Source: a virus. From it: DNA of 64,000 nt. The notes under the pieces were generated by a model. That model worked only from the letters and a program-made list of their open reading frames with translations, did not search any database and was not told the origin of the DNA. The stretch lies in the IMG/VR virus record IMGVR_UViG_3300025849_000032, positions 3,129 to 67,128 of that record; one strand, 5' to 3'. Made by a program: the position numbers and the translations under genes. Shown here in pieces: positions 1-64,000 of this stretch (position 1 is its first letter; each line of letters opens with the position of its first letter).

Positions 1-1
1 A

Positions 2-526
2 ACTCGTATTAACGAACTAGAAAAGCAAATTTCTACAGAGCAAAACGGTTTTATAAAGAAAAAATTAGAACAAAGGCTAGCAACTCTCTCAGGAAGCGTC
101 GGTATTATAAAAGTTGGGGCTAATTCCAAGGTGGAACTCAAAGAAAAGAAAGATAGAGTTGAAGATGCTATATACGCAACCAAAGCCGCACTGCAAGAAG
201 GCATAGTTTCAGGGGGTGGTGTTGCCCTCCTTGATGTTTCCGAAAAAATTTCTTCCGCTAACGCGGGTGCTTCCGTACTTTCAGAAGCATTGAAAGCACC
301 TTTCATAACTATACTGGGTAATGCGGGCTTAGACCCTCAAACCTCTGTAGGTGAAGGGCTCGGTATTGATGTAGTTACTGGTGAAACAGTAGATATGATC
401 CAAGCTGGGATAATAGATCCGGTTTTGGTTACAAAATCGGCGCTGAAAAACGCAGTGAGTGTAGCTTTAACTGTTATGTCCGCTGATTGTGTAATCTCAA
501 ATATACGCATCAATGAAGGCAATTAA
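2..526 (+). CDS. groEL: Chaperonin GroEL, C-terminal part (5' truncated by window edge)
   Basis: Frame is open from base 2: LEQRLATLSGSVGIIKVGANSKVELKEKKDRVEDA, EGIVSGGGVAL, GIIDPVLVTKSALKNAVS are canonical GroEL motifs; no GGM tail. Confidence 0.95.
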   Translation, partial: TRINELEKQISTEQNGFIKKKLEQRLATLSGSVGIIKVGANSKVELKEKKDRVEDAIYATKAALQEGIVSGGGVALLDVSEKISSANAGASVLSEALKAPFITILGNAGLDPQTSVGEGLGIDVVTGETVDMIQAGIIDPVLVTKSALKNAVSVALTVMSADCVISNIRINEGN

Positions 527-770
527 CGATTATATAGTTGTACAACCTATAAAAGAAGAAAAGAAAACTTCTGGTGGACTTTTACTTACAGACGATACTG
601 ACTTGGATAATAGATACAAGAAAGCTTTGGCTATATCTGTGGGTAACTTAGCTGATATTATAAATGAAGGTATGGTTGTTATGTATGACCAACACGCAGG
701 TCATGATATAGATTACGAAGGTGAGCTTTACAGGATTATAAAACTAAGAGATATAGTATTAGTAGGATGA
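513..770 (+). CDS. groES: Co-chaperonin GroES
   Basis: MKAINDYIVVQP..EEKKTSGGLLL mobile loop, AISVG, GELYRIIKLRDI; follows groEL. Confidence 0.9.
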   Translation: MKAINDYIVVQPIKEEKKTSGGLLLTDDTDLDNRYKKALAISVGNLADIINEGMVVMYDQHAGHDIDYEGELYRIIKLRDIVLVG

Positions 771-1207
771 GGTTGACTGCTCAAGACTTAAAAGATAGAC
801 ATTTACTTAAGTATTATAGGATAGTTCGGAAGTGGGCATGTAAACAGAATGACATAAAAGATGCCGACTTAGAACTTCTTATATACTTAAACTGTTTAAA
901 TAGATTCACTAGAGATGATTTTATTAAGGGCGTATACTCGTACTCTTGGGATAAGAAAAGATGGGATAGATTAAGAGCCACTGGGTGGATAGAACCTTGG
1001 AGACATAGGAATAGAACTACAATTAAATATACTGTTTACAAAACGTCATTTAAGTGTAATCATATGATAAGTAGGATATACAGGATACTACTAGGTGAAG
1101 AAGATGTACCTGTATCTATCACTAACCCCTACTATAGTAACAAATCTTATACAGATAAGGTTATGAACAAGGCTATAGACGATATGATTAAAGATAAAGA
1201 CAGATGA
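767..1207 (+). CDS. Hypothetical protein, possible winged-helix DNA-binding protein
   Basis: 146 aa basic ORF, overlapped with neighbours; helical pattern then WDRLRATGWIE wing-like segment. Confidence 0.55.
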   Translation: MRLTAQDLKDRHLLKYYRIVRKWACKQNDIKDADLELLIYLNCLNRFTRDDFIKGVYSYSWDKKRWDRLRATGWIEPWRHRNRTTIKYTVYKTSFKCNHMISRIYRILLGEEDVPVSITNPYYSNKSYTDKVMNKAIDDMIKDKDR

Positions 1208-2067
1208 AAAAAAGTACTCCTATATTTAGAAAAAGCTTAGACAAAGGTGTCTTAGGTGAGGCAAACCTTGATGGTAGTGTATACATAGATAAATCTATTA
1301 AAAAAGGTAGCCAGTTAGAAAAAGACGTTATAGCTCATGAAGAGTTTCATGCTAAGCAAATGAAAAACGGAGTACTTTCATACAGTGACAATAGTGTAAC
1401 ATACAGAGGAGTTGATTACGAAAGGAAAGATGGTAAGATAAAATACAATGGAAAGTTTTACGCAGAAGGAAGTGATATATTCCCTTGGGAGCAAGATGCT
1501 AACCAAGCTATAGATAACAAATACTTCGATGACTACGATTATTCAGAGTTTAAAAATATGAAACCTCCTAGTGATAACTCCTTTGATGCTATGCTCGAAG
1601 TTAAAGCTTTAAATAAAATACCTCTAAATAAAGATTTTGTTAAAAAGTATGACGACATAGAACGAGCGTTTAAAGATTTAGCTAAAAGAAAAAACATAAA
1701 AGATTATGATGAGACTGTGGCGTCTGAGCTAATACAGGAGTCAGCTCCAATAATACTAGACTTAAAAAACCACTTCAACAGACCAAGACCCAAAGAGGTT
1801 GCTGGTAAAATAAATATATCTATGCAGGATATAGAGATGGATTCTATGAAGACTAAATCTTATCCGTCAGGTCATTCAGCTCAAGCTTTTTTAATTTCTC
1901 TAGTTTTAGGTGATTATTATCCTAGTAAAAGAGACGAGTTTAAGAAGTTAGCTAAAAAAATATCTTACAGTAGAAGAGTAGCACACGCTCACTACTTCAG
2001 CGATAGCAAGTTTGGTGAGCTAATAGGTAAGTCAATGTATAAACACATCAAATCAAAACAATCATGA
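1204..2067 (+). CDS. Fusion: HExxH metallopeptidase-like domain plus PAP2/acid phosphatase (haloperoxidase superfamily) domain
   Basis: AHEEFH and PWE in N-half; KNHFNRPRP, SYPSGH, SRRVAHAHYFSD are the three PAP2 motifs. Confidence 0.8.
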   Translation: MKKSTPIFRKSLDKGVLGEANLDGSVYIDKSIKKGSQLEKDVIAHEEFHAKQMKNGVLSYSDNSVTYRGVDYERKDGKIKYNGKFYAEGSDIFPWEQDANQAIDNKYFDDYDYSEFKNMKPPSDNSFDAMLEVKALNKIPLNKDFVKKYDDIERAFKDLAKRKNIKDYDETVASELIQESAPIILDLKNHFNRPRPKEVAGKINISMQDIEMDSMKTKSYPSGHSAQAFLISLVLGDYYPSKRDEFKKLAKKISYSRRVAHAHYFSDSKFGELIGKSMYKHIKSKQS

Positions 2068-2579
2068 TGAAAAAATCCCCAGCCAAGATGGCTAAAAAAT
2101 CTCCTGCTAAGATGGCTAAGAAGTCACCAGCCAAGATGGCTAAACCTAAGAAAAAAGGTAACACAAAGAAAGTTGTTACTAGAAGAAGCGGAACAGTTGT
2201 AACTAAGTCAGTTAGAGACGGTGGTTCCTTGGGCGTTAGAAAATCCAAACGTGTTACTAAACCTGACGGCAGTTCCAAGACTAAGTCTACAATCAAAAGG
2301 GGCAGCTCTACAATAAAATCAAAGACAGCGTATAGTGCTGATGGTGTTGTTGTAAAGAGAAAAAGTGTAGCAAAGGATGGTTTTGGTACAAAGACTAAGA
2401 ATAAGTCTACCACTAAAGCTAATGGTTCTTCAAAGACTAAGTATGCAACTAACGTTAAAACTCCCGGTAAGACTTACGTACAAAAAAGTAAAACAAATGC
2501 TGCCGGTAAAACTGTAGAAAAGACTAAAGAGTCTAGACTAGGTAAGAACAAATCTAAGAGTACATATAAGCGAAAGTGA
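2064..2579 (+). CDS. Highly basic Lys/Ser/Thr-rich protein, histone-H1-like, probable DNA-condensing/internal protein
   Basis: KKSPAKMA x3 at N-terminus, very few acidic residues. Confidence 0.7.
   Translation: MMKKSPAKMAKKSPAKMAKKSPAKMAKPKKKGNTKKVVTRRSGTVVTKSVRDGGSLGVRKSKRVTKPDGSSKTKSTIKRGSSTIKSKTAYSADGVVVKRKSVAKDGFGTKTKNKSTTKANGSSKTKYATNVKTPGKTYVQKSKTNAAGKTVEKTKESRLGKNKSKSTYKRK
2070..2141 (+). repeat. Imperfect 24-bp tandem repeat x3 encoding KKSPAKMA
   Basis: aaaaaatccccagccaagatggct / aaaaaatctcctgctaagatggct / aagaagtcaccagccaagatggct; differences are synonymous. Confidence 0.9.
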
Positions 2580-2597
2580 TAATCTAAAAGTAAATAA

Positions 2598-2990
2598 ATG
2601 GGACTACTGCAGAAAGTACTTTCTTCTGGAGCAGGTAAGCTTATTAAAGATGTAGGTGGGGTCTTAGACGACCTCACTACTTCTAAAGAAGAAAAGCTAG
2701 CTGCACAATATAAAATTAAAGAGTTAATATCAAACCACGAGCTAGAATTACAAAAGCAAGTTTCAAATAGGTGGGAGGCTGATATGAAGTCTGACTCTTG
2801 GTTATCAAAAAACGTTAGACCGTTAGTTTTAATTTTTTTAGTTGTATCAACGGTATTAATGATATTTATTGATGCTGGTGCTATATCTTTTAACGTAGAA
2901 CCAAAATGGACTGATTTATTACAATTAGTATTAATAACAGTGATCGGTGCTTACTTCGGTGGTAGATCATTAGAAAAAACAAAAAAGTAA
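2598..2990 (+). CDS. Holin-like membrane protein (3TM holin type)
   Basis: RWEADMKSDSWLSKNVRPL followed by two hydrophobic helices and GAYFGGRSLEK. Confidence 0.75.
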   Translation: MGLLQKVLSSGAGKLIKDVGGVLDDLTTSKEEKLAAQYKIKELISNHELELQKQVSNRWEADMKSDSWLSKNVRPLVLIFLVVSTVLMIFIDAGAISFNVEPKWTDLLQLVLITVIGAYFGGRSLEKTKK

Positions 2991-3008
2991 CAATTAAATT
3001 AAATCAAA

Positions 3009-3290
3009 ATGAGTAAAAAAGAAAAAGTAATAGACTTAAAGCCTAAGGCAGAAAAAGTATCTGAAGAGCAATTGTTAAGACTGCAACAGGCTGTTAGTAA
3101 CACTAACTCTGCACAGTTTGAAATCGGTAAGATAGAAACGCGCAAGCACATCCTACTACATGAGCACGCCTCATTGCAAGATGTTATAGTTAAGCTACAA
3201 AACGAACTGACTGAAGAATACGGTACCTTTGATGTGAATCTTCAAAACGGTATTATAAACTATGCTAAAGATGAAGAACCACGTAATTAG
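3009..3290 (+). CDS. Hypothetical coiled-coil protein
   Basis: ORF with A-rich leader; heptad pattern ending EEYG..DVNLQNG. Confidence 0.7.
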   Translation: MSKKEKVIDLKPKAEKVSEEQLLRLQQAVSNTNSAQFEIGKIETRKHILLHEHASLQDVIVKLQNELTEEYGTFDVNLQNGIINYAKDEEPRN

Positions 3291-3495
3291 AAAAATCACT
3301 ATAGGTAAGGATTACAAGAACGACTCTATGCACTACTCAGTAGGCCAGGAGGTCTACGGTGGTCATACTATATGTGATATACTAGAAGGTGAAGATAAAT
3401 ACTCTATATACATTAGAAAGGAAGATGTAGTCATACCCTGGAAAGACTTCAATAAAAATATGGCTATATCAGTTGAATACAATCTAAAGTACTAA
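3262..3495 (+). CDS. Hypothetical protein (start may be ATG at 3271)
   Basis: Tightly packed ORF, TAATG coupling to next gene. Confidence 0.7.
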   Translation: MLKMKNHVIRKITIGKDYKNDSMHYSVGQEVYGGHTICDILEGEDKYSIYIRKEDVVIPWKDFNKNMAISVEYNLKY

Positions 3496-4076
3496 TGAAA
3501 CCTACATACGATTTTATAGTTAGACCAAAAGGGGATAGGTATAATAACTCTATTAAGGTAGGCGACAGTAGCTTGATACTGAATACTGAAATATTCAACC
3601 ATCAATACGTTAACCGTATAGGTGTGGTAGATAAAGTACCTCTCTATAATCCTAACAATTTAAACATCGGTGACGAAGTATTAGTACACCACAATGTGTT
3701 TAGACGTTGGAATAATGTTAAAGGTAAAGAAAAGAACTGCAGAGGGTTTTTAAATGAAAACGAATATCTTGTATCTAAAGATCAGATATTCATGTACAAA
3801 AGAAGTGAAGCTTGGTTAGCAATGCCAGGCTTTACTTTTGTAAAACCTTTAAAGTCTATAGATGTTTTCAGCGAAGATCAGGAGAGACCTTTAGTTGGTG
3901 TTGTTAAATATTCAGATGGGACTTTTTCACCTAATCAATTAATTGGCTTTAGACCTAGTAGCGAGTATGAGTTCGTTGTAGATGGTGAAAGGTTATACAG
4001 GGTGATGAACAATTTTATTACAATTAAATATGAATATAAAGGAAACGAAGAAGAGTATAATCCAAGCTGGGCATAA
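3495..4076 (+). CDS. GroES-fold protein with two tandem Cpn10-like domains
   Basis: MKPTYDFIVRP...GVVDKVP...IGDEVLV and MPGFTFVKP...GVVKY...EFVVDGERLYRV both echo the GroES beta-barrel pattern. Confidence 0.6.
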   Translation: MKPTYDFIVRPKGDRYNNSIKVGDSSLILNTEIFNHQYVNRIGVVDKVPLYNPNNLNIGDEVLVHHNVFRRWNNVKGKEKNCRGFLNENEYLVSKDQIFMYKRSEAWLAMPGFTFVKPLKSIDVFSEDQERPLVGVVKYSDGTFSPNQLIGFRPSSEYEFVVDGERLYRVMNNFITIKYEYKGNEEEYNPSWA

Positions 4077-4311
4077 AGCTGTTGAAGAACTCATTAAGGT
4101 TGCTAAAGAAGCTATTGTTGATAGTGGTGATGACATCACAGCTGATAGGCTTAAGAACGCTGCAGCAACGAAGAAACTCGCGATATTTGATGCGTTCGAA
4201 ATTCTTAATAGAATACAAGAAGAAGAAAACGCTTTAGATCAAGTAGAACAATCTAAAAACCAAGTAAACAAACCTAAGTTTCAAGGGTTTGCAGAAGGGA
4301 GGAGTAAATGA
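4030..4311 (+). CDS. Probable terminase small subunit
   Basis: Small helical ORF directly upstream of and overlapping terminase large subunit. Confidence 0.5.
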   Translation: MNIKETKKSIIQAGHKAVEELIKVAKEAIVDSGDDITADRLKNAAATKKLAIFDAFEILNRIQEEENALDQVEQSKNQVNKPKFQGFAEGRSK

Positions 4312-6539
4312 TGTACGAGCAATCATTATACAAGACGATAGAACCTATCAAGCTAACTACTATAAGTAGGCTCAACAAAGGTAAAAAGTGGAAGTACGGA
4401 TATGATAGAGATAGCGACATTGTAGTCATATCAAAAACAGGACAGATAGGTGAAATATTAGAAATACAAGGGCTAAAAATAGCTCTACCTAAGGTTCCTA
4501 AAGATGTTTTTTCTGCATCTAAAAATAAGTCTCAACAAAGGTGGCGTAGATTTGAATCTAACGAAGCTTTTAATAAGATCAAAACTAGATTTGACTGGGA
4601 CACTTACCCTAAAGAATTTAAAGAGTTCCATTACTCATATATAGACCAGGAGTTTAATAGAAGAGATAATGGTTTTTGGTTTATGAATAATGGTAAACCG
4701 ACTTACATTACCGGTAGTTATTACATGTATCTTCAATGGAGCAAGATCGACGTTGGTGCGCCCGACTTTAGAGAAGCTAACAGGCTTTTCTTTTTGTTTT
4801 GGGAAGCTTGTAAAGCAGATCAACGTTGTTACGGTATGTGTTACTTAAAGAACAGACGTTCAGGTTTTTCTTTTATGAGCTCAGCTGAAACCGTTAACTT
4901 AGCTACGTTAGCAGGTGATAGTAGATTTGGAGTCTTATCAAAGAGTGGTGGTGACGCTAAGAAAATGTTTACTGATAAAATAGTTCCAATAAGCTTAAAT
5001 TATCCATTCTTTTTCAAACCAATACAAGACGGAATGGATAGGCCTAAGTCTGAACTAGCCTATAGAATACCCGCTAAGAAGTTTACGCGCAGAAAGATGG
5101 GTGTAAATGAAGAGCAAGACGATATGGAAGGTCTTGATACTACTATTGACTGGAAGAATACGGGTGACAATTCTTATGATGGTGAAAAGCTAGCGTTACT
5201 AGTACACGATGAAAGTGGTAAATGGGAGAGGCCAGATAATATACTGAACAACTGGAGAGTAACTAAAACCTGTTTAAGGTTAGGTGGTAGAATAGTAGGT
5301 AAGTGTATGATGGGTTCAACCTCCAACGCTTTAGACAAAGGTGGTGATAATTTTAAAAGACTTTATGGAGACTCAGATGTTACAAAAAGAAATAGAAACG
5401 GTCAGACTAAATCTGGTTTATATTCTTTGTTTATCCCAATGGAGTGGAACTATGAAGGATTTATTGACCAGTTCGGAATTCCAGTATTTGATAACCCAAC
5501 TGGGGACGTATTCGGACCCCATGGCGAACTAATAGATATAGGTGTTGTAAATTACTGGGAAAACGAAGTTGATGGTTTGAAAGAAGATCAAGATGCTTTA
5601 AACGAATTTTACAGACAATTCCCAAGATCTGAAGAGCATGCTTTTAGAGATGAAACAAAAAACTCTTTATTCAACTTAGTAAAAATATACGAACAAGTAG
5701 ATTATAACGAAGGAAATAAAAACTCTTCAGTTGTAACTACTGGTAATTTCCAATGGGAAAACGGAGTAAAAGACACTAGAGTTTTTTTCACACCAAACCC
5801 CGCGGGTAGATTCAAAGTTAGCTGGGTACCGAGTGGTGGCATGCAGAATAACGTGATACTTAAGAATGGTGTTAAATACCCAGGTAACGAACACATGGGA
5901 GCATTCGGCTGTGATAGCTACGACATATCAGGAACAGTGGATGGTAAAGGATCTAAAGGGGCTTTGCATGGACTTACTAAGTTCAGTATGGAAGATGCTC
6001 CAGCAAATACTTTTTTCTTAGAGTATTTAGCTAGACCTCAGACCGCTGAGATATTCTTTGAAGACGTCCTAATGGCACTAGTATTTTATGGGATGCCAAT
6101 ACTCGCAGAAAACAATAAGCCTCGTCTATTGTACTATTTACGTAGAAGAGGTTACAGAGGTTTTAGTATGAATCGCCCAGATAAGATATGGAATAAGCTT
6201 TCGGTAGCAGAAAAAGAAGTTGGTGGTATACCTAACTCAAGCGAAGACATAAAACAAGCTCATGCCGCTGCTATTGAGATGTACATAAACGATCACGTTG
6301 GCTTGCTTCAGGACGGTACCTATGGTACTATGTATCTTAACGATACTCTTAATGACTGGAGCAAGTTTGATATAAATAAAAGAACAAAGTTTGATGCCTC
6401 TATAAGTTCTGGTTTAGCTATCATGGCTTGTAATAGGCACATGTATAGACCAAACCCAGAAACTAAAAGGCAGCCACTTGGTATATCAATATCTAAGTAC
6501 AAAAATACCGGATTTAATTCAACAATAATTAAAAGATAA
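4308..6539 (+). CDS. terL: Terminase large subunit
   Basis: Walker A-like KNRRSGFS, Walker B LLVHDE, coupling motif GST, nuclease GCDSYD and ENN; precedes portal. Confidence 0.9.
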   Translation: MMYEQSLYKTIEPIKLTTISRLNKGKKWKYGYDRDSDIVVISKTGQIGEILEIQGLKIALPKVPKDVFSASKNKSQQRWRRFESNEAFNKIKTRFDWDTYPKEFKEFHYSYIDQEFNRRDNGFWFMNNGKPTYITGSYYMYLQWSKIDVGAPDFREANRLFFLFWEACKADQRCYGMCYLKNRRSGFSFMSSAETVNLATLAGDSRFGVLSKSGGDAKKMFTDKIVPISLNYPFFFKPIQDGMDRPKSELAYRIPAKKFTRRKMGVNEEQDDMEGLDTTIDWKNTGDNSYDGEKLALLVHDESGKWERPDNILNNWRVTKTCLRLGGRIVGKCMMGSTSNALDKGGDNFKRLYGDSDVTKRNRNGQTKSGLYSLFIPMEWNYEGFIDQFGIPVFDNPTGDVFGPHGELIDIGVVNYWENEVDGLKEDQDALNEFYRQFPRSEEHAFRDETKNSLFNLVKIYEQVDYNEGNKNSSVVTTGNFQWENGVKDTRVFFTPNPAGRFKVSWVPSGGMQNNVILKNGVKYPGNEHMGAFGCDSYDISGTVDGKGSKGALHGLTKFSMEDAPANTFFLEYLARPQTAEIFFEDVLMALVFYGMPILAENNKPRLLYYLRRRGYRGFSMNRPDKIWNKLSVAEKEVGGIPNSSEDIKQAHAAAIEMYINDHVGLLQDGTYGTMYLNDTLNDWSKFDINKRTKFDASISSGLAIMACNRHMYRPNPETKRQPLGISISKYKNTGFNSTIIKR

Positions 6540-6542
6540 ATT

Positions 6543-8882
6543 ATGGCAGGGTCTGCGATAACAAATTTTCCTTCTCAAGCTGTTAGCGATTTAGAGAAGA
6601 TGACAGATGAGTATGGGTTAAAAGTTGCTAGAGCTATCGAATACGAATGGTTCTCAGGTAATACATCCAAATATAGAAATAATTTTGATAATTTCCATAA
6701 GCTTAGACTTTATGCTAGAGGTGAACAACCTATAGACAAGTACAAGAACGAGCTGTCTATAAATGGTGACTTAAGTTACTTAAACTTAGATTGGAAGCCG
6801 GTACCCATAGTACCTAAGTTTGTAGATATAGTGGTAAATGGTATGGCTCAAAGAGCTTATGAAGTTAAAGCTTTCTCTCAAGATGTTAATGGTACTAATA
6901 AAAGAACCGAGTACATGGAGTCAATGCTTAGAGATATAAGATCTAAGGAGTTTAACGAAGCTGCCAATAAAACTTTTGGTGTTGACTTATATGAAAACGA
7001 AAAAAGTAAAATACCAGATACAGAGGAAGAGTTGGCTTTACACATGCAGCTTAGTTATAAGCAAGCGGTTGAGTTAGCTGAAGAACAGGCTATAAACGTA
7101 TTAATGGAAGGTAGTAGGTACGATCTTACTAAGCGTAGAGCTTTGTATGACTTGACTACCATAGGTATAGGTGCTACCAAAACAACCTTCAATTTTAGTG
7201 AAGGAGCTAAAGTAGAGTATGTTAATCCTGCTAACCTAGTCTACTCTTATACAGACTCCCCTTATTTTGAGGATATATACTACGTTGGTGAGGTTAAAGA
7301 AATACCAATAAATGAACTAGTTAAAGAATTTCCAGAGCTAACAGAGCAAGACATAGAAGAAATAGTAAAAGGACCTAGAAGCTCTATGAAGAGCTATCAG
7401 GGTAGTAACTCTAACTATAATAGTAAAGACCGCAATAAGGTTGATGTACTATACTTTAATTATAAGACTCATAAAAACAACACTTATAAGTTAAAGAAAA
7501 TGGGTACTGGTGCCGACAAAGTTATACAGAAAGATGATACATTCAATCCTCCAGTTAACATGGAAGGAGATTTCTCTAAGCTAGAGAAGGTGATAGAGTG
7601 CATCTACGAAGGCGTTTTAATATTAGGTACTGATAAGCTTTTAAAGTGGGAGATGGCTTCTAATATGATGAGAAGTAAATCTAACTTTGATAAAGTTAAG
7701 ATGAATTATAGCATCGTTGCACCTAGAATGTATAACGGCAAGATAGAGTCTATAGTAAGTAGAATAACTGGTTTTGCTGATATGATTCAACTTACGCACT
7801 TGAAATTACAGCAAGTAATGGCACGTATGGTTCCGGATGGGGTTTACATGGATGCAGATGGTTTAGCTGAGATAGATCTTGGTAATGGTACCAACTACTC
7901 GCCTCAAGAAGCTCTTAACATGTTCTTCCAAACAGGTTCCGTTATTGGTAGATCGTTAACTGCTGACGGAGATCAGAACCCAGGCAAAGTACCAATACAA
8001 CAAATACAAAACGGCTCTGGTAGTAATAAGATGCAAACCTTAATACAGACTTACAACTATTATCTACAGATGATAAGAGATGTTACAGGTCTTAACGAGG
8101 CTAGAGATGCTTCAACTCCTGACAAGAACGCTTTAGTTGGTATACAAAAAATAGCTGCTGCAAACTCAAATACCGCTACAAGGCATATACTTCAGTCTGC
8201 ACTTCTTTTAACAGCTGAAACTGCAGAGGCACTATCGTTAAGAATATCAGATATACTAGAGTACTCACCAACTAAAGAAGCTTTCGTGCAGTCAATAGGA
8301 GCTCACAACGTAGCAACTCTAGAAGAGATAAAAGAATTACACTTGTATGATTTCGGTATATTTATAGAGCTAATGCCTGATGACGAAGAAAAGCAAATGC
8401 TAGAAAATAATATACAAGTAGCCTTAGCTCAGAAGCTTATAGATTTAGACGATGCTATAGATCTTAGAGATGTTAGAAATATAAAACTAGCTAATCAGCT
8501 TTTAAAAATAAAACGTAAAAAGAAAGCAGATAGAGATCAACTAATGCAGCAGCAAAACATACAAGCTCAATCGCAAGCAAATCAACAAGCTCAACAAGCA
8601 GCGGCTCAAGCTGAGACTCAGAAAGACCAAGCTAGAGCTAGTATAGAAGCTCAACTAGAAGAAACAAAGAACAAGTTAAGGATTGATTATTTAAAGCAAG
8701 AAGCTTTGGTGAAGAGACAGTTGATGGATCACGAGTTTGAAATAAACCTTAAGCTAAAAGGTATGGATAACGAAGCTAAAGACAGAATAGAAGAAAGAAA
8801 AGAGTCAACAAAAAAGGCTGAATCACTTAAAAAGTTTGAATCATCAGGTAATGATGTAATGGGAGGAGGACTCGGTTTATAG
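6543..8882 (+). CDS. Portal protein
   Basis: 779 aa after terL; IVPKFVDIVVNG, IRDVTGLNEARD, Gln-rich C-terminal barrel helix as in P22-like portals. Confidence 0.85.
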   Translation: MAGSAITNFPSQAVSDLEKMTDEYGLKVARAIEYEWFSGNTSKYRNNFDNFHKLRLYARGEQPIDKYKNELSINGDLSYLNLDWKPVPIVPKFVDIVVNGMAQRAYEVKAFSQDVNGTNKRTEYMESMLRDIRSKEFNEAANKTFGVDLYENEKSKIPDTEEELALHMQLSYKQAVELAEEQAINVLMEGSRYDLTKRRALYDLTTIGIGATKTTFNFSEGAKVEYVNPANLVYSYTDSPYFEDIYYVGEVKEIPINELVKEFPELTEQDIEEIVKGPRSSMKSYQGSNSNYNSKDRNKVDVLYFNYKTHKNNTYKLKKMGTGADKVIQKDDTFNPPVNMEGDFSKLEKVIECIYEGVLILGTDKLLKWEMASNMMRSKSNFDKVKMNYSIVAPRMYNGKIESIVSRITGFADMIQLTHLKLQQVMARMVPDGVYMDADGLAEIDLGNGTNYSPQEALNMFFQTGSVIGRSLTADGDQNPGKVPIQQIQNGSGSNKMQTLIQTYNYYLQMIRDVTGLNEARDASTPDKNALVGIQKIAAANSNTATRHILQSALLLTAETAEALSLRISDILEYSPTKEAFVQSIGAHNVATLEEIKELHLYDFGIFIELMPDDEEKQMLENNIQVALAQKLIDLDDAIDLRDVRNIKLANQLLKIKRKKKADRDQLMQQQNIQAQSQANQQAQQAAAQAETQKDQARASIEAQLEETKNKLRIDYLKQEALVKRQLMDHEFEINLKLKGMDNEAKDRIEERKESTKKAESLKKFESSGNDVMGGGLGL

Positions 8883-8921
8883 AGAGTTTTAATCTGTTTA
8901 GTAATTATATAATATTTTATT

Positions 8922-10088
8922 ATGGTAGAAAATGAAAACAATACGGTTGACGAAACCGTAGATCAAGAGGTGACTAAAGTTGATGTGTCAAAGTTTAAAA
9001 GCAGTGACAACGACGATGTTATCAAAGTAGATTTAAGTAAACCACTAACCAATGAAACTGAAGAAACAACAGCTGACCCAGCAGGAGTGGTGGGAGGCAA
9101 TGAAAACGCCGGAGCTGCAGAAGAGCAAGAAGAGGTACAGCCGCAAGGAGAAGTACAAGAAACAGAAGCATCAGTACTAGAAGAAGTAACAGACGAAGAG
9201 GAAGAAGACATAGAGGAACAAGTTGAAAAAGCTGTTACAGAGTCTGAAGCTACTGGAAGTCCTTTACCAGAGAATATTCAAAAGTTAGTTGACTTTATGG
9301 AAGAAACTGGTGGAGATATAAACGATTACGTAAGTTTAAATAGAGATTTGTCTAACTTAGATAACTCTGAGATACTAGACGAATACTATAAGAAAACTAA
9401 ATCTCACTTATCAGCATCTGAAAGAGAGTTCTTACTAGAGGATAAGTTTGGTTTTGACGAAGACATAGATGACGATAAAACAATACGATCAAAAAAAATC
9501 GCTTTAAAAGAGCAAGTTGCTGAAGCGAAAGCCTATCTAGACGGGCAAAAGTCTAAATATTACGAAGAGATCAAAGCTGGAAGTAAGCTCACAAGTGAGC
9601 AAAGTAAAGCCGTAGATTTCTTCAACCGTTACAACAAGGAATCTGAAGAAAATAAGAAGCTTACAGACTCAACCAAGAAAGTTTTTCAACAAAAAACTGA
9701 CAATCTATTTAACAGCAAGTTCAAAGGTTTTGACTACAATGTTGGAGAAAAGAAATATAGGTTTAATGTTAAGAACGTAGATCAGGTTAAACAAACCCAA
9801 AGTGATCTGAATAACTTTGTGCAAAAGTTTTTGAACGAAGACAATCAGATGAGTGACGCTAAGGGCTATCACAAGTCTTTATTTACAGCAATGAATGCAG
9901 ATGCCATAGCTCAACATTTTTACGAGCAAGGTAAAGCAGACGCAGTTAAAAGCAATGTAGCTGATGGTAAAAACATTAATGTAGATCCTAGGGGCATGCA
10001 TGGAGGTGATCAACCTGGTGGTTTAAAGGTTAGAGTATTAGGTGAAGACTCTAATGATTTCAAGTTTAAAATTAAAAAAAGAAAATAA
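8922..10088 (+). CDS. Capsid scaffolding protein (probable)
   Basis: Very acidic disordered N-terminus and helical body, located between portal and capsid. Confidence 0.65.
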   Translation: MVENENNTVDETVDQEVTKVDVSKFKSSDNDDVIKVDLSKPLTNETEETTADPAGVVGGNENAGAAEEQEEVQPQGEVQETEASVLEEVTDEEEEDIEEQVEKAVTESEATGSPLPENIQKLVDFMEETGGDINDYVSLNRDLSNLDNSEILDEYYKKTKSHLSASEREFLLEDKFGFDEDIDDDKTIRSKKIALKEQVAEAKAYLDGQKSKYYEEIKAGSKLTSEQSKAVDFFNRYNKESEENKKLTDSTKKVFQQKTDNLFNSKFKGFDYNVGEKKYRFNVKNVDQVKQTQSDLNNFVQKFLNEDNQMSDAKGYHKSLFTAMNADAIAQHFYEQGKADAVKSNVADGKNINVDPRGMHGGDQPGGLKVRVLGEDSNDFKFKIKKRK

Positions 10089-10110
10089 TTAACTTTAAAA
10101 TTAAAGAATT

Positions 10111-11616
10111 ATGGCAATTTCAAATGGGTCGTTACTAAACAAAGTACCGTCCGCGCAACAACAAGCTCTAGCATCTAATTATATTGACTTCGCAGGAGGT
10201 CAAACTGGATGGGAGCAACAGTATTTACCAGATCTTATGGAGAAAGAAGCTGAAGTGTTCGGTCAAAGAACTATTTCAGGATTCTTATCGCAAGTTGGAG
10301 CTGAAGAGGCTATGACAGCTGATCAAGTTGTATGGTCTGAACAAGGTAGATTACATTTATCTTACGTTGGTACAGTAGCTACTGCCGGTGATACTAACGG
10401 TACATTTACTGTAGTAAGTGATATTGATGGTTCTGCAGATGGTGAAAATGGTTTTGCGGTAGCAAATCATGGTGTTCGTGTTAACGATGTAGTTCTTGTA
10501 GCTACTGCTGGTATAGTTACTAAATGTTTAGTAGTTGAATCTCCAGCTTCAGCTGTTCTATCTCTTGAACCTTACGATAAAGCTGATTTGACTGGTCATG
10601 CTACAACTGCTAGCGGATCTGTTTTATTAGTTGTAGGTTCTGAGTATGGTAAAGGTCAGTCTTACAGTGACATCACTGGTACAGCTGCTGCTAGTAAAAG
10701 AACTGCTCTTGCACCTACTTTTAAGTCTTATAGTAATAAGCCTATCATCATGAAAGACTACTATGAAGTGTCTGGATCTGATGCGTCTCAAATTGGTTGG
10801 GTTGAAGTTTCTGGTGAAGAAGGTCAAAACGGTTACTTGTGGTATTTAAAAGCTGAAGGTGATACTCGTGCTAGATTTACAGATTACTTAGAAATGTCTA
10901 TGCTTGAAGCTGAGAAAACTGTTGCTAATTCTATCATTGGTTTTGCTGATGGGCAAATCCGTGGTGCTGCTGACGGTGGAGCTGGTTCTGCTGGTTCTGA
11001 AGGTTTATTCGCTGCTATTGAGTCTAGAGGTAATGTTACTTCTGGTATATCTGGTGTTAACGCTGCTACTGATTTAGCTGAGTTCGATGCTATCTTAGCG
11101 GAGTTTGACAAGCAAGGTGCTATTGAAGAAAACATGATGTTTGTAAATAGAGCATCGTCTCTAGCTATTGACGATATGTTAGCTTCTATGAATTCTTACG
11201 GAGCTGGCGGTACTTCTTACGGAGTATTTGACAACGACGAAGATATGGCTTTAAACTTAGGTTTCTCTGGGTTCAGAAGAGGTTCTTACGACTTCTACAA
11301 ATCTGACTTCCGTTACTTAAACGATAAAGCTACTAGAGGAGAAATCAACAGAGTTGCAGGATCTGCGGCTATTAGAGGTGTTATAATCCCTGCTGGTACT
11401 TCAACTGTTTATGACCAATCTTTAGGTTCGAATCTTAAACGTCCTTTCTTACATGTACGTTACAGAGCTTCTGCTACAGATAATCGTAAAATGAAGACTT
11501 GGGTTACAGGTTCAGTTGGAGCTGCTACATCTGCTTTAGATGCAATGCAAATCCACTACTTATCTGAAAGATGTTTAGTTACTCAAGGTGCTAACAACTT
11601 TATGTTGATGAAGTAG
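10111..11616 (+). CDS. Major capsid protein
   Basis: 501 aa, strongly biased codons (gct/ggt/tct), follows scaffold, followed by strong terminator. Confidence 0.85.
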   Translation: MAISNGSLLNKVPSAQQQALASNYIDFAGGQTGWEQQYLPDLMEKEAEVFGQRTISGFLSQVGAEEAMTADQVVWSEQGRLHLSYVGTVATAGDTNGTFTVVSDIDGSADGENGFAVANHGVRVNDVVLVATAGIVTKCLVVESPASAVLSLEPYDKADLTGHATTASGSVLLVVGSEYGKGQSYSDITGTAAASKRTALAPTFKSYSNKPIIMKDYYEVSGSDASQIGWVEVSGEEGQNGYLWYLKAEGDTRARFTDYLEMSMLEAEKTVANSIIGFADGQIRGAADGGAGSAGSEGLFAAIESRGNVTSGISGVNAATDLAEFDAILAEFDKQGAIEENMMFVNRASSLAIDDMLASMNSYGAGGTSYGVFDNDEDMALNLGFSGFRRGSYDFYKSDFRYLNDKATRGEINRVAGSAAIRGVIIPAGTSTVYDQSLGSNLKRPFLHVRYRASATDNRKMKTWVTGSVGAATSALDAMQIHYLSERCLVTQGANNFMLMK

Positions 11617-11627
11617 TATTTATACTT

Positions 11628-11659
11628 AGACTGGGGCTTCGGCCTCAGTCTTATTTTTT
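11628..11659 (+). terminator. Rho-independent terminator after capsid gene
   Basis: AGACTGGGGC-TTCG-GCCTCAGTCT followed by T-run. Confidence 0.9.
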
Positions 11660-11679
11660 AATTTTTATTATATTATATT

Positions 11680-12531
11680 ATGGCTAAAAAGCAAACAAAA
11701 CCAACAGCAAAGAAAGAAGTTGTTGTAGAACAAGAGGTTGTGGAAGTAATGGAACAACCAACAATTACTAAATCTACTAGAGTTGAAAAGACTAATAAAG
11801 TCCTCAACGATGGATGGGAACTGAAAGATAGAATTTACAGATTAAAAGGCAATAAAAAACCTTTATCAAGATCTATTAAGTCAGCTAACATACACTGGTT
11901 TGATGAAGAAAAAGGCTACGAAAGAGAGCTAAAGTATTGTTCCAACCAAAGAACTCCGTTTGTTGATGAAATGGTAGGTGACCAAAGACTAGAACATATT
12001 GTGTTTAGAAATGGTATGCTGATCGTAGAAAAACAAAAAGTTGTTTTACAGAAATTACTATCCTTGTATCACCCAGACGTTAGCACTTTATTTTACGAAG
12101 AGATGCCAGTAGCTAATGCTGTTAACGAAATTGAGTGGTTGGAATTAGAGATAGAAGCATTGAATGCTGCTAGAGATATAGACATTGATTTAGCTGAGGC
12201 TGTTATGCGTGTTGAAATAGGCTCTAAGGTGTCAGAGATGAGTTCTAAGGAACTTAGAAGAGATTTGATGCTATATGCTAAGAGAAACCCAGAATTGTTC
12301 TTAGAGTTAGTAAATGATGACAACGTTGTTCTAAGAAACTTTGGTATTAAAGCAACAGAACTAAACATTATAAAGTTATCATCAGATCAAAGACACTTTA
12401 CGTGGGGATCTAACGATAGAAAACTTATGACAGTTCCGTTTGACGAACACCCGTATTCCGCACTTGCACAGTGGTTTAAAACTGATGAAGGTATGGAGGT
12501 ATATACTAATATTGAGAAGCGGTTATCTTAA
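11680..12531 (+). CDS. Conserved phage protein (structural module)
   Basis: 283 aa ORF in head-tail cluster. Confidence 0.7.
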   Translation: MAKKQTKPTAKKEVVVEQEVVEVMEQPTITKSTRVEKTNKVLNDGWELKDRIYRLKGNKKPLSRSIKSANIHWFDEEKGYERELKYCSNQRTPFVDEMVGDQRLEHIVFRNGMLIVEKQKVVLQKLLSLYHPDVSTLFYEEMPVANAVNEIEWLELEIEALNAARDIDIDLAEAVMRVEIGSKVSEMSSKELRRDLMLYAKRNPELFLELVNDDNVVLRNFGIKATELNIIKLSSDQRHFTWGSNDRKLMTVPFDEHPYSALAQWFKTDEGMEVYTNIEKRLS

Positions 12532-12621
12532 CCGCGTCTCTTTAATAACAAAAAAGTAAAAAGCGTCATTACAACCCGATGACACACTGAACAATTATAA
12601 ATTTTTTAAAAGATTGAAAAA

Positions 12622-13035
12622 ATGGGAAGAGTATTTTTTAACACAAGAGTAAATTTAGACACGACGAATTGTACTGGCACTGACACTTACGTTATGTTAG
12701 CTAGCGACACAGGTAAAACATTTATGGTAAGCGGTGGTGCGCAAGCAATAACGTTACTACCTGCAGCTGATATGATAGAAGGTTGGCATTGTAGATTTGT
12801 AACTTCAGCGTCTCCAAGTGGAGATAAAACTATTGGTGCTGGGAGTGCTGTAGTAAGCGGCTCATGTCAAGATGCTGGTAATGGTGTTGGTTGCGGTACT
12901 GATGGTACACCTGTGACTAATATTATTATAGAAGCTGCTTCACAAGCTGGTAACTGGTTAGATATATTTTGCGATGGATCTGCATATTACTTTAATGCTT
13001 CTGCAAGTCAAGACGCAGCATTTACTACGTCATAA
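12622..13035 (+). CDS. Putative minor virion/decoration protein
   Basis: Ala/Gly/Thr-rich beta-type sequence, ITLLPAA...GW motif common to fibre/decoration domains. Confidence 0.6.
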   Translation: MGRVFFNTRVNLDTTNCTGTDTYVMLASDTGKTFMVSGGAQAITLLPAADMIEGWHCRFVTSASPSGDKTIGAGSAVVSGSCQDAGNGVGCGTDGTPVTNIIIEAASQAGNWLDIFCDGSAYYFNASASQDAAFTTS

Positions 13036-13127
13036 TAGCTTAACACTAAATAAGCATAAACCCTAATCCTTGAACTTTAAACCTTAATTCATAACAAATT
13101 ATTTATTAATTATTAAACAAAAACAAA

Positions 13128-13469
13128 ATGGAAAAGTATTTGTATTTCGCACAAGGCGATGGAGCTAACGCTACTAGTGAAGCTGTAATGTACCCTGTAT
13201 CTGCGTTTAGAGGAGCTGATGTTGCCGCTGATTCGGTAGTGTTATATTTCAAACCTAGTGCGATAGGTGATGCAGTCGCTACGAGTGATGTTAATGATAA
13301 AATTACATTAACAATAACTGATGGTGATCAAAAAGCTGTATTAAAAGCAATTGCTGAAGCAATGGTAGGATCAAACTTGAAATCACCTTTCACAGTTATT
13401 GCAGATGAAGACAATGGTGTATTCGTACACTCTAGTATTACTGTGTGTGAAACTGTATTAGCGGCTTAA
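13128..13469 (+). CDS. Putative virion protein
   Basis: 113 aa ORF with A-rich leader, followed by terminator. Confidence 0.65.
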   Translation: MEKYLYFAQGDGANATSEAVMYPVSAFRGADVAADSVVLYFKPSAIGDAVATSDVNDKITLTITDGDQKAVLKAIAEAMVGSNLKSPFTVIADEDNGVFVHSSITVCETVLAA

Positions 13470-13489
13470 TCACTAAGTAACTTAATATT

Positions 13490-13521
13490 AATAGCCATCC
13501 TTGCGGGTGGCTATTTTTTTT
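13490..13521 (+). terminator. Rho-independent terminator
   Basis: AATAGCCATCC-TTGC-GGGTGGCTATT then T-run. Confidence 0.9.
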
Positions 13522-13530
13522 GCCCAATAG

Positions 13531-13560
13531 TAACTCCTCGCTTTACTATGTAACTATAAT
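13531..13560 (+). promoter_or_regulatory. Class II (middle/late) promoter candidate TAAMT-N13-TGTRA
   Basis: TAACT cctcgctttacta TGTAActataat, just after a terminator; same spacing at 23820, 34245 and 55143(-). Confidence 0.7.
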
Positions 13561-13578
13561 ATTGTAAAATAATATGAT

Positions 13579-13743
13579 ATGAAATCAACAGGATTAGGTG
13601 ACACAATCGAGCGTATAACACGTTTCACAGGTATAAAAAAATTAGTGGACTTTGTAAATAAAGAAATATTAGGCAAGGACGATTGTGGTTGTAATAAAAG
13701 GAAGACTTGGCTTAACAGGTTGTTCCCTTATAAAAATAAATAA
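13579..13743 (+). CDS. Small protein, 54 aa (MKSTGLGDTIERITRFTGIKK...DDCGCNKRKTWLNRLFPY), not in ORF track
   Basis: ATG 13579 to TAA 13743, directly after class II promoter and 2 nt before next ATG. Confidence 0.75.
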   Translation: MKSTGLGDTIERITRFTGIKKLVDFVNKEILGKDDCGCNKRKTWLNRLFPYKNK

Positions 13744-13745
13744 TT

Positions 13746-14483
13746 ATGGCAATAAGCGTAGACGCGGTACATCAGCAGGTTTTGGCTATAGCTAATAAAG
13801 AACAAAGGGGATATATAACACCTCAAGAGTTCAACTTATTAGCTAAGAAGGCTCAGCTTGATATATTTGAATCTTACTTTCAAGAAATTAGAAGTAATCA
13901 AATAAGACCTGGTAATAACACTGAATACAGTGATCAATTAGAAATACTTAGAGAAAAAATAGCTCCTTTTGAAAGGTATAAGCAAGCTATGTCAGCTGTA
14001 TCTGGTAACGAGCTAACACTGCCTACTACTACTAAAGTTCATAAATTAGGCCCAGTATTTTATACCGCAACAGGTGATACAGGCCAAACCGTAGTAGATA
14101 AAGTTGAAAATGAAGACTTAGAGTATATGCTAAGAAACCCTAAGACTGCTCCTACTAGTAGAAGACCGGTGTATATCAGAAAGTCAAGTGTAATAATAAA
14201 GTTATTTCCTTCGAGTCCTATAACAACTTATAGTACTTCTAATGTTACTTGTGATTATATAGCTAAACCTAATGACCCTAATTGGACGTACGTAGTCGTT
14301 AACGGTAAAGCATTATTCAATGGTTCTAGCGCTGACAAGGAAGACTTCCAGTTACATGCTTCAGAAGAAGGTAAGTTAGTTAATAAAATATTAGAGCTGG
14401 CTGGTATAGTTATAGAAAAACCTAGACTAACTGAAGCTGCTCTTAGAAATGATGCTATAAACGAAGCATTTAAAAATAGATAA
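13746..14483 (+). CDS. Tail tubular/adaptor ring protein
   Basis: ANKEQRGYITPQEFN motif; position after head genes as in crAss-like/P22-type short tails. Confidence 0.65.
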   Translation: MAISVDAVHQQVLAIANKEQRGYITPQEFNLLAKKAQLDIFESYFQEIRSNQIRPGNNTEYSDQLEILREKIAPFERYKQAMSAVSGNELTLPTTTKVHKLGPVFYTATGDTGQTVVDKVENEDLEYMLRNPKTAPTSRRPVYIRKSSVIIKLFPSSPITTYSTSNVTCDYIAKPNDPNWTYVVVNGKALFNGSSADKEDFQLHASEEGKLVNKILELAGIVIEKPRLTEAALRNDAINEAFKNR

Positions 14484-14485
14484 TT

Positions 14486-15382
14486 ATGGGACTTTTAAGC
14501 GCAACTCAAGAACAGTACTACGATTCAACCAACAAAGGTAATTACCAATTTGTAAGTTTAGACGAAATAATAAGCTCTTTCATGGTAGTTTACGTAGGTG
14601 AAGGTAAGATATTAACTAAAGTTAACAGAACAGACGTTCAGTTTCACGGTATGAGAGCTATACAAGAGTTATCATACGATGTTTTAAGATCGCACAAAGC
14701 TTTTGAGCAAGAAGTGCCAAGCACTCTAGTAATGCCATTACCTCAAGATTATGTCAACTATACTAAGATAGTTAGAGTTGATGGTAAAGGTATAGAAAAA
14801 CCTATATACCCTACTAACAGAACTTCTAATCCTTTTCCTATAAGCCAATCAGCTGATAATGCATATCAATTTAGCGGTGGTAACTTGTCAGTCCAAGGCA
14901 CTGATACTAGTGATTCAAACCCTTATAATTCAGATACTAGAAACAATTTTAGCTCTATAGAAGCTAACAACGTTGAGTACGATTACGATGACGCTGATAT
15001 TTTAGATGAACATTTTATGGGTCGTAGATACGGCTTAGATCCTCAGCATGCTCAAATAAACGGTACTTTTTTTATAGATAATTCTACAGGGTACATACAC
15101 TTTAGTTCTGACTTAGCAGGTGAGACTATAACTCTTAAGTACATAAGTGATGGACTAGGTACAGACAGTGAAATGATAGTTCATAAGTTTTGTGAAGAGG
15201 CTATATATAAACACATAATGTATGCTTTGGTTTCTGGAAGATCAAATATACCTGAGTATATAGTAAATAGATTTAAAAAAGAAAGATTTGCAGAAACTAG
15301 AAAAGCTAAAATTAGACTTTCTAATATCAAGATAGAAGAGTTTACCCAAGTTTTAAGAGGGTTAAGTAAACCTATTAAATAA
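14486..15382 (+). CDS. Tail ring/structural protein
   Basis: LPQDYVNYTKI and LKYISDG motifs; between tubular protein and nozzle. Confidence 0.6.
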   Translation: MGLLSATQEQYYDSTNKGNYQFVSLDEIISSFMVVYVGEGKILTKVNRTDVQFHGMRAIQELSYDVLRSHKAFEQEVPSTLVMPLPQDYVNYTKIVRVDGKGIEKPIYPTNRTSNPFPISQSADNAYQFSGGNLSVQGTDTSDSNPYNSDTRNNFSSIEANNVEYDYDDADILDEHFMGRRYGLDPQHAQINGTFFIDNSTGYIHFSSDLAGETITLKYISDGLGTDSEMIVHKFCEEAIYKHIMYALVSGRSNIPEYIVNRFKKERFAETRKAKIRLSNIKIEEFTQVLRGLSKPIK

Positions 15383-15388
15383 TAACTC

Positions 15389-18300
15389 ATGGCAGAAATA
15401 AAACATTCGTTTCAGGCTGGTAGGATGAATAAAGATCTTGATGAAAGATTAGTTCCTAATGGTGAATATAGAGACGCTTTAAACATAGAAGTAAGAACAT
15501 CGGGTGACAGTGATGTAGGCGCAGCTCAGACTTTGTACGGTAATATAGAAAGACTACCTGCAGCAAAAGATAGTGAAGTTAATGCTACTGAACTATGGAC
15601 TGGAGAGAAAAGTTCTTTCACCGGTTCTATAGCTGATGAAAGAAACAATAAAGCTTATTTTTTTGTAGCTTGTTCTCCTATACCTAGAACTACTATAACC
15701 TCTATTGATATAGTAAACGAAAAAATATACAAAGATATGATTATCGAATATGATAATGTATCTAAAAAAATAGAGCCTGTATTTGTAGACATATTTAGAG
15801 TAGATCTTCCAGGTATTAGAGCTCACTCTGCTAATGTGTTAAACCTTCAAATACTAAAGCTAAGCACTAGTGATGCAGCATTGATAAAGCCAGGCATGAG
15901 TGTTCAAGCTATAGATGATACTGGTCACAACTTATTGAATCCTCAGTACAGTATTTCAGCTAATGGGCAAAGTGATATTAAGGTATTGTCAGTACTTTCA
16001 AATGGGAATGTCTACTTGAATAAGTCAATAGATTATATACCTCCAGGTAGTAATGATATAGCTTGGATTTTTGGTGGGTTAAAAACAGAACACGTACTTA
16101 ACTTTACTAGAAAAGATAAAGAACAAAGAAAACTAATTACAGCTGTAAATATAGTAGATGATTTTTTATTTTGGACAGACTATAATTCAGAGCCAAAAAA
16201 AATAAGCATAAATAGATCTAAGAAAGGTACTCAAAGCTTTGACTCTTACACTGAGTTGATGCTTGATAATACAGATTGGAATAGTTCAGGCTTAACATCA
16301 GTATCCAGCTTAGATCTTGGTACTCATCCGACTGAGGCTAATAGAGGTAATGCTAAAGAAGAGCATATCACCGTAATAAGAAAAGCTCCTCGTACTGCTC
16401 CTAAACTTAACATGTCGTCTTACAAGGATGGCATAGAAAAAGATCTTTTAGGTACTTTCTCGTTTGACTTAAGCTCTAGTGAAAACGATAATATATCACA
16501 GTTTGAATCTCAAGATGAAATTACTATTAATACATCTTCGCTAGATGCTGTATCTGTAGGTACTACTCTTATATTGGAATGCAAGAGCGTTAGCCCAACA
16601 GTAGGCATGGTGGTTACAGTGTTAGAAGCTCTAGATGGTAGTGCTTATAAATGTACTATAGAAAGTCATAGTACTGGCCTTGAGAGTAATATTCACGAAG
16701 ACTGGTCAATAAGAGTAGAGCAGAACAAGCCATTGTTTGAATTAAAGTTTGGTAGATTTTCTTATAGATATAAATACCAAGATGGTGAGTATTCTACTTT
16801 CGCACCTTGGTCAGAGTTGGCTTTTATTCCTGGGCGTTTTGATTACATACCTAAGAAAGGTTACAACTTAGGAATGGTTAATACCGTTAGGTATTTAAGA
16901 GTTGAAGAGTTTGTACCTAATCACAATCAAAGACCTGATGATGTTGTTGAGGTTGATATTCTATATAAAGATACTACGTCACCTAACGTGTATGTGGTTA
17001 AATCTATAAAAAGAGATAGAAACCCAGAGTGGAATGAGTCTAATGGTAGCGAGCATGATGGAGTTTTAAATGTAACTTCTGAGATGATACATAGAACGCT
17101 GCCTTCATCTCAAACTTTAAGATCTTGGGATAACGTACCTAGATACGCTAAGTCGCAGGAGATAACAGGTAATAGACTTTTGTATGGTAATTATGTGCAA
17201 AACTATAATGTCAACCAACCTATAGCGGTTAAAACAGGTTTAGAATCTTTAGAGCACAAGCTTGACCCGAGGGTAGCAATATCTTCACTTAACGAACCTA
17301 CAGCGTACTGGCCTAGCAAGTCAGTTAAATCTATTAGAAACTATAGAGTTGGAGTTGTGTTTGGAGATAAGTACGGTAGAGAAACTCCAGTACTAGGTGT
17401 TGGGGGTTTAATACCAAGTACGACTAACATAGACTCTCATGTGCCTGAAAGCTTAAATATTGAAAAAAAATATTCAGCAAATAATAATAAAATAACAGCT
17501 CAAGTTGAGTGGGGTAATACAAACCCATCAAACTGGATGGAGTACTACAAGTTCTTTATAAAAGAAACATCTTCGGAGTATTACAACTTAGTCATGGATA
17601 GGTGGTACAACGCTGAGGATGGAAATGTATGGCTATCGTTCCAGTCTTCAGATAGGAATAAGTTAGACATAGAAACCTACTTAATACTAAAAAACGGACA
17701 CGGTAGCCAAGAACCCGTAGAAGAAGAAGCTAGATTTAAGATATTAGCAATAGAAAACGAAGCGCCTGATCATATAAAGACTACTAATAAAATACTAGGA
17801 GCTCAATTCTTATCTTCAGACTTTAATGTGATAACTAGCCTACACGAAACTATGATAGCATCTTTTGATGAGTCACAGTGGAACAACGTATTTAATGGTA
17901 TCAGTTTTGAAGGCATTGGATACGCTAGAGTTAGAATGATTAAAGGTACCGATATAAAGCATTCTCAATGGGTTAAAATATCAAGAATAAATAGCATAAA
18001 TTACTCTGTAAGTCTAATTGAAACTATAGGCGAATCTGCTAATATAGTAGGTCTTTTTGGAACTTCATCAGGAGTTACAGTTGAGTTAGAGATAAAAGAC
18101 GCCGTAGTAGAAAACAGACCAGAGTTTGATGGTAGATTTTTTGTTAAAATATTTAGGGACTCTATATTGTCACAATATGTACTGGGCGAAACTCAAGATG
18201 AAGTAACGTATGGAGTTAAAAATGCTTTTCAAGCTGGTTATGTTTATGATGAAAAAACTGGTAACGCAAATCAAAACGCAGCTCAGCAAGGTGATTGGAC

Positions 18301-21112
18301 TACTGGGTCTCAAGTAGGTACGATATACGGTGGAGGAAGCTATGTTTGGGATGGTAACGGTATAACTTCCGATGATGTTACACATCTAGGTACTTGTTCT
18401 AGAAAAGTTAATACAAAGAATTTTTGGACTTGGTACCAATCAGATGGTCCTTTAGGTAGTAACAATACACCTAGAAGTCATACGTGGTTTTTAGATGATA
18501 CTAAAGTAGCTGGAGAATATTTCGAACCTCAATATAATGATGCAGACGGCGGAGAAGTATCAGGTTCGTCATCAGTGGTTGAGCAGAATAGAAATAATGG
18601 ATTAGATGAAGGGGCTTACTATAGTGGTCAACCTGTTAGTGGTAAGTCTAAGATGACTTTCTCTATAATATCAAACAGTCCACCTAACGCACAGACGATG
18701 CCTTTCATGAACTCTATGACTACCATCGGTACTTACTTTAGGTTTGCCGCTGATCCTAATAAAGAAGTTTACCAAGTGATTGGCGCTGGAAATCTTTACA
18801 AGAACCACAATTACCATTACACTGATTTTTTACTAAATATAAATGGTACTGGCTGTCAGAAATGTGAAGAGAGCGACCACTGGAGTTGTTTTAGACAATC
18901 TTTTATAACTAGATTTGCTAAGGTTAGTGATCCTTTACAAGGATTAGATACTAGTGCTTGGGATCCTAGATCTGCAATACCACACGATGGTAAAGCTGCT
19001 ATGAACATACAGATACTAGTAGCTAATATTGATCTTGCTGAACCTTTAGAAATAGAAAACAATGATAATGCTATATGGGAGACTGAACCTAAAGAGAGTG
19101 TTGAGTTAGATTTATACTACGAGGCTAGTGATGCTTTACCTATATACTTAAACCACAGTAACAATAAATCATTCGTACCTTTGAACTCAACTGTTAGTAG
19201 GACTACTACAGGTGGGCTATCTACTCCTTTTCATATATATTACGGTATTGGGCAGTTTTTTAGAAATACGAAAATAATAGTTAGTAATATAGCTAGAGAT
19301 ATAGTTACCTTGCTTAATGTTGGTACTGTTGAAAATCAAGTAGCTCAATCCCAAGGTAGTGCTAAAGCTCAAATCAGTATAGGTGAGAAACTAAAGTATA
19401 CCCACAGCAACGGTATGGTTACTGAAACAGAGGTACTAGATCACTGGAACTCTAATGGTAACCTTAACCAAAGCTATAGCCCATCTGAAGAAATAATACT
19501 ATCTATAAGTGAGGCTAAAGTTTTAGCTTCTAACCCTTCAAGCCCTAGGGTATTAACTGTCTCTGCGAGTGAGACAAATATATCACATACAGGCGACCCG
19601 TTATTTAAATCTGACGGGTCTAGAACATGGGAGGTTATAAGTGAGAATATACCTAGAGGAACTTTTGTAGTCTCTAATAATCAACTTGATTATTTCAACA
19701 GCGTTACAGAAACTTCGCTAGATCCTATAAGTAAAGGTATACAACCTAATACTAGTACTACTACATTGTATCTTATAAGGCCCGGTGAAGAAGATTCTTT
19801 AGGTTTTATAACCTCTGCACCTCTCACACTTTTTACATGGCAAACACAGGATGTTATTTTTAGAGAAGTCACTGGTAATTTTAGATTAAAGTATGATACT
19901 TATAAAAGTAAAGTTACCTTACCTTGGTTTAACTGCTACTCTTTCGGTAACGGACTAGAGTCTGATAGAATTAGAGACGACTTTAATGCGCCTACTATCG
20001 ACAATGGATGCAAGGTCTCTACAACTCTAGATGTATATGGGGAAGAAACCAGAGGTAGTGGGTTGATATACTCAGGTATATATAATTCTAATAGCGGCGT
20101 TAACGCTTTTAATGAATTTAATATGGCTGAAAAAGTAACTAAAGATCTTAACCCATCGTACGGTACTATACAAGCTCTAAAATCTAGAGACACTAACGTA
20201 GTTGCTTTTTGTGAAGATAAAGTGTTAAGAATATTGGCTAACAAAGATGCTTTGTTTAACGCTGATGGTAATGTAAATGTAACTGCCTCGTCTAACGTAC
20301 TAGGTGATGCAACTGCTTTTTCTGGAGATTACGGAATATCTTTAAACCCGGAGTCACTGGCGGTTGATGGTTACAGAATGTATTTCACTGATGTTCAAAG
20401 AAGAAAGATATTAAGATTGTCACAAGATGGTTTAACTCTAATATCTAATAACGGTATGACCACTTACTTTAGAGACACATTGCAAGGTACTAAAGATGTT
20501 CTAGGTACTTTTGATGAAGTTAAGGGTGAGTACAATGTGACTATTGGTTATACTCCAAACAGAAATATAACTAAGCCTAGCCAAACAGTTTCGTTCAGCG
20601 AAAGAGCAAAAGGTTGGTCAAGCTTTAAGTCTTTTATTCCTGAAACTGGATTATCTATAAATGAAGAGTATATAACTGGTGTTGAGTCAAGACTATGGAG
20701 TCATCACGATGAAACAGTTAACGCTAATACTTTTTACGGTACAAAATATAACTCAACTATAGACGTAATGTTTAATGACGTGCCTGGTAGTATCAAGACA
20801 TTTAACACTATAAATTATGAAGGTACTCAAGCTAAAATATCTAAATCCTCTGGAGACGGAGAATACTACAATATAACAGCTAAGGAAGGCTGGTATGTTG
20901 AGTCATTCAACACAGATAAGCAAGAAGCATCTGTCTACGACTTTATAGAGAAAGAAGGTAAGTGGTTCAATAACATAACCGGCTTAGCAACTACTTTAAA
21001 AAACCTAGATACATCTGAGTTTTCAGTTCAAGGCATTGGAAATGTTAGTTCTGTAAATGCTCCTGATGCTCCTACGTCTGTAACATTAACAATAACAGAA
21101 AACAACGATTAA
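15389..21112 (+). CDS. Tail stabilisation/nozzle protein (P22 gp10/crAss muzzle-like), 1907 aa
   Basis: N-terminal GRMNKDLDERLVPNGEYRDALN, FWTD, RFSYRYKY, GNRLLYGNY, C-terminal GWSSFKSF and EKEGKWF motifs. Confidence 0.75.
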   Translation: MAEIKHSFQAGRMNKDLDERLVPNGEYRDALNIEVRTSGDSDVGAAQTLYGNIERLPAAKDSEVNATELWTGEKSSFTGSIADERNNKAYFFVACSPIPRTTITSIDIVNEKIYKDMIIEYDNVSKKIEPVFVDIFRVDLPGIRAHSANVLNLQILKLSTSDAALIKPGMSVQAIDDTGHNLLNPQYSISANGQSDIKVLSVLSNGNVYLNKSIDYIPPGSNDIAWIFGGLKTEHVLNFTRKDKEQRKLITAVNIVDDFLFWTDYNSEPKKISINRSKKGTQSFDSYTELMLDNTDWNSSGLTSVSSLDLGTHPTEANRGNAKEEHITVIRKAPRTAPKLNMSSYKDGIEKDLLGTFSFDLSSSENDNISQFESQDEITINTSSLDAVSVGTTLILECKSVSPTVGMVVTVLEALDGSAYKCTIESHSTGLESNIHEDWSIRVEQNKPLFELKFGRFSYRYKYQDGEYSTFAPWSELAFIPGRFDYIPKKGYNLGMVNTVRYLRVEEFVPNHNQRPDDVVEVDILYKDTTSPNVYVVKSIKRDRNPEWNESNGSEHDGVLNVTSEMIHRTLPSSQTLRSWDNVPRYAKSQEITGNRLLYGNYVQNYNVNQPIAVKTGLESLEHKLDPRVAISSLNEPTAYWPSKSVKSIRNYRVGVVFGDKYGRETPVLGVGGLIPSTTNIDSHVPESLNIEKKYSANNNKITAQVEWGNTNPSNWMEYYKFFIKETSSEYYNLVMDRWYNAEDGNVWLSFQSSDRNKLDIETYLILKNGHGSQEPVEEEARFKILAIENEAPDHIKTTNKILGAQFLSSDFNVITSLHETMIASFDESQWNNVFNGISFEGIGYARVRMIKGTDIKHSQWVKISRINSINYSVSLIETIGESANIVGLFGTSSGVTVELEIKDAVVENRPEFDGRFFVKIFRDSILSQYVLGETQDEVTYGVKNAFQAGYVYDEKTGNANQNAAQQGDWTTGSQVGTIYGGGSYVWDGNGITSDDVTHLGTCSRKVNTKNFWTWYQSDGPLGSNNTPRSHTWFLDDTKVAGEYFEPQYNDADGGEVSGSSSVVEQNRNNGLDEGAYYSGQPVSGKSKMTFSIISNSPPNAQTMPFMNSMTTIGTYFRFAADPNKEVYQVIGAGNLYKNHNYHYTDFLLNINGTGCQKCEESDHWSCFRQSFITRFAKVSDPLQGLDTSAWDPRSAIPHDGKAAMNIQILVANIDLAEPLEIENNDNAIWETEPKESVELDLYYEASDALPIYLNHSNNKSFVPLNSTVSRTTTGGLSTPFHIYYGIGQFFRNTKIIVSNIARDIVTLLNVGTVENQVAQSQGSAKAQISIGEKLKYTHSNGMVTETEVLDHWNSNGNLNQSYSPSEEIILSISEAKVLASNPSSPRVLTVSASETNISHTGDPLFKSDGSRTWEVISENIPRGTFVVSNNQLDYFNSVTETSLDPISKGIQPNTSTTTLYLIRPGEEDSLGFITSAPLTLFTWQTQDVIFREVTGNFRLKYDTYKSKVTLPWFNCYSFGNGLESDRIRDDFNAPTIDNGCKVSTTLDVYGEETRGSGLIYSGIYNSNSGVNAFNEFNMAEKVTKDLNPSYGTIQALKSRDTNVVAFCEDKVLRILANKDALFNADGNVNVTASSNVLGDATAFSGDYGISLNPESLAVDGYRMYFTDVQRRKILRLSQDGLTLISNNGMTTYFRDTLQGTKDVLGTFDEVKGEYNVTIGYTPNRNITKPSQTVSFSERAKGWSSFKSFIPETGLSINEEYITGVESRLWSHHDETVNANTFYGTKYNSTIDVMFNDVPGSIKTFNTINYEGTQAKISKSSGDGEYYNITAKEGWYVESFNTDKQEASVYDFIEKEGKWFNNITGLATTLKNLDTSEFSVQGIGNVSSVNAPDAPTSVTLTITENND

Positions 21113-21113
21113 T

Positions 21114-23465
21114 ATGGCTTCATTATTAAACTGTTCTTTAACATCAAACTCTGTATCTCAAACGATATTATCTAACTCTGATGATATTCCAAGCTTAGAA
21201 CTAATTATAAAAGCTGATGCAGGATTTGAGTTTATTCTAGGAACTAGCGTAGACAATTTTACTTACACACCAGATCCTAGTCATATAAATAAAATAGCTG
21301 GAGTAGATTTCGAGGACTTCATAGAAGATGACGAAGTTTTTATAAAAGCTATTATAGATATTGTAGATAGTTATACTATAAGTGCTGACGAGAATTTAAC
21401 AATAGACATAGGTGGTAGAGCGGTTGAAATAGTAGTGCTTAAAAACTACCTCGCTGGTTTAGTATTTAATATCGATGGATATGGAGTGGATTATTCTGAT
21501 CTTAGTGAAAAGCCAATACCTAACGTTGGATTCCATTCTCAGTTTATAGGAAATAAATTTAACTTTAGAAACAGGAAAGGTAGTTTCATTAAGTTATCCA
21601 ACTCTCAGTCTGTGGACTTTACAGCTGACATAGTTCTTAACGAATTAGATTGGGACGGTGATGTCAATGAAACAATCGATGTTCTAGTACCTGGGGAAGA
21701 ACCTCCAAATATTGGAAGTTTATTTACTATTAACTCACAGACAGGGGTTATGTATAACAAGTTCCAACTACCAAATGGTGGGTGGAAAGGTAATATGGTG
21801 CTATTAGAAGATACTCAGATTGATCCCGCTCTTTGGAGTGAGTATCAATTTGGTGGCAGCCTGCACACTGAATACGTACAACAAAATAACAACTCTGGCT
21901 CTGGAGGGCAGTTAGCGCTTCCTAATATAACATCACTTCAATTAATGTACCAACAAAGAGATATTTTAGAAGCAGCGGAAGGCTTCACTGCTTTTTTAGA
22001 TGAAGTTTATTGGTCATCAACTGATGGTAGTGGTATAACATTTGCTGACGAAGGTTACTTAGCCGAGGTTTTTGAAGACGATGGAACTGGCTTAGGTAGA
22101 GCTAGACTTATTTTTAGCTTTACAACAGAGGCCACATTCGTAAATCAACAAACCGCAGATAAAGATTTAATAGCTTTTAGAGGATTTCAAGACATTGTAC
22201 CCGGTACGAGCTTAGATGTAGCAGATATAACTTTTTATGCATCGTCTAGGACATTAGGCTTACCTGAAAGTTATTTTGGTGCTTATACATCGGCTCCTGT
22301 TTTAGAGGGTATAGGTGGTTCTGATTCTCAACCGTTCAGTTTAAGCTTGATAAGCGTTACTACTCAAGAAAGTAGTCAGGGGGTTTCATCTACAACACAG
22401 TATAATTACAAGTTAAGATACGAAGCTCCTGAATTCGGTTATGACCAGCCGTTCAACCAAGAGTTGTCTTACGCGGATACTATTTCTTACATGGAAGATC
22501 AAAACGATTCTATAGGTGGTGCTAGCTACGTTGGTATTGTGTCGGGTGATATAACAGCTTATCAAGAGACAGGCAGAGGGGTTTCGTATGTAATCGATGA
22601 TATTGACTTTGGGCTAGATCAATTTAACTTAGGGTCTACAAACATCATACCCGCGGATGGTATAAATTCGGATAACACTAAAGTTGCTATTATCAAAGGT
22701 ACTCCTGGAGCTTCTTTCTCAATATCACTACAAGAAACTAGCGTTGTAGAAAATGTTATAAGTAGATCATTACTGCCAACTAACAGTTTCTTTGGAGGTT
22801 TAATACCTGATATGCCTAGAGGAGTCGTAGTAATACCAGCTAGTGGAGAGTATAAATTTAAACTACCCAACGTTAGTAGTTATTCTGGTTCTGGGTACAA
22901 AGAGTTTGAACTAACTGTTAACGCATTAGGGCGTACTACGATCGGTCTTAGCAATAGGTTTACAAAATCTTTTACTACTAGTCCTAATCAACTTGGATCT
23001 ACATTTGTAACTACTATAAATCAATATGCAAAAGTAGGTATTTCTATAGCAGCAGTTAAACACAGTGGTTCTACTTATGTCTCTAGCTACAATGTATCCG
23101 ATATAACAAGTGTTGGTATACTTGGATCTGCAAAAACAGGTATAGCACTATCTAACGTTATATCTAATAACTTACCTACTGCAAATAGTGATACTCAAGA
23201 GTTTGAAATAAGAATAACTAAGTCTGGTACTTTTAGTATTGCTGATGACTATACTTTCGATTCTTCCAGCTTCGTACCTACTATAGAAAATAATGGAGAT
23301 GTTGTAGTCTTTTCCGACTTGACAGCTGATATAGGTAATGGACCTAGTGACGGTACAAATGACAATGACTATGCTAATATAACAGGTAGAATAACTTATG
23401 AAAAGTTTGGTAAGTATACTCAAACTTACACTGTAGATTTAACTAAAATATTTAAACACGAATAA
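21114..23465 (+). CDS. Putative tail-associated structural protein
   Basis: 783 aa acidic, Ser/Thr/Gly-rich beta-type protein in tail module. Confidence 0.6.
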   Translation: MASLLNCSLTSNSVSQTILSNSDDIPSLELIIKADAGFEFILGTSVDNFTYTPDPSHINKIAGVDFEDFIEDDEVFIKAIIDIVDSYTISADENLTIDIGGRAVEIVVLKNYLAGLVFNIDGYGVDYSDLSEKPIPNVGFHSQFIGNKFNFRNRKGSFIKLSNSQSVDFTADIVLNELDWDGDVNETIDVLVPGEEPPNIGSLFTINSQTGVMYNKFQLPNGGWKGNMVLLEDTQIDPALWSEYQFGGSLHTEYVQQNNNSGSGGQLALPNITSLQLMYQQRDILEAAEGFTAFLDEVYWSSTDGSGITFADEGYLAEVFEDDGTGLGRARLIFSFTTEATFVNQQTADKDLIAFRGFQDIVPGTSLDVADITFYASSRTLGLPESYFGAYTSAPVLEGIGGSDSQPFSLSLISVTTQESSQGVSSTTQYNYKLRYEAPEFGYDQPFNQELSYADTISYMEDQNDSIGGASYVGIVSGDITAYQETGRGVSYVIDDIDFGLDQFNLGSTNIIPADGINSDNTKVAIIKGTPGASFSISLQETSVVENVISRSLLPTNSFFGGLIPDMPRGVVVIPASGEYKFKLPNVSSYSGSGYKEFELTVNALGRTTIGLSNRFTKSFTTSPNQLGSTFVTTINQYAKVGISIAAVKHSGSTYVSSYNVSDITSVGILGSAKTGIALSNVISNNLPTANSDTQEFEIRITKSGTFSIADDYTFDSSSFVPTIENNGDVVVFSDLTADIGNGPSDGTNDNDYANITGRITYEKFGKYTQTYTVDLTKIFKHE

Positions 23466-23466
23466 T

Positions 23467-23826
23467 ATGGCTAGCATAACATTAATTTTTAGTAGTGAAG
23501 TAAATTCCTCTGTACAGGTAGGTGATACGGCTTATTACTGTAAGACGTCTACAGAAGATGGTTTTGAAACAGCTGATAACAATATAACTCTTATAGGTTT
23601 AATAACGTCTATAGATCAAGACACTAATACTATAGTCTGCAACGCGGATCCTTTCACAGCTTCAAGCATTCCAAGTGATAATTCATTCATAATGTTCAGT
23701 AAAGACAACGCTGTTAACATGTCTTCTCCTTTAGGTTATTTTGGGCAAGCTAAATTTGTAAACGACTCTACAATTAAAGGAGAGATATTTGCAACCGCAT
23801 GCGATATAGAGGAGAGCAGTAAATAA
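23467..23826 (+). CDS. Conserved tail-module hypothetical protein
   Basis: NSSVQVGDTAYY ... FIMFSKDN; 1-nt spacing from upstream gene. Confidence 0.65.
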   Translation: MASITLIFSSEVNSSVQVGDTAYYCKTSTEDGFETADNNITLIGLITSIDQDTNTIVCNADPFTASSIPSDNSFIMFSKDNAVNMSSPLGYFGQAKFVNDSTIKGEIFATACDIEESSK

Positions 23827-23850
23827 GATCTGATGACTGTGATTATATTA
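23820..23850 (+). promoter_or_regulatory. Class II promoter candidate
   Basis: TAAAT aagatctgatgac TGTGAttatatta upstream of cupin/ejection genes. Confidence 0.7.
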
Positions 23851-23869
23851 CTAAATCAAATATAATTAT

Positions 23870-24346
23870 ATGCCTAAAAATGAATTGTACAAAGCTGGGA
23901 GCAGAGAAGTAGCTCTAAGTAATAGAGAAAAAATACAGGGATTACAGAATTTACTAGTAGAAAATGCCGATGGAGTTAACATTGTAACTCATCAGAACTC
24001 TGAGATATTTCCATTAGAACATACGTTCGCAGATAGTATCTACATTAGACAAATGACAATGAACAAAGACAGTTTAGTCGTCGGAGCCATACATAATCAT
24101 TTACATGTATGGTTTTTATTGTCTGGGCATATAACTGTAGCGACTGAATACGAAAGCTTAGAATACTTAGCACCATGTTACGTATTAGCTACACCTGGAA
24201 CTAAAAGGGTTATACATGCAAATGAAGATTCAGTGTTTGTAAACGTTCACAAGAACCCAACAAACAATCAAGATATAGAAGAGCTAGAGAGGGAAATCGT
24301 CTCAGCAACATTTGAGGAGTACGAAGAATACATTAATAAAAAATAA
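23870..24346 (+). CDS. Cupin-fold protein
   Basis: HTFADSIYIRQM...VGAIHNHLH...GTKRVIHANEDSVFVNVH. Confidence 0.7.
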   Translation: MPKNELYKAGSREVALSNREKIQGLQNLLVENADGVNIVTHQNSEIFPLEHTFADSIYIRQMTMNKDSLVVGAIHNHLHVWFLLSGHITVATEYESLEYLAPCYVLATPGTKRVIHANEDSVFVNVHKNPTNNQDIEELEREIVSATFEEYEEYINKK

Positions 24347-24352
24347 TAAAGT

Positions 24353-24991
24353 ATGTCGTTTTTAATAGCAGGAGCAGCAGTAGTGAATGCCGGTGTAGGT
24401 ATAGCAAGTGCAATAGGTTCTAGGAAAAAAGAAAAAAGAGCACGTAGACAAGCTGATAAAGCTAGAGCCAGAATGGAAGAGCAGAAGGCAGCTTTTGCTG
24501 ATCTAGATACTAGTAACCCATATTTAAACATGGAGAATACTATGGAGGACTTAACTGTCAACCAGCAACAAGCGCAGTTTGAAGCGCAGCAGTTTCAACA
24601 GTCTCAATCTAATGTACTAGATAGTATGCGAGGTTCCGCTGGAGGAAGCGGAATAGCTAACTTAGCTCAGGCTATGGCTCAACAAGGTCAACTAGCATCA
24701 CAGCGATCATCAGCGAGTATAGGTGCTCAAGAATCTACTAACCAAAGATTAGAAAGGCAAGAGGCTTCACGTATACAAGGTATGGAAAGGCAAGGAGAGG
24801 TTATGTCTAGAAATATGGAAAGAAACAAAGTATCTACACTGCTAGGCATGGAGCAGAGTGCTGTCGCAGGGTATGAAGATCAAGCTGCTGCATACGATGC
24901 AAATAAAATGGCAGGTATTAGCTCAGCAGTTAGTAGTGTCACTGGTAATGTGGACTCTATCGCAGGACTTTTTAAACCTCAAGGGACCTAA
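24353..24991 (+). CDS. Internal virion/DNA-ejection protein (small)
   Basis: Hydrophobic Gly/Ala N-terminus then Gln/Ala-rich helices, like P22 gp7/T7 gp14-type ejection proteins. Confidence 0.6.
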   Translation: MSFLIAGAAVVNAGVGIASAIGSRKKEKRARRQADKARARMEEQKAAFADLDTSNPYLNMENTMEDLTVNQQQAQFEAQQFQQSQSNVLDSMRGSAGGSGIANLAQAMAQQGQLASQRSSASIGAQESTNQRLERQEASRIQGMERQGEVMSRNMERNKVSTLLGMEQSAVAGYEDQAAAYDANKMAGISSAVSSVTGNVDSIAGLFKPQGT

Positions 24992-25018
24992 CTAATAACG
25001 ACTAATTAAATAAAAGAT

Positions 25019-26482
25019 ATGGCAGCAGATTCAACACTAGTACAAGGTGCTTATAACGTTAGCAAATACAGAGGCAGAAGGGCTGATCAAATTACGGCTC
25101 AGATAGGAGCTAACGTAAATGCAGATATAAGAAGGTACAAAGCAAAAAAAGATAAAGAAAAACTTATTAAGCAAGGAGAGTTAGATATATTTAACTCTAA
25201 TGCTACTTCAATACTAGACAATCCAGAGCTAAATTCTGCTACTATTGGCCCTATGGTTGATCAACTAGAGATATATAGAAATCAATTTATAGAAGCGCAA
25301 GAAATGGATGGCGTTGACAGCAGGAAAAGTAAAGCTCTCATAAGTAAAAAACTACAAGAGCTTGAAGGTGATTTTGTTTCATTTAAAGAGAATAGAATTT
25401 CAATTGCAGAAGCTCAAGGAGGTCAATCTACACAACCATCGTGGAGTGAGAGTATAGATGAAGATACTAAAAAGTTCTTAATAGAATATATCAGTCCTGA
25501 TTTTGCAGGCGTTATAGGTCCTGATGGTAGACTCGGAGCCATAGGTCCTAAGGGTGAATGGATTTCCCAGTCAGCTATAGAGAATATTGTTGAAGATAAC
25601 ATTGTAGATTTTCAGTCGAAAAACGCTATTACAGACCTTAGAAACGAAGCTATAAAAGCTGGAAAACAACAGCCTTCTAACGTTCCTTTCGATAGCGAAG
25701 GTGTAAGAAATAGAGTGCAAAATATAATAAAGCAAGGTAACATGAAGTCGATAGTCAACGACCCTATGTTTGGTAACTTACCGTTTAGCGAAGAATTAAA
25801 AGATAACCCAGTATTGATGGGGTTAAAATATTCTGACTTAGGTATTGAGGCTAAAGGTAGTGATGACATCGTAAGCGCTGATGACAATCTATCAGAAGAA
25901 GACAGAAGAGCTGTTGCTGATGCCTTTATAGGTACAGATGACAATCCAGTACTAAACGAAATCCTTGAAGATTATTTTGTTAAGCATATACAAAAGAATT
26001 GGAAAACTCAAAACAACGCGGTTAAAGCAGCAGAGGTGAAAGAGGAACAAGGTAAATTATCAAATCAATCTACTGTTGTTTTTAGAGACTCAGCAGGTAA
26101 TGAAGTTAAGTTCTACGACATGCAAGAGAATGATATTACTAATAGCAGCTTAGTTAAAGGTAATGACTATCTAGACATTGATGGCAACGTTTATAATTAC
26201 GATGGTAAGAGTATGGTACCAAAAATTGTTGGGGACGTAGACGAAGATGGCGTGTATGTTCCTGAAGAAGCAAGTGATAATACTAAAAAGAAAAAGAAAA
26301 GTCTATTAGTAGGTAAAGTCCCAGCTTTCAGGTCTAGATTGAAAAAAGACTTAATGGTTAATTACGACAAGGTAACTGACGAAGAGATAAGCTCTTATTT
26401 AGAAGATACTAAAGATCAACCAACTACTAGCCAATTTAATACTGCCAACTTTCAGCAGTGGTTAAAAAAAAATAGAAAGTAA
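25019..26482 (+). CDS. Internal virion/DNA-ejection protein (medium)
   Basis: 487 aa helical protein between small and giant ejection-like genes. Confidence 0.55.
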   Translation: MAADSTLVQGAYNVSKYRGRRADQITAQIGANVNADIRRYKAKKDKEKLIKQGELDIFNSNATSILDNPELNSATIGPMVDQLEIYRNQFIEAQEMDGVDSRKSKALISKKLQELEGDFVSFKENRISIAEAQGGQSTQPSWSESIDEDTKKFLIEYISPDFAGVIGPDGRLGAIGPKGEWISQSAIENIVEDNIVDFQSKNAITDLRNEAIKAGKQQPSNVPFDSEGVRNRVQNIIKQGNMKSIVNDPMFGNLPFSEELKDNPVLMGLKYSDLGIEAKGSDDIVSADDNLSEEDRRAVADAFIGTDDNPVLNEILEDYFVKHIQKNWKTQNNAVKAAEVKEEQGKLSNQSTVVFRDSAGNEVKFYDMQENDITNSSLVKGNDYLDIDGNVYNYDGKSMVPKIVGDVDEDGVYVPEEASDNTKKKKKSLLVGKVPAFRSRLKKDLMVNYDKVTDEEISSYLEDTKDQPTTSQFNTANFQQWLKKNRK

Positions 26483-26515
26483 AATAATACATAATAACGG
26501 GTAACTAACGAAACA

Positions 26516-29500
26516 GTGATGAAGAAATACAACTTGAATGGCAGGGTCATATCAGTAAGACCTGAGCATGAACAACAATTTTTAGAAAATAATCCTACTG
26601 CGACTCTAGTAGTGGGAAATCAAGGGGACTCCAATCAGAGCGCGAACGTGGAGTCTCAGACATCAGCGCAAAATCCACAACAAGAGAGTACGGAATTAAA
26701 ATCGGTAGATGGTTCTTCGGAGTCACAAGAAGAGCTTAGTTGGAGTGAAGGCTTAATTGAGTTCGCTAAGGGCTTTGCTGACCCTGACGAATACTCTCAA
26801 GCTTATGATTTTATTTCAGAAGTACCAGGTAATATAGTCAACAGTCTAGAAGTAATGTTAGAATCTGTCAACAATGCTATGATGGATGCTAACAAGAGAG
26901 TTGGTGAAGCTACTGGTATGTTTGATGCTTTAGAAAGCTTGAGTGACTATGATAAGGGTTCTACATCTGAACTTATAGATAAAGAGATAATAAAGAGCTA
27001 TAATAACATAGATAAAATAAAGGCCGAAAGAGGTGATACTGGTAAGGGTTTTATAAAAGGTTTGAAGGGTGAGGGATTCGCAGATGTGATCGGTGCTACA
27101 TCATCATTTATAGCTGGTACACTAGAAACTATTATACCAGCTATGCTAACTAGAGGTACGTCTTTATTTCCTCAAATAGTAGCCCCAATGTATACGGAGT
27201 ATAATGCAACTAAGGCGAAAGCTTTGTATGGTGACAACGAAGAGGCTATAGAGAAACTTGTTGAAAATGATGAGTTAGAAATAATGGTACCTTTAGTTCT
27301 AGGTACCGCAGCAGTTGGTTTGGAAAAGGTCGGGTTGGAAGGTATAACTAAGTACGCTTTCGGAAAGAAAACAGCTAGCAATTTAACAATTAAATTACTA
27401 GGTACTATGAGTACTGAAGGTACTACTGAATGGGCTCAGAGTGGTATAGAAAAATTCAGCAGTTCAATTGCAGAGCAGAAAGATATTACACAAGCTTCAG
27501 CTGACGCCTGGGATCACTTGCTTAGTGAGGAAGGAGCCGAGGCTTTTTTATCAGGCTTTATTGGTGCAGGTGGTTCTGCTGCTGGAGGTAGAGCTATAAA
27601 TAGAGCATTCACCAATGACGCTGAATCTTTAAATACACTCAACAATGTAGCTAATGAAATATCTAGCCTAAATGAGAAGAAGCAACTCACTAAAAATAAG
27701 GTAGCAAGAAAAGCGATTCAGACTAGAATAGATGATTTGTCTTCTAAGCTAAAAACGTATGTAGAAAATAATAGAGGCTTAAAGAATTACATAACAGAAG
27801 AACAAAGATCTAGTTTGATAAATTTAATGGAGAATAAAGATGACTTAACTAGTCAAATCTCTGATCTTCAAAAAGAGCTAGATGCTGGTAGAATAACTGG
27901 CAAAGAGTTTGACGACTCCACAAAAGGATTAAGCGACAAAATAAAAAGCATAGACACTAGTATATTTGATATAAAGCAAGAAGCTGTTAAAATTCAGTCA
28001 TCTAAACTTGTTGAAAAGGTAAAAACAAAAATATCAAGCTTAGGTTTAAAAGGTAGTATAGAAGAATTAACATCTAAAGAGATAGAAGACTTAGACTTAG
28101 GATTTGAAAAAACAGAAGATGGTAAATTTGTATTAGATAAAGAAGGTAATAAAATAAAAAACTCTAAGTCCATATCTACAGAGTATGGAGCTATAGTACA
28201 GAACCTTGATGGCAGCTTTAAGATAATAATAAATAAGGATAAACCAGCAATTGGTACAGCCGCTCATGAGTTCTTACATGTTGTATTGGCAAAAACTTTA
28301 GGGGAAAACCAAAGTATTGCAGCTAAAATAGCTAGTGCTTTGAACGAGCATGTTAACACTTTAAAAGGAGATCAATCAGTAATGAGAGATCGATTAGACA
28401 GAGCTTATGGTGATTCTGAATACTATAATGAAGAAACTATAACAGTTATGTCTGAAAGTATACTTGACGGGACATTGAAGTTTGACGATGGATTTTTTAC
28501 TAAAATAGGAGATTTTGTTAGACAATTCCTTCAAGAAAAAGGTTTTAAGGAAATAGAATTAAATACAGGTAAGGATGTATATAATTTTATAAAGGACTTT
28601 AACAAAAGTGTACAATCAGATAAATTTAACAAAGCTTTTGCTGACGTAGCTAAAGAAGGAGTTAAAGGTAGTTTAGCCAAAGAGGGTAGTGTAGCTAAGG
28701 AAGGTGTTAAACCTAAAGCTAATGACACTGATTCTACTATAAAGAAATCTGCTGATGTTAAACCAGAAGTAGACGAGCTAGGTAGTATGGGCTGGACTAA
28801 GGATACTTGGAAGAGTCAAGGTGCCGATTTAGCGATAGCTGAAATGCAAGCTAACAAAATGCTAGATGGTCTTATAGCTGCTAAAATGAAAGGTGGTTTA
28901 AGAGATGGTAGCAATGATATTAAAAAAGACTTTATATCTAAAGTCTATGCAGAGCTTACTTCACATGTTAAGAACTTCGACCCAGAGAGTAACGATAGTT
29001 TATTCGGATGGGTTAACTCACAGATAAGTAACAAGGCAGGTAACGTATATAACAGAGAATATAAAGACAAGTCTCTTGAAAGAGCCGTTGACATAGATGC
29101 TACAACTTCTGAAGGAGCTCCTCTCGTGCAGATAGAAGCCGATACAGATGTTTTAATGGAAGCTATTGATGAAATAGGTTTAGATGAAACAGAAGTTGAA
29201 GAGAGGTCACGATTACGACGTGATATAAGATTAGATGGTAAGATGATGCAGACGGTTCGTAATGCTGTTATCAAAACGTTTGGTACTAAGTTACCTAACG
29301 TAGACTCTAAGAAATTTAGAACTGCATTAGAGAAAGCATTTAGAACTGAACTTAAAAAACCTTTACAAGATTTAATGGGTGGTAGATCTGAGTATGATTT
29401 ATTCCTACGTAACCATGCTAAAGCTATAATCAAAGCTTTTCCAGTGGAGACTCTAGTTCAAATGGAGCGTAACTTAAAACCTGAGCAGAGAATATTCACA

Positions 29501-32500
29501 GAGTCTAGACGTATTACTAAGCCAACTGAGGTTGATGAATTAATAAGTGAAGGTAAATTACCTAAGGATACTAATAGAACTTCTGGTCCTCAATTACACA
29601 CTAAGAAATCTTTTCCTGGTGTAGAAAAAGTAATGGCTTACTTTAGAGGTAAGGACATGGAGACTGTTCTTGGTTATAAGGTTGGAGCATCGACATTAGG
29701 GACTAGAAAAGATAAACTGGCAATGGAGCTTGGCGTTGAGCTTGCTTTTGATGCTACAGCTGAGACTATACAAAATCCTGAGGTTGCTGAGAAAAGACAG
29801 ATGATACTTGAGCTTCAAGGCATAGAGCAATTAGAAAATGAGCTAGCTGTTATTGGCAAGCAAATAGATAGAGATCCTAGTATTAAGTTTAGTAAGAAAG
29901 GTAATATAGCTAAAGACTTTTACGGTGACGTTATGGATGGTGGTATGACTGAAAACTCTGTAAGAGTAGCAGCTAACAAACATTATCCAGATAGTAATAA
30001 ATCTGCTTTAAATAAAATAGTAAAACAAACGTTAAAGAAGGTTGGTATTGTAATAGAACGTGACGAAGTCCTACAAGGTAAACTAAAAGAGATAAGCGGT
30101 AAAACCAAGGTAGATGTACTATTAGAGATTGACGCTCAAGATAATTTTAAGAAGGGTGTTAAAAATGCTTTAAGAGGATTACTTGAAGCTGAGAGTAATG
30201 GTAAGGCTATAGACCCTGGTACTCTAGCTAATACTGTAAAAGGATTGAATGCCCAAAGAAACCACTTAGTTAATGTGGTAGGAAGCCTAGTAGAAACAGA
30301 AGGTTTAGTTAAAGGTGTTGAAGTTGTTATAGCTCACACTCAGGCAATGTATGCTGGTGCTGGTAAAGCAGGAGACGGTGGACTTATGCCTCACAAACCT
30401 GGTGGGCAGATAATACCAACACCTAATTGGAACGGTGATAACGGACTTAAATGGAAAGTTTATACCCAAGCTGATGTGAATGCAGGAAGAGTACCTAAAG
30501 GTAAAAAGATAGGTGACTTTAAGTTAGACAGTAAAGGGAGAAAAATATCTAGAGATAACAGACAGCAGGCTACTAATGGTGTTGAGGATTTTGTAGCGTT
30601 AATAAATCAAGGTTTACCTAAGGGTACTATACTTACCAACCCTAGTAAAGGTAAGTTTGTTTTAACTGATGCTAAGACTGGGGTTAAAACAGACTTGAAT
30701 ACTAGTTTGCATGGAGAATCTTCGGCTTCTCTTTTTTCTGATATGAAAAGAAAAGGTGTTAAGCAGACATTTAAAGATAGAAAGCAAGCATCATTGGATG
30801 CTAGAAAAGTAACTAAAGTAGTACTAGACTTAGCTTGGAGTAAAATAAATAAAGGTGAAATGACAGCTGGAGACTTTGGCTTACTAGTCATGAGTATTGG
30901 TTCGTCTATGAATTCACCACTAAGAAGATCCGCTTACGCCGACAGGGTTCCTTCTAACTACAAACAACTAATTGCGAAGTACGGACCTAAAGCTGTAGGT
31001 AAACTTTTCCAATATGAACATGGAACACCTAAGGAAGCTGTAGCTACTAAGATAATACAGTCCTACCTTGATACAGGTAAGATGAGTGATAAAGTTTGGG
31101 ATAATTACACAGTACAGGTAATACATAAAGCGCTTGATAGAATAATAGATGCATCAGGACATAAATATACTGAAAGAATTGATGGTCAACCTAGAGCTTT
31201 CAATGCTCAGACTATAGCATTAGCAGTAGACTTGAGCAGCAAAGATTTTAATGAGTTGGCCCCTCTTGAAAGTTTAGATCCTAGCGATACTGAGGTTATG
31301 GGTAAGAACTGGTTGGAGGTTGTTGACTTGCTTAGAAATAAAGTAGAGTTATCTCCTAACGTTTTATCTAGAGCTGGTAAAGGTGCTAGAACTATGAAGT
31401 GGTCTAAGGATGCTGGAACTAAAGGTATGTCTACGTTTGACTTTGACGAGACTTTAATTATAGATGGTGAGAACTTTATAACAGCCACTGATCCTGTAAC
31501 TGGTAAAGAGCTTAAGCTTAGTAGTGGTGAGTGGCCTATTAAAGGACCTGGTCTTGCTGCTGACGGTTTTACGTTTGACTTCTCTGACTTTGTTAATGTT
31601 AGAGGTGGGACAGACGGGCCACTGCTTCAAAAGATGAAGAATCAAGTAAAGAAATACGGTAATAAAAATGTCTTTGTTCTTACAGCTCGTATGCAAGATG
31701 CAGCTGGACCTATACACGGTTGGTTAAAGAGTAAAGGTGTTGATATACCTTTTAAAAATATCACTGGTCTAGGCGATGGTAGAGGTGAAGCTAAGGCTGA
31801 ATGGATGCTAGATAAGTTCGCAGAAGGTTACAACGACATGTACTTTGTAGATGATGCAATGCCTAACGTAGATGCAGTTAAAAAAGTGTTAGATCAATTA
31901 GACATAAAATCTAAAGTAGTTCAAGCTAAAATTAAGTTTAGTAAAGATGCTAGCAAGGACTTTAATGATATGCTCGAAAGAAATAAAGGTGTTGCATCTA
32001 GCGATGTAGTATCCGCTGCTAGAGCTAAGATACGTGGTAAACAAGTTAGAGGCACTTTCTTTGTACCACCTTCGGCTGAAGATTTTAAAGGACTTATATA
32101 TAGCTTCTTAGGTAAGGGTAAGCAAGGTGACCAAGACTTGAGATGGTTTAAAGAAAACCTTTTCGACCCTTTCTCTAAAGCTACAAGAGAAATGGACTCA
32201 GTAAAACAGAAGATGACTGAGGAGTATAACGCTATAAAGAAGGCTTTTCCAGATACTATAAAAGGTTTATCTAAGAAAATAGCAGGTACGGACTTTACTT
32301 TAGATAATGCTATAAGAGTTTACTTATGGAACGAAGCTGGTATAGAGGTTCCTGGGTTGTCTGAAAAAGAAGTTAACGCATTGTGGAGTTCTGTTAAAGC
32401 AGACCCTAAAAGTGAGGCTTTCGCTCAAGCACTTAGTGCTATGTCTAGACAGGCCGATGGTTACTTATCTCCTAATAATCATTGGACAGCTGAGACTATA

Positions 32501-34243
32501 GCTTCCGACTTAGCTAATATTGTAAACAAAGTTAACAGAGCTGATTATCTAGCCGAGTGGATAGAGAGTAAAGATTTAGTATTCTCTAGCGACAACTTGA
32601 ATAAAATAGAAGCTATATATGGTACTAACTTTAGAGAAGCTCTCGAGGACATGCTGTATGCTATGGAGATTGGTAGTAATAGACCTACAGGTAAAGATAA
32701 AGATGTTAACAAGTTTTTAAACTGGATCAATGGCTCTGTTGGAGCTGTGATGTTCTTTAATACTAGGTCCGCAGTGCTACAGACTTTGTCTACTGTTAAC
32801 TTCTTGAACTTTGAAGATAATAATATATTCTCAGCTGCTAAAGCATTTGCTAATCAAAAGCAGTTCTGGTCTGACTTTTCTATGATATTTAACTCTGACA
32901 TGCTAAAACAAAGACGTGCAGGGTTAAAAATAGATGTATCAGCTAACGAACTAACTGAAGCTTTCTCTAAAGGTAAGAGTAAGACTGAAGCTATTATAGC
33001 TCATCTACTTCAATTAGGTTTTACACCTACACAGTTAGCGGATAGCTTCGCTATAGCTATGGGTGGTTCAACGTTCTATAGAAACAGAGTTAAGAAATAT
33101 TTAAAAGAAGGTAAGTCTCAGAAAGATGCAGAGTCTCAAGCGTTTTTAGATTTCCAAGAGATAGCAGAAGAGACACAACAGTCTTCTAGACCTGACCTTA
33201 TATCTAAACAACAGAGAGGAGTTCTTGGTCGTATAATACTTGCATGGGCAAATACTCCAATGCAGATGACTAGACTAACTAAGAAAGCTTTATCTGACTT
33301 AGTAAATAGAAGAGGAGATACTAAAGCTAATATATCTAGAATTATATACTACGGTGTTGCTCAGAACATCATATTTGGTACGCTTCAAACTGGTCTTGCT
33401 TTCTTAGCATTTGGCTCTGAAGAAGAAGAGGAGAAGACTGATGCCAAACAGTTACGTATGGTAAATGGTGTATTCGATACTTTACTTAGAGGTACTGGAG
33501 TTTGGGGAGCTGCTGCTTCTACATTGAAGAATATTATAATGCAGTTACACGAAGAGCTTGGTAAAGGCTTTGGCAAGAAAGACTGGTCTCGTATTAGTCA
33601 GAAAATATTTGATTTATCTCCACCACTCGGTACTAAGCATAGAAAGATAATGAATGCCATAAAGACATATGACTATAATAAAGATGTTATAGAGAAAATG
33701 GATCATGGTATTAATAACCCTGGCTGGAACGTATTTACTAATGTAGTCGAAGCTATGACTAACGCTCCTATTGCTAGAGTACTTAATAAAGCTCAGAACC
33801 TGAAGCTAGCAATGCAAGCTAATATAGAACCTTGGCAAAGAATAGCTATTGGATTAGGTTGGAGTGCTTGGAGTGTAGGTGTTGAAGATCAAGAAATCAA
33901 AGATGTTAAATTAGAGGTTAAACAAGATAGAGCTGAAAAGAGTAAGGAAAGAGCTAAAGAAAAGAAAGCTAAGAACAATGCTGATAAGCAAAAAGAAAAA
34001 GAATCTAAAGGTCTTAAAAAGGTTAGATGCTCAGGCATTAAATCTGATGGTAATAGATGTAGTATTAGAGTAGAAACTAAAAATAAATCTGCTAAGTGCA
34101 CATACCATAAAGCTTTTAAGCCTGGTGGAGATTCAGATGGCGATGGTAAAAAAGAATACAGATGTAAGGCTTCTACCTCTTCGGGTAACAGATGTAAGAA
34201 TAGAACTGAAAATAAAAACAAAAAGTGCTATGCGCATCAATAG
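26516..34243 (+). CDS. Giant multidomain (polyvalent) virion/ejection protein: HExxH protease, sigma-like segment, possible His-Me nuclease-like segment, HAD domain, helical C-terminal region, Cys/His repeats
   Basis: AAHEFLH (28265-28279); NFDPESNDSLFGWVNSQI; FDFDETL..LTAR..K..FVDD; two CxxxxxxGxRC...CxxH repeats; start GTG 26516 or ATG 26519. Confidence 0.8.
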   Translation: MMKKYNLNGRVISVRPEHEQQFLENNPTATLVVGNQGDSNQSANVESQTSAQNPQQESTELKSVDGSSESQEELSWSEGLIEFAKGFADPDEYSQAYDFISEVPGNIVNSLEVMLESVNNAMMDANKRVGEATGMFDALESLSDYDKGSTSELIDKEIIKSYNNIDKIKAERGDTGKGFIKGLKGEGFADVIGATSSFIAGTLETIIPAMLTRGTSLFPQIVAPMYTEYNATKAKALYGDNEEAIEKLVENDELEIMVPLVLGTAAVGLEKVGLEGITKYAFGKKTASNLTIKLLGTMSTEGTTEWAQSGIEKFSSSIAEQKDITQASADAWDHLLSEEGAEAFLSGFIGAGGSAAGGRAINRAFTNDAESLNTLNNVANEISSLNEKKQLTKNKVARKAIQTRIDDLSSKLKTYVENNRGLKNYITEEQRSSLINLMENKDDLTSQISDLQKELDAGRITGKEFDDSTKGLSDKIKSIDTSIFDIKQEAVKIQSSKLVEKVKTKISSLGLKGSIEELTSKEIEDLDLGFEKTEDGKFVLDKEGNKIKNSKSISTEYGAIVQNLDGSFKIIINKDKPAIGTAAHEFLHVVLAKTLGENQSIAAKIASALNEHVNTLKGDQSVMRDRLDRAYGDSEYYNEETITVMSESILDGTLKFDDGFFTKIGDFVRQFLQEKGFKEIELNTGKDVYNFIKDFNKSVQSDKFNKAFADVAKEGVKGSLAKEGSVAKEGVKPKANDTDSTIKKSADVKPEVDELGSMGWTKDTWKSQGADLAIAEMQANKMLDGLIAAKMKGGLRDGSNDIKKDFISKVYAELTSHVKNFDPESNDSLFGWVNSQISNKAGNVYNREYKDKSLERAVDIDATTSEGAPLVQIEADTDVLMEAIDEIGLDETEVEERSRLRRDIRLDGKMMQTVRNAVIKTFGTKLPNVDSKKFRTALEKAFRTELKKPLQDLMGGRSEYDLFLRNHAKAIIKAFPVETLVQMERNLKPEQRIFTESRRITKPTEVDELISEGKLPKDTNRTSGPQLHTKKSFPGVEKVMAYFRGKDMETVLGYKVGASTLGTRKDKLAMELGVELAFDATAETIQNPEVAEKRQMILELQGIEQLENELAVIGKQIDRDPSIKFSKKGNIAKDFYGDVMDGGMTENSVRVAANKHYPDSNKSALNKIVKQTLKKVGIVIERDEVLQGKLKEISGKTKVDVLLEIDAQDNFKKGVKNALRGLLEAESNGKAIDPGTLANTVKGLNAQRNHLVNVVGSLVETEGLVKGVEVVIAHTQAMYAGAGKAGDGGLMPHKPGGQIIPTPNWNGDNGLKWKVYTQADVNAGRVPKGKKIGDFKLDSKGRKISRDNRQQATNGVEDFVALINQGLPKGTILTNPSKGKFVLTDAKTGVKTDLNTSLHGESSASLFSDMKRKGVKQTFKDRKQASLDARKVTKVVLDLAWSKINKGEMTAGDFGLLVMSIGSSMNSPLRRSAYADRVPSNYKQLIAKYGPKAVGKLFQYEHGTPKEAVATKIIQSYLDTGKMSDKVWDNYTVQVIHKALDRIIDASGHKYTERIDGQPRAFNAQTIALAVDLSSKDFNELAPLESLDPSDTEVMGKNWLEVVDLLRNKVELSPNVLSRAGKGARTMKWSKDAGTKGMSTFDFDETLIIDGENFITATDPVTGKELKLSSGEWPIKGPGLAADGFTFDFSDFVNVRGGTDGPLLQKMKNQVKKYGNKNVFVLTARMQDAAGPIHGWLKSKGVDIPFKNITGLGDGRGEAKAEWMLDKFAEGYNDMYFVDDAMPNVDAVKKVLDQLDIKSKVVQAKIKFSKDASKDFNDMLERNKGVASSDVVSAARAKIRGKQVRGTFFVPPSAEDFKGLIYSFLGKGKQGDQDLRWFKENLFDPFSKATREMDSVKQKMTEEYNAIKKAFPDTIKGLSKKIAGTDFTLDNAIRVYLWNEAGIEVPGLSEKEVNALWSSVKADPKSEAFAQALSAMSRQADGYLSPNNHWTAETIASDLANIVNKVNRADYLAEWIESKDLVFSSDNLNKIEAIYGTNFREALEDMLYAMEIGSNRPTGKDKDVNKFLNWINGSVGAVMFFNTRSAVLQTLSTVNFLNFEDNNIFSAAKAFANQKQFWSDFSMIFNSDMLKQRRAGLKIDVSANELTEAFSKGKSKTEAIIAHLLQLGFTPTQLADSFAIAMGGSTFYRNRVKKYLKEGKSQKDAESQAFLDFQEIAEETQQSSRPDLISKQQRGVLGRIILAWANTPMQMTRLTKKALSDLVNRRGDTKANISRIIYYGVAQNIIFGTLQTGLAFLAFGSEEEEEKTDAKQLRMVNGVFDTLLRGTGVWGAAASTLKNIIMQLHEELGKGFGKKDWSRISQKIFDLSPPLGTKHRKIMNAIKTYDYNKDVIEKMDHGINNPGWNVFTNVVEAMTNAPIARVLNKAQNLKLAMQANIEPWQRIAIGLGWSAWSVGVEDQEIKDVKLEVKQDRAEKSKERAKEKKAKNNADKQKEKESKGLKKVRCSGIKSDGNRCSIRVETKNKSAKCTYHKAFKPGGDSDGDGKKEYRCKASTSSGNRCKNRTENKNKKCYAHQ

Positions 34244-34244
34244 T

Positions 34245-34275
34245 TAACTGTATTGCTTAGCATGTAATATTATAA
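34245..34275 (+). promoter_or_regulatory. Class II promoter candidate
   Basis: TAACT gtattgcttagca TGTAAtattataa in the intergenic gap after the giant gene. Confidence 0.7.
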
Positions 34276-34298
34276 GTGTAACAAGTAAAAAAATAAAC

Positions 34299-34646
34299 AT
34301 GGGAAAATTTTCAAATGACTTTACAGGTCAAATAACAGGTTCGGCATATTGTGATGCAGCTTCGGCTATAACACCGCCTTCAGATAAGGTTATTTTAGGT
34401 ATATATTTCATACAAGATAATGTTCTCGCTGCTTTAGTAGCTGAAGATCCAGAAATGCATATTAATACTGTTGGTTCAGCACACGAACAAGATAATGCTG
34501 GTAGTAATAGTCAGGACCACGGTGATGGTGGTTTAACTCTTAGTGCGGCTAAATTTCCTGCCGGATCTACTATATACGGTAGGTGGACTAGTGTTACACC
34601 CGCAGCCGATGCAGATGGTGGTATTATTGTTTACTTCGGTAAGTAA
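34299..34646 (+). CDS. Hypothetical virion protein
   Basis: FPAGSTIYGRWT motif; A-rich leader. Confidence 0.65.
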   Translation: MGKFSNDFTGQITGSAYCDAASAITPPSDKVILGIYFIQDNVLAALVAEDPEMHINTVGSAHEQDNAGSNSQDHGDGGLTLSAAKFPAGSTIYGRWTSVTPAADADGGIIVYFGK

Positions 34647-34858
34647 TGGAAATATTTAAAGACAATAATAACTGGAACGAAAAAGCTGTAGTAGGCTTTA
34701 TAGCGTTTGCAGTTATGTGCTTAATAATGATAGCTGACTTAGTAACTGGCTGGGTTGGAGAAGATCTAATAATAAACGAATACGTCTACAATTCATTTGT
34801 ATGGGTTGTGCTTGGTTGCTTCGGTATATCTGGCGTAGAAAAGTTTGCTAAAAAATAA
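34646..34858 (+). CDS. Small two-TM membrane protein (holin-like)
   Basis: Two hydrophobic helices, basic C-terminus. Confidence 0.65.
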   Translation: MEIFKDNNNWNEKAVVGFIAFAVMCLIMIADLVTGWVGEDLIINEYVYNSFVWVVLGCFGISGVEKFAKK

Positions 34859-34861
34859 GAT

Positions 34862-35029
34862 ATGGCTTTTAAAATGACAAGTCCTTTGAAAAAAAAAGGA
34901 ACCAAAGATGCTTGCTACAACAAAGTAAAATCAAGAGTTAAAGTATGGCCATCAGCTTATGCTTCAGGTCAACTAGTACAATGTAGAAAGCGTGGTGCCT
35001 CTAATTGGGGTGTTGGTAAAAAGAAATAA
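34862..35029 (+). CDS. Small basic protein, 55 aa (MAFKMTSPLKKK...DACYNKVKSRVKVWPSAYASGQLVQCRK), not in ORF track
   Basis: ATG 34862 to TAA 35029, fills the gap exactly; WPSAYASG motif. Confidence 0.75.
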   Translation: MAFKMTSPLKKKGTKDACYNKVKSRVKVWPSAYASGQLVQCRKRGASNWGVGKKK

Positions 35030-35030
35030 T

Positions 35031-35393
35031 ATGGCTTATACTCAAAAAACTAACCCTCTAAAGAAGCGATGCTGGAAAGGTTATTCACCTACACCAGGTA
35101 AGAATCCATCAGAAAAAGGTAGTTGTAAAAAAAACTCGCCTGTTAAGAAAGTTAAAGGTGGTGGTACAAAAAAAGTTTGTCTACCAGCTTCTAAGGTTAG
35201 AAGTATGAGTACTAGCGAAAAGTCTAAAGTTACTAGTGCCAAGCGCCAAGCGGCTAAGAGCGGTGGTTATAAAAGATCTAGTAAATCCAATGTTAAAGGT
35301 GCTAGAAAGTCTGGTGCTACACTTAGAGACTGGTTTAAGAAAGAGAACTGGGTTCAAGTTGGAAATCCTAAGAAAAAATGTGGAGATAAGTAA
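35031..35393 (+). CDS. Small basic Cys-containing protein (CWKGY, KVCLP, LRDWFKKENWV motifs)
   Basis: ATG 35031 preferred over GTG 34992 because the 34862 gene occupies the overlap. Confidence 0.7.
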   Translation: MAYTQKTNPLKKRCWKGYSPTPGKNPSEKGSCKKNSPVKKVKGGGTKKVCLPASKVRSMSTSEKSKVTSAKRQAAKSGGYKRSSKSNVKGARKSGATLRDWFKKENWVQVGNPKKKCGDK

Positions 35394-35752
35394 TGGCATA
35401 CAAACAGAAAAATAACCCGAATAAGGTTACTAGTTGCGGTAGAAGAAGAACTTTTACTCAGGGTAATGACTTGCCTGAAGATCGAACTAAAAGTAACCCT
35501 TTTAAGAAGCTAAGAAAAACTACTAGAGGTAAAGGCAAGCATTTTCTCCACGCGGACGAAGGTGCTGGTATGACTGCTGCTGGTAGAGCTGCTTATAAAA
35601 AAGAAAACCCTGGTAGTACTTTGTCTGCGCCAGTAACTGGTGAAGTAAAAAAAGGTAGTAAAGCTGCAAAACGTAGAAAATCTTTCTGTGCTAGGTCAAG
35701 AGGTTGGACTGGTGAAAGAGGAAAGGCAGCTAGACGTAGATGGAAATGCTAA
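35393..35752 (+). CDS. Small basic protein (RRKSFCARS...ARRRWKC)
   Basis: TAATG coupling on both sides; very Arg/Lys rich. Confidence 0.7.
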   Translation: MAYKQKNNPNKVTSCGRRRTFTQGNDLPEDRTKSNPFKKLRKTTRGKGKHFLHADEGAGMTAAGRAAYKKENPGSTLSAPVTGEVKKGSKAAKRRKSFCARSRGWTGERGKAARRRWKC

Positions 35753-36810
35753 TGAGAAGAATACTACTACTGTTACTGCTAATTAGTCAAAGTGCTTTTG
35801 CTCAGTTAGATTTCTTAAGGTTCTCTACTTTCTACGCGAGCTTCTCTACGAGCACACCACAAATAATGCCTACTAGCTTTAGAGTAGAAGGTGTAGCCCC
35901 TGATAACGTCTGGGAGCATGTGAGTAACTTTGTAGATGGTAGACTCGTGGAGACTACACAGATAAACGATCCTAACGTTATAATAACATTAGGTATTCGC
36001 AAGATAGCTAGATTCAATTATCAAGTTAAACAAAGTAATTTCTACACAGGAAACGAACACGAGGCTAGTGACTACGCAACAATATCTAACGCACCCGGGT
36101 TAGAGTATCTATTACAATACTCTTTTAATAGAAACAATGGAGTAGACGTATCTCAGCAGGAGTATAACATTAGGTATATATCAAACATGTTTACAGCTAA
36201 AGTAAACTATGTAGATAATAAGCTCATAGATTTAAAATATACTTTAGGAGAGTTAAGGTTTCGTAAGAACTTTGGTGGTTTAGATTTTACTATTGGAGTA
36301 GCACATCGCTCACACCCTGTATATGGTTGTAATCCTATGGATGATTATCAAGGTACTTGGGAAGAGTTTGCTATTAGCGAAATGTATTTACCCACAGCGA
36401 ATGGTATATGGATGCAGGTAGATGAAGAGACAGGTAGCCTTGAATGGATAGCAGGTAGTGATAACGAGTTTTATAAATACCACTTTGGTAGAGCAGTTAA
36501 CAATTATAATAAACGTATCCTTGATGGTATAGGTCTACAGCAAGAACTATCAGCGGTGTTAGGTTTAGATTATTATCTATACAGAGAGAATTATTGGCTA
36601 CACACTTGGGGATCTTTATACCCTATGCATAAAGGTTTAACAGATTTCTCTTATCAAAGAGATTCATCACAAGAAGAATGGGATGCTGGGCTTATTTTTG
36701 GCGTTAACTTAAACAGACACTTGAGTATGTTCGTTGAAGGTAGACATCTAAAGTTTTGGGGCTTACCATCATACGAATTAAAAACTGGTATAAACTACTT
36801 AATATTTTAA
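35752..36810 (+). CDS. Secreted, probable outer-membrane beta-barrel protein
   Basis: Signal peptide MRRILLLLLLISQSAFA-Q; alternating aromatic beta strands; C-terminal GINYLIF ending in Phe. Confidence 0.6.
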   Translation: MRRILLLLLLISQSAFAQLDFLRFSTFYASFSTSTPQIMPTSFRVEGVAPDNVWEHVSNFVDGRLVETTQINDPNVIITLGIRKIARFNYQVKQSNFYTGNEHEASDYATISNAPGLEYLLQYSFNRNNGVDVSQQEYNIRYISNMFTAKVNYVDNKLIDLKYTLGELRFRKNFGGLDFTIGVAHRSHPVYGCNPMDDYQGTWEEFAISEMYLPTANGIWMQVDEETGSLEWIAGSDNEFYKYHFGRAVNNYNKRILDGIGLQQELSAVLGLDYYLYRENYWLHTWGSLYPMHKGLTDFSYQRDSSQEEWDAGLIFGVNLNRHLSMFVEGRHLKFWGLPSYELKTGINYLIF

Positions 36811-36811
36811 C

Positions 36812-37090
36812 ATGAGTAAAGAATTAAGCGAAGACACTACGTTAAACATAAGTATCAAGACTTTAGCTGGTATAGCCGTTCTAATATTCACCTTAGTCGG
36901 AATGTGGTTTACATTACAGGCTGATATAGCAGAGGCTAGACAGTTGCCAGAACCTGCGGATCCAGAAATTACTAGAATGGAGTTTGATATGAAGGATAAA
37001 CTGATACGTCAAACTATTATGTCAACTCAAGAGGATGTGACGGAGATAAAAGACGATTTAAAAGCAATTAAACAAAAGCTGTATGAATAA
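36812..37090 (+). CDS. Single-TM protein with coiled coil
   Basis: TLAGIAVLIFTLVGMWFTL TM; paralogous to 40652-40975. Confidence 0.7.
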   Translation: MSKELSEDTTLNISIKTLAGIAVLIFTLVGMWFTLQADIAEARQLPEPADPEITRMEFDMKDKLIRQTIMSTQEDVTEIKDDLKAIKQKLYE

Positions 37091-37451
37091 GTTACTACTA
37101 GCGTTAATGGTACCAACTTTTATAACAGCTCAAGAGTTTGTAGACCCTAATACTTTTGATTTTAGAACAGCGAAAGGAACGGTGGTAATAGAGTTCTGGG
37201 CTGAGTGGAATGCAAGTAATCAAGTTGATTTTTTACCCTCGTTAAAAGATTGTGAGTCATATAGATTATGCATAGTTAAAGGTGTTAAGGTTCAAGAAAA
37301 ATACAAAGTAACAGCTATACCTACAGTTATTATATTTGACAACGGTGTAGAACAATCTAGGTTTGACCCTAACATTATGATGCAACTACAAGCCACTAAG
37401 AAGCAAGTTCAAAAAGCTATAGATAATATAACATTAAGCAAATTTCAATGA
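37083..37451 (+). CDS. Thioredoxin-fold protein lacking CxxC, with signal peptide
   Basis: VVIEFWAEWN (vs FWAxWCGPC), YKVTAIPTVIIFDNG cis-Pro loop. Confidence 0.75.
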   Translation: MNKLLLALMVPTFITAQEFVDPNTFDFRTAKGTVVIEFWAEWNASNQVDFLPSLKDCESYRLCIVKGVKVQEKYKVTAIPTVIIFDNGVEQSRFDPNIMMQLQATKKQVQKAIDNITLSKFQ

Positions 37452-39343
37452 AATGGATAGGGCAACATATATTTGATCTCATCGCTAGGTTTAGATCCTC
37501 TGTTATAATGGAGAGTCTACCTACTGAAACCCCTGTTAGTTTCTTAGGTGTTAACGCTAGTAATGAAGTAGTTAAGGGTGCTATAACAGCTACTAAGACT
37601 ACAGCAGGTATTGTAGAGTTAGCTACCACAGCTGAGACTACTACGGGTACAAGTGAGACGTTAGCTGTAACACCTGATGGTTTAAAAGATGGTTATCAAG
37701 GAAGTACTAATGTAACTACGTTGGGCACTGTAGCTACAGGCGTGTGGAACGGTGACGCTTTAACTCAAGCTTATATAGGTGCAGAAGCAATAAACGAATC
37801 AAAACTACAAGTCTCAAATGCTCCTGTCAACGGTTACATGTTAACTGCTCAGTCGGGTAATACAGGTGGACTTACGTGGGCTGTTATTCCTACTGATACA
37901 AACACTAATATCGCTAACACAGATTTAACTGCGACAGGTGATAGAACTTTAAATTTAGATAGTAATGATTTAATTTTTTCTAATGTAGCAGATCTTACTC
38001 TTAATGCACAAAGCACTATTATAAATGGACAGTTTGCAGCTATAAAATCAGGGGCTGATGCGCCTGACTTTAGAATATATGAAGATTCAGATCATGGTAC
38101 TAACTATGGTAAGTTTACACTTGGAGCACTAGGTGCTAATAGAACTTACACATTACCTGATGCAACAGGTACAATAGCTTTAACAAGTAACATACCTACT
38201 GGAAACTCTATAATAGATTGGACTGGGGCTAGTGCAGGTACAATACACTCTACAAATATTCCTACACTAAATCAAAACACTACAGGATCTGCAGCTACAC
38301 TTACTACTGCTAGAACTATAGGAGGAGTTAGTTTTAACGGCTCTGCTAGTATTGATTTACCTGGCGTTAGTGAAACAGGAGATCAAGACACGAGTGGTAA
38401 CGCAGCCACAGCCACGGCACTACAAACAGCAAGAGATATAGGAGGTATTAGCTTTAATGGAACTGCAAGTATAAATTTACCAGGAGTAAATACTTCAGGT
38501 AACCAAAACACGAGTGGTAATGCAGCTACAGCTACAGCCCTAACAACTGGTAATAAAGATATAACTGGTACTTTAAATGTAAAGACTACTACTGCAACAG
38601 CTAACCCCTTTATAAGTTTTAGTCAAACTACAACCAGAAGAGCTTTTATTCAGTTAGCAGATAATAATGCAGGTTTTGAAAACCATCTTAGAATAGCTTC
38701 AGAGTATGGTCCTGTAAGTATTGCTGCAGCTGGTACTGCAGGTAGTGATACCGACACTGTTTTTTTTATGGTAGAGCCAACAGGTATATTTAAGTTCGGA
38801 GCTGTAGACTCAGATGCTGTACTTACCACTGATGGTAACATGACTTTTAGGATAGATGCAGATAACGATGAGACATCTCAAAAGTTTTCATTTCAAAACA
38901 ATGCAAGTACAGAAATAGCTAGCCTAAATGAGTCTGGAGTATTAGATCTTGAAGGTATTGTTAGACCTGATATAACATATATAAAAATACTACATAGTGA
39001 TTTTATTGCTGATGATGTTGGTAGACCTGCACAAATAGATGATACAGGTAGTGATAGATGGTTAAAGTCACATAGTACTGCAAAGCTATATGCATCTGTA
39101 GAAATACCATTAGGATTTAAAGCAACTCACGTTGATGTATACGGTAGTGGCACATCTGCAGTAACTGTATACGAAGCTGATGTAGACTCTAAAACTGTAA
39201 CAAGTAAAGGTACAGGAAATATAGGAACTCAAATAAATATTACAGATGTTACTGCTGATGCTACAAATTACTTATTAATAGAGTTAGCACAAACAAGTAG
39301 TGAAGAAGTATACGGAGGTAAAATAACAATAGCAAAAGAATAG
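37448..39343 (+). CDS. Tail fibre protein
   Basis: GIVELATTAET..AVTP repeat, RTYTLPDATGT, and SGNAATATALQTAR.IGG.SFNG.A.I.LPGV repeats typical of fibres. Confidence 0.8.
   Translation: MKWIGQHIFDLIARFRSSVIMESLPTETPVSFLGVNASNEVVKGAITATKTTAGIVELATTAETTTGTSETLAVTPDGLKDGYQGSTNVTTLGTVATGVWNGDALTQAYIGAEAINESKLQVSNAPVNGYMLTAQSGNTGGLTWAVIPTDTNTNIANTDLTATGDRTLNLDSNDLIFSNVADLTLNAQSTIINGQFAAIKSGADAPDFRIYEDSDHGTNYGKFTLGALGANRTYTLPDATGTIALTSNIPTGNSIIDWTGASAGTIHSTNIPTLNQNTTGSAATLTTARTIGGVSFNGSASIDLPGVSETGDQDTSGNAATATALQTARDIGGISFNGTASINLPGVNTSGNQNTSGNAATATALTTGNKDITGTLNVKTTTATANPFISFSQTTTRRAFIQLADNNAGFENHLRIASEYGPVSIAAAGTAGSDTDTVFFMVEPTGIFKFGAVDSDAVLTTDGNMTFRIDADNDETSQKFSFQNNASTEIASLNESGVLDLEGIVRPDITYIKILHSDFIADDVGRPAQIDDTGSDRWLKSHSTAKLYASVEIPLGFKATHVDVYGSGTSAVTVYEADVDSKTVTSKGTGNIGTQINITDVTADATNYLLIELAQTSSEEVYGGKITIAKE
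38270..38550 (+). repeat. About 39-codon tail-fibre repeat, roughly 2.5 copies
   Basis: cacgagtggtaacgcagccacagccacggcactacaaac vs cacgagtggtaatgcagctacagctacagccctaacaac; repeated ataggagg..ttag.tttaa.gg. Confidence 0.8.
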
Positions 39344-39348
39344 TATAT

Positions 39349-40086
39349 ATGGCACTAGGTAATAAAAAAGGTGGTACTATACACAACAAAACAGGAGACG
39401 CAAAGAATAGGTTAAAAGCTAAGTACGATGCTGGAGATCACACTGTCTTAGAAAATTATCCTGCTGAGGCTGCTGTACTATATCAGATGCAACAAATGTC
39501 TGAGGATATAGACGAACTACGTAGATACTTAACTTCAGAAGTTGGTGATGGTGCTCAAGGGCCTCAAGGACCTGCTGGAGCAAAAGGAGATACTGGTGAT
39601 GCAGGAGCAGATGGCTCTAACGGTAGTGCAGGAGCTAGAGGGCCCGCAGGTAATGATGGTGCAAGAGGTGCTGCTGGAGCTGCAGGTGATGTGTATGGAA
39701 ACGTAATAAAGATACTACCTACACAGTTTATGGGTAATGATGATGTTAGTTATGAACGTACTGTTATTGAAGATGATGTTAGAGGTAAGTTAGGAGTTAG
39801 AGTAACTCATTCTTCTCAAGAAATATTTGCAGCAGTAACTATACCTGAAGGTAAAAAGGTGACAGGGTATGCTGTATATGCTAGTAGTAGAGTAGCCACG
39901 TATTTAAATGGTGTAGTTAACACTACAGGAGTATCATCCGAAATAGGTAATGGAGATTCTGGTTCTGTTATAAATTTAAGAACAGCATACAACTCTGCAG
40001 AAACTAATTACGTTGCTATAAAGGTTATGACTACATCGACAGGACAAGTAATATACGGAGCAACAATAATTATAGCAGACATATAA
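39349..40086 (+). CDS. Collagen-repeat fibre protein
   Basis: G-X-Y run GAQGPQGPAGAKGDTG...; C-terminal domain paralogous to that of 37448-39343. Confidence 0.8.
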   Translation: MALGNKKGGTIHNKTGDAKNRLKAKYDAGDHTVLENYPAEAAVLYQMQQMSEDIDELRRYLTSEVGDGAQGPQGPAGAKGDTGDAGADGSNGSAGARGPAGNDGARGAAGAAGDVYGNVIKILPTQFMGNDDVSYERTVIEDDVRGKLGVRVTHSSQEIFAAVTIPEGKKVTGYAVYASSRVATYLNGVVNTTGVSSEIGNGDSGSVINLRTAYNSAETNYVAIKVMTTSTGQVIYGATIIIADI

Positions 40087-40110
40087 TAATATAATAGTAA
40101 AAATAATAGT

Positions 40111-40302
40111 ATGGCACTAAACGGGAAATATATATCACTAAAATCAATAATGGAACAAGTGTATGCTGATAATGGGTATCAGTACGATGCTGATATTAAT
40201 TCTGGTTTTACTTACCACTATGTTACCGCAGTAATAGAGTTCGATCTAAATAATGGCTTAGGTACTGGCACATCTAGTGCTGAGTATGATTCTAATCAAT
40301 AA
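40111..40302 (+). CDS. Short, possibly chimeric/remnant ORF
   Basis: 63 aa; N-terminus MALNGKYISLKSIMEQVYADNG resembles starts of crAss-like tail ring proteins (from memory). Confidence 0.45.
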   Translation: MALNGKYISLKSIMEQVYADNGYQYDADINSGFTYHYVTAVIEFDLNNGLGTGTSSAEYDSNQ

Positions 40303-40313
40303 CTTTAAATAAA

Positions 40314-40652
40314 ATGAGTATATTCAAGATATTTGGCGCAGAAACTAATACTGTTGTTATAGACAAGTCTACTTACTCTACATATGCTGACAACAATAGG
40401 AGAGGATCTGTTAACGTAAAAGTAAGTTCTATAACCGTGGTAAATAACAACCCCGCTAATAATGTTACTGTAGATTTATTAATAGTCAACAACGCTGATA
40501 CAAGCGTAAAATACTATATAGCTAAAAGTGTTATCATACCGGTGGGTGTGTCATTACTACTAGACAATCCTTTTTCTTTTAATGCAGATACACATTCTCT
40601 TAAAATAACTAGCACCGGAACTGGTGCTAATATATCTCTTATAATAAACTAA
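40314..40652 (+). CDS. Hypothetical beta-rich virion protein
   Basis: SSITVVN...YYIAKSVIIPVG pattern. Confidence 0.65.
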   Translation: MSIFKIFGAETNTVVIDKSTYSTYADNNRRGSVNVKVSSITVVNNNPANNVTVDLLIVNNADTSVKYYIAKSVIIPVGVSLLLDNPFSFNADTHSLKITSTGTGANISLIIN

Positions 40653-40975
40653 TGGACGAAATAGATATAAACGAAAACTCTAAAGTGCAGTTAGATGTTA
40701 AAAGTCTAATTGGTATTGTAGCTGGGATTATTTCTCTTGCAGGTATATGGTTTACGCTAAGAGCAGAGATTTCTCAGTTACAATTAGATGTTGTACGTAT
40801 GCAGGACAATGTAGAGCTCAACCACGAGTTTAGAGTTAAATGGCCTAGAGGCGAAATGGGTGCTTTACCTGATGATGCTAAGCAAGATTTAAAAATAAGC
40901 TACTTACGAAAAGAGGTGGATTATCTACGTAAAGTAGTTAAAGATTTAGAAATTAAACAAGCAAAAACTGAATAA
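40652..40975 (+). CDS. Single-TM coiled-coil protein (possible lysis accessory)
   Basis: TM SLIGIVAGIISLAGIWFTL; directly upstream of endolysin. Confidence 0.65.
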   Translation: MDEIDINENSKVQLDVKSLIGIVAGIISLAGIWFTLRAEISQLQLDVVRMQDNVELNHEFRVKWPRGEMGALPDDAKQDLKISYLRKEVDYLRKVVKDLEIKQAKTE

Positions 40976-41433
40976 TGAAATTAAGTAAAAACTTTGCGTT
41001 GTCTGAGGTAACACACAGCAACACAGCTAAAAGACTAGGGATAAAGAATGAGCCGACTAAAGAACACCTGGATAACTTGCAAATGCTTATACGAGATCTT
41101 ATACAGCCTATTCGTGATGGGATTGGTCCTATCAGGGTTAGTAGTGGTTATCGTAACCCGGAACTCAATCGTGCAATTGGTGGCAGTCATAAGTCGCAGC
41201 ATTGCAAAGGTGAGGCATTGGACCTCCAGTTTTGGAAGAGGGGGAAGATGAGTAACAAAGTTATTTACGATTGGATACTAAAGTCAGGGTTAGATTTTGA
41301 TCAGATGATAAATGAATTTGATTTTGCCTGGATACATATATCCTTTAAAGAGCAAGGTAATAGAAGGCAAGTGCTTGAAGCCTATAATGATAATGATGGA
41401 GATACTAAATACAAATATGCAGATGTCAGATAA
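40975..41433 (+). CDS. Endolysin, peptidase M15A family
   Basis: SSGYR..ELN.AIGG...SQHCKGEALD and WIHIS zinc-ligand motifs. Confidence 0.9.
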   Translation: MKLSKNFALSEVTHSNTAKRLGIKNEPTKEHLDNLQMLIRDLIQPIRDGIGPIRVSSGYRNPELNRAIGGSHKSQHCKGEALDLQFWKRGKMSNKVIYDWILKSGLDFDQMINEFDFAWIHISFKEQGNRRQVLEAYNDNDGDTKYKYADVR

Positions 41434-42082
41434 CAAACAAAAAAAACAACCTAAAAATAATATAAAATTCAATATATCACTATCGGATGAGCAGAAAAAA
41501 GCTAAGGAAAATATAATCAACCATGCTTACAGTTTTGTAGTAGGTAGAGCTGGTAGTGGTAAGACTTTATTGGCAGTGCAAGTTGCTCTAGACATGTTCT
41601 TTAAAAGGCAATACAACAAGATAGTCATAACTAGACCTACTGTATCTACAGAAGATAACGGATTTCTACCTGGAAGTGAAAAAGAAAAGCTAGAGCCTTG
41701 GCTCGTACCAATTATGTCGAATATGCGTAAGGTGTATAACAAGCCTGAGAAGATTCAGAAGATGGTTGAAGAAGAGGAAATAGAGCTCGTCTCACTAACT
41801 CACTTTAGAGGAAGAACGTTTGACAACGCTGTAGTTATTGTTGATGAGTTTCAGAACTTAACTAAAGCTCAATTACGTATGGCGTTAGGTAGATTAGGTA
41901 GAAACTCTGTAATGATATTCTGTGGGGACAACCAACAAGTAGACTTGAAAGACTCATTTAACTCTGCTATAGATGACATAGCGAAAATGGAACCTAGTGA
42001 GCATGTGTACAAAGTTGTACTAGAAGATAACCATAGGCATAAAGCCATAAACGAAGTACTAAAACTATTAACAGGATATTAA
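41417..42082 (+). CDS. phoH: PhoH-family ATPase (start 41417 or 41423)
   Basis: GRAGSGKT, ITRP, GFLPG, RGRTF, IVDEFQN, LGRLG, GD..Q.D. Confidence 0.92.
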   Translation: MQMSDNKQKKQPKNNIKFNISLSDEQKKAKENIINHAYSFVVGRAGSGKTLLAVQVALDMFFKRQYNKIVITRPTVSTEDNGFLPGSEKEKLEPWLVPIMSNMRKVYNKPEKIQKMVEEEEIELVSLTHFRGRTFDNAVVIVDEFQNLTKAQLRMALGRLGRNSVMIFCGDNQQVDLKDSFNSAIDDIAKMEPSEHVYKVVLEDNHRHKAINEVLKLLTGY

Positions 42083-42093
42083 ACTAAATTAAC

Positions 42094-42945
42094 ATGGCAA
42101 CATTAACAACAGCATTAACGCTAACAGGAACTGCAGCAGACTTTGGAGCTGCTTTATCATTGAGTCAAAGTAATGCTTTTACTTTCACACATACTAATGG
42201 TATAGCAAAGAAAAAACTAACATCGACATCTAAGACTTGTCAAATATTTGTAAACGATGGTGACGGTGACGTTGCTGATGTTACTACTAGAGAAGGTAAG
42301 TACATAGATATAACAGATAACCACGGATTGAATAGAAGATACGTATTTACTACTGCAGATGGTGCTGGAGCTGCAACAGGTACTATACTAGCCTCAGGTA
42401 CAGATATAGGTTCTGGTGATATAACCACTAGATTACATTTAGTAGGAGGTATTGCTGTACAGATAACTGATGGTGATGAAGAAAGAGATATTTTAGAACA
42501 ATTAAAAGATGCTATAAACCACGCTAATGGGCACGCTGGGTCTATAGTAGCAACAGCAGTAGCTGCAGAAGCTAATGGGCCTCAGTCTACTACGTTAACT
42601 AATAGAGATTCTTCTACACCGCCTTTTGTTGACAATAAAAATGCAACTTGGCAAGACTTACATTCTACTACTAATAGTTTAGCTGACCACGTTGTACTAA
42701 TTAAGAAAGGTGAATATGCATCTCCCTCTATGTGTTACATTAGAAACACTGCAGCATTCGGCGATGGTACAGCTAATTGTATATACGCATACTACGACGG
42801 TGGTGGATCAGACACTGGTAGTCATTATAAAATCCAAGGTGGTCAATTTGCCATATTCCCGAGCGAGAGTCAAGAGACTCTTTACGCTTACACTTCTACT
42901 TCTGGTACTGTTGTTGAATTTATGGTGTTAGGTACTGAAGCATAA
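42094..42945 (+). CDS. Putative structural protein
   Basis: Thr/Ala/Gly-rich beta-type ORF coupled (TAATG) to esterase gene. Confidence 0.6.
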   Translation: MATLTTALTLTGTAADFGAALSLSQSNAFTFTHTNGIAKKKLTSTSKTCQIFVNDGDGDVADVTTREGKYIDITDNHGLNRRYVFTTADGAGAATGTILASGTDIGSGDITTRLHLVGGIAVQITDGDEERDILEQLKDAINHANGHAGSIVATAVAAEANGPQSTTLTNRDSSTPPFVDNKNATWQDLHSTTNSLADHVVLIKKGEYASPSMCYIRNTAAFGDGTANCIYAYYDGGGSDTGSHYKIQGGQFAIFPSESQETLYAYTSTSGTVVEFMVLGTEA

Positions 42946-45900
42946 TGGGTGGTTTAGGTTTAGATTACGCAGGCGTACAGGTTGTAGCTGAACCAGCGGG
43001 GTTTGGTGGACCTAATGCTATAATATTACTAGTAGGACAGAGTAACATGGTAGGGTACTCTTCTAGTGTTGTTGCTGCTAGTGCCACAAATCACACTAGT
43101 AATTTTGATACAACCATAGCGTATCCTTCCAGTGTAGGATCTAGTAGTTTTGGACCTTTTAATGTGTCACAGCTAAGTGATGGGGTTCTTAATAACGTTT
43201 TTACACAGCCTAAAGCAAGTGTAACATCAGGTACTTTTACTGACTATGTAATACAAGCAGCTACACCGTTAGATCATTGGGAGGGAGGAGGTGTTACGCA
43301 TGGTCTTGGATTAGCGAAAAGCTTCGTCCATGAAGCAACAACATCTCCTTTACAACAATATGGATTTCTTAAGGCTAATGGTCAGCGCAAGAATATCACG
43401 CTTATACCAGCTGCCTGGGGAGGTACTGGTTTTAAAAGTTATTACACAAGTAATGATCACGTAGGCAATGAGAAAGATACTATAACATGGTTAGCCCCAA
43501 ACTCTTTTGGGTATAATGACAACTACGCAGATGTGGTTGGTATTACTCTTGAACCTAGAAAAGCGGGTAAGCTGTATGAGCATGCTGTAACCGCTGCTAA
43601 TTCGTTGCTAGCTCTACCAGAGCTCGAGGGTTGTAACCTAGTTGCAATATTGTGGCATCAAGGAGAGACCGATAGGATTAACTCTCAGTTTGCTAGGCAC
43701 TTCTACTATATGATACAGAAGATGAGGCATGACATAACAGGTGCTACTCAAGACACACCTTTCATAATGGGTGAAGTAGCCCAAACATATCCAAACTGGT
43801 CTAAATGGCTACAAGCGGTCCACGAACATACTCCTAATGTAAATTACAACACAGCTTTTGTTAGAAGTAATGCCGCACCTGATAGTAATAACCAAGACTT
43901 AGATACTTATGATCAAACTCACTTTGTTGCCAACGACGTCGATATATTAGGTAAAAGATATTTCGCAGCTTTTAAAGATGTTAAAGACGGTAATAATGCA
44001 TACCCAGCTTTAAATAGATTAACTCAACATGAGATGCACTTCTCGTATTACCTCGATGAGATTAAAGATGTAGATACAGACGCCTTTCATTTACTACTCG
44101 GTTTAGGTAATCAAATGTTATTTAACCACGACAACACAAGGCAGTTTGCGCTTACACATCCACCTATTTACGATGATTCTAATGCAAAAATTAGCGGTCA
44201 TCAATCAGTGACTTATCCTGAAAGTATAGATAATTTTGAACCTGTCGCACTTACTTCATTAGGCAGAAGTAACTCTGCTCAGCAAACGCCTGCCGCTCAG
44301 ATAAGTACTGATCATTTTGCTTACGCTAAAATACAAGGTGATAATGATGGTGATCAAACCGGTGGTATAAAGCTTGGTGTTTATGAGTTTGGTAGTAAAG
44401 AGAAGGTACAAAGTGCTAATTCCCTCCCTGAAAACAGATTTAGAGGACTTAACACTTTCTCTTTAAACATAGTGTTTAGGTATGACTCTAGTACGCCACA
44501 GAATCTTGATGGCATACCAGGTAAAGGAGATGGTTCTATTTTAGTAGGTAATTTGCAAGCAGGTAATGCAATAAGTAATCCAGGTGGGTTTGCTTTTTAT
44601 ATAGCTAGACATGGAGATAGTGCTGGTAAGTTACATTTTAATTGTGGTGACTTTAAGGTACCTTATGGAAATGGAGAAGATTCAGGTAGAAATTATATAG
44701 CTGTATCACCCGTTTTAACACATGGTAAGTTCTACTATGCTAGTGTTGATTATACTAGAGAAGGTCCTGTTATTTATTTTGCGGGAGATGATGGGGTTTT
44801 AACTAGAAATACATTATTAAACGAACCAAACTTTATCTCTCATACTCCCGAAAGAGTTCCTTCTTATAGGGAGATAATATTAGGTCGCGGTTATAATATA
44901 AATACTCACTACCAAGGTGTTTCTGAAGTTGCTTACGTTGGTTGGAGCAGTGGTCTTGTATCTAGCTCCACCGATAGGAGTTATCTTAAATTTCAAGGTG
45001 GGGTACTACAAAGTCTATCACAAGCCATACTTAGTAATGCATACCAAGATATATACTTTGGTGATAAGTATGTAGATCATGCAGTAGCCATGACCGATAA
45101 CAAAGCTCATCAAAGTTACATAGTAGATTTAATGCATAGTAGAGGTATAAATAATATATCCTACTCAGACGATGAGTTCCAGGAGCCAATAGAGCCAGAT
45201 CCTATACTAGGTTGCACAGATTCAAGTGCATTGAATTATAACCCTAGTGCTACTCAAAATGATGGTTCTTGTGAGTACGATATATATGGTTGTACAGATC
45301 CTAATGCTACTAATTATAACTCTAATGCTACTCAAGATGACGGGACTTGTACATATCCAGAACCAGAGGATATATTAGGTTGTACTGATTCAGAAGCGCA
45401 GAACTACAACCCGGATGCTACTGCAGACGATGGTTCATGTACATACCCACCTCCACCTGCTCCTGACCCACCCACAGTGCCAGCACACGGTGACGTTTGG
45501 TTAGCAGCTGATAGTGAAGGAACTATTGAAAATGATGGGTTTGTAATAACAAGAACACCCGCAGGTAATGGTTTCGAAGGTTTCATACTATTAAAAACAG
45601 TTGCTCATAGTTCTATAGTAGGAATAGAACTTTATGGAAATATTATAGGTGGTACTGATGCAAGTGATAACGATAGTGACGGTACGATTGATGAGGCTGG
45701 TGAACTAAGCCACAGAGGTACGTGGGATGAAGCTATTCAGTGGGAGTTAGACGAGATTGAAAGTGGTTCAAAGAAAAGACTACCAAATGAAAAAGAGTCT
45801 AAAGAATTGATAGATGCTTTTAATGGCACACAACAATCAAGCGGTGGTAGTATTAGTTACCCTTGGGTATACACCGGCCCCATAAGTGGTGCTTGGCAAT

Positions 45901-46256
45901 TTTCAACAAATGCCAGCAACAACGCTTTATTTAGTTTTGTTAAAGCATCTTATCCGTATGGTGGACAGATATTTTGGTCAGGCTATGAAGCCAGCGATAC
46001 TCAAGCCAATGCTATTTATCTAAAAGATATGGGTAGCGTAGGCACTACTGCTAGCAATAACGCTGAAGCATATATAACAAGTTATGATAAAACAGGTGAT
46101 ACTTATCTGCACGTTAGAGCTATAGAAAGGTATAGCACTAATACTTTAGACCCTAACCAAGACCCAACTGGTGGTAGTTCTGGATCTATTAGAGCTACAA
46201 CTTCTAGTGGTAGCAGTAGTAGTAGCGGTAGTGTTACTCCAATGGGAGGTTATTAG
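42945..46256 (+). CDS. SGNH/SASA-type carbohydrate acetylesterase fused to LamG-like domain and GCTD repeats; probable virion depolymerase/receptor-binding protein
   Basis: LLVGQSNM, AWGGT, LWHQGETD, DQTH catalytic blocks; three GCTDxxAxNYNxxATxxDGxC repeats. Confidence 0.8.
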   Translation: MGGLGLDYAGVQVVAEPAGFGGPNAIILLVGQSNMVGYSSSVVAASATNHTSNFDTTIAYPSSVGSSSFGPFNVSQLSDGVLNNVFTQPKASVTSGTFTDYVIQAATPLDHWEGGGVTHGLGLAKSFVHEATTSPLQQYGFLKANGQRKNITLIPAAWGGTGFKSYYTSNDHVGNEKDTITWLAPNSFGYNDNYADVVGITLEPRKAGKLYEHAVTAANSLLALPELEGCNLVAILWHQGETDRINSQFARHFYYMIQKMRHDITGATQDTPFIMGEVAQTYPNWSKWLQAVHEHTPNVNYNTAFVRSNAAPDSNNQDLDTYDQTHFVANDVDILGKRYFAAFKDVKDGNNAYPALNRLTQHEMHFSYYLDEIKDVDTDAFHLLLGLGNQMLFNHDNTRQFALTHPPIYDDSNAKISGHQSVTYPESIDNFEPVALTSLGRSNSAQQTPAAQISTDHFAYAKIQGDNDGDQTGGIKLGVYEFGSKEKVQSANSLPENRFRGLNTFSLNIVFRYDSSTPQNLDGIPGKGDGSILVGNLQAGNAISNPGGFAFYIARHGDSAGKLHFNCGDFKVPYGNGEDSGRNYIAVSPVLTHGKFYYASVDYTREGPVIYFAGDDGVLTRNTLLNEPNFISHTPERVPSYREIILGRGYNINTHYQGVSEVAYVGWSSGLVSSSTDRSYLKFQGGVLQSLSQAILSNAYQDIYFGDKYVDHAVAMTDNKAHQSYIVDLMHSRGINNISYSDDEFQEPIEPDPILGCTDSSALNYNPSATQNDGSCEYDIYGCTDPNATNYNSNATQDDGTCTYPEPEDILGCTDSEAQNYNPDATADDGSCTYPPPPAPDPPTVPAHGDVWLAADSEGTIENDGFVITRTPAGNGFEGFILLKTVAHSSIVGIELYGNIIGGTDASDNDSDGTIDEAGELSHRGTWDEAIQWELDEIESGSKKRLPNEKESKELIDAFNGTQQSSGGSISYPWVYTGPISGAWQFSTNASNNALFSFVKASYPYGGQIFWSGYEASDTQANAIYLKDMGSVGTTASNNAEAYITSYDKTGDTYLHVRAIERYSTNTLDPNQDPTGGSSGSIRATTSSGSSSSSGSVTPMGGY

Positions 46257-46260
46257 ATAC

Positions 46261-46293
46261 AAAAAAAGGGAGGCCGTTAAGCTTCCCTTTTTT
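46261..46293. terminator. Bidirectional terminator between convergent late and early/middle arms
   Basis: A7-GGGAGGC-cgttaa-GCTTCCC-T6. Confidence 0.9.
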
Positions 46294-46309
46294 GTTTAAT
46301 AATTAATAA

Positions 46310-47935
46310 TTAACCTTCACATGAAGAACATTCTAATATGTTCCTACTAAAAGCCTGAGCTGAGCTCTGACTAAATTGGTAGTATAAGGTTTTAACGCCT
46401 TCTCTCCAAGCGTATATATAAAGCTGATTTATATCTTTAGCTGGTACACTTGGATCGATCATTAAGTTTAGACTCTGAGACTGATCTATATACTTCTGTC
46501 TTTGAGCGGCTTGTAGCACTAATTCCTTGGGTGCTATTTCTACAAACGACTTAAATACTTCTTTAGTCGGAAAATCTAAATGCTGAACAGAACCATCACG
46601 CTTCAGTATCCCTTCCCAAACATCATCCGTATTAAGATTATATTTCTCAAGTTCTTCTTGTAAGAAAGTATTTTTATATACAGTCTTTGTCTTAGCCAAG
46701 TCTTTGATAAAGTAATTAGATTTAATAGGCTCGATCCCCATACTGACAGCGCCATGAATAAAGGAGCTAGATTTTGTTGGTGCGATTGCCATAAGAGTTG
46801 TGTTAGCAAACCCGTCACGTAAAGACCTATACCCTTTGTATTCGTAGAGCCATTTAGATGCGTTCTCTGAACGTTCCTTAATTGTCTTGAATATTTCATT
46901 GTTTAAAGCTTTAGTCTGCATAGAATCAAACTCTAGCAGCTTTGATTGTAATAAAGAATGATAACCTAAAACACCGATACCAATTGCCCTGTGTTGCTTA
47001 GCAAATCTATTCGCTCTAGCTAACCCAGGTAATGTACCGGACTTAGTTATAAACTCATCCATAACAGCATTAAGGAATTGAGTATATACTTCTACAGCAT
47101 CTGTATGTTTAATCTCATCCCAGTGTAGTAAGTTTATAGAACCTAAACAACAAACGAAAGAATTAAAACTATCGGTAGGTAGCTGTATTTCAGAGCACAA
47201 GTTTGATGCTGTTATATCTAACCCAAGTTCTTTATACGGTGAGTTGTTGTTACTGTTGTCTTTGAACATAATATATGGAAAGCCAAACTCAGACCTTCTT
47301 TGTATTACTTTAGCCCATAACTTACGTTTATCAGGGTCACCAGCAATCATATCTGTCATCCATTGGTCTGTTATAGTAATACCATACTGCAAATTCTGTA
47401 TAGGATTACCTTCGGTACCAATATCTAAAAATTCATTTGCATCATTGTGCTCTATAGGTAAGTAAACAGCACAAGCACCTCGACGCGCTTCAGCTTGTTT
47501 ACAAACATCGACAGTAGTATCATACATGCGGGCATAATGTACAGGGCCATCAGCTTTACCGCCAGTCGATATTGACGCACCACGTGGTCTTATATTTCCG
47601 AGGTATGCTGATGTTCCTCCTCCGTATTTAGACATCATACCGATCTCCCTAGATGCGTTCAGTATCGAATCTAAATCATCGTCAACGTTTGAACCATAAC
47701 AACTGATAGGTAAGCCTTTGTTTTTACCAAAGTTTATCCACACAGGAGTAGACAAAGAGTAAAACCCTCGGGCCATATAATCTTCAAACTTCTGTGCAAA
47801 CCCTTCAATCTTTAAATGCTTTTCAGCTGTGTTAGCTATATCCTTTATTCGTTGCTCAGGCGTTTCTGTTATATATCCTCTAGATAAAAACAGTCTTGAC
47901 TCATCATTGAGCCAGTAGTATTTTTTATATTCCAT
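46310..47935 (-). CDS. nrdA: Class I ribonucleotide reductase alpha subunit (no ATP cone)
   Basis: PISCY, GGG, SNLCSEI, AIAPT, DQSQS, KTLYY, C-terminal CSSCEG. Confidence 0.95.
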   Translation of the reverse strand: MEYKKYYWLNDESRLFLSRGYITETPEQRIKDIANTAEKHLKIEGFAQKFEDYMARGFYSLSTPVWINFGKNKGLPISCYGSNVDDDLDSILNASREIGMMSKYGGGTSAYLGNIRPRGASISTGGKADGPVHYARMYDTTVDVCKQAEARRGACAVYLPIEHNDANEFLDIGTEGNPIQNLQYGITITDQWMTDMIAGDPDKRKLWAKVIQRRSEFGFPYIMFKDNSNNNSPYKELGLDITASNLCSEIQLPTDSFNSFVCCLGSINLLHWDEIKHTDAVEVYTQFLNAVMDEFITKSGTLPGLARANRFAKQHRAIGIGVLGYHSLLQSKLLEFDSMQTKALNNEIFKTIKERSENASKWLYEYKGYRSLRDGFANTTLMAIAPTKSSSFIHGAVSMGIEPIKSNYFIKDLAKTKTVYKNTFLQEELEKYNLNTDDVWEGILKRDGSVQHLDFPTKEVFKSFVEIAPKELVLQAAQRQKYIDQSQSLNLMIDPSVPAKDINQLYIYAWREGVKTLYYQFSQSSAQAFSRNILECSSCEG

Positions 47936-48921
47936 TAAAATAAATCATCTGCGGTTATACTTTTGCTTTTCTTATTGTAGTCAACTGATTTTTTATAGAA
48001 GAAATCACCTTCTTTTGTTGCTGTAATTTCAACATCAAACCACTTGGTACTAGCGATAGCTTCTTGGTCGATTTCGAATAAAGACTCATAGCCTATTTTA
48101 TTTAAAGAGTTATTAAATCTATTTTTTATAAACTGCTTTATAGTATCTTTACTTAAGAAGCTAAGCTCTCCAGTTTCAAATATCCAATCAAGCACTTCAC
48201 ATTCTGCTTTGTAGGCTTTTGTACATGCTGACATAATCAACTGTTCAAATTCCTCATCAAACCAGTCAGGGTTTTCTTGCTTAACTATATTAATAATCTC
48301 AGCTCCGAAATTACCGTGTATCTCCTCTTCTTTTGATGTTGCTTCAACGACATTAGATATGCCTTTGAGTACGTTATTGTTCTTGTTAAAAGACATCATA
48401 ATTAAGAACTGGCTAAACAAACTAACGTGTTCTATAAACAAAGAAAATAAAAGTACAGATTTAGTATACATCTTGTTGTCACGAGATCTAGTACCATCTA
48501 AGTATTTAGTTAAGTACTTTATTCTACCTGCAATAGCAGGAACTTCAACTACAGTTTCAAAGTCTTTTTCTAAGCCTAGTATTCTAATAAGCCTAGCATA
48601 AGCATCTTTATGTCTAACTTCAGACTCAGCGAACGTCATACCAACATCACCAACCTCGGTGATAGGCATACGCTTGTACATATCTGCCCAGAAAGTTTTA
48701 ACACTTACCTCGATCTGTGCTATTGAAAGCATAGTCTTTTTTATAACATCTCGTTCGTGATCAGTTATATTAACTTTGAAGTCTTGTATATCATCAGTAA
48801 AGTTAAACTCTGTATCTATCCAATAAGAATGCCGAATGGCATCCTTATAAGACAGAAGTTGAGGGTATTCATACGGAAGTATGTTTACCCTCTTCTCAAA
48901 TATATTATTCTTCTTCATCAA
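47935..48921 (-). CDS. nrdB: Ribonucleotide reductase beta subunit
   Basis: ESEVRHKDAY, FIEHVSLFSQF, KEEEIH, DFFYKK..DY. Confidence 0.95.
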   Translation of the reverse strand: MMKKNNIFEKRVNILPYEYPQLLSYKDAIRHSYWIDTEFNFTDDIQDFKVNITDHERDVIKKTMLSIAQIEVSVKTFWADMYKRMPITEVGDVGMTFAESEVRHKDAYARLIRILGLEKDFETVVEVPAIAGRIKYLTKYLDGTRSRDNKMYTKSVLLFSLFIEHVSLFSQFLIMMSFNKNNNVLKGISNVVEATSKEEEIHGNFGAEIINIVKQENPDWFDEEFEQLIMSACTKAYKAECEVLDWIFETGELSFLSKDTIKQFIKNRFNNSLNKIGYESLFEIDQEAIASTKWFDVEITATKEGDFFYKKSVDYNKKSKSITADDLF

Positions 48922-49060
48922 ACTCTTTTATAAGTGTTAAACAAACATCTATGAAAGGTAGATATATAACGTGATTAGATACTCCGTTTCCCGTGTCAGG
49001 GTAAGATCTAGCTCCTATTAGTATTCCTGGGTAAAACCCTAAACTTATTGTCCAATCCAT
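48905..49060 (-). CDS. Small protein, 51 aa (MDWTISLGFYPGILIGARSY...), not in ORF track
   Basis: ATG at 49060 coupled to upstream TAA; stop at 48905. Confidence 0.65.
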   Translation of the reverse strand: MDWTISLGFYPGILIGARSYPDTGNGVSNHVIYLPFIDVCLTLIKEFDEEE

Positions 49061-49509
49061 TATTTTCTTTTTTGTATTATTAACTCTACGACCATATCAC
49101 ACTCCTTTTGATTTTGAGGCTTGTATAAAGTTACATGCTTCATTTTATGGTTTACATATTTCTTAAACATCTTCCAACGCAAAGGGAAACTTTCATTTGC
49201 TCGGCCCTTAGTTTCTATTACAAAATCATGACTAATGAAATCAGGTGTATATTTAATAGGTAATATTTTCTTATTACCTCTGTTTATTAAATCACCTTTA
49301 CCATTAGCTTGACGTTCGTAGCTTTCAACTTCAAACTCAAAGCCTTCTTGCAGTGTGAATGTACAACCTTCATAATCAGCCTTTATACCAGCTTCCTTAA
49401 GTGCTTTATACATATATTTCTCAAGCCCAGAGGCGAAGGTAATCCCATCATAGGTTACCTTCTTAGCTCTTACTGGGCCTTTCTTACTACTGCGCTTCTT
49501 CAATCTCAT
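49060..49509 (-). CDS. PD-(D/E)xK endonuclease, T7 endonuclease I/Holliday junction resolvase-like
   Basis: FASGLE, KYTPDF, IETKG; ATG 49509 preferred over 49539. Confidence 0.75.
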   Translation of the reverse strand: MRLKKRSSKKGPVRAKKVTYDGITFASGLEKYMYKALKEAGIKADYEGCTFTLQEGFEFEVESYERQANGKGDLINRGNKKILPIKYTPDFISHDFVIETKGRANESFPLRWKMFKKYVNHKMKHVTLYKPQNQKECDMVVELIIQKRK

Positions 49510-49750
49510 CGCGTGCAGCTTGAATATATAATATAGCATCCATAAGTTCTTCCTGTATATCGTTTAGATAACCAGCCAAGTCTTTATGCTTACCAGTACG
49601 TTCATCATGTAGTGTACGACCGTATTTTTCGTAGCCAACGTTTGATCTGTCAAGGAATTTACCACATACAGTTTGTACTACTGGGTCTCTAAACCTCATA
49701 GTCACGGTTGTTACACCACTCTTTGCATCCATTATCTCTCTACTACTCAT
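49487..49750 (-). CDS. Small all-alpha NTP pyrophosphatase-like protein
   Basis: GYEKYGRTL ... IQEELMDAILY acidic helix typical of MazG-superfamily phage proteins. Confidence 0.55.
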   Translation of the reverse strand: MSSREIMDAKSGVTTVTMRFRDPVVQTVCGKFLDRSNVGYEKYGRTLHDERTGKHKDLAGYLNDIQEELMDAILYIQAARDEIEEAQ

Positions 49751-49751
49751 A

Positions 49752-50540
49752 CTAGCTTAGTGTTTCATTAAATTTAACAAATGTACCGTTCTCCATAACG
49801 CCTACTCTATTTTTAATCTCATCGTACGCACCTTGAATACAGTCTTCTATATTCCAACCTTTTAAAGCAGCTAGATTAGTAAGCACTACGATCATATCAC
49901 CGATCGCATCATGTATTTCAGCATCATCTTTTTTCAGTAAGCCTTCAGCTAGTTCGCCAGCCTCTTCCATAAGCTTCATGTACTGAGTTTCAGGGTTACC
50001 GCTTACTAATATACCTTTTAATGCAGCCCATTTTCTTATCTTTTCAAAGATCTCTGTTGGTGCAACCTTAACAGGTTCTTTACTTGTATTATCATCGTCC
50101 CAAGAGTTGATGAAGTTTCGCATAGCCTTGTTATATATGTAACATCTGTCTTCGTTGAATTGAGATGTTACTGCATTACCCACTATCCACATGGCTAATC
50201 TAGTAGACATCTGCTGATCACCGATCATCATATCCATATTATCTAGTAATCTACCTTTTAATTTGTTTAAAGGTACAGGGAAAGTAGTAGTTTGTTCTGT
50301 TACGTTAATTCTCATAGTTGGTTTATTACAGTTTAAATTTTTATAAGGTGTTTGATCTATTGGGTAACCGTACTCAGCTTGCATCAAGCGTTCCATATCA
50401 GATGCGATATTTATGTTATCGGTTTCTAATATAATTTGATATTCGCTAGGATCGTAACCTTGTTGATCTTCAACTCTACGTTTTAGATCTTTAGTTACAC
50501 CAATCTTTTTTCCTGGTATGTGGTATACTTTGTACATCAT
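49752..50540 (-). CDS. GIY-YIG-like N-terminal domain fused to MazG-like nucleotide pyrophosphohydrolase
   Basis: YKVYHIPGKKIGVTKDLKRR; C-terminal KLMEEAGELA...DAIGD...AYDEIKNR. Confidence 0.75.
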   Translation of the reverse strand: MMYKVYHIPGKKIGVTKDLKRRVEDQQGYDPSEYQIILETDNINIASDMERLMQAEYGYPIDQTPYKNLNCNKPTMRINVTEQTTTFPVPLNKLKGRLLDNMDMMIGDQQMSTRLAMWIVGNAVTSQFNEDRCYIYNKAMRNFINSWDDDNTSKEPVKVAPTEIFEKIRKWAALKGILVSGNPETQYMKLMEEAGELAEGLLKKDDAEIHDAIGDMIVVLTNLAALKGWNIEDCIQGAYDEIKNRVGVMENGTFVKFNETLS

Positions 50541-51184
50541 AGTTTATCGTTATATAAGTGTAAATTGTGTGCATGGTGATAGTACCAACCCGTGTTAATA
50601 TCTAATCGTCTAGCGACTAAAGTTTGCAGCATTGAGAATTGATATTGATCGTTGCAAAAGCCGTACCAGAGATCGTTAGATCGCATATATACAGACATAC
50701 AAAGCTTTAAATCAACTATCGTAAACTGTACAGCATATGTGCAAGGCGTATCATTACTGTATCTGTTCATCTCTTTGGCATCGTATATACTTATAGCAGC
50801 TTGCCTAGTACTAGGATCTGCTTTCAACATGTCTATAATATGCTCGAGCTGATTGTTGCGTTGCCATTGTGCACCGTAGTTTGAATTAACCTCACCTGAT
50901 TCATCAGCCATACGCTTCCATATTGCTGGTACTTTTCCATATATCTCACCTAACCTACTTATATTCGGATCGCCAGATAAATACCATTCCCATTCAGCTT
51001 GTGCGTATTTCTTGCTCCACTTACGTTCTGCATTATGTATATCACGAAGAGCTGGTTGATTAATGTAAAAGCCTACATTAAACAAGGCTTTAGTATTACC
51101 GAATTTATTACCGCCTCGCAGTATAGCATCGTGCATGTATTCGTATGCTTCATTAGCTGATTCAAATTTACTTTTTAATTTCAT
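50537..51184 (-). CDS. Thymidylate-synthase-fold enzyme, most like dCMP hydroxymethylase (T4 gp42 type)
   Basis: GEVNSNYG, DTPCT, MRSNDLWYGFCND (Asp at ThyA Asn177 position), HNLHLY; start 51184 preferred. Confidence 0.75.
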   Translation of the reverse strand: MKLKSKFESANEAYEYMHDAILRGGNKFGNTKALFNVGFYINQPALRDIHNAERKWSKKYAQAEWEWYLSGDPNISRLGEIYGKVPAIWKRMADESGEVNSNYGAQWQRNNQLEHIIDMLKADPSTRQAAISIYDAKEMNRYSNDTPCTYAVQFTIVDLKLCMSVYMRSNDLWYGFCNDQYQFSMLQTLVARRLDINTGWYYHHAHNLHLYNDKL

Positions 51185-51443
51185 TGTGTTTGTCATAGTA
51201 ATATTTACAGTATTCATACATCTTAATTATAGCCTCAGTACCTTTGTATTCTACAGGGTCAAAAGAAGTCTTATCTTTCATCGTTATTTCTATCTTCCAC
51301 ATATCAGCTGTATCCCAAGCTGGGACAACGAAAATACCTATACGGTTTTTTACGCACCATTCCCAGTGTTTAACTTTAGTAGTATCTGCATAATAATATG
51401 GAAGTTTTCTAGACTTATCTTTTTTCTTCTTCTTGAATACCAT
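51168..51443 (-). CDS. Hypothetical protein
   Basis: ORF abutting helicase stop. Confidence 0.65.
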   Translation of the reverse strand: MVFKKKKKDKSRKLPYYYADTTKVKHWEWCVKNRIGIFVVPAWDTADMWKIEITMKDKTSFDPVEYKGTEAIIKMYEYCKYYYDKHNEIKK

Positions 51444-53162
51444 TTACTCCCAAGGCATTGGATCGTTAGCCGAAGTGTCTACAGCTAGCGGTATGTAGCA
51501 ACCAGATTTAGGTTCCCAGTTAAAATGAGCTTCAGCACCATTCTCACCTAAGTTCTGGAACTTAACTTTAAGAACCTTAGCTTTAACAGTCTTAGCCTCA
51601 TAATCTCTGTGAATTAATAAACCATGGTAACTAGCATCATACCATTCGCCACCACCCTTGATGTTGTACATCGTAGGCTCTTCAATCTTACCATCCTTAT
51701 CTTTGTACATCTTAGTAGGGTGAGCTACAACGATTACAAGTACATCATACTTCTTAGCAAACACTTCGATCTTAGTTAGATATTCCATAGTATATCTGTT
51801 AACATCTTCAGTCTTGCTATTTGTATCTCTAACCTTATTATAAGGATCAATAACTAAGCATTTAATACCTTTACGTTTAACTAGCTCAGCACCTTTCTTA
51901 AGTACTTCATCTAAGCTATATCTGTCAGCATCGATAAAATAGTAGTTATCATTTATATGATCTGTAACCTGAACCCATTTATCACTACCAACATCACTTT
52001 TAGTAGGCATACCTTCCCAAGTCTTACGAATAAGCTTGTGAGCATGTAGATAATTAGGCTTGTTCTCAGGAGATGCATAAGCTGTTTTCCAACCGTAGTT
52101 TTTATTATAACCTACACACATTTGATCTACAAAGTCTGACTTACCAGATGATGGTATACCCGTTACAGTAATGAACTGTGAAGTATACGTAGAAAATATG
52201 TTATCAAAGTTTTCTAAACCAATTTGAAAACCAGGTTTAAAACCATTATGCACAAAATCTAATAACTCACCTTCAACATCACGCAGAGTTGATACACCTT
52301 CTAGAGGTACTTGAGATGCTGTATTAATTACTTCGCGTAGCTTTTCTTTACCATGTTCAACTAGAAAGTCATTAGCATCTTTGTTACCGTTAAAATTAAC
52401 TAAGTAACAAACTTCAGCACCTAACCTTCTAATAAACTCTGATCGTAAAGCTTGACCAGCTTCATCAGCATCAACAGCTAATATAATCTTAGTCTTGTCT
52501 TCGAAGTAATCAATACAGTTATCTAAGTAATCTAAATTATTACTATTTAATGTAGCACCATTAGGTACTGATACCACATTTTTAACACCGGCTTCGTGAA
52601 ATGCTAACACATCCATCTCGCCTTCAACAATAACACACCAATCGTAACCGACTATTGAATTAATATTGTAGAATACTTTTTCAGCACCTTTGTACAGCTT
52701 GAAGTTCTTGCGACCATCTCTGTACTTAACGTTGATCAACTGATCTCCCATGAAATAGTTGAACTGAATAGCATTCTCAGTCTTACCAGTTTGTGGCATA
52801 TACTCAGCACCCTCAGTGACCCGAAGGTCATCTAGAGTTTGCTTTGATATACTACGTGTTTTGAACCACTCTTCAACTTTTGTTTCTACTAAAGAACCAA
52901 TACTCTCTTCTGAGGGTCGTACGTATTCTTTAGTTGAATTACCTTTACGTTGGTAAGTATGTAGCTGAAAGCTGTCATCACAGTTATGGCAAGTTCCGAG
53001 ACCCCGTTCCCAATCATAAGAAGCGCATTTGGCTTTCTGATTTTTAGGCTGTCTATCAGCGGAACACAAAGGACAAACTCCTTGTGTCTTACCCGCTTCA
53101 AGACCGTATTGATTGAATTCATCAATCAAAAATCCATTGATCTCTGTACTTTCTACTTGCAT
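51444..53162 (-). CDS. Primase-helicase (T7 gp4/Twinkle-like)
   Basis: CPLC..CHNC zinc ribbon, TOPRIM EGEMD and DADEAG, Walker A GIPSSGKS, LVIDPY, VAHP. Confidence 0.92.
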   Translation of the reverse strand: MQVESTEINGFLIDEFNQYGLEAGKTQGVCPLCSADRQPKNQKAKCASYDWERGLGTCHNCDDSFQLHTYQRKGNSTKEYVRPSEESIGSLVETKVEEWFKTRSISKQTLDDLRVTEGAEYMPQTGKTENAIQFNYFMGDQLINVKYRDGRKNFKLYKGAEKVFYNINSIVGYDWCVIVEGEMDVLAFHEAGVKNVVSVPNGATLNSNNLDYLDNCIDYFEDKTKIILAVDADEAGQALRSEFIRRLGAEVCYLVNFNGNKDANDFLVEHGKEKLREVINTASQVPLEGVSTLRDVEGELLDFVHNGFKPGFQIGLENFDNIFSTYTSQFITVTGIPSSGKSDFVDQMCVGYNKNYGWKTAYASPENKPNYLHAHKLIRKTWEGMPTKSDVGSDKWVQVTDHINDNYYFIDADRYSLDEVLKKGAELVKRKGIKCLVIDPYNKVRDTNSKTEDVNRYTMEYLTKIEVFAKKYDVLVIVVAHPTKMYKDKDGKIEEPTMYNIKGGGEWYDASYHGLLIHRDYEAKTVKAKVLKVKFQNLGENGAEAHFNWEPKSGCYIPLAVDTSANDPMPWE

Positions 53163-53163
53163 A

Positions 53164-53475
53164 CTAGAATGGCAAATCGTCTGGTTCAGCTACAGCAGCT
53201 TTTGCAGGAGCAGGAGCTCCATCCTCACGAGGTGCGGTTTGCACGTTGTCACCATTAGTCCATACAACCTTAACATTACCTAAGTAAGTTTTAGGGTTTT
53301 TAGCATCGCGCTCATCTTTAGACTGCTCAACACATACTGGACCTTGATTACCGAACTGATCTACATCATCACTGAGTGTGATTGTAATTGGTAAATATGA
53401 ACCTTTTTTACCTTTAAAGATCTTATCTTTAGGTATTGCTTCTAGGTTGATGCTTGTTTTAATGATACTTGCCAT
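53164..53475 (-). CDS. Probable single-stranded DNA-binding protein
   Basis: Small beta-rich domain, flexible tail ending DDLPF. Confidence 0.7.
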   Translation of the reverse strand: MASIIKTSINLEAIPKDKIFKGKKGSYLPITITLSDDVDQFGNQGPVCVEQSKDERDAKNPKTYLGNVKVVWTNGDNVQTAPREDGAPAPAKAAVAEPDDLPF

Positions 53476-53480
53476 AATTT

Positions 53481-53753
53481 TTATCCTTTAATCATTGTTA
53501 CTAATTTTCTTACTTGATCTACTGATGCGTTCGTTGTTCTACGAAAGTTATCAATTGATTTGTGGTAAGGGTGCAGACCGTCTGTCGCATTGTGGTTTAC
53601 ATAAAAGTTCTTAGTATTAGCTTCGAACTTGTTGCCTGTAATTGTACAGGTTTTCATTGCAGGTTTACCATTGGTTGTTCTGCGGTTTGTGGTAGTGGTT
53701 TTTGTTTTTGCCATCGTTTTAGATTTTAGCAGGTTAGTAAAAAAATTAATCAT
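53481..53753 (-). CDS. Hypothetical basic protein
   Basis: ORF downstream of class I promoter; NFY......DGL motif. Confidence 0.6.
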   Translation of the reverse strand: MINFFTNLLKSKTMAKTKTTTTNRRTTNGKPAMKTCTITGNKFEANTKNFYVNHNATDGLHPYHKSIDNFRRTTNASVDQVRKLVTMIKG

Positions 53754-53777
53754 TGTTTATTTGTTTTTATGTTCATA

Positions 53778-53811
53778 TATATTATCCGAAAGCGATCGTA
53801 TTTATATTGTA
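53778..53811 (-). promoter_or_regulatory. Class I (early) promoter copy
   Basis: TACAATATAAATACGA-N9-GATAATATA on minus strand. Confidence 0.75.
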
Positions 53812-53812
53812 T

Positions 53813-54547
53813 TTAGAGTGTATCGTTTAATAAAAATTGTTTAAAGTCAAACTCTTCGTCTCCGTAATATAAGTCATAAGCCTCTGAAGCTCTACGAACT
53901 TTATCTTCACCGCGTTTATAAAAATCTGGTGAGCAATCGAATACACCGATCTGTTTAGTGTTTTTATCTATAACTATGAATACCATTTCATACCCGAATA
54001 ACTTACTGTATATATAAGCTTGGCTATCGTAGTTATACTTAGAAGCTGACCATCTGAACTTTTCAATATCAGAAGTTGTCTTAAGGTCAATCACAAGTTT
54101 TTCATCGTGGTTAACTATATCAGCCTTACCTTTCCACATATTACCAAACAGTTCTATAACGGCAGGTTCTTCGTATATGTAGTTACCAAGTACAGGTGCT
54201 ATTAAGTCTCTGCAAACATCGTTAGCCATTACAGCTTCTTGCATTAATTCTACTTGATCAACCTCGTGTTGTAGTAGACACATTTCTCCTTCTGATAATT
54301 CTTTGTACTTCTTAGTGTTTCTAGTTGTAGCTTCAACTATTTTAAAACTATTAAGTTTTTCAGGTTCAAGAATTGCTGTGTGGAAATAACCACCTACTAA
54401 GAAAGCTGGTATGTTAGCTTGTTTATCTCGTAGTCTAGCTGGATTTTTAAGCAACGTACCTATATTAGAGTTACTTAAAAACTGTTGACCAAACTCTCCG
54501 TAGTAGTCTTCATCGTTTCTTAAACGATCTATTATTTTTTTAGTCAT
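53813..54547 (-). CDS. PD-(D/E)xK exonuclease (RecE/exonuclease VIII-like)
   Basis: LSNS, GGYFHTAILEP, KGKADI, IDLKTT, YDSQAYIY. Confidence 0.85.
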   Translation of the reverse strand: MTKKIIDRLRNDEDYYGEFGQQFLSNSNIGTLLKNPARLRDKQANIPAFLVGGYFHTAILEPEKLNSFKIVEATTRNTKKYKELSEGEMCLLQHEVDQVELMQEAVMANDVCRDLIAPVLGNYIYEEPAVIELFGNMWKGKADIVNHDEKLVIDLKTTSDIEKFRWSASKYNYDSQAYIYSKLFGYEMVFIVIDKNTKQIGVFDCSPDFYKRGEDKVRRASEAYDLYYGDEEFDFKQFLLNDTL

Positions 54548-55091
54548 TTTCCTTGATATTTACGTTATGTCTTAATATCTTTTTCTGCTGAGCAGTTAAA
54601 GTATATTTAGACTCTATAGCACTTACTTCACCTCCATTAGCTATATACTCTACAGCTTTTTTCATTTGTGCATCAGTTATCTTAGCCTTCTCTTTCTTAA
54701 CAGGAGGTTGACCGGCATCTGCATCTTCAGTGTCATCTATTAATAATAGATTACCTAATGCATACTTTTTACCATAAGTGGAAGCTGCACCGAATTGCTG
54801 AGATGTTTGCATACCTTTTTGATTAAGGTCTACACCGACTATTGCTGTTGCTGTGATTTGATTTTCGCCATCGGAGATGATAGCTGTGGATTTCATCATA
54901 GGTACGGGATCTGTCCCTATAATTTCTTCAGTCATCGTTACTGTAACGAGCTGCTCTAATAAGAAAGGCTTTATAGCCTCGAGGATGTCTTCCGCTTTTC
55001 GAAAGTAATACTTTCCGAATGAGTTGTAGGAAGATTTTTTAGCTTTTAATTCAGTCTGAATTACTGCTAGACTTTTGTTTAGTTTATTCAT
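54540..55091 (-). CDS. ERF-family single-strand annealing recombinase
   Basis: YNSFGKY, EDILEAIKP, QQFGAASTYGKKYALGNLLLIDD.EDAD. Confidence 0.88.
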   Translation of the reverse strand: MNKLNKSLAVIQTELKAKKSSYNSFGKYYFRKAEDILEAIKPFLLEQLVTVTMTEEIIGTDPVPMMKSTAIISDGENQITATAIVGVDLNQKGMQTSQQFGAASTYGKKYALGNLLLIDDTEDADAGQPPVKKEKAKITDAQMKKAVEYIANGGEVSAIESKYTLTAQQKKILRHNVNIKEND

Positions 55092-55112
55092 TGGCTTTTG
55101 GTTTATTGGTAC

Positions 55113-55143
55113 CTATATAATCACATAAAGGCCCCAAGATTTA
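55113..55143 (-). promoter_or_regulatory. Class II promoter candidate upstream of ERF gene
   Basis: Minus strand TAAAT cttggggccttta TGTGAttatatag, same 13-nt spacer. Confidence 0.7.
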
Positions 55144-55162
55144 ACATTATTTTAAGCTTAAT

Positions 55163-55918
55163 TTACAGATAATCAACCACTTGCGAGTGAGGGACAGTTT
55201 CTATTAGCTTTTGTATTGCTTGCTTTTTAAGCTGTGAAATACGCACATAAGAGCTAGTACCTTTAATACCTAATACGTCTGCAATTCCTTTAGCCTGCAT
55301 CTTATCACAGTCAAGGCCATATGACAATCTTAACACTTGGTATTCTTTAGGGTTTAAGTTCTCCATCATTACACCTTTTAAATAAGCTAGAAGAAGATCT
55401 TTATTATAACCGCTAGTGTTGTCTGGTATATCATACGCAGAATCTGTTTCATCGTTTTTCTTGTCTAAACTTAAAAACACAGAATTAAAGAATAGTGCAA
55501 CCATTTTTTTATCTTCACCAAAATCTTTACGTATTTCATTTAATTTATGTTCTGGTATACGCATGGTACCTCTATTCATATCAATACCTCGACGTATAGC
55601 ACCACGTATTCTTTTAGCTAGAAAAGATTTTAATCTTTGTTCTTGATCTTCAGCCGCGTTTATTAGATCCCATTGTATCTTATCTACTGCGGCAACCAAA
55701 CCTAAGCTACCTTCTTGTATAAAATCTGTCACATCCATAGCACCTGATGCTTGCTGTGAAGTTGAAAACTTTCTGGCTAGATTCTCTACTAAAGGTAAAA
55801 ACGTTACTATTAATTCATCTCTAGTATACTCATTAAATTGTTTTTTACCTATTAGCCGTATGCTCTCTTTAACATCGTCTTTATATCTAATATAGTTCTG
55901 TATATTGTATTTTTTCAT
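55163..55918 (-). CDS. Sigma-70 family RNA polymerase sigma factor (group 3-like)
   Basis: LPLVENLARKF, DFIQEGSLGLVAAVDK, RIRGAI, MRIP, SLD, LNPKEYQVLRLSYGL..IADVLGI..VRISQL region 2/3/4 motifs. Confidence 0.92.
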   Translation of the reverse strand: MKKYNIQNYIRYKDDVKESIRLIGKKQFNEYTRDELIVTFLPLVENLARKFSTSQQASGAMDVTDFIQEGSLGLVAAVDKIQWDLINAAEDQEQRLKSFLAKRIRGAIRRGIDMNRGTMRIPEHKLNEIRKDFGEDKKMVALFFNSVFLSLDKKNDETDSAYDIPDNTSGYNKDLLLAYLKGVMMENLNPKEYQVLRLSYGLDCDKMQAKGIADVLGIKGTSSYVRISQLKKQAIQKLIETVPHSQVVDYL

Positions 55919-56553
55919 CTTGCATAGTTTAATATTTCTTTTTCTTTCTTTAATTCATTGCACATGTTGCGATGTATTGTTCGCACAGAACAGTCTAATA
56001 AGCCTGCTAGGGATCGTATCGTAATCTTTTTTCCCATATCGTTAATATCTATCATACATTGATAAATATCATCAGTATGGATCCGTTTTGATCTACCTAT
56101 TAATTGCCCTACTATCTTTAATTTATCTGATTTTTCCAAGCCAGTACTCATCTTGAATATTACTTTACGTAATTTGTTTTTTGGCGGAGCATCAAGATCA
56201 GACATATACACATCGTGAATTATCCTATCTAGTGATGCTTCCGATATACTAAAAGTGCAAAAGCCATTAGATTTATCAGCGATAAATTTAGTAAGCTCTG
56301 TAAAAGAATCAGTATCTAGTTTAGGGTTTAAGTACCACAATACAAGTAAATGCCATTTTAAACTTTTAAAAGTATTAATCTTAGCTTTACTTTTGAATAG
56401 ATCAAATGCATTATAAGTACCTTCCTCGTAAAACCAATAATGATTAGTCTCTGAGGTTGGTGGTTCTAATTTAGTATTAGGATCTAATCTTGTAATAATT
56501 CTATTACGATGCAACCAATGTATATTCCTATCGATGCTACCTTTGTGTGACAT
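55915..56553 (-). CDS. DNA-binding protein with possible PriCT-like domain and C-terminal HTH (candidate origin-binding/Rep-like protein)
   Basis: SNGFCTFSISEASLDRIIHDVY; ITIRSLAGLLDCSVRTIHRN HTH. Confidence 0.6.
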   Translation of the reverse strand: MSHKGSIDRNIHWLHRNRIITRLDPNTKLEPPTSETNHYWFYEEGTYNAFDLFKSKAKINTFKSLKWHLLVLWYLNPKLDTDSFTELTKFIADKSNGFCTFSISEASLDRIIHDVYMSDLDAPPKNKLRKVIFKMSTGLEKSDKLKIVGQLIGRSKRIHTDDIYQCMIDINDMGKKITIRSLAGLLDCSVRTIHRNMCNELKKEKEILNYAR

Positions 56554-56592
56554 TAGCCAGTTACTATAGTACTAGATAGGCTTTTGTCACAG
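56545..56592. repeat. Inverted-repeat site GTGTGACATTAG-N-AGGCTWTTGTCACAG, copy 1
   Basis: TGTGACA 56546-56552 and TGTCACA 56585-56591; near-identical copy at 63948-63996. Confidence 0.85.
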
Positions 56593-56690
56593 TCCGCCTG
56601 TAACGTAGCAATAATAATCCGTTTTTCTTCGTCATGAGGATATTTAATTTCATTAAATTCCCTGATTTGTTGTTTAAGGTCTTCGGTCAT
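56553..56690 (-). CDS. Small protein, 45 aa (MTEDLKQQIREFNEIKYP...), not in ORF track
   Basis: ATG 56690, stop overlaps next ATG (TAATG). Confidence 0.55.
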   Translation of the reverse strand: MTEDLKQQIREFNEIKYPHDEEKRIIIATLQADCDKSLSSTIVTG

Positions 56691-57147
56691 AAATTAATTC
56701 TTTATTAGGGTTTGCTACTAAATGTTTTTCGCCAATGTAATAATTCCAGTAAGCTTGAATACTACAATCAGTTTTATACTCGTCTGGCATACACTGAGGC
56801 ATTTCTGTTAGACCAATATCTGGTATACCTCTAGGAGGAGATGACAATATGTCATGACACTTTGTCCACGACAGATGTATTCTACCATACCTAGCTGTAT
56901 ACTCAGATGCTAAAGCCTTAAAATGATTGTACAACCACATATAGTTTGCACGTGATGTTCTAGCCCAGATGCTTGATGGATGATTTAAGTGTGCTACCTT
57001 GTAAGGAACAATGGCATCGTCACCTAAAACAGCGTGGTGTGCTGTACATAGCATTTGAGCAGACTCTAAGGGCATTTTAACTACATGCTTGTTATACTGT
57101 ATTTTAGCGGCTTTAACTGGATCTTTATCTAAATAAAATATATTCAT
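56674..57147 (-). CDS. Pyrimidine-dimer DNA glycosylase (T4 endonuclease V)-like protein
   Basis: MNIFYLD..P..AA....KHVVKM.LESAQML, HLNHP, EY..RYGRIH, PQCMPDEYK; start 57147. Confidence 0.75.
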   Translation of the reverse strand: MNIFYLDKDPVKAAKIQYNKHVVKMPLESAQMLCTAHHAVLGDDAIVPYKVAHLNHPSSIWARTSRANYMWLYNHFKALASEYTARYGRIHLSWTKCHDILSSPPRGIPDIGLTEMPQCMPDEYKTDCSIQAYWNYYIGEKHLVANPNKELIYDRRP

Positions 57148-57148
57148 A

Positions 57149-57409
57149 CTAATTTTTAAAGCCAGTAACTTCCTTGCGTTCATTAGCAATTTCAATAACT
57201 GAAGCTTCTAGAGCATCAAGCCTCTGCATAATCATAGCAAAACCTTCATTTGTTTGATCAGCGATAGCTTGATCGGTTTCTTCTAAAACCTTTATCTTAG
57301 GGTTAACAGGCTTTTGTCCTGATTTAATTAATAATAGTATAGTAGGTGCAATACCAAAAAACATAATTGCAACCGCTGCTATTGTACTAGTTATATAAGT
57401 ATAATTCAT
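57149..57409 (-). CDS. Membrane-anchored hypothetical protein
   Basis: N-terminal hydrophobic helix, coiled coil. Confidence 0.65.
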   Translation of the reverse strand: MNYTYITSTIAAVAIMFFGIAPTILLLIKSGQKPVNPKIKVLEETDQAIADQTNEGFAMIMQRLDALEASVIEIANERKEVTGFKN

Positions 57410-57410
57410 A

Positions 57411-57539
57411 TTAGTCTTCTTTATTATTTAATTCTATTAATTCTGCTATTGTCATTTCTTCTACCTCTTCTCGAGTGTAGTGATCCTTGTTGGCTTGGTA
57501 TGCTCTTTCCCAAGGGTCAATTGTTTCATAGTTATTCAT
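57411..57539 (-). CDS. Small acidic protein, 42 aa, not in ORF track
   Basis: MNNYETIDPWERAYQANKDHY...; fills the gap between ligase and next gene. Confidence 0.55.
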   Translation of the reverse strand: MNNYETIDPWERAYQANKDHYTREEVEEMTIAELIELNNKED

Positions 57540-58386
57540 AATCTCTTATACATTTAAATAAAGGGTGACGGTAACTGTTTGCTTTAGTACGTTCGAAGTA
57601 TGTAAACGTAGCAGTTTTACCAACCCAGGTTTGCATTTGTTTAAAATTTGTTTGTAACTTTTTAAAGTTGTCCATCACAGGTATGCCGAACTGTATACCT
57701 TCAGAGTCTATAGCTAGAAACTTACCGATAGTACCGATACGTTTGCCTTTACCTTCAACCCAACCTGTTATTTGAGCTTCAGAGTCGTGAAAGTCTTTGA
57801 ATTTACGTAAGCTGTGAGATCGCTTAGTTTGGTAAGGCGTATTTATACGTAGTATAGAGCCTTCGAAACCTTTAGATAAGTTTATGCCGTGAATTTGCTT
57901 AGCATACTTTTCTGCGTAAATCTCGTGTGTTTCAACGTGTTTAATAATGTGATTGTTAGGGACATTATTACGTATCCATTCATCACGTACATCAAAGTTC
58001 ACATTATCGTGCGTTCTAAGGCCGTCTAAGATAGCATCATAACAATGAAACTGAACTAATCGTTGTGATTCATCGCGGTGTTCTGATGTAGGTTTTGTTT
58101 TACGAACACAAGATATAATCTTTTCGAAATCATTCTTAAGATCGTGGTTGTATAATTCGCCATCGAGTACTACATCAGGGTTTAACTGAAAGAAAGGCTT
58201 TAGATTAAACAGTACGTGGTCAATATTTTTCCACTCTTTACCTGTACGTGAGTAAGCTGTTACAATGCTATTGTCACACTGTATAACACAACGAACACCG
58301 TCCAGTTTAGGTTGTATAAAATTCTTGACTGAATAGTCAATTGGTTTTTTACTGACTGGATATGCCAGCATTGGTTTGTATCGCAT
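57532..58386 (-). CDS. ATP-dependent DNA ligase
   Basis: QPKLDGVR (KxDG), LDGELY, FEGSILR, KFK, RHPLF. Confidence 0.92.
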   Translation of the reverse strand: MRYKPMLAYPVSKKPIDYSVKNFIQPKLDGVRCVIQCDNSIVTAYSRTGKEWKNIDHVLFNLKPFFQLNPDVVLDGELYNHDLKNDFEKIISCVRKTKPTSEHRDESQRLVQFHCYDAILDGLRTHDNVNFDVRDEWIRNNVPNNHIIKHVETHEIYAEKYAKQIHGINLSKGFEGSILRINTPYQTKRSHSLRKFKDFHDSEAQITGWVEGKGKRIGTIGKFLAIDSEGIQFGIPVMDNFKKLQTNFKQMQTWVGKTATFTYFERTKANSYRHPLFKCIRDYE

Positions 58387-58400
58387 ATTTTATTGTTTAT

Positions 58401-58434
58401 TATATTATCTTTTAGTGATCGTATTTAGTTTGTA
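58401..58434 (-). promoter_or_regulatory. Class I promoter copy upstream of ligase
   Basis: TACAAACTAAATACGA-N9-GATAATATA. Confidence 0.8.
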
Positions 58435-58792
58435 AATCCATAGGTTTACCTACAAATATGCATTTATCTTTTCGAACTAACTTTTTACAACAGTCGGGTT
58501 GATCGCATATAGCTTCGTCACTGACTTTAAACACACTAATCCATGTAGATTTATCTAAGTGTTGCCAAATGTAGTATATATAGTCAAGATCTCCGCGTTG
58601 TGTATCTAAACTGTCTATTTCTAAATTATCAATTTTAGTACTATCTACTAAAGAATCTGCTATATCTAAACCTAAACCTTCCGGGTAACCATCACTGTGT
58701 CTGTATAATTGTGCATGCCATTTCTCTGGATGCTCACTAAACGATACTCCTTCTTCTCGTGTAGCAAATCTGATTATTGCTCTAGTTGACAT
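58412..58792 (-). CDS. Conserved early phage protein (MSTRA...YRHSDGYP)
   Basis: HxDGYP motif; ATG 58792 preferred. Confidence 0.7.
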   Translation of the reverse strand: MSTRAIIRFATREEGVSFSEHPEKWHAQLYRHSDGYPEGLGLDIADSLVDSTKIDNLEIDSLDTQRGDLDYIYYIWQHLDKSTWISVFKVSDEAICDQPDCCKKLVRKDKCIFVGKPMDLQTKYDH

Positions 58793-58898
58793 ACATATAA
58801 ACATAAAGTGCACCTAAGCACGTTCCTAAAAACCATCCGAAAAATAATCCTACTAGCGTGTAGTAGGCTACGTTTTTTAATTTACTTGTACTATTCAT
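58782..58898 (-). CDS. Tiny single-TM protein, 38 aa
   Basis: MNSTSKLKNVAYYTLVGLFFGWFLGTCLGALYVYMYVN. Confidence 0.55.
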   Translation of the reverse strand: MNSTSKLKNVAYYTLVGLFFGWFLGTCLGALYVYMYVN

Positions 58899-58977
58899 TG
58901 TTTTTTACTTTAAATGCATTCATTATTGTTACTAATGCTAATGCTGTTACTAATATAATTATAATGTTTTCTATCAT
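58891..58977 (-). CDS. Tiny single-TM protein, 28 aa
   Basis: MIENIIIILVTALALVTIMNAFKVKNNE; ATGA overlap with upstream gene. Confidence 0.55.
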   Translation of the reverse strand: MIENIIIILVTALALVTIMNAFKVKNNE

Positions 58978-59201
58978 ATCATCTTATTTTTGTTAACTTG
59001 TGAATCTATTATGGTTGAACCCCAGCTGTAACAAGCTTGAGGCGAAGAGAATTTTCTTGAGTACTCTGTCAACCAATTACCAGTTTTATCGCTTTTTCTG
59101 TATATACCACAGATCCAGCCTGAATCTTTCTCTGATAGTGGAGATACTTGTATCCACCAACCATCATCTAAGAATCTATTATGTTCAGTTTTCATACTCA
59201 T
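58974..59201 (-). CDS. Hypothetical early protein
   Basis: Trp-rich 75 aa ORF in overlapping chain. Confidence 0.6.
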   Translation of the reverse strand: MSMKTEHNRFLDDGWWIQVSPLSEKDSGWICGIYRKSDKTGNWLTEYSRKFSSPQACYSWGSTIIDSQVNKNKMI

Positions 59202-59439
59202 TGTATAAGTTCACCATACCGTCAATTAAAGATCTGCCGTTAGCAGTGTGAAAGCCATAACTATGAGTGTGAAGACCATCTATCGGTCTATTTTCTAATA
59301 GTAATTGCATTAATTCGTAAGAATCATAATCAACCTCAGCTGATATATCAGTTATAGCACACGCTAGTGCTTCACAGTTATGTCTAGGTGTCATACCTAG
59401 ATCTTCTGTTATATACTTTTCTACTTGACCTGCTGTCAT
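59185..59439 (-). CDS. Hypothetical early protein
   Basis: ATGA overlap with upstream gene. Confidence 0.65.
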   Translation of the reverse strand: MTAGQVEKYITEDLGMTPRHNCEALACAITDISAEVDYDSYELMQLLLENRPIDGLHTHSYGFHTANGRSLIDGMVNLYNEYEN

Positions 59440-59762
59440 CCTAATAAATCTATTTTGCTTAATAATTCTTTTGCTTTTTTCTCCACCATTTGGTCTAAGT
59501 AGTTTATTTCCATGTTTCTTGTGATAAGCTGTCTTAACTCATTCCAGTCATAGCTACACCATGGATCACTTGGTTGTTCACAAAACCTTGTCATCGCATG
59601 CTCTTTATGCACTTTACTATACCAACTTAAGCAATTACGATTTGGCTTATTCGTATTCCGTTGCCCGAAACCGCATAGCTCGGCTACAATGTCATCAGCT
59701 TTTTGCCTTATCTGCTGCATAGCCTTAGCTCTTAACTGTTTTTCTATTTCGTTTGTTGTCAT
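59436..59762 (-). CDS. Hypothetical early protein
   Basis: 108 aa ORF in overlapping chain. Confidence 0.65.
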   Translation of the reverse strand: MTTNEIEKQLRAKAMQQIRQKADDIVAELCGFGQRNTNKPNRNCLSWYSKVHKEHAMTRFCEQPSDPWCSYDWNELRQLITRNMEINYLDQMVEKKAKELLSKIDLLG

Positions 59763-59839
59763 ATTTTTACTTTTCTTTGTTTAACTTCTAATGCTGCTAT
59801 AACGTAAAACGTTATAATTCCGATTATGTAGTATACCAT
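59759..59839 (-). CDS. Tiny single-TM protein, 26 aa
   Basis: MVYYIIGIITFYVIAALEVKQRKVKI; ATGA overlap with next gene. Confidence 0.5.
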   Translation of the reverse strand: MVYYIIGIITFYVIAALEVKQRKVKI

Positions 59840-60094
59840 TTAGTCTAATAAGATCATATAAGCTTCTGCATTATTTCTTCTGAACCAGTCTAAACCTTTG
59901 CGAAGGTTAATCACAATGCTATCGTTGGCTATACCCATCTCATAAGCTACCGAAGAGCCTATTACGAAGTCGTACATTGATAACTCTTTCGCGTTTAATT
60001 TGATTGAACCGCCACCGAAACGGTTTTCTACGATGTCCCCACGCTGATATACTTCTCCTTTGAACCATTTTGGTAATTCTTGTTTTTTGTTCAT
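59840..60094 (-). CDS. Hypothetical early protein
   Basis: LPKWFKG..VENRFGG..AYMILLD. Confidence 0.7.
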   Translation of the reverse strand: MNKKQELPKWFKGEVYQRGDIVENRFGGGSIKLNAKELSMYDFVIGSSVAYEMGIANDSIVINLRKGLDWFRRNNAEAYMILLD

Positions 60095-60096
60095 AA

Positions 60097-60330
60097 TTAT
60101 AGTTTGTTAATAAATTTCCTACCTTCTAAAATATCTACGTAACTCAACTCAAATATATTTTCATGAGAGAAGTTGATCACAGACCTAACTGTGCTAACTG
60201 GTAGGTCTTGCCACCAATAACTTGCCTGTAGTTCATCTTTTAAAGCGTTAATAGAGTAAGGATATAAATCCTGTTGATCTAAAATGTTTTTTTTGAGCGT
60301 TGGTTTCATTCTTTGCCATAAGTTTTCCAT
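60097..60330 (-). CDS. Hypothetical early protein
   Basis: 77 aa ORF. Confidence 0.65.
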   Translation of the reverse strand: MENLWQRMKPTLKKNILDQQDLYPYSINALKDELQASYWWQDLPVSTVRSVINFSHENIFELSYVDILEGRKFINKL

Positions 60331-60449
60331 TAGTATCTTCCTTTTTTACGTCGTTTTTCAGACTCTTTGTTTAACTTTTCTATTAATTTTATGCAGACGT
60401 CAGATGAAATCTCTTCTGCGTAGTACATATCGTAAATAAATCTTCTCAT
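60330..60449 (-). CDS. Small protein, 39 aa, not in ORF track
   Basis: MRRFIYDMYYAEEISSDVCIKLIEKL...; TAATG coupling. Confidence 0.55.
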   Translation of the reverse strand: MRRFIYDMYYAEEISSDVCIKLIEKLNKESEKRRKKGRY

Positions 60450-60460
60450 ATTCGTAATTT

Positions 60461-60507
60461 TAGTAGCTAGTGAGGGGTCGAACCTCATATAAGTACCATA
60501 CCTAGCT
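60461..60507 (-). ncRNA. Anticodon-less tRNA-like RNA, copy 1
   Basis: AGCTAG-GTATGGTAC-TTATA-TGAGG-TTCGACC-CCTCA-CTAGCT-ACTA; intergenic. Confidence 0.65.
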
Positions 60508-60518
60508 GGTTAAGCGTG

Positions 60519-60851
60519 TTATTCTTCGTTTTTAACCCTGAAGAAGTCAGATATTATTTCTTGAAACTCCTCTTTTATAGCGTCAATTAAATTGCATGGG
60601 TTACAGTGTGAAACTTGTATTCTATTGTCGTAATCTATTTCAAATTCAAAGTCATAGTTGTCACAATCACTGAAATCAATAGCATCTATATGGACACATA
60701 ACCTTTCGTTAAGCTCTATTGCTTGCTGTTCTGTTATAGCAGGACTGTTTAACTCTTCTAACTTCCATTGTAAGTCGGATATTTCTTGCGAGTTTTCAGC
60801 TTTTTTAGACTGTAGCTCTTGTAACCTTAATTCGATTTGTTCTTTTTGCAT
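60519..60851 (-). CDS. Hypothetical acidic coiled-coil protein
   Basis: Directly downstream of class I promoter. Confidence 0.7.
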   Translation of the reverse strand: MQKEQIELRLQELQSKKAENSQEISDLQWKLEELNSPAITEQQAIELNERLCVHIDAIDFSDCDNYDFEFEIDYDNRIQVSHCNPCNLIDAIKEEFQEIISDFFRVKNEE

Positions 60852-60870
60852 GATGTTTGTTTTAGTTTGT

Positions 60871-60904
60871 TATATTATCTAATAGTGATCGTATTTAGTC
60901 TGTA
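60871..60904 (-). promoter_or_regulatory. Class I promoter copy
   Basis: TACAGACTAAATACGA-N9-GATAATATA. Confidence 0.8.
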
Positions 60905-61026
60905 AAAACTGCGTACACTTTTACTTTTTTTACAGTACATATCAATTCTCTTGTACTTTTTTCAACTTTTTCAGTTGATTTTACCCTGTATTTAGGGTTT
61001 TTACTGTTTAATTTACGCTTTTTCAT
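60895..61026 (-). CDS. Small basic protein, 43 aa (MKKRKLNSKNPKY...), not in ORF track
   Basis: ATG 61026 to TAA 60895. Confidence 0.55.
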   Translation of the reverse strand: MKKRKLNSKNPKYRVKSTEKVEKSTRELICTVKKVKVYAVFTD

Positions 61027-61041
61027 AATAAAGTCCTTTAT

Positions 61042-61686
61042 TTATAATTTGTAGCCTGCGATTACTCTTGTTCCGTTAATAATTACTTCAACTGTGTCTG
61101 GCGACTTGTTAGCTTTAGCTTGAAACTTTAAACCTTCCCAATTTAAACGAGATATTAAGACGTTATCTAACTCGTGCACCTCACTATAAGCTTCTTTGTA
61201 TTTTAAATACTTATCACGAGGTACAGTTATTGTACTAAGTGGACGTTTGGAGTGTTTAAACTCACAATTCTCTTTGATTTGCCCGACATTCCAGTCATCG
61301 CAACTGTATACTTTGTTATTTTTATAACGGTTTTTAAGTATATAGTTAGCTAAGTAAACAAGTTGGTCATCAAAGTTTCGAATAAAAACTGGTTTTTTAG
61401 TCTTATATTTAGCGTATTTCTTATCCCAAGTACTCCGGTATACTTCAGTAGTTTCATACTTTTTGTTAATATACCATGGAGAATGACTATACTCACTTAC
61501 ATCTCGTATATAACCTGATTCATAAATAGCGTATTTATAGGTATCACTAGCACCTGTATATATCAATCTATTTACAGGAACTTCATATACTGTCGTACCA
61601 TTCTTTGATTGCTTTTTACTCGATATATCTTTTATACCTAGTAGCTCGAACATCATTAGAGCTTCATTTTTTGTTTTTATTTCCAT
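61042..61686 (-). CDS. Hypothetical early protein (start 61686, not 61770, which lies inside the tRNA)
   Basis: A-rich leader before ATG 61686. Confidence 0.7.
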   Translation of the reverse strand: MEIKTKNEALMMFELLGIKDISSKKQSKNGTTVYEVPVNRLIYTGASDTYKYAIYESGYIRDVSEYSHSPWYINKKYETTEVYRSTWDKKYAKYKTKKPVFIRNFDDQLVYLANYILKNRYKNNKVYSCDDWNVGQIKENCEFKHSKRPLSTITVPRDKYLKYKEAYSEVHELDNVLISRLNWEGLKFQAKANKSPDTVEVIINGTRVIAGYKL

Positions 61687-61745
61687 GTTTTTTTTCTTAA
61701 TTGGTATTAATCTACCTGATTGATCTAAATATCTGTTACTCATAG

Positions 61746-61819
61746 TACCCGAGATGAGATTCGAACTCATAACCTACGCCTTAGAAGGGCGTTGCTCTAT
61801 CCAGTTGAGCTACTCGGGC
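61746..61819 (-). tRNA. trnR: tRNA-Arg (anticodon TCT), CCA not encoded
   Basis: GCCCGAG-TA-GCTC-AACTGGATA-GAGC-A-ACGCC-CTTCTAA-GGCGT-AGGTT-ATGAG-TTCGAAT-CTCAT-CTCGGGT-A; AGA is visibly the dominant Arg codon in the window. Confidence 0.95.
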
Positions 61820-61834
61820 AAAGTGGTAGTTTTA

Positions 61835-62044
61835 CTACCGAAGACAAGTACCGTAACCTTTACGACGACTTGCTTTGTAAATAGCATCAGCTAATTCCTG
61901 ACTTACTATTTGAATTGTGTTACCAGTTTTGTGGTTAGTTATTGGTGCACATGCATACCTTGCGGTAGTTGAGCAATTAATACATGTTTTATAACCTAAA
62001 TCTAATCTACCTTGTGGTATTTCTTTTGTACATCTACATTTCAT
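61835..62044 (-). CDS. DksA/TraR-type C4 zinc-finger-like protein
   Basis: CRCTKEIPQGRLDLGYKTCINC. Confidence 0.65.
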   Translation of the reverse strand: MKCRCTKEIPQGRLDLGYKTCINCSTTARYACAPITNHKTGNTIQIVSQELADAIYKASRRKGYGTCLR

Positions 62045-62057
62045 ATCGTTTGTTTAT

Positions 62058-62091
62058 TATATTATCCAATGTAGTTCGTATTTATTTTGTA
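62058..62091 (-). promoter_or_regulatory. Class I promoter copy
   Basis: TACAAAATAAATACGA-N9-GATAATATA. Confidence 0.8.
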
Positions 62092-62339
62092 TAATTCTCA
62101 GGAGATGGTATTTCTGGTCTGTAAGATAAGAACATTTTCATAGCTTCGTCAAGTTGGTCTTCACCATACTTCTGAATACTAGTTATAGTATCTAGTATCT
62201 TAGACTCGTGTTGTTGTCCCCATCTCCAGCTTCTACCGTCACTGCTGTACTGATAATACCAGTCGTGCTCCATGCACTGTTTTTCTAATTGTACGAATAA
62301 GTGTTTGCACTCGCTTGCTGTTTTTGACATTTTACTCAT
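62082..62339 (-). CDS. Hypothetical early protein (HDWYYQYSSD motif)
   Basis: 85 aa ORF in overlapping chain. Confidence 0.7.
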   Translation of the reverse strand: MSKMSKTASECKHLFVQLEKQCMEHDWYYQYSSDGRSWRWGQQHESKILDTITSIQKYGEDQLDEAMKMFLSYRPEIPSPENYTK

Positions 62340-62613
62340 TTTTATTTTCGTTTAGTATTATTAATTTTAGTACATACTCGCAAGGATCATCCATTACTTT
62401 GAAAACCTCGTCCATTCTCTCGTTTAGCAACCAAGCTTCTTCGTGTATAAAGAACTTTTCATTGTTCTCGTCTACAATATCGAAAGCATCGTCTTCCGGG
62501 TGATACATCAAACCATCTTTATATAGCCTGTTAAGGAAGTACTTAGCTTGATCTTCACGGTGTATATGAAGCATAAAGTATATTCTAGTAGTATTTATCT
62601 TGCTGTGTTTCAT
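62332..62613 (-). CDS. Hypothetical early protein (YHPEDDA motif)
   Basis: 93 aa ORF. Confidence 0.65.
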   Translation of the reverse strand: MKHSKINTTRIYFMLHIHREDQAKYFLNRLYKDGLMYHPEDDAFDIVDENNEKFFIHEEAWLLNERMDEVFKVMDDPCEYVLKLIILNENKNE

Positions 62614-62791
62614 TGTACTGTTGTATTTCTATATTTAGTTTCTCTACTTCCCACTTATCAATCTCAGTTTCTGAGACCCACTCGTTGGTTTGTTTTGATT
62701 TGTAGTACTCACCGCCTACCATGTAGACTTCATCGTGAGTAAATAATCTATTCTCTGACATAAGTATATCCTTTGTAGTTAAACCATTCAT
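62585..62791 (-). CDS. Hypothetical early protein (start probably later, MSENRLF)
   Basis: Overlapping chain of small ORFs. Confidence 0.55.
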   Translation of the reverse strand: MNGLTTKDILMSENRLFTHDEVYMVGGEYYKSKQTNEWVSETEIDKWEVEKLNIEIQQYNETQQDKYY

Positions 62792-62948
62792 TTATTCCTT
62801 CGACTTCAGTTTCATACTCGACACAACCGAAGTTCTTAGGTAATTCACCTACGTTGTATGGTCTCCACTCAGTGTAGAAGGTAACACCACCGATTTCTTC
62901 GCTCATAATTATAGAGGAGTCTTCTCGAACTGTTTTAATTGTTTTCAT
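62748..62948 (-). CDS. Hypothetical early protein
   Basis: Directly downstream of class I promoter. Confidence 0.65.
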   Translation of the reverse strand: MKTIKTVREDSSIIMSEEIGGVTFYTEWRPYNVGELPKNFGCVEYETEVEGINEWFNYKGYTYVRE

Positions 62949-62971
62949 ATCTTTGTTATTTTAAATTCATA

Positions 62972-63005
62972 TATATTATCCACACTCATTCGTGTTTAGT
63001 TTGTG
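62972..63005 (-). promoter_or_regulatory. Class I promoter copy
   Basis: CACAAACTAAACACGA-N9-GATAATATA. Confidence 0.8.
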
Positions 63006-63010
63006 AATAA

Positions 63011-63274
63011 TTAGTTTCTGTGGTGATGACATACTCCACTAGAGTGCTTAGTTTTTACTCTACAAGAGTTTCCTGACTTAGCGTTTGAGGTACATATAGT
63101 AGCAATAACTGTAGCTGCTTTTTTGTACTCATGATTATGTCGCCAACATAAGTCATTAGCGTTCACAGTTAGTAAACATCGATCACCTTTTTTAGTCATA
63201 GAAACGCACTGTGTATTCTGAGCGAATAAACTCATAGTAGCAAACATACTCGCAATTAGTAATTTCTTTTTCAT
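63011..63274 (-). CDS. Secreted small protein with two Cys/His (CxxxxxxGxxC...CxxH) repeats
   Basis: Signal peptide MKKKLLIASMFATMSLFA-Q; CVSMTKKGDRC..LCWRH and CTSNAKSGNSC..VCHHH. Confidence 0.8.
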   Translation of the reverse strand: MKKKLLIASMFATMSLFAQNTQCVSMTKKGDRCLLTVNANDLCWRHNHEYKKAATVIATICTSNAKSGNSCRVKTKHSSGVCHHHRN

Positions 63275-63301
63275 AGTAATTTAATTTAATAGTTAATAAT
63301 T

Positions 63302-63346
63302 TAGTAGTAGTTTGAGAATCGAACTCACTTGAACACCGTGACTACT
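63302..63346 (-). ncRNA. Anticodon-less tRNA-like RNA, copy 2
   Basis: AGTAGT-CACGGTG-TTCAA-GTGAG-TTCGATT-CTCAA-ACTACT-ACTA; intergenic. Confidence 0.6.
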
Positions 63347-63405
63347 TTACTTATTCATATTTGATTTACCAGGAAACAAGTAACTAACTGGACTTTAATT
63401 TAGTA

Positions 63406-63675
63406 TTACGCTTCAACAACTTCCGGAGTTGGTAATACTATTGAGATCACTGCATCGGTATCTCTTACTACTTTAGGTAAGTTACCTGAGGAAGTATACG
63501 ACTTATACTTTGACCAGCAATTCATAGTCTCAAGTGAAGACTTCATTAAGTCGAACGCTTTGTCGTGAGAATAAGTAATTTGATTACCATTTTTGAATGT
63601 TACTTCAATGTTTTGACCTTTACCGATTAGTGACTGACGTACTACGAATCTTTTTGATTTTAATAGATTTTCCAT
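63406..63675 (-). CDS. First early gene, hypothetical protein
   Basis: Downstream of the outermost class I promoter; KRFVVRQSLIGK. Confidence 0.75.
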   Translation of the reverse strand: MENLLKSKRFVVRQSLIGKGQNIEVTFKNGNQITYSHDKAFDLMKSSLETMNCWSKYKSYTSSGNLPKVVRDTDAVISIVLPTPEVVEA

Positions 63676-63722
63676 AATTTTTGTTTTAGTTTAAAGTTTG
63701 TTTGTTTGTTTTTAGTTACGTT

Positions 63723-63756
63723 TATATTATCCGTACTCGTTCGTGTTTAGTTTGTA
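63723..63756 (-). promoter_or_regulatory. Class I promoter copy heading the early arm
   Basis: TACAAACTAAACACGA-N9-GATAATATA. Confidence 0.8.
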
Positions 63757-63947
63757 TAAAAGTAGGTTAATTATTAAGTGGATAAAAATAGTTGAGGAGT
63801 ATACCACCGTCACTCTAACTGACAGATTGTCATATTATATAATAAACAATATATAAGTAAGATCGGAATACAACTCGGCGAGATCTGACGATAATAGTTA
63901 AATAGTAGATCGGCCAATGGAACACACAAAGTGAACCATTTCTAAAA

Positions 63948-63996
63948 GTGTGACATTAGGTTGTTAGACTAAGATAGTAACAGGCTATTGTCACAG
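63948..63996. repeat. Inverted-repeat site, copy 2 (non-coding region, candidate origin/operator)
   Basis: GTGTGACATTAG...AGGCTATTGTCACAG. Confidence 0.85.
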
Positions 63997-64000
63997 TTTT

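What the first reader, a model, noticed from the sequence alone, without database searches (positions are those of the whole stretch)
28751..29893. Sigma-70-like module embedded in the virion ejection protein: candidate injected sigma factor for early transcription
Seen: the ~380-aa module contains KKDFISKVYAELTSHVKNFDPESNDSLFGWVNSQISNKAGNVYNRE, matching the region-2 pattern (D..Q...L.....FDP.....F..Y....I.N). It is followed by AVDIDATTSEGAPLVQIEAD (region 3.2 SLD-like) and later GKDMETVLGYKVGASTLGTRKDKL (possible region-4 HTH, weak). No virion RNA polymerase motif was noticed in the window, yet the six early promoters lack the host consensus. Inference: the phage packages a sigma factor, releases it proteolytically and redirects host core RNAP to class I promoters. 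That would express the separately encoded sigma (55163) for class II promoters, giving a two-sigma cascade started by an injected protein.
Basis: inference. Interest (0 to 1): 0.9.

Follow-up and report, generated by a model that had tools for sequence, protein, structure and literature searches.

The report
Sigma-factor domain inside giant phage protein
A giant protein encoded among the virion genes of an uncultured marine phage really does contain a very divergent copy of the core-binding, promoter-opening domain of bacterial sigma factors, which suggests the phage may deliver a tool aimed at the host's RNA polymerase, although what that tool does is still open.

Summary

The "region 4 HTH" is not supported. 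Residues 896-1122 form a conserved domain with no recognisable fold.

The module sits between IK[KF]S[AK] motifs in a multi-domain protein (HExxH, sigma2 module, HAD-like, helical C-terminus). That protein lies where cultured relatives carry giant "structural" proteins and crassviruses carry their virion RNA polymerase.

The genome (CheckV 100%) has no recognisable RNA polymerase. Packaging, cleavage and polymerase binding are inferred, not shown.

The proposed cascade is weakened. The free sigma gene has its own conserved sigma70-like promoter. The class I promoters co-occur with the free sigma and are absent from a clade that keeps the module.

First-stage readers in this scan also noted the same architecture in other genomes.

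The parts
26516..34243 (+). Giant ORF, 2575 aa (P0001), GTG start; multi-domain protein of the virion/cargo gene block
   Evidence: family of 372 and 376 relatives, almost all 2000-3900 aa; conserved blocks at aa 550-1130 and 1640-2575
28166..28738 (+). Zincin-like segment; HExxH at aa 584-588 (28265-28279), with a nearly invariant Glu downstream
   Evidence: motif; H, E, H and the downstream E are nearly invariant in A1/A2/A3. No Pfam hit; fold not tested
28739..28753 (+). Border motif IKKSA (aa 742-746), N-terminal edge of the module
   Evidence: this first border is not conserved in the family consensus
28772..29068 (+). Sigma2-like domain, aa ~753-851 (five helices). Its most conserved part, aa 810-849, aligns with sigma regions 2.2-2.4
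   Evidence: fold; sequence profiles; language model; conservation
29069..29200 (+). Conserved acidic linker, aa 852-895, predicted disordered
   Evidence: pLDDT <50 at model residues 113-125 and 128-156; conserved consensus; the TIGR02937 alignment runs through it to profile position 107
29201..29881 (+). Conserved 230-aa alpha/beta-hairpin domain of unknown fold, aa 896-1122. Holds the family's most conserved motif, S-T-x-G-T-R-K-D (aa 1059-1066)
29882..29896 (+). Border motif IKFSK (aa 1123-1127), C-terminal edge of the module
   Evidence: a motif of this kind follows the module in 89 of 162 giants
29897..31393 (+). Variable region, aa 1128-1626, shared with only 24-44 of 120 relatives
31394..31945 (+). 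HAD-like domain (DFDET at aa 1642-1646) bracketed by MKWSK (aa 1627-1631) and IKFSK (aa 1806-1810)
   Evidence: D, D, T, the T of LTAR, K and DD are nearly invariant. No Pfam hit above noise
31946..34240 (+). Conserved C-terminal region, aa 1811-2575, ending in two Cys/His repeats
   Evidence: no family or PDB match; no tblastn match in cultured phages
15389..21112 (+). Crassvirus-muzzle-like virion protein upstream, marking the cargo gene block
   Evidence: PF25729 crAss_MUZ_C 1.3e-7; phrog_14478 4.5e-120
55163..55918 (-). Separately encoded canonical sigma factor, 251 aa
   Evidence: Sigma70_r2 1.1e-5 and r4 1.9e-5; hhalign to the sigma2 and sigma4 profiles 96.8 and 97.3
56563..56590 (-). 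Sigma70-like promoter element GTGACA-16-TATAGT inside a palindrome, just upstream of the HTH-sigma operon
   Evidence: conserved in 6 of 6 genomes looked at
53778..63749 (-). Six class I promoters, TAAAYACGA-N9-GATAATATA, at 53778, 58401, 60871, 62058, 62972 and 63723
   Evidence: 6 found, 0.01 expected; conserved in 12 of 14 related records

Best explanation
Residues ~753-851 of the giant protein are a true but very divergent sigma-70-family sigma2 domain. They are followed by a conserved acidic flexible linker (852-895) and a conserved 230-residue domain of unknown fold (896-1122). Together these form one ~380-residue module, one of several blocks of a polyvalent virion cargo protein: coiled-coil N-terminus, HExxH zincin-like domain, sigma2 module, variable block, HAD-like domain, and a helical C-terminus with Cys/His repeats.

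The mechanism I think most likely is inferred, not shown. The protein is packaged and cut at the IK[KF]S[AK] borders, either by its own HExxH domain or by a head protease. It is then ejected ahead of or with the DNA. The released module docks through its sigma2 domain on the beta-prime clamp helices of the host RNA polymerase core. In that case the phage delivers a polymerase-targeting factor at the genomic position where crassviruses carry a whole virion polymerase.

It is not resolved whether the module starts transcription at a phage promoter, competes with host sigma, or holds polymerase at the entering DNA. On present evidence the class I promoters are more likely read by the phage's free sigma than by this module.
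For: Sigma2 identity:
- The AF2 model of aa 740-1135 has pLDDT 80, with 83-91 over most of residues 11-110.
- Foldseek PDB has no hit at E<=0.001. Its weak top rows include WhiG, sigmaE region 2, FliA, sigma32 and sigmaS.
- In BFVD, after family members, 12 of the 50 rows shown are named phage sigma factors.
- TIGR02937 is the only NCBIfam hit (E 3e-4), on aa 803-900.
- hhalign gives Prob 91.1, E 1.1e-6; reversed controls give 0.3.
- Pfam Sigma70_r2 itself hits the same domain in a divergent family member (E 6.4e-4, inside a 2483-aa frame). A cellular sigma2 HMM hits it at 1.7e-4.
- ESM Atlas score 0.96.
- The N-domain HMM finds the domain directly upstream of the C-domain in 51 of 58 IMG/VR loci.

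Cargo context:
- The gene follows a muzzle-like gene.
- In crAss001 the genes after the muzzle encode MS-detected cargo and polymerase-associated proteins (PMC10172136, passages read).
- Syntenic giant genes in phi38:1 (1691 aa) and an elemo phage (3694 aa) are annotated 'structural protein'.
- Some homologues carry extra kinase domains, PF06414/PF13671, as polyvalent proteins do (PMC5512222, passages read).

Borders: the motif occurs exactly 4 times in the protein, all at block borders. It occurs 1.55 times per giant against 0.087 in shuffles, over 183 giants.

No polymerase gene.

Docking: complex prediction of the sigma2-like domain with RPOC_FLAJ1 residues 225-375 gave 'weak support'.
- Score 0.49 (runs 0.49, 0.34, 0.63); best of 3 controls 0.01.
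- The mark was reached by 58 of 80 solved complexes and 2 of 110 mismatched pairs. At 0.60 or under it was reached by only 7 of those 80, and by both mismatches that passed.
- Runs agree in >=72% of contacts; partner pLDDT >=75.
- Sigma/beta-prime complexes are solved, so the pass may only reflect likeness.
Against: - No curated sigma model passes its threshold. Pfam gives nothing for this protein. TIGR02937 scores 20.5 bits against a cut-off of 42.9.
- Five of six hhalign query/template combinations gave only Prob 2-38. hhalign against the phage's own sigma family gave 0.3.
- In the family consensus the D and QE positions of sigma region 2.2 are not kept. Region 2.2 is the part I recall as contacting beta-prime.
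- No sigma4 was found.
- No member of this protein family occurs in 50,697 cultured-phage records. The syntenic giants of cultured relatives show no significant similarity. So there is no proteomic evidence that this protein is in virions.
- Seven of 58 loci lack a detectable N-domain.
Confidence: 0.45

Rival explanations
1. The module is a complete injected sigma factor that directs host core polymerase to the six class I promoters. Those promoters express the free sigma, which then reads class II promoters.
For: - The sigma2 domain is followed by a linker and a second conserved domain, the layout of a two-domain sigma.
- Within the sigma2-like domain the best conserved stretch is the one aligned to regions 2.2-2.4, and the -10-like box GATAATATA is almost invariant across the group.
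- Class I promoters lie at the right end, all pointing inward, upstream of small early-type genes and of the sigma gene.
- There is no enrichment of Bacteroidetes-type promoters (7 found, 7.4 expected) or sigma70-type promoters (32 found, 44 expected).
- No polymerase gene was found.
Against: - The HTH-sigma operon has its own conserved sigma70-like promoter in 6 of 6 genomes.
- Class I motif and free sigma occur together. Of 14 long records, 12 have the motif and 13 have the sigma. The one record with the sigma but no motif is cut off at the sigma gene.
- Both are absent in the five records of a divergent clade that keeps the module, one of them 95% complete.
- The free sigma is far better conserved than the module where the promoter is unchanged.
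- No HTH/sigma4 was detected.
Confidence: 0.15
2. The domain descends from sigma2 but no longer touches RNA polymerase. It serves as a nucleic-acid-binding or packing module of the cargo protein, for example holding single-stranded or end DNA, or organising the protein inside the capsid.
For: - The region-2.2-like positions are poorly conserved, while the helix aligned to the DNA-contacting regions 2.3-2.4 is conserved.
- The complex test gave only weak support.
- The module persists in a clade with neither free sigma nor class I promoters.
- Small free-standing sigma2-like proteins exist in other phages.
Against: - All known sigma2 domains among the structural matches are polymerase subunits.
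- The complex score was 0.48 above every control.
- The genomic position matches where relatives carry transcription cargo.
Confidence: 0.2
3. The sigma2-like domain is the promoter-recognition part of an unrecognised virion RNA polymerase whose catalytic part lies elsewhere in the same giant protein.
For: - The giant protein sits where crassviruses encode their virion polymerase.
- Most of the phi14:2 polymerase has no recognisable fold (abstract of 10.1101/2020.03.07.982082).
- About 1900 residues of this protein remain without a fold assignment.
Against: - There is no DFDxD-type motif in any frame of the genome.
- No Pfam or PDB sequence match to any polymerase was found.
- The block after the module is variable in the family.
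- The remaining conserved blocks are a HAD-like domain and a region with no family or PDB match. My reading of that region as helical is by eye and was not tested.
- The other domains were not folded here.
Confidence: 0.07
4. The likeness is a coincidence of a common helical arrangement, and the domain is unrelated to sigma factors.
For: - There is no Pfam hit in this protein.
- Foldseek E-values are all >=0.15.
Against: - Ranks 1-27 of 48,161 chains are of one family.
- Independent sequence signals point to the same family at the same residues.
- Reversed controls fail.
- The language-model hit agrees.
Confidence: 0.05

Closest known systems
Sigma-70 family sigma factors, region 2 domain (Pfam Sigma70_r2; NCBIfam TIGR02937)
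   Same: Same fold for aa ~753-851. A weak profile match covers regions 2.2-2.4. An acidic linker follows the domain.
   Different: Below every curated threshold. Embedded at residue ~750 of a 2575-aa protein in the virion gene block. No detectable sigma4. The second domain is 230 residues of unknown fold. Region-2.2 signature positions are not kept.
Phage T4 late sigma gp55. The assignment of 7d7d chain F to gp55 is my recollection; the tool gives only the entry title.
   Different: As I recall it, gp55 is a small free protein made during infection, and it needs gp33 and the sliding clamp. Here the domain is part of a giant protein encoded with virion genes.
Polyvalent proteins of phages and conjugative elements (Iyer et al. 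2017, PMC5512222)
   Same: Giant multi-domain protein with a zincin-like HExxH domain proposed to process the polypeptide. In that paper's proposal such proteins are delivered with the DNA to 'jump-start transcription' (abstract and passages read). Some homologues here add kinase domains.
   Different: The word 'sigma' does not occur in that paper's text. None of Pfam's families, including its LPD families, matches this protein. Delivery is untested here.
Virion RNA polymerases of crass-like phages (phi14:2 gp66; crAss001 gp47/gp49/gp50)
   Same: Giant cargo proteins encoded just after the muzzle gene that start phage transcription on entry. The present gene has the same position after a muzzle-like gene.
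   Different: No DFDxD motif and no sequence similarity (PHROGs gives 0 families). The protein would supply a polymerase-binding factor rather than a polymerase.
T4 Alt, an injected modifier of host RNA polymerase (as described in PMC5512222)
   Same: A packaged protein that acts on host RNA polymerase at the moment of DNA entry.
   Different: Alt is an ADP-ribosyltransferase. Here the candidate acts by sigma-like docking.

Membership tests
Sigma-70 family (sigma factors) | Sigma2 (region 2) helical fold | tested here: met
Sigma-70 family (sigma factors) | Passes a curated sequence model (Pfam Sigma70_r2 gathering score, or the TIGR02937 cut-off) | tested here: not met
   No Pfam hit. TIGR02937 scores 20.5 bits against a cut-off of 42.9, E 3e-4. 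Profile-profile Prob 91.1 in one of six combinations.
Sigma-70 family (sigma factors) | Sigma4 helix-turn-helix domain for the -35 element and the beta flap (absent in some members) | tested here: inconclusive
   hhalign of the C-domain and of the whole module against the sigma4 profile gives Prob 0.4, while the phage's own sigma scores 97.3. No sigma4 rows appear in VIA or Foldseek. A small HTH inside a 230-residue domain could escape these searches.
Sigma-70 family (sigma factors) | Binds RNA polymerase core through the beta-prime clamp helices | tested here: inconclusive
   Complex prediction 'weak support': 0.49 against a best control of 0.01. May reflect likeness to solved complexes.
Sigma-70 family (sigma factors) | Confers promoter-specific initiation | not testable with these tools
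   Needs in vitro transcription.
Polyvalent (delivered multi-domain) proteins | Many unrelated domains in one giant polypeptide, including a zincin-like HExxH peptidase | tested here: met
   HExxH plus a downstream Glu are nearly invariant. HAD-like motifs are nearly invariant. Sigma2 domain. Variable blocks and extra kinase domains occur in relatives. The peptidase fold itself was not tested.
Polyvalent (delivered multi-domain) proteins | Packaged in the virion and delivered into the host | not testable with these tools
   Only synteny with 'structural' giants of phi38:1 and elemo phages, and with crassvirus cargo genes.
Crass-like virion RNA polymerase | DFDxD catalytic motif in a double-psi beta-barrel | tested here: not met
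   No D[FY]DxD in six frames of the genome.

The most novel reading that the evidence does not exclude
A large, abundant group of uncultured marine podophages has replaced the virion RNA polymerase of crassvirus-type phages with a virion-delivered sigma-like factor. The ~380-residue module would be cut out of the cargo polyprotein, injected, and joined to host core polymerase, starting phage transcription before any phage gene is expressed. It would act either at the class I promoters (TAAAYACGA-N9-GATAATATA) or at the TGTGACR-N17-TATAGTA promoters that drive the phage's own sigma gene. That would be the first injected sigma factor.
Probability: 0.2. Interest if true: 0.9.

Novelty: new variant of a known kind. 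Interest (0 to 1): 0.68.

Why it matters
Phages are known to start transcription in three ways:
- with host holoenzyme;
- with an injected complete polymerase (N4, crass-like and phiKZ-like phages);
- by modifying host polymerase with injected enzymes (T4 Alt).

A sigma2 domain carried inside a virion cargo protein would be a fourth way: bringing only the specificity or docking subunit. My phrase searches of about 8.4 million papers and preprints found no mention of a packaged or injected sigma factor. The polyvalent-protein survey does not mention sigma.

The family is large: 376 cluster representatives at 50% identity. It comes mostly from marine metagenomes. The proposal is directly testable with a 43-kDa recombinant fragment and a 27-nt promoter.

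Even if the module proves not to be an initiation factor, it adds a new domain type to delivered phage proteins. It also gives a handle on the transcription programme of an uncultured phage group.

Tried and rejected
Searches that gave nothing for the module:
- Pfam and PHROGs on the whole protein and on six pieces gave no sigma family; PHROGs gave 0 families.
- PDB sequence searches found only low-complexity matches. This was phmmer with the protein and hmmsearch with the family profile.
- BLASTP of the module against the phage's own sigma gave nothing significant; best E was 0.031 for a single comparison.
- hhalign of the module family against the phage's own sigma family gave Prob 0.2-0.3 with a narrow template of Neff 2.
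- The Pfam Sigma70_r2 and r4_2 models, run over the genome's six frames, hit only the free sigma (r2) or nothing (r4_2).

Sigma4/HTH reading of aa 1045-1068:
- hhalign against a sigma4 profile gave Prob 0.4.
- Foldseek found nothing at E<=0.001.
- ESM Atlas gave no usable hit.

Cultured relatives:
- tblastn of the module and of the C-terminal 947 aa against 50,697 phage records found no match.
- megablast of the gene found none.
- HMMs of the module against the syntenic giants of phi38:1, an elemo phage and MW202828 gave nothing convincing. The best was a domain E of 0.0024 on a part of the module that is not the sigma-like core.

Polymerase genes:
- PF00623 gave no hit, and its control rang in 14 of 14 genomes.
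- PF00940 gave no hit, but its control rang nowhere, so it is uninformative.

Promoters:
- The Bacteroidetes TTG-N17-21-TAnnTTTG pattern was found 7 times against 7.4 in shuffles, none in the early arm.
- The sigma70-type scan of 53000-64000 found 32 against 44 expected.
- The exact pattern TGTGACR-N15-18-WATAGT was found in only 6 of 18 related records, always by the HTH-sigma operon. It therefore says nothing about the module.

Other limits:
- Supplementary files of the papers were not opened. Supplementary tables of the phi14:2 and crAss001 papers might bear on cargo proteins.

Full report
**What is there.** The finding's coordinates (28751-29893) lie inside one open reading frame, 26516-34243 on the + strand, 2575 aa. 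They correspond to aa 746-1126. The three quoted peptides are present exactly at aa 803-848, 857-876 and 1045-1068. The window is bases 3129-67128 of a 67,128-nt IMG/VR virus record that CheckV rates 100% complete.

The neighbouring genes are virion genes:
- large terminase (4308-6539);
- portal (6543-8882);
- capsid-type structural protein (10111-11616);
- a 1907-aa protein whose C-terminus matches the crassvirus muzzle domain (PF25729, 1.3e-7);
- tail-fibre-like genes.

The other arm, on the minus strand, carries ribonucleotide reductase, a thymidylate-synthase-like gene, primase-helicase, ERF, ligase, and a canonical 251-aa sigma factor at 55163-55918. Terminase and portal are most like those of podophages of Flavobacteriia: Flavobacterium elemo phages, Cellulophaga phi38:1 and Calle, and Tenacibaculum and Maribacter phages, at 26-47% identity. 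An uncultured freshwater podophage is closer, at 53-63%.

**The protein family.** The module belongs to a large family. A word-indexed search found 372 relatives. Full HMMER against 1.84 billion cluster representatives found 376. Nearly all are giants of 2000-3900 aa from metagenomes; shorter hits look like contig-end fragments.

Against 120 relatives, two blocks are shared by almost all: aa ~550-1130 and ~1640-2575. The N-terminal 550 aa and aa ~1150-1640 are shared by only 15-64 and 24-44 of them respectively.

Conserved features visible in the alignments are:
- HExxH at aa 584, with a nearly invariant Glu downstream;
- the module;
- a HAD-type motif set (DFDET at aa 1642, then T, K and DD);
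- a long C-terminal region ending in two Cys/His repeats.

Some relatives insert kinase domains (PF06414/PF13671). No family in Pfam or PHROGs matches the protein. No cultured phage among 50,697 records has the module or the C-terminal region by tblastn.

**Is there a sigma region 2? The fold evidence.** An AlphaFold2 model of aa 740-1135, built with 30 homologues, has mean pLDDT 80. It shows a five-helix N-domain (model residues ~6-110), a segment with pLDDT below 50 (113-156), and a second domain (157-388).

**The sequence evidence.**
- NCBIfam TIGR02937 (sigma70-ECF) is the only model of 18,950 hit at E<=10. It gives E 3e-4 and 20.5 bits for the module (residues 64-161 on profile positions 28-107), and E 4.5e-3 for the N-domain alone. 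This is well below the curated 42.9 bits.
- I built a profile of the N-domain from 159 family members, and a profile of 28 cellular sigma2 domains taken from five bacterial genomes. Two of the 30 loci were dropped because my script had picked the wrong ORF.
- hhalign gave Prob 91.1, E 1.1e-6 over 74 columns. It aligned aa 769-848 with sigma regions 1.2-2.4. Reversing either alignment gave Prob 0.3.
- The other five query/template combinations were weaker (Prob 2-38), though they aligned the same residues.
- Comparison with the phage's own narrow sigma family gave nothing.
- In a divergent family member, the Pfam Sigma70_r2 model itself hits the N-domain inside a 2483-aa frame (E 6.4e-4 per genome). 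My cellular sigma2 HMM hits the same place at 1.7e-4.
- The ESM Atlas places aa 745-855 next to viral clusters named 'sigma-70 region 2 domain-containing' (0.96). These may be fragments of the same family.

Taken together, I hold the sigma2 assignment at about 0.9.

**What follows the sigma2 domain.** It lies where sigma factors have their linker, and the TIGR02937 alignment runs through it. That is all that can be said about it.

The second domain (aa 896-1122) is the best conserved part of the module; the motif S-T-x-G-T-R-K-D is invariant. Modelled alone it is confident (pLDDT 84, pTM 0.81), but it matches nothing:
- Foldseek finds nothing;
- the Atlas gives no hit;
- hhalign to a sigma4 profile gives Prob 0.4, while the phage's own sigma scores 97.3 on that profile.

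The 'region 4 HTH' is therefore unsupported. A small helix-turn-helix buried in a larger domain cannot be excluded.

**Borders and processing.** A motif of the form [IM]K[KFW]S[AK] occurs exactly four times in the protein, at aa 742, 1123, 1627 and 1806. These are the edges of the module and of the HAD-like block. This follows another first-reader note (e1-6191226).

In 183 giants of the family a stricter form of the motif occurs 1.55 times per protein, against 0.087 in shuffled sequences. It lies:
- just after the module in 89 of 162;
- just before the HAD block in 46 of 114;
- just after the HAD block in 65 of 114.

With the conserved HExxH...E upstream, this fits the 'processing by zincin-like peptidases' theme of polyvalent proteins (PMC5512222, abstract and passages). 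Cleavage itself is not shown.

**Is it virion cargo?** This rests on position only. In crAss001 the genes after the muzzle gene encode cargo proteins and three polymerase-associated giants, all detected in virions by mass spectrometry (PMC10172136, passages). In phi38:1, an elemo phage and MW202828, a giant gene (1691, 3694 and 3859 aa) sits at the same place. In the first two it is annotated 'structural protein'. These giants show no significant similarity to the module.

**Does it touch RNA polymerase?** One complex prediction paired the sigma2-like domain with residues 225-375 of Flavobacterium johnsoniae beta-prime. It returned 'weak support':
- score 0.49 (runs 0.49, 0.34, 0.63), best of three controls 0.01;
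- the mark was reached by 58 of 80 solved complexes and 2 of 110 mismatches, but at 0.60 or under by only 7 of those 80 and by both mismatches that passed;
- runs agree in at least 72% of contacts, and partner pLDDT is at least 75.

Sigma/beta-prime complexes are solved, so this may show likeness only. The family consensus does not keep the acidic and polar signature of region 2.2. Within the domain, conservation is highest over aa 810-849.

**The proposed cascade.** The six class I sites are real: TAAAYACGA-N9-GATAATATA, all on the minus strand, 6 found against 0.01 expected. The genome has no recognisable polymerase. There is no D[FY]DxD in six frames. PF00623 is absent with a working control. 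PF00940 is absent, but its control rang nowhere.

- Of 14 long records that carry the module, 12 have the class I motif, with 4-10 copies each, on one strand apart from a single opposite-strand match in one record. The reversed-pattern control found 0. This includes records whose module is only 33-39% identical.
- 13 of the 14 have the free sigma. One copy is cut by the contig end. The free sigma is 57-62% identical in the distant records.
- A more divergent clade of five records, one of them 95% complete, keeps the module (N-domain E 1e-13 to 1e-26). It has neither a free sigma nor the class I motif.
- The free sigma does not depend on class I. In 6 of 6 genomes examined, a sigma70-like element TGTGACR-N16/17-(T/A)ATAGTA ends about 10 nt before the start of the HTH gene that is translationally coupled to the sigma gene. 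The window copy, at 56563-56590, scores 10 of 12 to the TTGACA/TATAAT consensus.
- The phi14:2 study reports that promoters of that type in a Cellulophaga phage are used by host polymerase (10.1101/2020.03.07.982082, passages).

The simpler programme is therefore: host holoenzyme makes the HTH protein and the free sigma, and the free sigma reads class I. The module has a separate role. Neither Bacteroidetes-type nor sigma70-type promoters are enriched. The class I sites sit at one end of the genome pointing inward, as early promoters of T7-type phages do; that comparison is from my own knowledge.

**Verdict.** The region-4 claim fails. The injected-sigma cascade is one possible reading, and not the best supported one.

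I file the thing as a new variant of known kinds: a sigma-70-family domain in a new setting, namely a giant multi-domain protein of the virion gene block. Phrase searches for a packaged, injected or ejected sigma factor found no paper. A broader search found nothing relevant. Other first-stage notes of this scan describe the same architecture in three other genomes, and one of them names a 'sigma-like domain'. I did not check those.

Noticed in passing
window 56545-56592 (-) and 63948-63996 (+); loci L175, L177-L180: A conserved sigma70-like element TGTGACR-N16/17-(T/A)ATAGTA ends ~10 nt before the start codon of the HTH gene coupled to the sigma gene, in 6 of 6 genomes examined. In the window it forms the left half of a palindrome and recurs at the right end of the genome. 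The short distance to the start codon would leave almost no leader on the mRNA.
   Followed up: partly
window 53778-63749 (-); records G006-G019: The class I motif TAAAYACGA-N9-GATAATATA is kept almost letter for letter in 12 of 14 related virus records, with 4-10 copies each and all but one match on a single strand per record. The proteins of these records have diverged to 33-60% identity.
   Followed up: yes
records G014, G020-G023 (loci L154, L155, L171, L148, L173): A divergent clade keeps the giant protein with its module but has neither the free sigma gene nor the class I motif. Its promoters are unknown.
   Followed up: partly
loci L137, L144, L151, L152, L157, L158, L160: Seven of 58 IMG/VR loci have the conserved C-domain of the module but no N-domain detectable with the family HMM. 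The sigma2-like part may be replaced or too divergent in these.
   Followed up: no
genome 1-76 (outside the window) and window 63372-63447: An exact 76-nt repeat links the start of the virus record with a place 629 nt before its end. The record is classed as linear with no end repeats.
   Followed up: no
window 31394-31945: The HAD-type phosphatase motif set (DFDET, T, K, DD) is nearly invariant across the family and tightly bracketed by border motifs. Its substrate is unknown, and there is no Pfam hit above noise.
   Followed up: partly
homologues P0009, P0024, P0026, P0034-P0036 and others: Many relatives of the giant protein carry an added Zeta-toxin/AAA_33-type kinase domain (PF06414, PF13671). 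One BFVD relative is labelled UDP-N-acetylglucosamine kinase.
   Followed up: no
BFVD hits A0A1B4XWX9 (Tenacibaculum phage pT24, 119 aa) and A0A8D9CBE4 (uncultured marine phage Gp112, 122 aa): Small free-standing proteins with a sigma2-like fold (Foldseek prob 0.99, TMt 0.54-0.58). They may be single-domain relatives of the module's N-domain.
   Followed up: no
window 1-526 and genome 2071-3399: The phage encodes a GroEL-like chaperonin, as do the related elemo phages and MW202828, which also have GroES.
   Followed up: no
window 42945-46256: A 1103-aa tail protein carries a SASA-type carbohydrate esterase domain (PF03629, 2e-16), likely a receptor-modifying enzyme.
   Followed up: no

Follow-up and report, generated by a model that had tools for sequence, protein, structure and literature searches.

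The 64,000-nucleotide stretch of DNA analysed here (the window) was found to contain a giant open reading frame of 2575 aa (26516..34243, plus strand), the product of which would be a virion-packaged cargo polyprotein. A five-residue punctuation form, h-[K/Q/M]-[F/Y/W]-S-[K/R], is present once in each linker downstream of a built-in peptidase, and the best reading, given a probability of about one half, is that this peptidase recognises the motif and cuts the polyprotein there. The chain is predicted to begin with a variable N-terminal part and a gluzincin-type metallopeptidase, followed by a sigma-like module, a swappable cargo module, a Pnkp-type 3′-phosphatase, a highly conserved helical C-terminal domain and two zinc knuckles, and the units after the peptidase are joined by flexible linkers, each carrying the motif. 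Cleavage would take place within the capsid or once the protein has been ejected, and the scissile bond would lie before the aromatic residue, with a hydrophobic residue at P2 and the aromatic one at P1′. If this holds, several independent proteins would be delivered from a single gene with a single packaging signal, the motif probably marking the cut points that give rise to separate injected enzymes. The computationally tested predictions of the cleavage-site idea (junction conservation, slot swap, flexible linkers, polarity together with invariant peptidase residues, and co-change of motif position 2) all came out as expected, which lends the reading partial support.

The giant reading frame and its genomic context

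The window comes from an uncultured marine crAss-like podophage, the hosts of which are probably Flavobacteriia. The giant gene lies within the structural block and follows a muzzle-like gene (PF25729). The label of ejection protein is drawn by analogy, from synteny with the crAss001 cargo block (gp45, gp46, gp47, gp49 and gp50) and not from virions; in the portion of the crAss001 account used here (PMC10172136), that block is likewise made up of a muzzle-like gene, mid-sized ORFs and a giant ORF. In contrast, no sequence similarity to the crAss001 cargo block was found, the giant protein contains no DFDxD motif, and the genome is of 67 kb here against about 100 kb in crAss001.

The frame opens with GTG at 26516, and the ATG in the adjacent codon (26519) may be the true start. 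Homologues numbered 1884 at E≤0.001, and the gene was intact at 80/80 loci, with a single giant frame in each. Shorter homologue matches were found to begin within domains in 118 of 120 cases, which is the pattern of contig-end fragments. Compared by sequence, the punctuated pattern is common to a large uncultured family, for which no Pfam, PHROG or LPD match was found above threshold; the one connection was an Atlas lead to LPD23, which 18% of one cluster's members carry.

Several unrelated effector domains (peptidase, sigma-2-like fold and Pnkp-like HAD here, with a P-loop kinase in relatives) are contained in one phage polypeptide, which makes it a polyvalent protein, presumably packaged. 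It gave no polymerase match by phmmer against PDB sequences. DFDxD, described in 10.1101/2020.03.07.982082 as the catalytic motif of the crAss-like virion RNA polymerase (phi14:2 gp66 type), was absent from every open frame of at least 150 aa in the window, and no polymerase of that type was recognised there; the FDFDET of the giant protein is HAD motif I.

The variable N-terminal region (aa 1-499; 26516..28012) found a blastp match in 50 of 121 proteins. A hydropathy scan placed a single helix of moderate hydrophobicity at aa 254-274, and no copy of the motif was found in this region.

The metallopeptidase domain

The zincin-like metallopeptidase occupies aa 500-715 (28013..28660). The initial annotation had named an AAHEFLH zincin motif at 28265, and an HExxH was indeed found from aa 584 in the giant frame (28265-28279), followed by the presence of the third-ligand Glu640 (28433-28435); gluzincins are marked by an HExxH helix and a Glu further downstream that supplies the third zinc ligand. 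The residues H584, E585, H588 and E640 were invariant in 61/61 sequences, at a mean column identity of 14-19%, and the domain profile found 1760 cluster representatives at E≤0.001. From the intact catalytic residues, the domain is predicted to be an active peptidase of the gluzincin type.

A zincin fold comprises a three-stranded sheet, an active-site helix and a Glu helix; the predicted secondary structure here runs from strands to helices. VIA-align comparisons from a 1138-residue model gave weak fold matches to domain I of anthrax lethal factor (1j7n_A; Z 5.1, rmsd 4.7, 155 aligned) and to Certhrax (4gf1_B; Z 5.0), the Foldseek probability for the lethal factor match being 0.16; the weakness of the fold match (Z 5.1) counts against self-cleavage.

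The punctuation motif

The four copies of [IM]K[FWK]S listed in the initial annotation were all recovered in the same reading frame: IKKSA at aa 742 (28739), IKFSK at aa 1123 (29882), MKWSK at aa 1627 (31394) and IKFSK at aa 1806 (31931). Copy 1 contains neither the aromatic nor the basic residue; relatives carry motif forms at that position (KFSR, KYSK, ILFSK, TQMSK, VKASR), so IKKSA is regarded as a degenerate form of the motif at this junction.

Shuffles of the giant protein contained a mean of 0.257 copies and none of 2000 reached four, while the stricter [IM]K[FW]SK was found three times against 0.009 expected. As the pattern was defined post hoc, conservation in homologues served as the independent test. 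The relaxed motif [ILMV][KQMR][FWY]S[KR] was found 314 times in 193 distinct homologues, where composition predicts 18.8, an enrichment of about 17-fold, and 88 times against 7.8 in a second set of 140 further 50%-identity cluster representatives. It was absent from 45 of the 193 proteins despite an intact HExxH, which is counted against self-cleavage; in most of these the aromatic-Ser core is retained at the aligned positions.

The copies were found to lie almost entirely on one side of the peptidase. Among the 193 homologues, 303 copies were located downstream of HExxH and 1 upstream (363,526 vs 171,425 aa), followed by 87 and 1, respectively, among the 140 further representatives, so that 390 of 392 pooled copies are downstream. 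A six-frame scan of the window (open stretches of at least 60 aa) found the strict motif three times in the giant ORF; one more occurrence opens a nested 98-aa frame at 46899(-). Apart from the giant ORF, no real gene in the window contains it, the remaining candidate cargo genes included.

The site might instead be cut by another protease, either a phage maturation enzyme or a host enzyme, and the HExxH domain would then be an effector. T4 and phiKZ-like prohead proteases (T4 gp21; phiKZ gp175) process internal or ejected head proteins at short motifs, and the structural block holds ORFs without assignment, e.g. 8922-10088. However, the ORFs of that block that were scanned yielded no protease family, the motif is confined to the giant protein, and its strict polarity relative to HExxH would be a coincidence, which makes another protease a rather improbable cutting enzyme. 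Some viral polyproteins are processed by a cis protease. As in prohead-protease processing and in such polyproteins, a short conserved site would here bound packaged proteins and one product would become several; unlike in either, the candidate protease is a zincin built into the protein it would cut, and the sites occur in that polypeptide only.

Across the aligned junctions, 91-99% of sequences retained Ser and 83-95% the aromatic residue. Ser is not known to be a typical primary determinant for zincins, and its place as the best-conserved motif residue is counted against self-cleavage. This Ser, which always follows F, Y or W, could also attack the preceding aromatic-Ser bond itself by an N-to-O acyl shift, as in the self-cleaving HFS site of Nup98, cut between F and S, and no protease would be needed. 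Such a cut requires a folded, bond-straining domain, whereas here three unrelated domains precede the motif, which sits in linkers of low confidence; nor would this route account for the invariant HExxH...E or the polarity, and it is considered very improbable.

The sigma-like module and the variable cargo slot

Module 2 (aa 747-1109; 28754..29842) contained a putative sigma region-2-like fold at aa 747-853 (28754-29074). VIA-align matched this segment to 5ipl_F (Z 7.6, rmsd 2.8, 90 aligned) and 8x6g_H (Z 7.4, rmsd 2.8, 87 aligned), and sigma factors made up most of its top 35 structural matches, Z values below 8 being middling for helical domains. No Pfam sigma match (region 2, PF04542) was found in the giant protein at E≤1, nor at E≤10 in a six-frame search, and hhalign against the phage's own sigma factor gave a probability of 0.6. 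The proposal that the first two motif copies bracket a sigma-like segment thus stood as to position, with the fold inside the 742-1122 module, and found no support in sigma sequence profiles, the fold itself scoring Z 7.4-7.6.

Module 3 (aa 1130-1616; 29903..31363) was found to be a variable cargo slot, with a blastp match in 39 of 121 proteins. A block EH..P...NY...K.D...R (aa 1500-1565) was common to nearly all, E1501 and H1502 being present in at least 90% of 61 sequences; no named relative of the module was found. Among 255 HSPs from 120 homologues, 77 ended at aa 1121-1160 (J2) and 46 started at aa 1621-1640 (J3), and conservation ended directly after position 5 of J2. Homology thus breaks exactly at copies 2 and 3, which places the slot between two motifs. 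The suggestion that cargo modules are swapped at the motifs in homologues was borne out by this exchange, and the motif was likewise conserved at the module junctions of homologues.

An exchange exactly between two motifs would also suit a DNA-level signal for cassette recombination, or the motif could be a chance pattern. The N-terminal region was found to swap without any motif, which argues against a general recombination scar. Across 88 motif instances compared as DNA, 65 distinct 15-mers were counted, and Ser was encoded by AGY 62 times and by TCN 26 times; the use of both codon families points to selection on the protein. Together with the shuffles and the enrichment in homologues given above, these observations leave the chance or DNA-signal reading, already disfavoured, hardly credible.

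The phosphatase module

The HAD phosphatase module, Pnkp 3′-phosphatase-like, occupies aa 1633-1805 (31412..31930), with DxDxT at aa 1642-1646 and DD at aa 1779-1780. HAD motifs I (DxDxT), II (T/S), III (K) and IV (DD) were all present, and D1642, D1644, T1646, T1723, K1760, D1779 and D1780 were invariant or present in at least 90% of 65 sequences. The modelled fold is Rossmann-like and is nearest to polynucleotide 3′-phosphatases of the T4 Pnkp and Pnkp1 type, the top three of 48,161 chains being 5uj0_B (Z 11.2, rmsd 2.6, 120 aligned), 4xrp_A (Z 11.0) and 1ltq_A (Z 10.5). The best Pfam HAD family, PF11019, scored 19.3 bits against a cut-off of 22.6, so the module was filed by fold and motifs only, under no named Pfam family. 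The claim that the last two motif copies bracket a HAD domain agrees with structural matches to HAD phosphatases covering aa 1633-1806.

In the relative P0014, a P-loop kinase at 1876-2026 is flanked by motifs at 1833 and 2111; in P0079 and P0099, kinase and HAD make up one 376-aa unit with a motif on either side. In these sequences, extra cargo arrives with an extra motif. The kinase of the relatives precedes HAD in one unit, which is the order of T4 Pnkp; unlike T4 Pnkp, the copy in the window is without the kinase, and sequence identity is 12-18%.

The C-terminal domain and basic tail

The all-helical C-terminal domain (aa 1811-2480; 31946..33955) was found to be the most conserved part of the family, with a blastp match in 120 of 121 proteins and a mean column identity of 55% in alignment A2. 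It gave no PDB match by sequence profile or by Foldseek, and no tblastn match among 50,697 records of cultured phages even at E 1. It is followed by a basic tail (33956..34240) with two Cys3-His knuckles (C2505, C2515, C2528-x2-H; C2550, C2560, C2571-x2-H), the six cysteines of which are the only cysteines in the giant protein.

Linkers, co-variation and a possible reader of the motif

All four copies were found in segments with pLDDT <50, flanked by well-predicted domains. Linker J1 (aa 716-746; 28661..28753; model residues 217-247) contained the degenerate IKKSA at 28739-28753. Linker J2 (aa 1110-1129; 29843..29902; model residues 611-630) contained IKFSK at 29882-29896, preceded by a conserved KQIDRDP, with F in 95% and S in 99% of 111 aligned proteins. 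Linker J3 (aa 1617-1637; 31364..31426; model residues 1118-1138, and again residues 1-7 of a second model) contained MKWSK at 31394-31408. At junction J4, IKFSK (aa 1806-1810; 31931..31945; residues 178-182 of the second model) was found in the context KSKVVQAK-IKFSK, with F in 83% and S in 91% of 257 aligned proteins. The two models also contained motif-free low-confidence segments, one long (aa 852-896) and several shorter. The family has a conserved site at every boundary between the units, placed in accessible linkers, which is the arrangement expected of a self-processing polyprotein.

Position 2 of the motif agreed between J2 and J4 (79 K/K, 4 and 4 mixed, 13 without K at both; Fisher p 6.7e-10) and between J3 and J4 (56, 0, 11 and 18; p 2.9e-11). 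In tree-independent pairs, changes went the same way in 4-5 of 10 (J2) and 4-6 of 7-8 (J3) and the opposite way in 0, the tree-corrected concordance (median p 0.0625 per comparison) being suggestive only. Such concerted change within one protein suggests a common reader of the motif. In a crude scan of 131 proteins (88 all-basic, 27 all-non-basic and 16 mixed at position 2), none of the peptidase columns followed the position-2 class in the direction expected. This and the suggestive concordance are counted against self-cleavage.

A shared non-proteolytic reader would fit most of the data. A serious rival is that the motif stays uncut and serves each linker as a short linear element for docking, recognised by a single partner such as repeated portal, tail barrel or muzzle sites, or a chaperone-like part of the giant protein. 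The modules would then be ordered for packing and sequential ejection while the chain stays whole, and the peptidase would act on host targets or on peptidoglycan, the latter as proposed for the phi24B gp47 metallopeptidase in the part of its authors' account considered here. Linker location, conservation, the concerted position-2 change and the absence of a tracking peptidase column suit any common reader, and the crAss001 account (PMC10172136), in the part drawn on, describes short segments of cargo protein gp45 bound to portal, tail barrel and muzzle. The presence of a zincin domain does not imply self-processing either, because zincin-bearing N4 vRNAP (packaged whole despite its HExxH domain), ArdC and TraC1 are given in the relevant part of PMC5512222 as reaching the host uncleaved. 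However, docking does not account for the position of 390 of 392 copies on the downstream side of the peptidase, nor for the tethering of units as unlike as a sigma-like factor and a phosphatase to a 675-aa structural domain, and the motif is missing from the window's other candidate cargo genes; docking is on balance the less probable reading.

Relation to known systems

Polyvalent proteins with zincin-like peptidases were predicted by Iyer et al. 2017 (PMC5512222), in the sections relevant here, to be delivered with DNA and perhaps to process themselves; phage P1 DdrB is processed, and autoprocessing by such peptidases is predicted there. The giant protein resembles them in joining unrelated enzymatic domains to a putatively lethal-factor-related HExxH...E peptidase, and in the theme of jump-started transcription. 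It differs in its five-residue punctuation at every post-peptidase junction, whereas those sections define no cleavage motif. The N4 gp50 virion RNA polymerase, which starts early transcription, offers a parallel: in the relevant parts of PMC13434306 and PMC5512222, it is of giant size, is ejected from the virion and carries an HExxH domain. Unlike the giant protein, which has a sigma-like module and no polymerase motif, it is itself the polymerase and is packaged uncleaved.

The giant structural protein of the cultured Flavobacterium phage vB_FspP_elemoB_14-3B (MT497068.1; 3694 aa) contained one chance-like motif copy, which is counted against self-cleavage, and neither the conserved C-terminal domain nor a HAD match. 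It was found at the same position after a muzzle-like gene, in a phage with TerL 47% identical; its HExxH domain showed weak similarity (E 0.017), and some family members resembled it in the N-terminal part (E 9e-19).

Occurrence and conservation of the junction motif

The giant protein (2575 aa), encoded by an open reading frame at 26516-34243 of the plus strand, was found to contain the HExxH sequence at aa 584 (nt 28265), followed by the presence of IKKSA, IKFSK, MKWSK and IKFSK at nt 28739, 29882, 31394 and 31931 in the linkers J1, J2, J3 and J4, respectively, all exactly where the initial annotation had placed them. The first copy, IKKSA, was degenerate. The listed start codon of the frame was GTG at 26516, and because the second codon was ATG the true start may be 26519.

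When the giant protein was shuffled, the pattern [IM]K[FWK]S was present in a mean of 0.257 copies and four copies were reached in 0 of 2000 shuffles, and the strong form [IM]K[FW]SK was found three times against 0.009 expected. Outside the giant frame, this strict form was found only once in the six frames of the window, where a nested 98-aa frame begins. Among homologues (201 sequences pooled to 193 distinct, with the expectation computed from composition), the relaxed motif [ILMV][KQMR][FWY]S[KR] was found in 314 copies against 18.8 expected and the strict K form in 249 copies against 9.1 expected. At least one relaxed copy was contained in 148 of the 193 homologues and none in the other 45. 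Relative to HExxH, 303 copies were found downstream and 1 upstream in the 193 homologues, in which the upstream share was a third of the residues (171,425/534,951). A further 140 sequences, each representing a 50%-identity cluster, were drawn from a search with a profile of the peptidase domain only (1760 matches, E<=0.001); of the copies in them, 87 were downstream and 1 was upstream, where 7.8 were expected overall. These counts are not independent events, since the sequences are kin.

The pentamer was found to persist where the flanking sequence had diverged. As the initial annotation would predict, the motif was kept at module junctions of the aligned relatives, namely at J2 and J4. The aromatic position of J4 was occupied by F in 83% and the serine was conserved in 91% (257/341 proteins aligned), and at J2 the corresponding values were 95% and 99% (111 proteins aligned). 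Scission of the chain at the motif driven by this serine itself was considered very improbable. At the DNA level, 88 instances of the motif in the loci comprised 65 distinct 15-mers, with the serine encoded by AGY in 62 and by TCN in 26 instances; the constraint therefore acts on the peptide, and a DNA signal or a chance occurrence was regarded as scarcely credible.

Predicted structure of the modules

Two AlphaFold2 models were obtained, one for aa 500-1637 from an alignment of 61 sequences (A1; mean pLDDT 79.0) and one for aa 1627-2575 from 65 sequences (A2; 73.9). Every motif copy was found in a segment with pLDDT <50, at model residues 217-247 (J1) and 611-630 (J2) of the first model, 1118-1138 of the first and 1-7 of the second (J3), and 178-182 of the second (J4). 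The low-confidence stretches without a motif comprised a long one (aa 852-896; 29069-29203, plus strand), located in the first model, and several shorter ones in both models. The long stretch, the only such loop of the first model, was acidic and contained a conserved DIDATTSEGAP sequence directly after the sigma-2-like domain. Foldseek searches with both long models gave no match at E<=0.001, and domains were recovered with VIA-align only.

In the peptidase (aa 500-715), H584, E585, H588 and E640 were found to be invariant in 61/61 sequences, while the mean column identity around them was 14% in A1 and 19% in a peptidase-only alignment; these residues form the gluzincin signature. The fold was found to match domain I of lethal factor and Certhrax weakly (Z 5.1, rmsd 4.7, 155 aligned), in agreement with the lethal-factor link given for polyvalent-protein peptidases in the portion of PMC5512222 covered. 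For the peptidase and module 3, the ESM Atlas gave only unnamed clusters and two leads, one weak to LPD23 and one at 0.77 to GH-E. A complex prediction of the peptidase with Zn and a 40-aa J2 peptide, run without controls, scored 0.00 and weighs neither way.

The first part of module 2 (aa 747-853 of 747-1109) was found to have best matches that were nearly all sigma-factor region 2, including 5ipl_F (Z 7.6) and 8x6g_H (Z 7.4) with rmsd 2.8, the Z values being in the middling range. Comparison of module 2 with the sigma factor of the phage itself (hhalign) and a six-frame search with PF04542 gave no sequence support for this likeness.

Module 3 (aa 1130-1616) was found to be variable, closed by the presence of a block EH..P...NY...K.D...R at aa 1500-1565 (31013-31210, plus strand) that was kept in nearly all of the 61 sequences, with E1501 and H1502 conserved in at least 90%. 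The block looks catalytic; no named relative was found, the Atlas lead at 0.77 being to the GH-E HNH nuclease family.

The HAD module was found to span aa 1633-1806, which bears out the earlier observation that the last two motif copies bracket it. All four HAD motifs were conserved, and the top three of 48,161 chains were polynucleotide kinase-phosphatases, namely T4 Pnkp phosphatase (Z 11.2), Pnkp1 (Z 11.0) and T4 PNK (Z 10.5). The C-terminal domain was all-helical and was the most conserved part among the homologues; its fold had no match by sequence profile or Foldseek. The tail (aa 2505-2574; 34028-34237, plus strand) contained two Cys3-His knuckles of the form Cys-x9-Cys-x10-12-Cys-x2-His, located within the last 71 residues after a lysine-rich stretch and comprising the only six cysteines of the protein. 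Two knuckles were found in 34/65 aligned relatives, and the others may be cut by contig ends. Nucleic-acid binding and packaging are possibilities for this tail.

Homologues and exchange of modules

No usable match of the giant protein was found in Pfam, PHROGs or PDB sequences (phmmer), and neither A1 nor A2, used as a profile, matched any PDB sequence. Neither the protein nor the gene had a match among 50,697 cultured-phage records (tblastn, megablast), and the C-terminal domain alone had none in these records even at E 1. In metagenomes, 1884 homologues at E<=0.001 were found among 7995 scored candidates, many of them from marine surveys. Viral contigs yielded 217 confirmed stretches, of which 80 were kept as loci, each with a single giant open frame (949-4137 aa), contig ends having truncated the shortest. 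Naturally split genes were sought among 120 shorter homologues, which were found to begin at an internal Met within domains and to start near a motif in 2/120; these were therefore taken as contig-end fragments and not as splits.

Among 121 proteins, blastp coverage extended to the peptidase segment in 90, module 2 in 112, and the HAD and the C-terminal domain in 120 each, followed by the variable parts, with module 3 covered in only 39 and the N-terminal region in only 50. The N-terminal region varied among relatives in the absence of any motif. When the query was compared with 120 homologues by blastp, 77 of 255 HSPs ended at aa 1121-1160 and 46 started at aa 1621-1640. At J2, the conserved stretch KQIDRDPx-[IV]KFS[KR] was found to collapse at the very next residue. 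The limits of the variable slot therefore coincide with two motif copies, each retained by its conserved neighbour. The swapping of cargo at the motifs, for which an alignment of homologues had been proposed as a check, was thus seen as an exchange of the module-3 slot exactly between two copies.

Segments with a motif on both sides numbered 166 and fell into 17 clusters, the biggest of which were the HAD (55), module-3-like segments (49) and a 376-aa unit (16) that contained a Zeta_toxin/AAA_33 P-loop kinase and a HAD. In the homologous proteins P0079 and P0099, kinase and HAD were contained in one unit bounded by two motifs. In the homologue P0014, the kinase (1876-2026) was a separate unit after the HAD with its own flanking motifs at 1833 and 2111.

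Reading of the motif

The second position of the motif was usually occupied by K, and by Q, M, N, S or L in some lineages, and it tended to agree between junctions of one protein. For J2 versus J4, K/K was found in 79, K/non-K in 4, non-K/K in 4 and non-K/non-K in 13 (Fisher p 6.7e-10), and for J3 versus J4 the same classes contained 56, 0, 11 and 18 (p 2.9e-11). A FastTree tree of the C-terminal domain was computed after removal of the motif columns (135 of 137 selected proteins). In tree-independent pairs that differed at J4, J2 was found to shift the same way in 4-5/10 and J3 in 4-6/7-8, with the opposite shift in 0 for both (median sign-test p 0.0625 for each comparison). These results are suggestive, not conclusive, of one common reader of the motif.

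When the peptidase alignment was scanned crudely (all-basic class, 88 proteins; all-non-basic, 27; mixed, 16), no clean column was seen to track the motif class in the expected direction, so the reader is not assignable to the peptidase on that basis; cutting of the motif by another protease was regarded as rather unlikely. The main rival, considered doubtful, is a docking motif that would stay uncut and be read by a structural partner. In its favour, short segments of a crAss001 cargo protein were seen bound to portal, tail barrel and muzzle (in the part of PMC10172136 covered), and N4 vRNAP, ArdC and TraC1 have such peptidases yet travel whole (in the part of PMC5512222 covered).

The simplest account of the features, given roughly even odds (about 0.5), is a polyprotein cut at this punctuation by its own zincin. 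It is favoured because the embedded peptidase keeps intact catalytic residues, because a conserved short site is present in every flexible linker downstream of the peptidase and in none upstream, because the functional units are whole between the sites and cargo is exchanged between them, and because the gene was never found split. Thermolysin-like and lethal-factor-like enzymes have a general preference for a hydrophobic P1' residue, and the cut would on that ground be placed before the aromatic residue. The observation in the initial annotation was thus confirmed and greatly strengthened, and its interpretation as a cleavage site is plausible, sharply testable and unproven.

Relation to known systems

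The giant protein qualifies as a zincin-bearing polyvalent protein as defined in the part of PMC5512222 covered, and is neither a crAss-type nor an N4-type virion polymerase. Cutting of polyvalent proteins by their own zincin domains has been predicted since 2017; in the covered part of that source (PMC5512222) the recognition site was not defined and the best-studied examples were delivered whole. New here are the motif defined at the junctions, the polarity it shows and its tie to cassette exchange, judged by full-text literature searches in which neither such a motif nor a phage ejection polyprotein with metalloprotease cleavage sites was found. Nothing like the junction motif was found in the covered text of Iyer et al. 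2017 (PMC5512222); the domain alignments of that study might already include homologues of the giant protein.

In the cultured Flavobacterium phage elemoB, a 3694-aa 'structural protein' was found at the same position (locus L083 7798-18882 = MT497068.1 49797-60881), with a weakly similar HExxH domain (HExxH at aa 1543). Unlike the protein of the window, it contained no junction motif, no HAD and no conserved C-terminal domain, and the system is therefore specific to the uncultured clade. This phage would serve well as an outgroup and, being culturable, could show whether giant proteins of this kind are processed.

In the homologues, candidate sites are given exactly, their polarity is clear and cargo swaps form a natural series, which makes the self-cutting prediction testable with a single construct and a single point mutant. 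Should the motif prove to be cut, there would be a simple rule for locating where injected effectors begin and end in thousands of giant proteins from metagenomes, and a portable protease-and-site pair would be gained.

Genome content and possible role of the cargo

The IMG/VR record contained 67,128 bases, rated 100% complete, of which the window covers 64,000. A crAss-like structural block was found on the plus strand, with the large terminase (4308-6539) followed by the portal (6543-8882), further virion structural proteins and a 1907-aa muzzle-like protein whose C-terminus matched the crassvirus muzzle domain PF25729 (32.4 bits, cut-off 27). Between the muzzle-like gene and the giant frame were frames of 783, 119, 158, 212 and 487 aa, and tail-fibre genes and a SASA-esterase tail protein were present downstream in the block. 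Among cultured phages, the closest terminases were those of phages infecting Flavobacterium (47% identity), Cellulophaga, Tenacibaculum and Maribacter, and these Flavobacteriia genera are candidate hosts.

The cargo is of interest in itself, with a predicted virion-borne sigma-like module and a Pnkp-like phosphatase. A separate sigma gene at 55163-55918 of the minus strand (PF04542, Sigma70_r2, 25.6 bits; PF04545, r4, 24.5 bits; both above cut-off) means that a conventional sigma factor is encoded besides the sigma-like module. The crAss-type DFDxD polymerase motif was not found in open frames of at least 150 aa; a search of the genome with PF00940 for a T7-type RNA polymerase gave none, as did the control genomes, so this weak check is uninformative. 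For a phage dependent on the host polymerase, a virion-borne sigma-like factor would be an advantage, and counter-defence would be a fitting role for a Pnkp-like end-healing enzyme.

A wider reading is offered tentatively, in which the marine crAss-like podophages of this large uncultured clade would have swapped the virion RNA polymerase of their relatives for a self-cutting starter-kit polyprotein of zincin, sigma-like factor, Pnkp-type healer and slot cargo. The built-in zincin would recognise the five-residue mark and free the modules, including the cassette in the slot between two marks. The freed sigma-like factor would capture the host polymerase, the freed Pnkp-type RNA end-healing enzyme would reverse host nuclease defence, and the motif would serve as a plug-and-play grammar for injected effectors.

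The minus strand, where early genes are presumed to lie, was also found to encode ribonucleotide reductase, thymidylate synthase, primase-helicase and ligase. The auxiliary metabolic genes, at 46310-48921 and 50537-51217 of the minus strand and 41312-42082 of the plus strand, comprised the class I ribonucleotide reductase large and small subunits, thymidylate synthase and a PhoH-like protein, the PhoH-like gene being located within the structural strand. A single frame at 49752-50540 of the minus strand joined a T5orf172 (GIY-YIG-like) domain to a MazG pyrophosphohydrolase domain. The tail protein of 1103 aa at 42945-46256 of the plus strand contained an N-terminal SASA sialate-O-acetylesterase-type domain (E 2e-16) and is probably a receptor-modifying tail spike.
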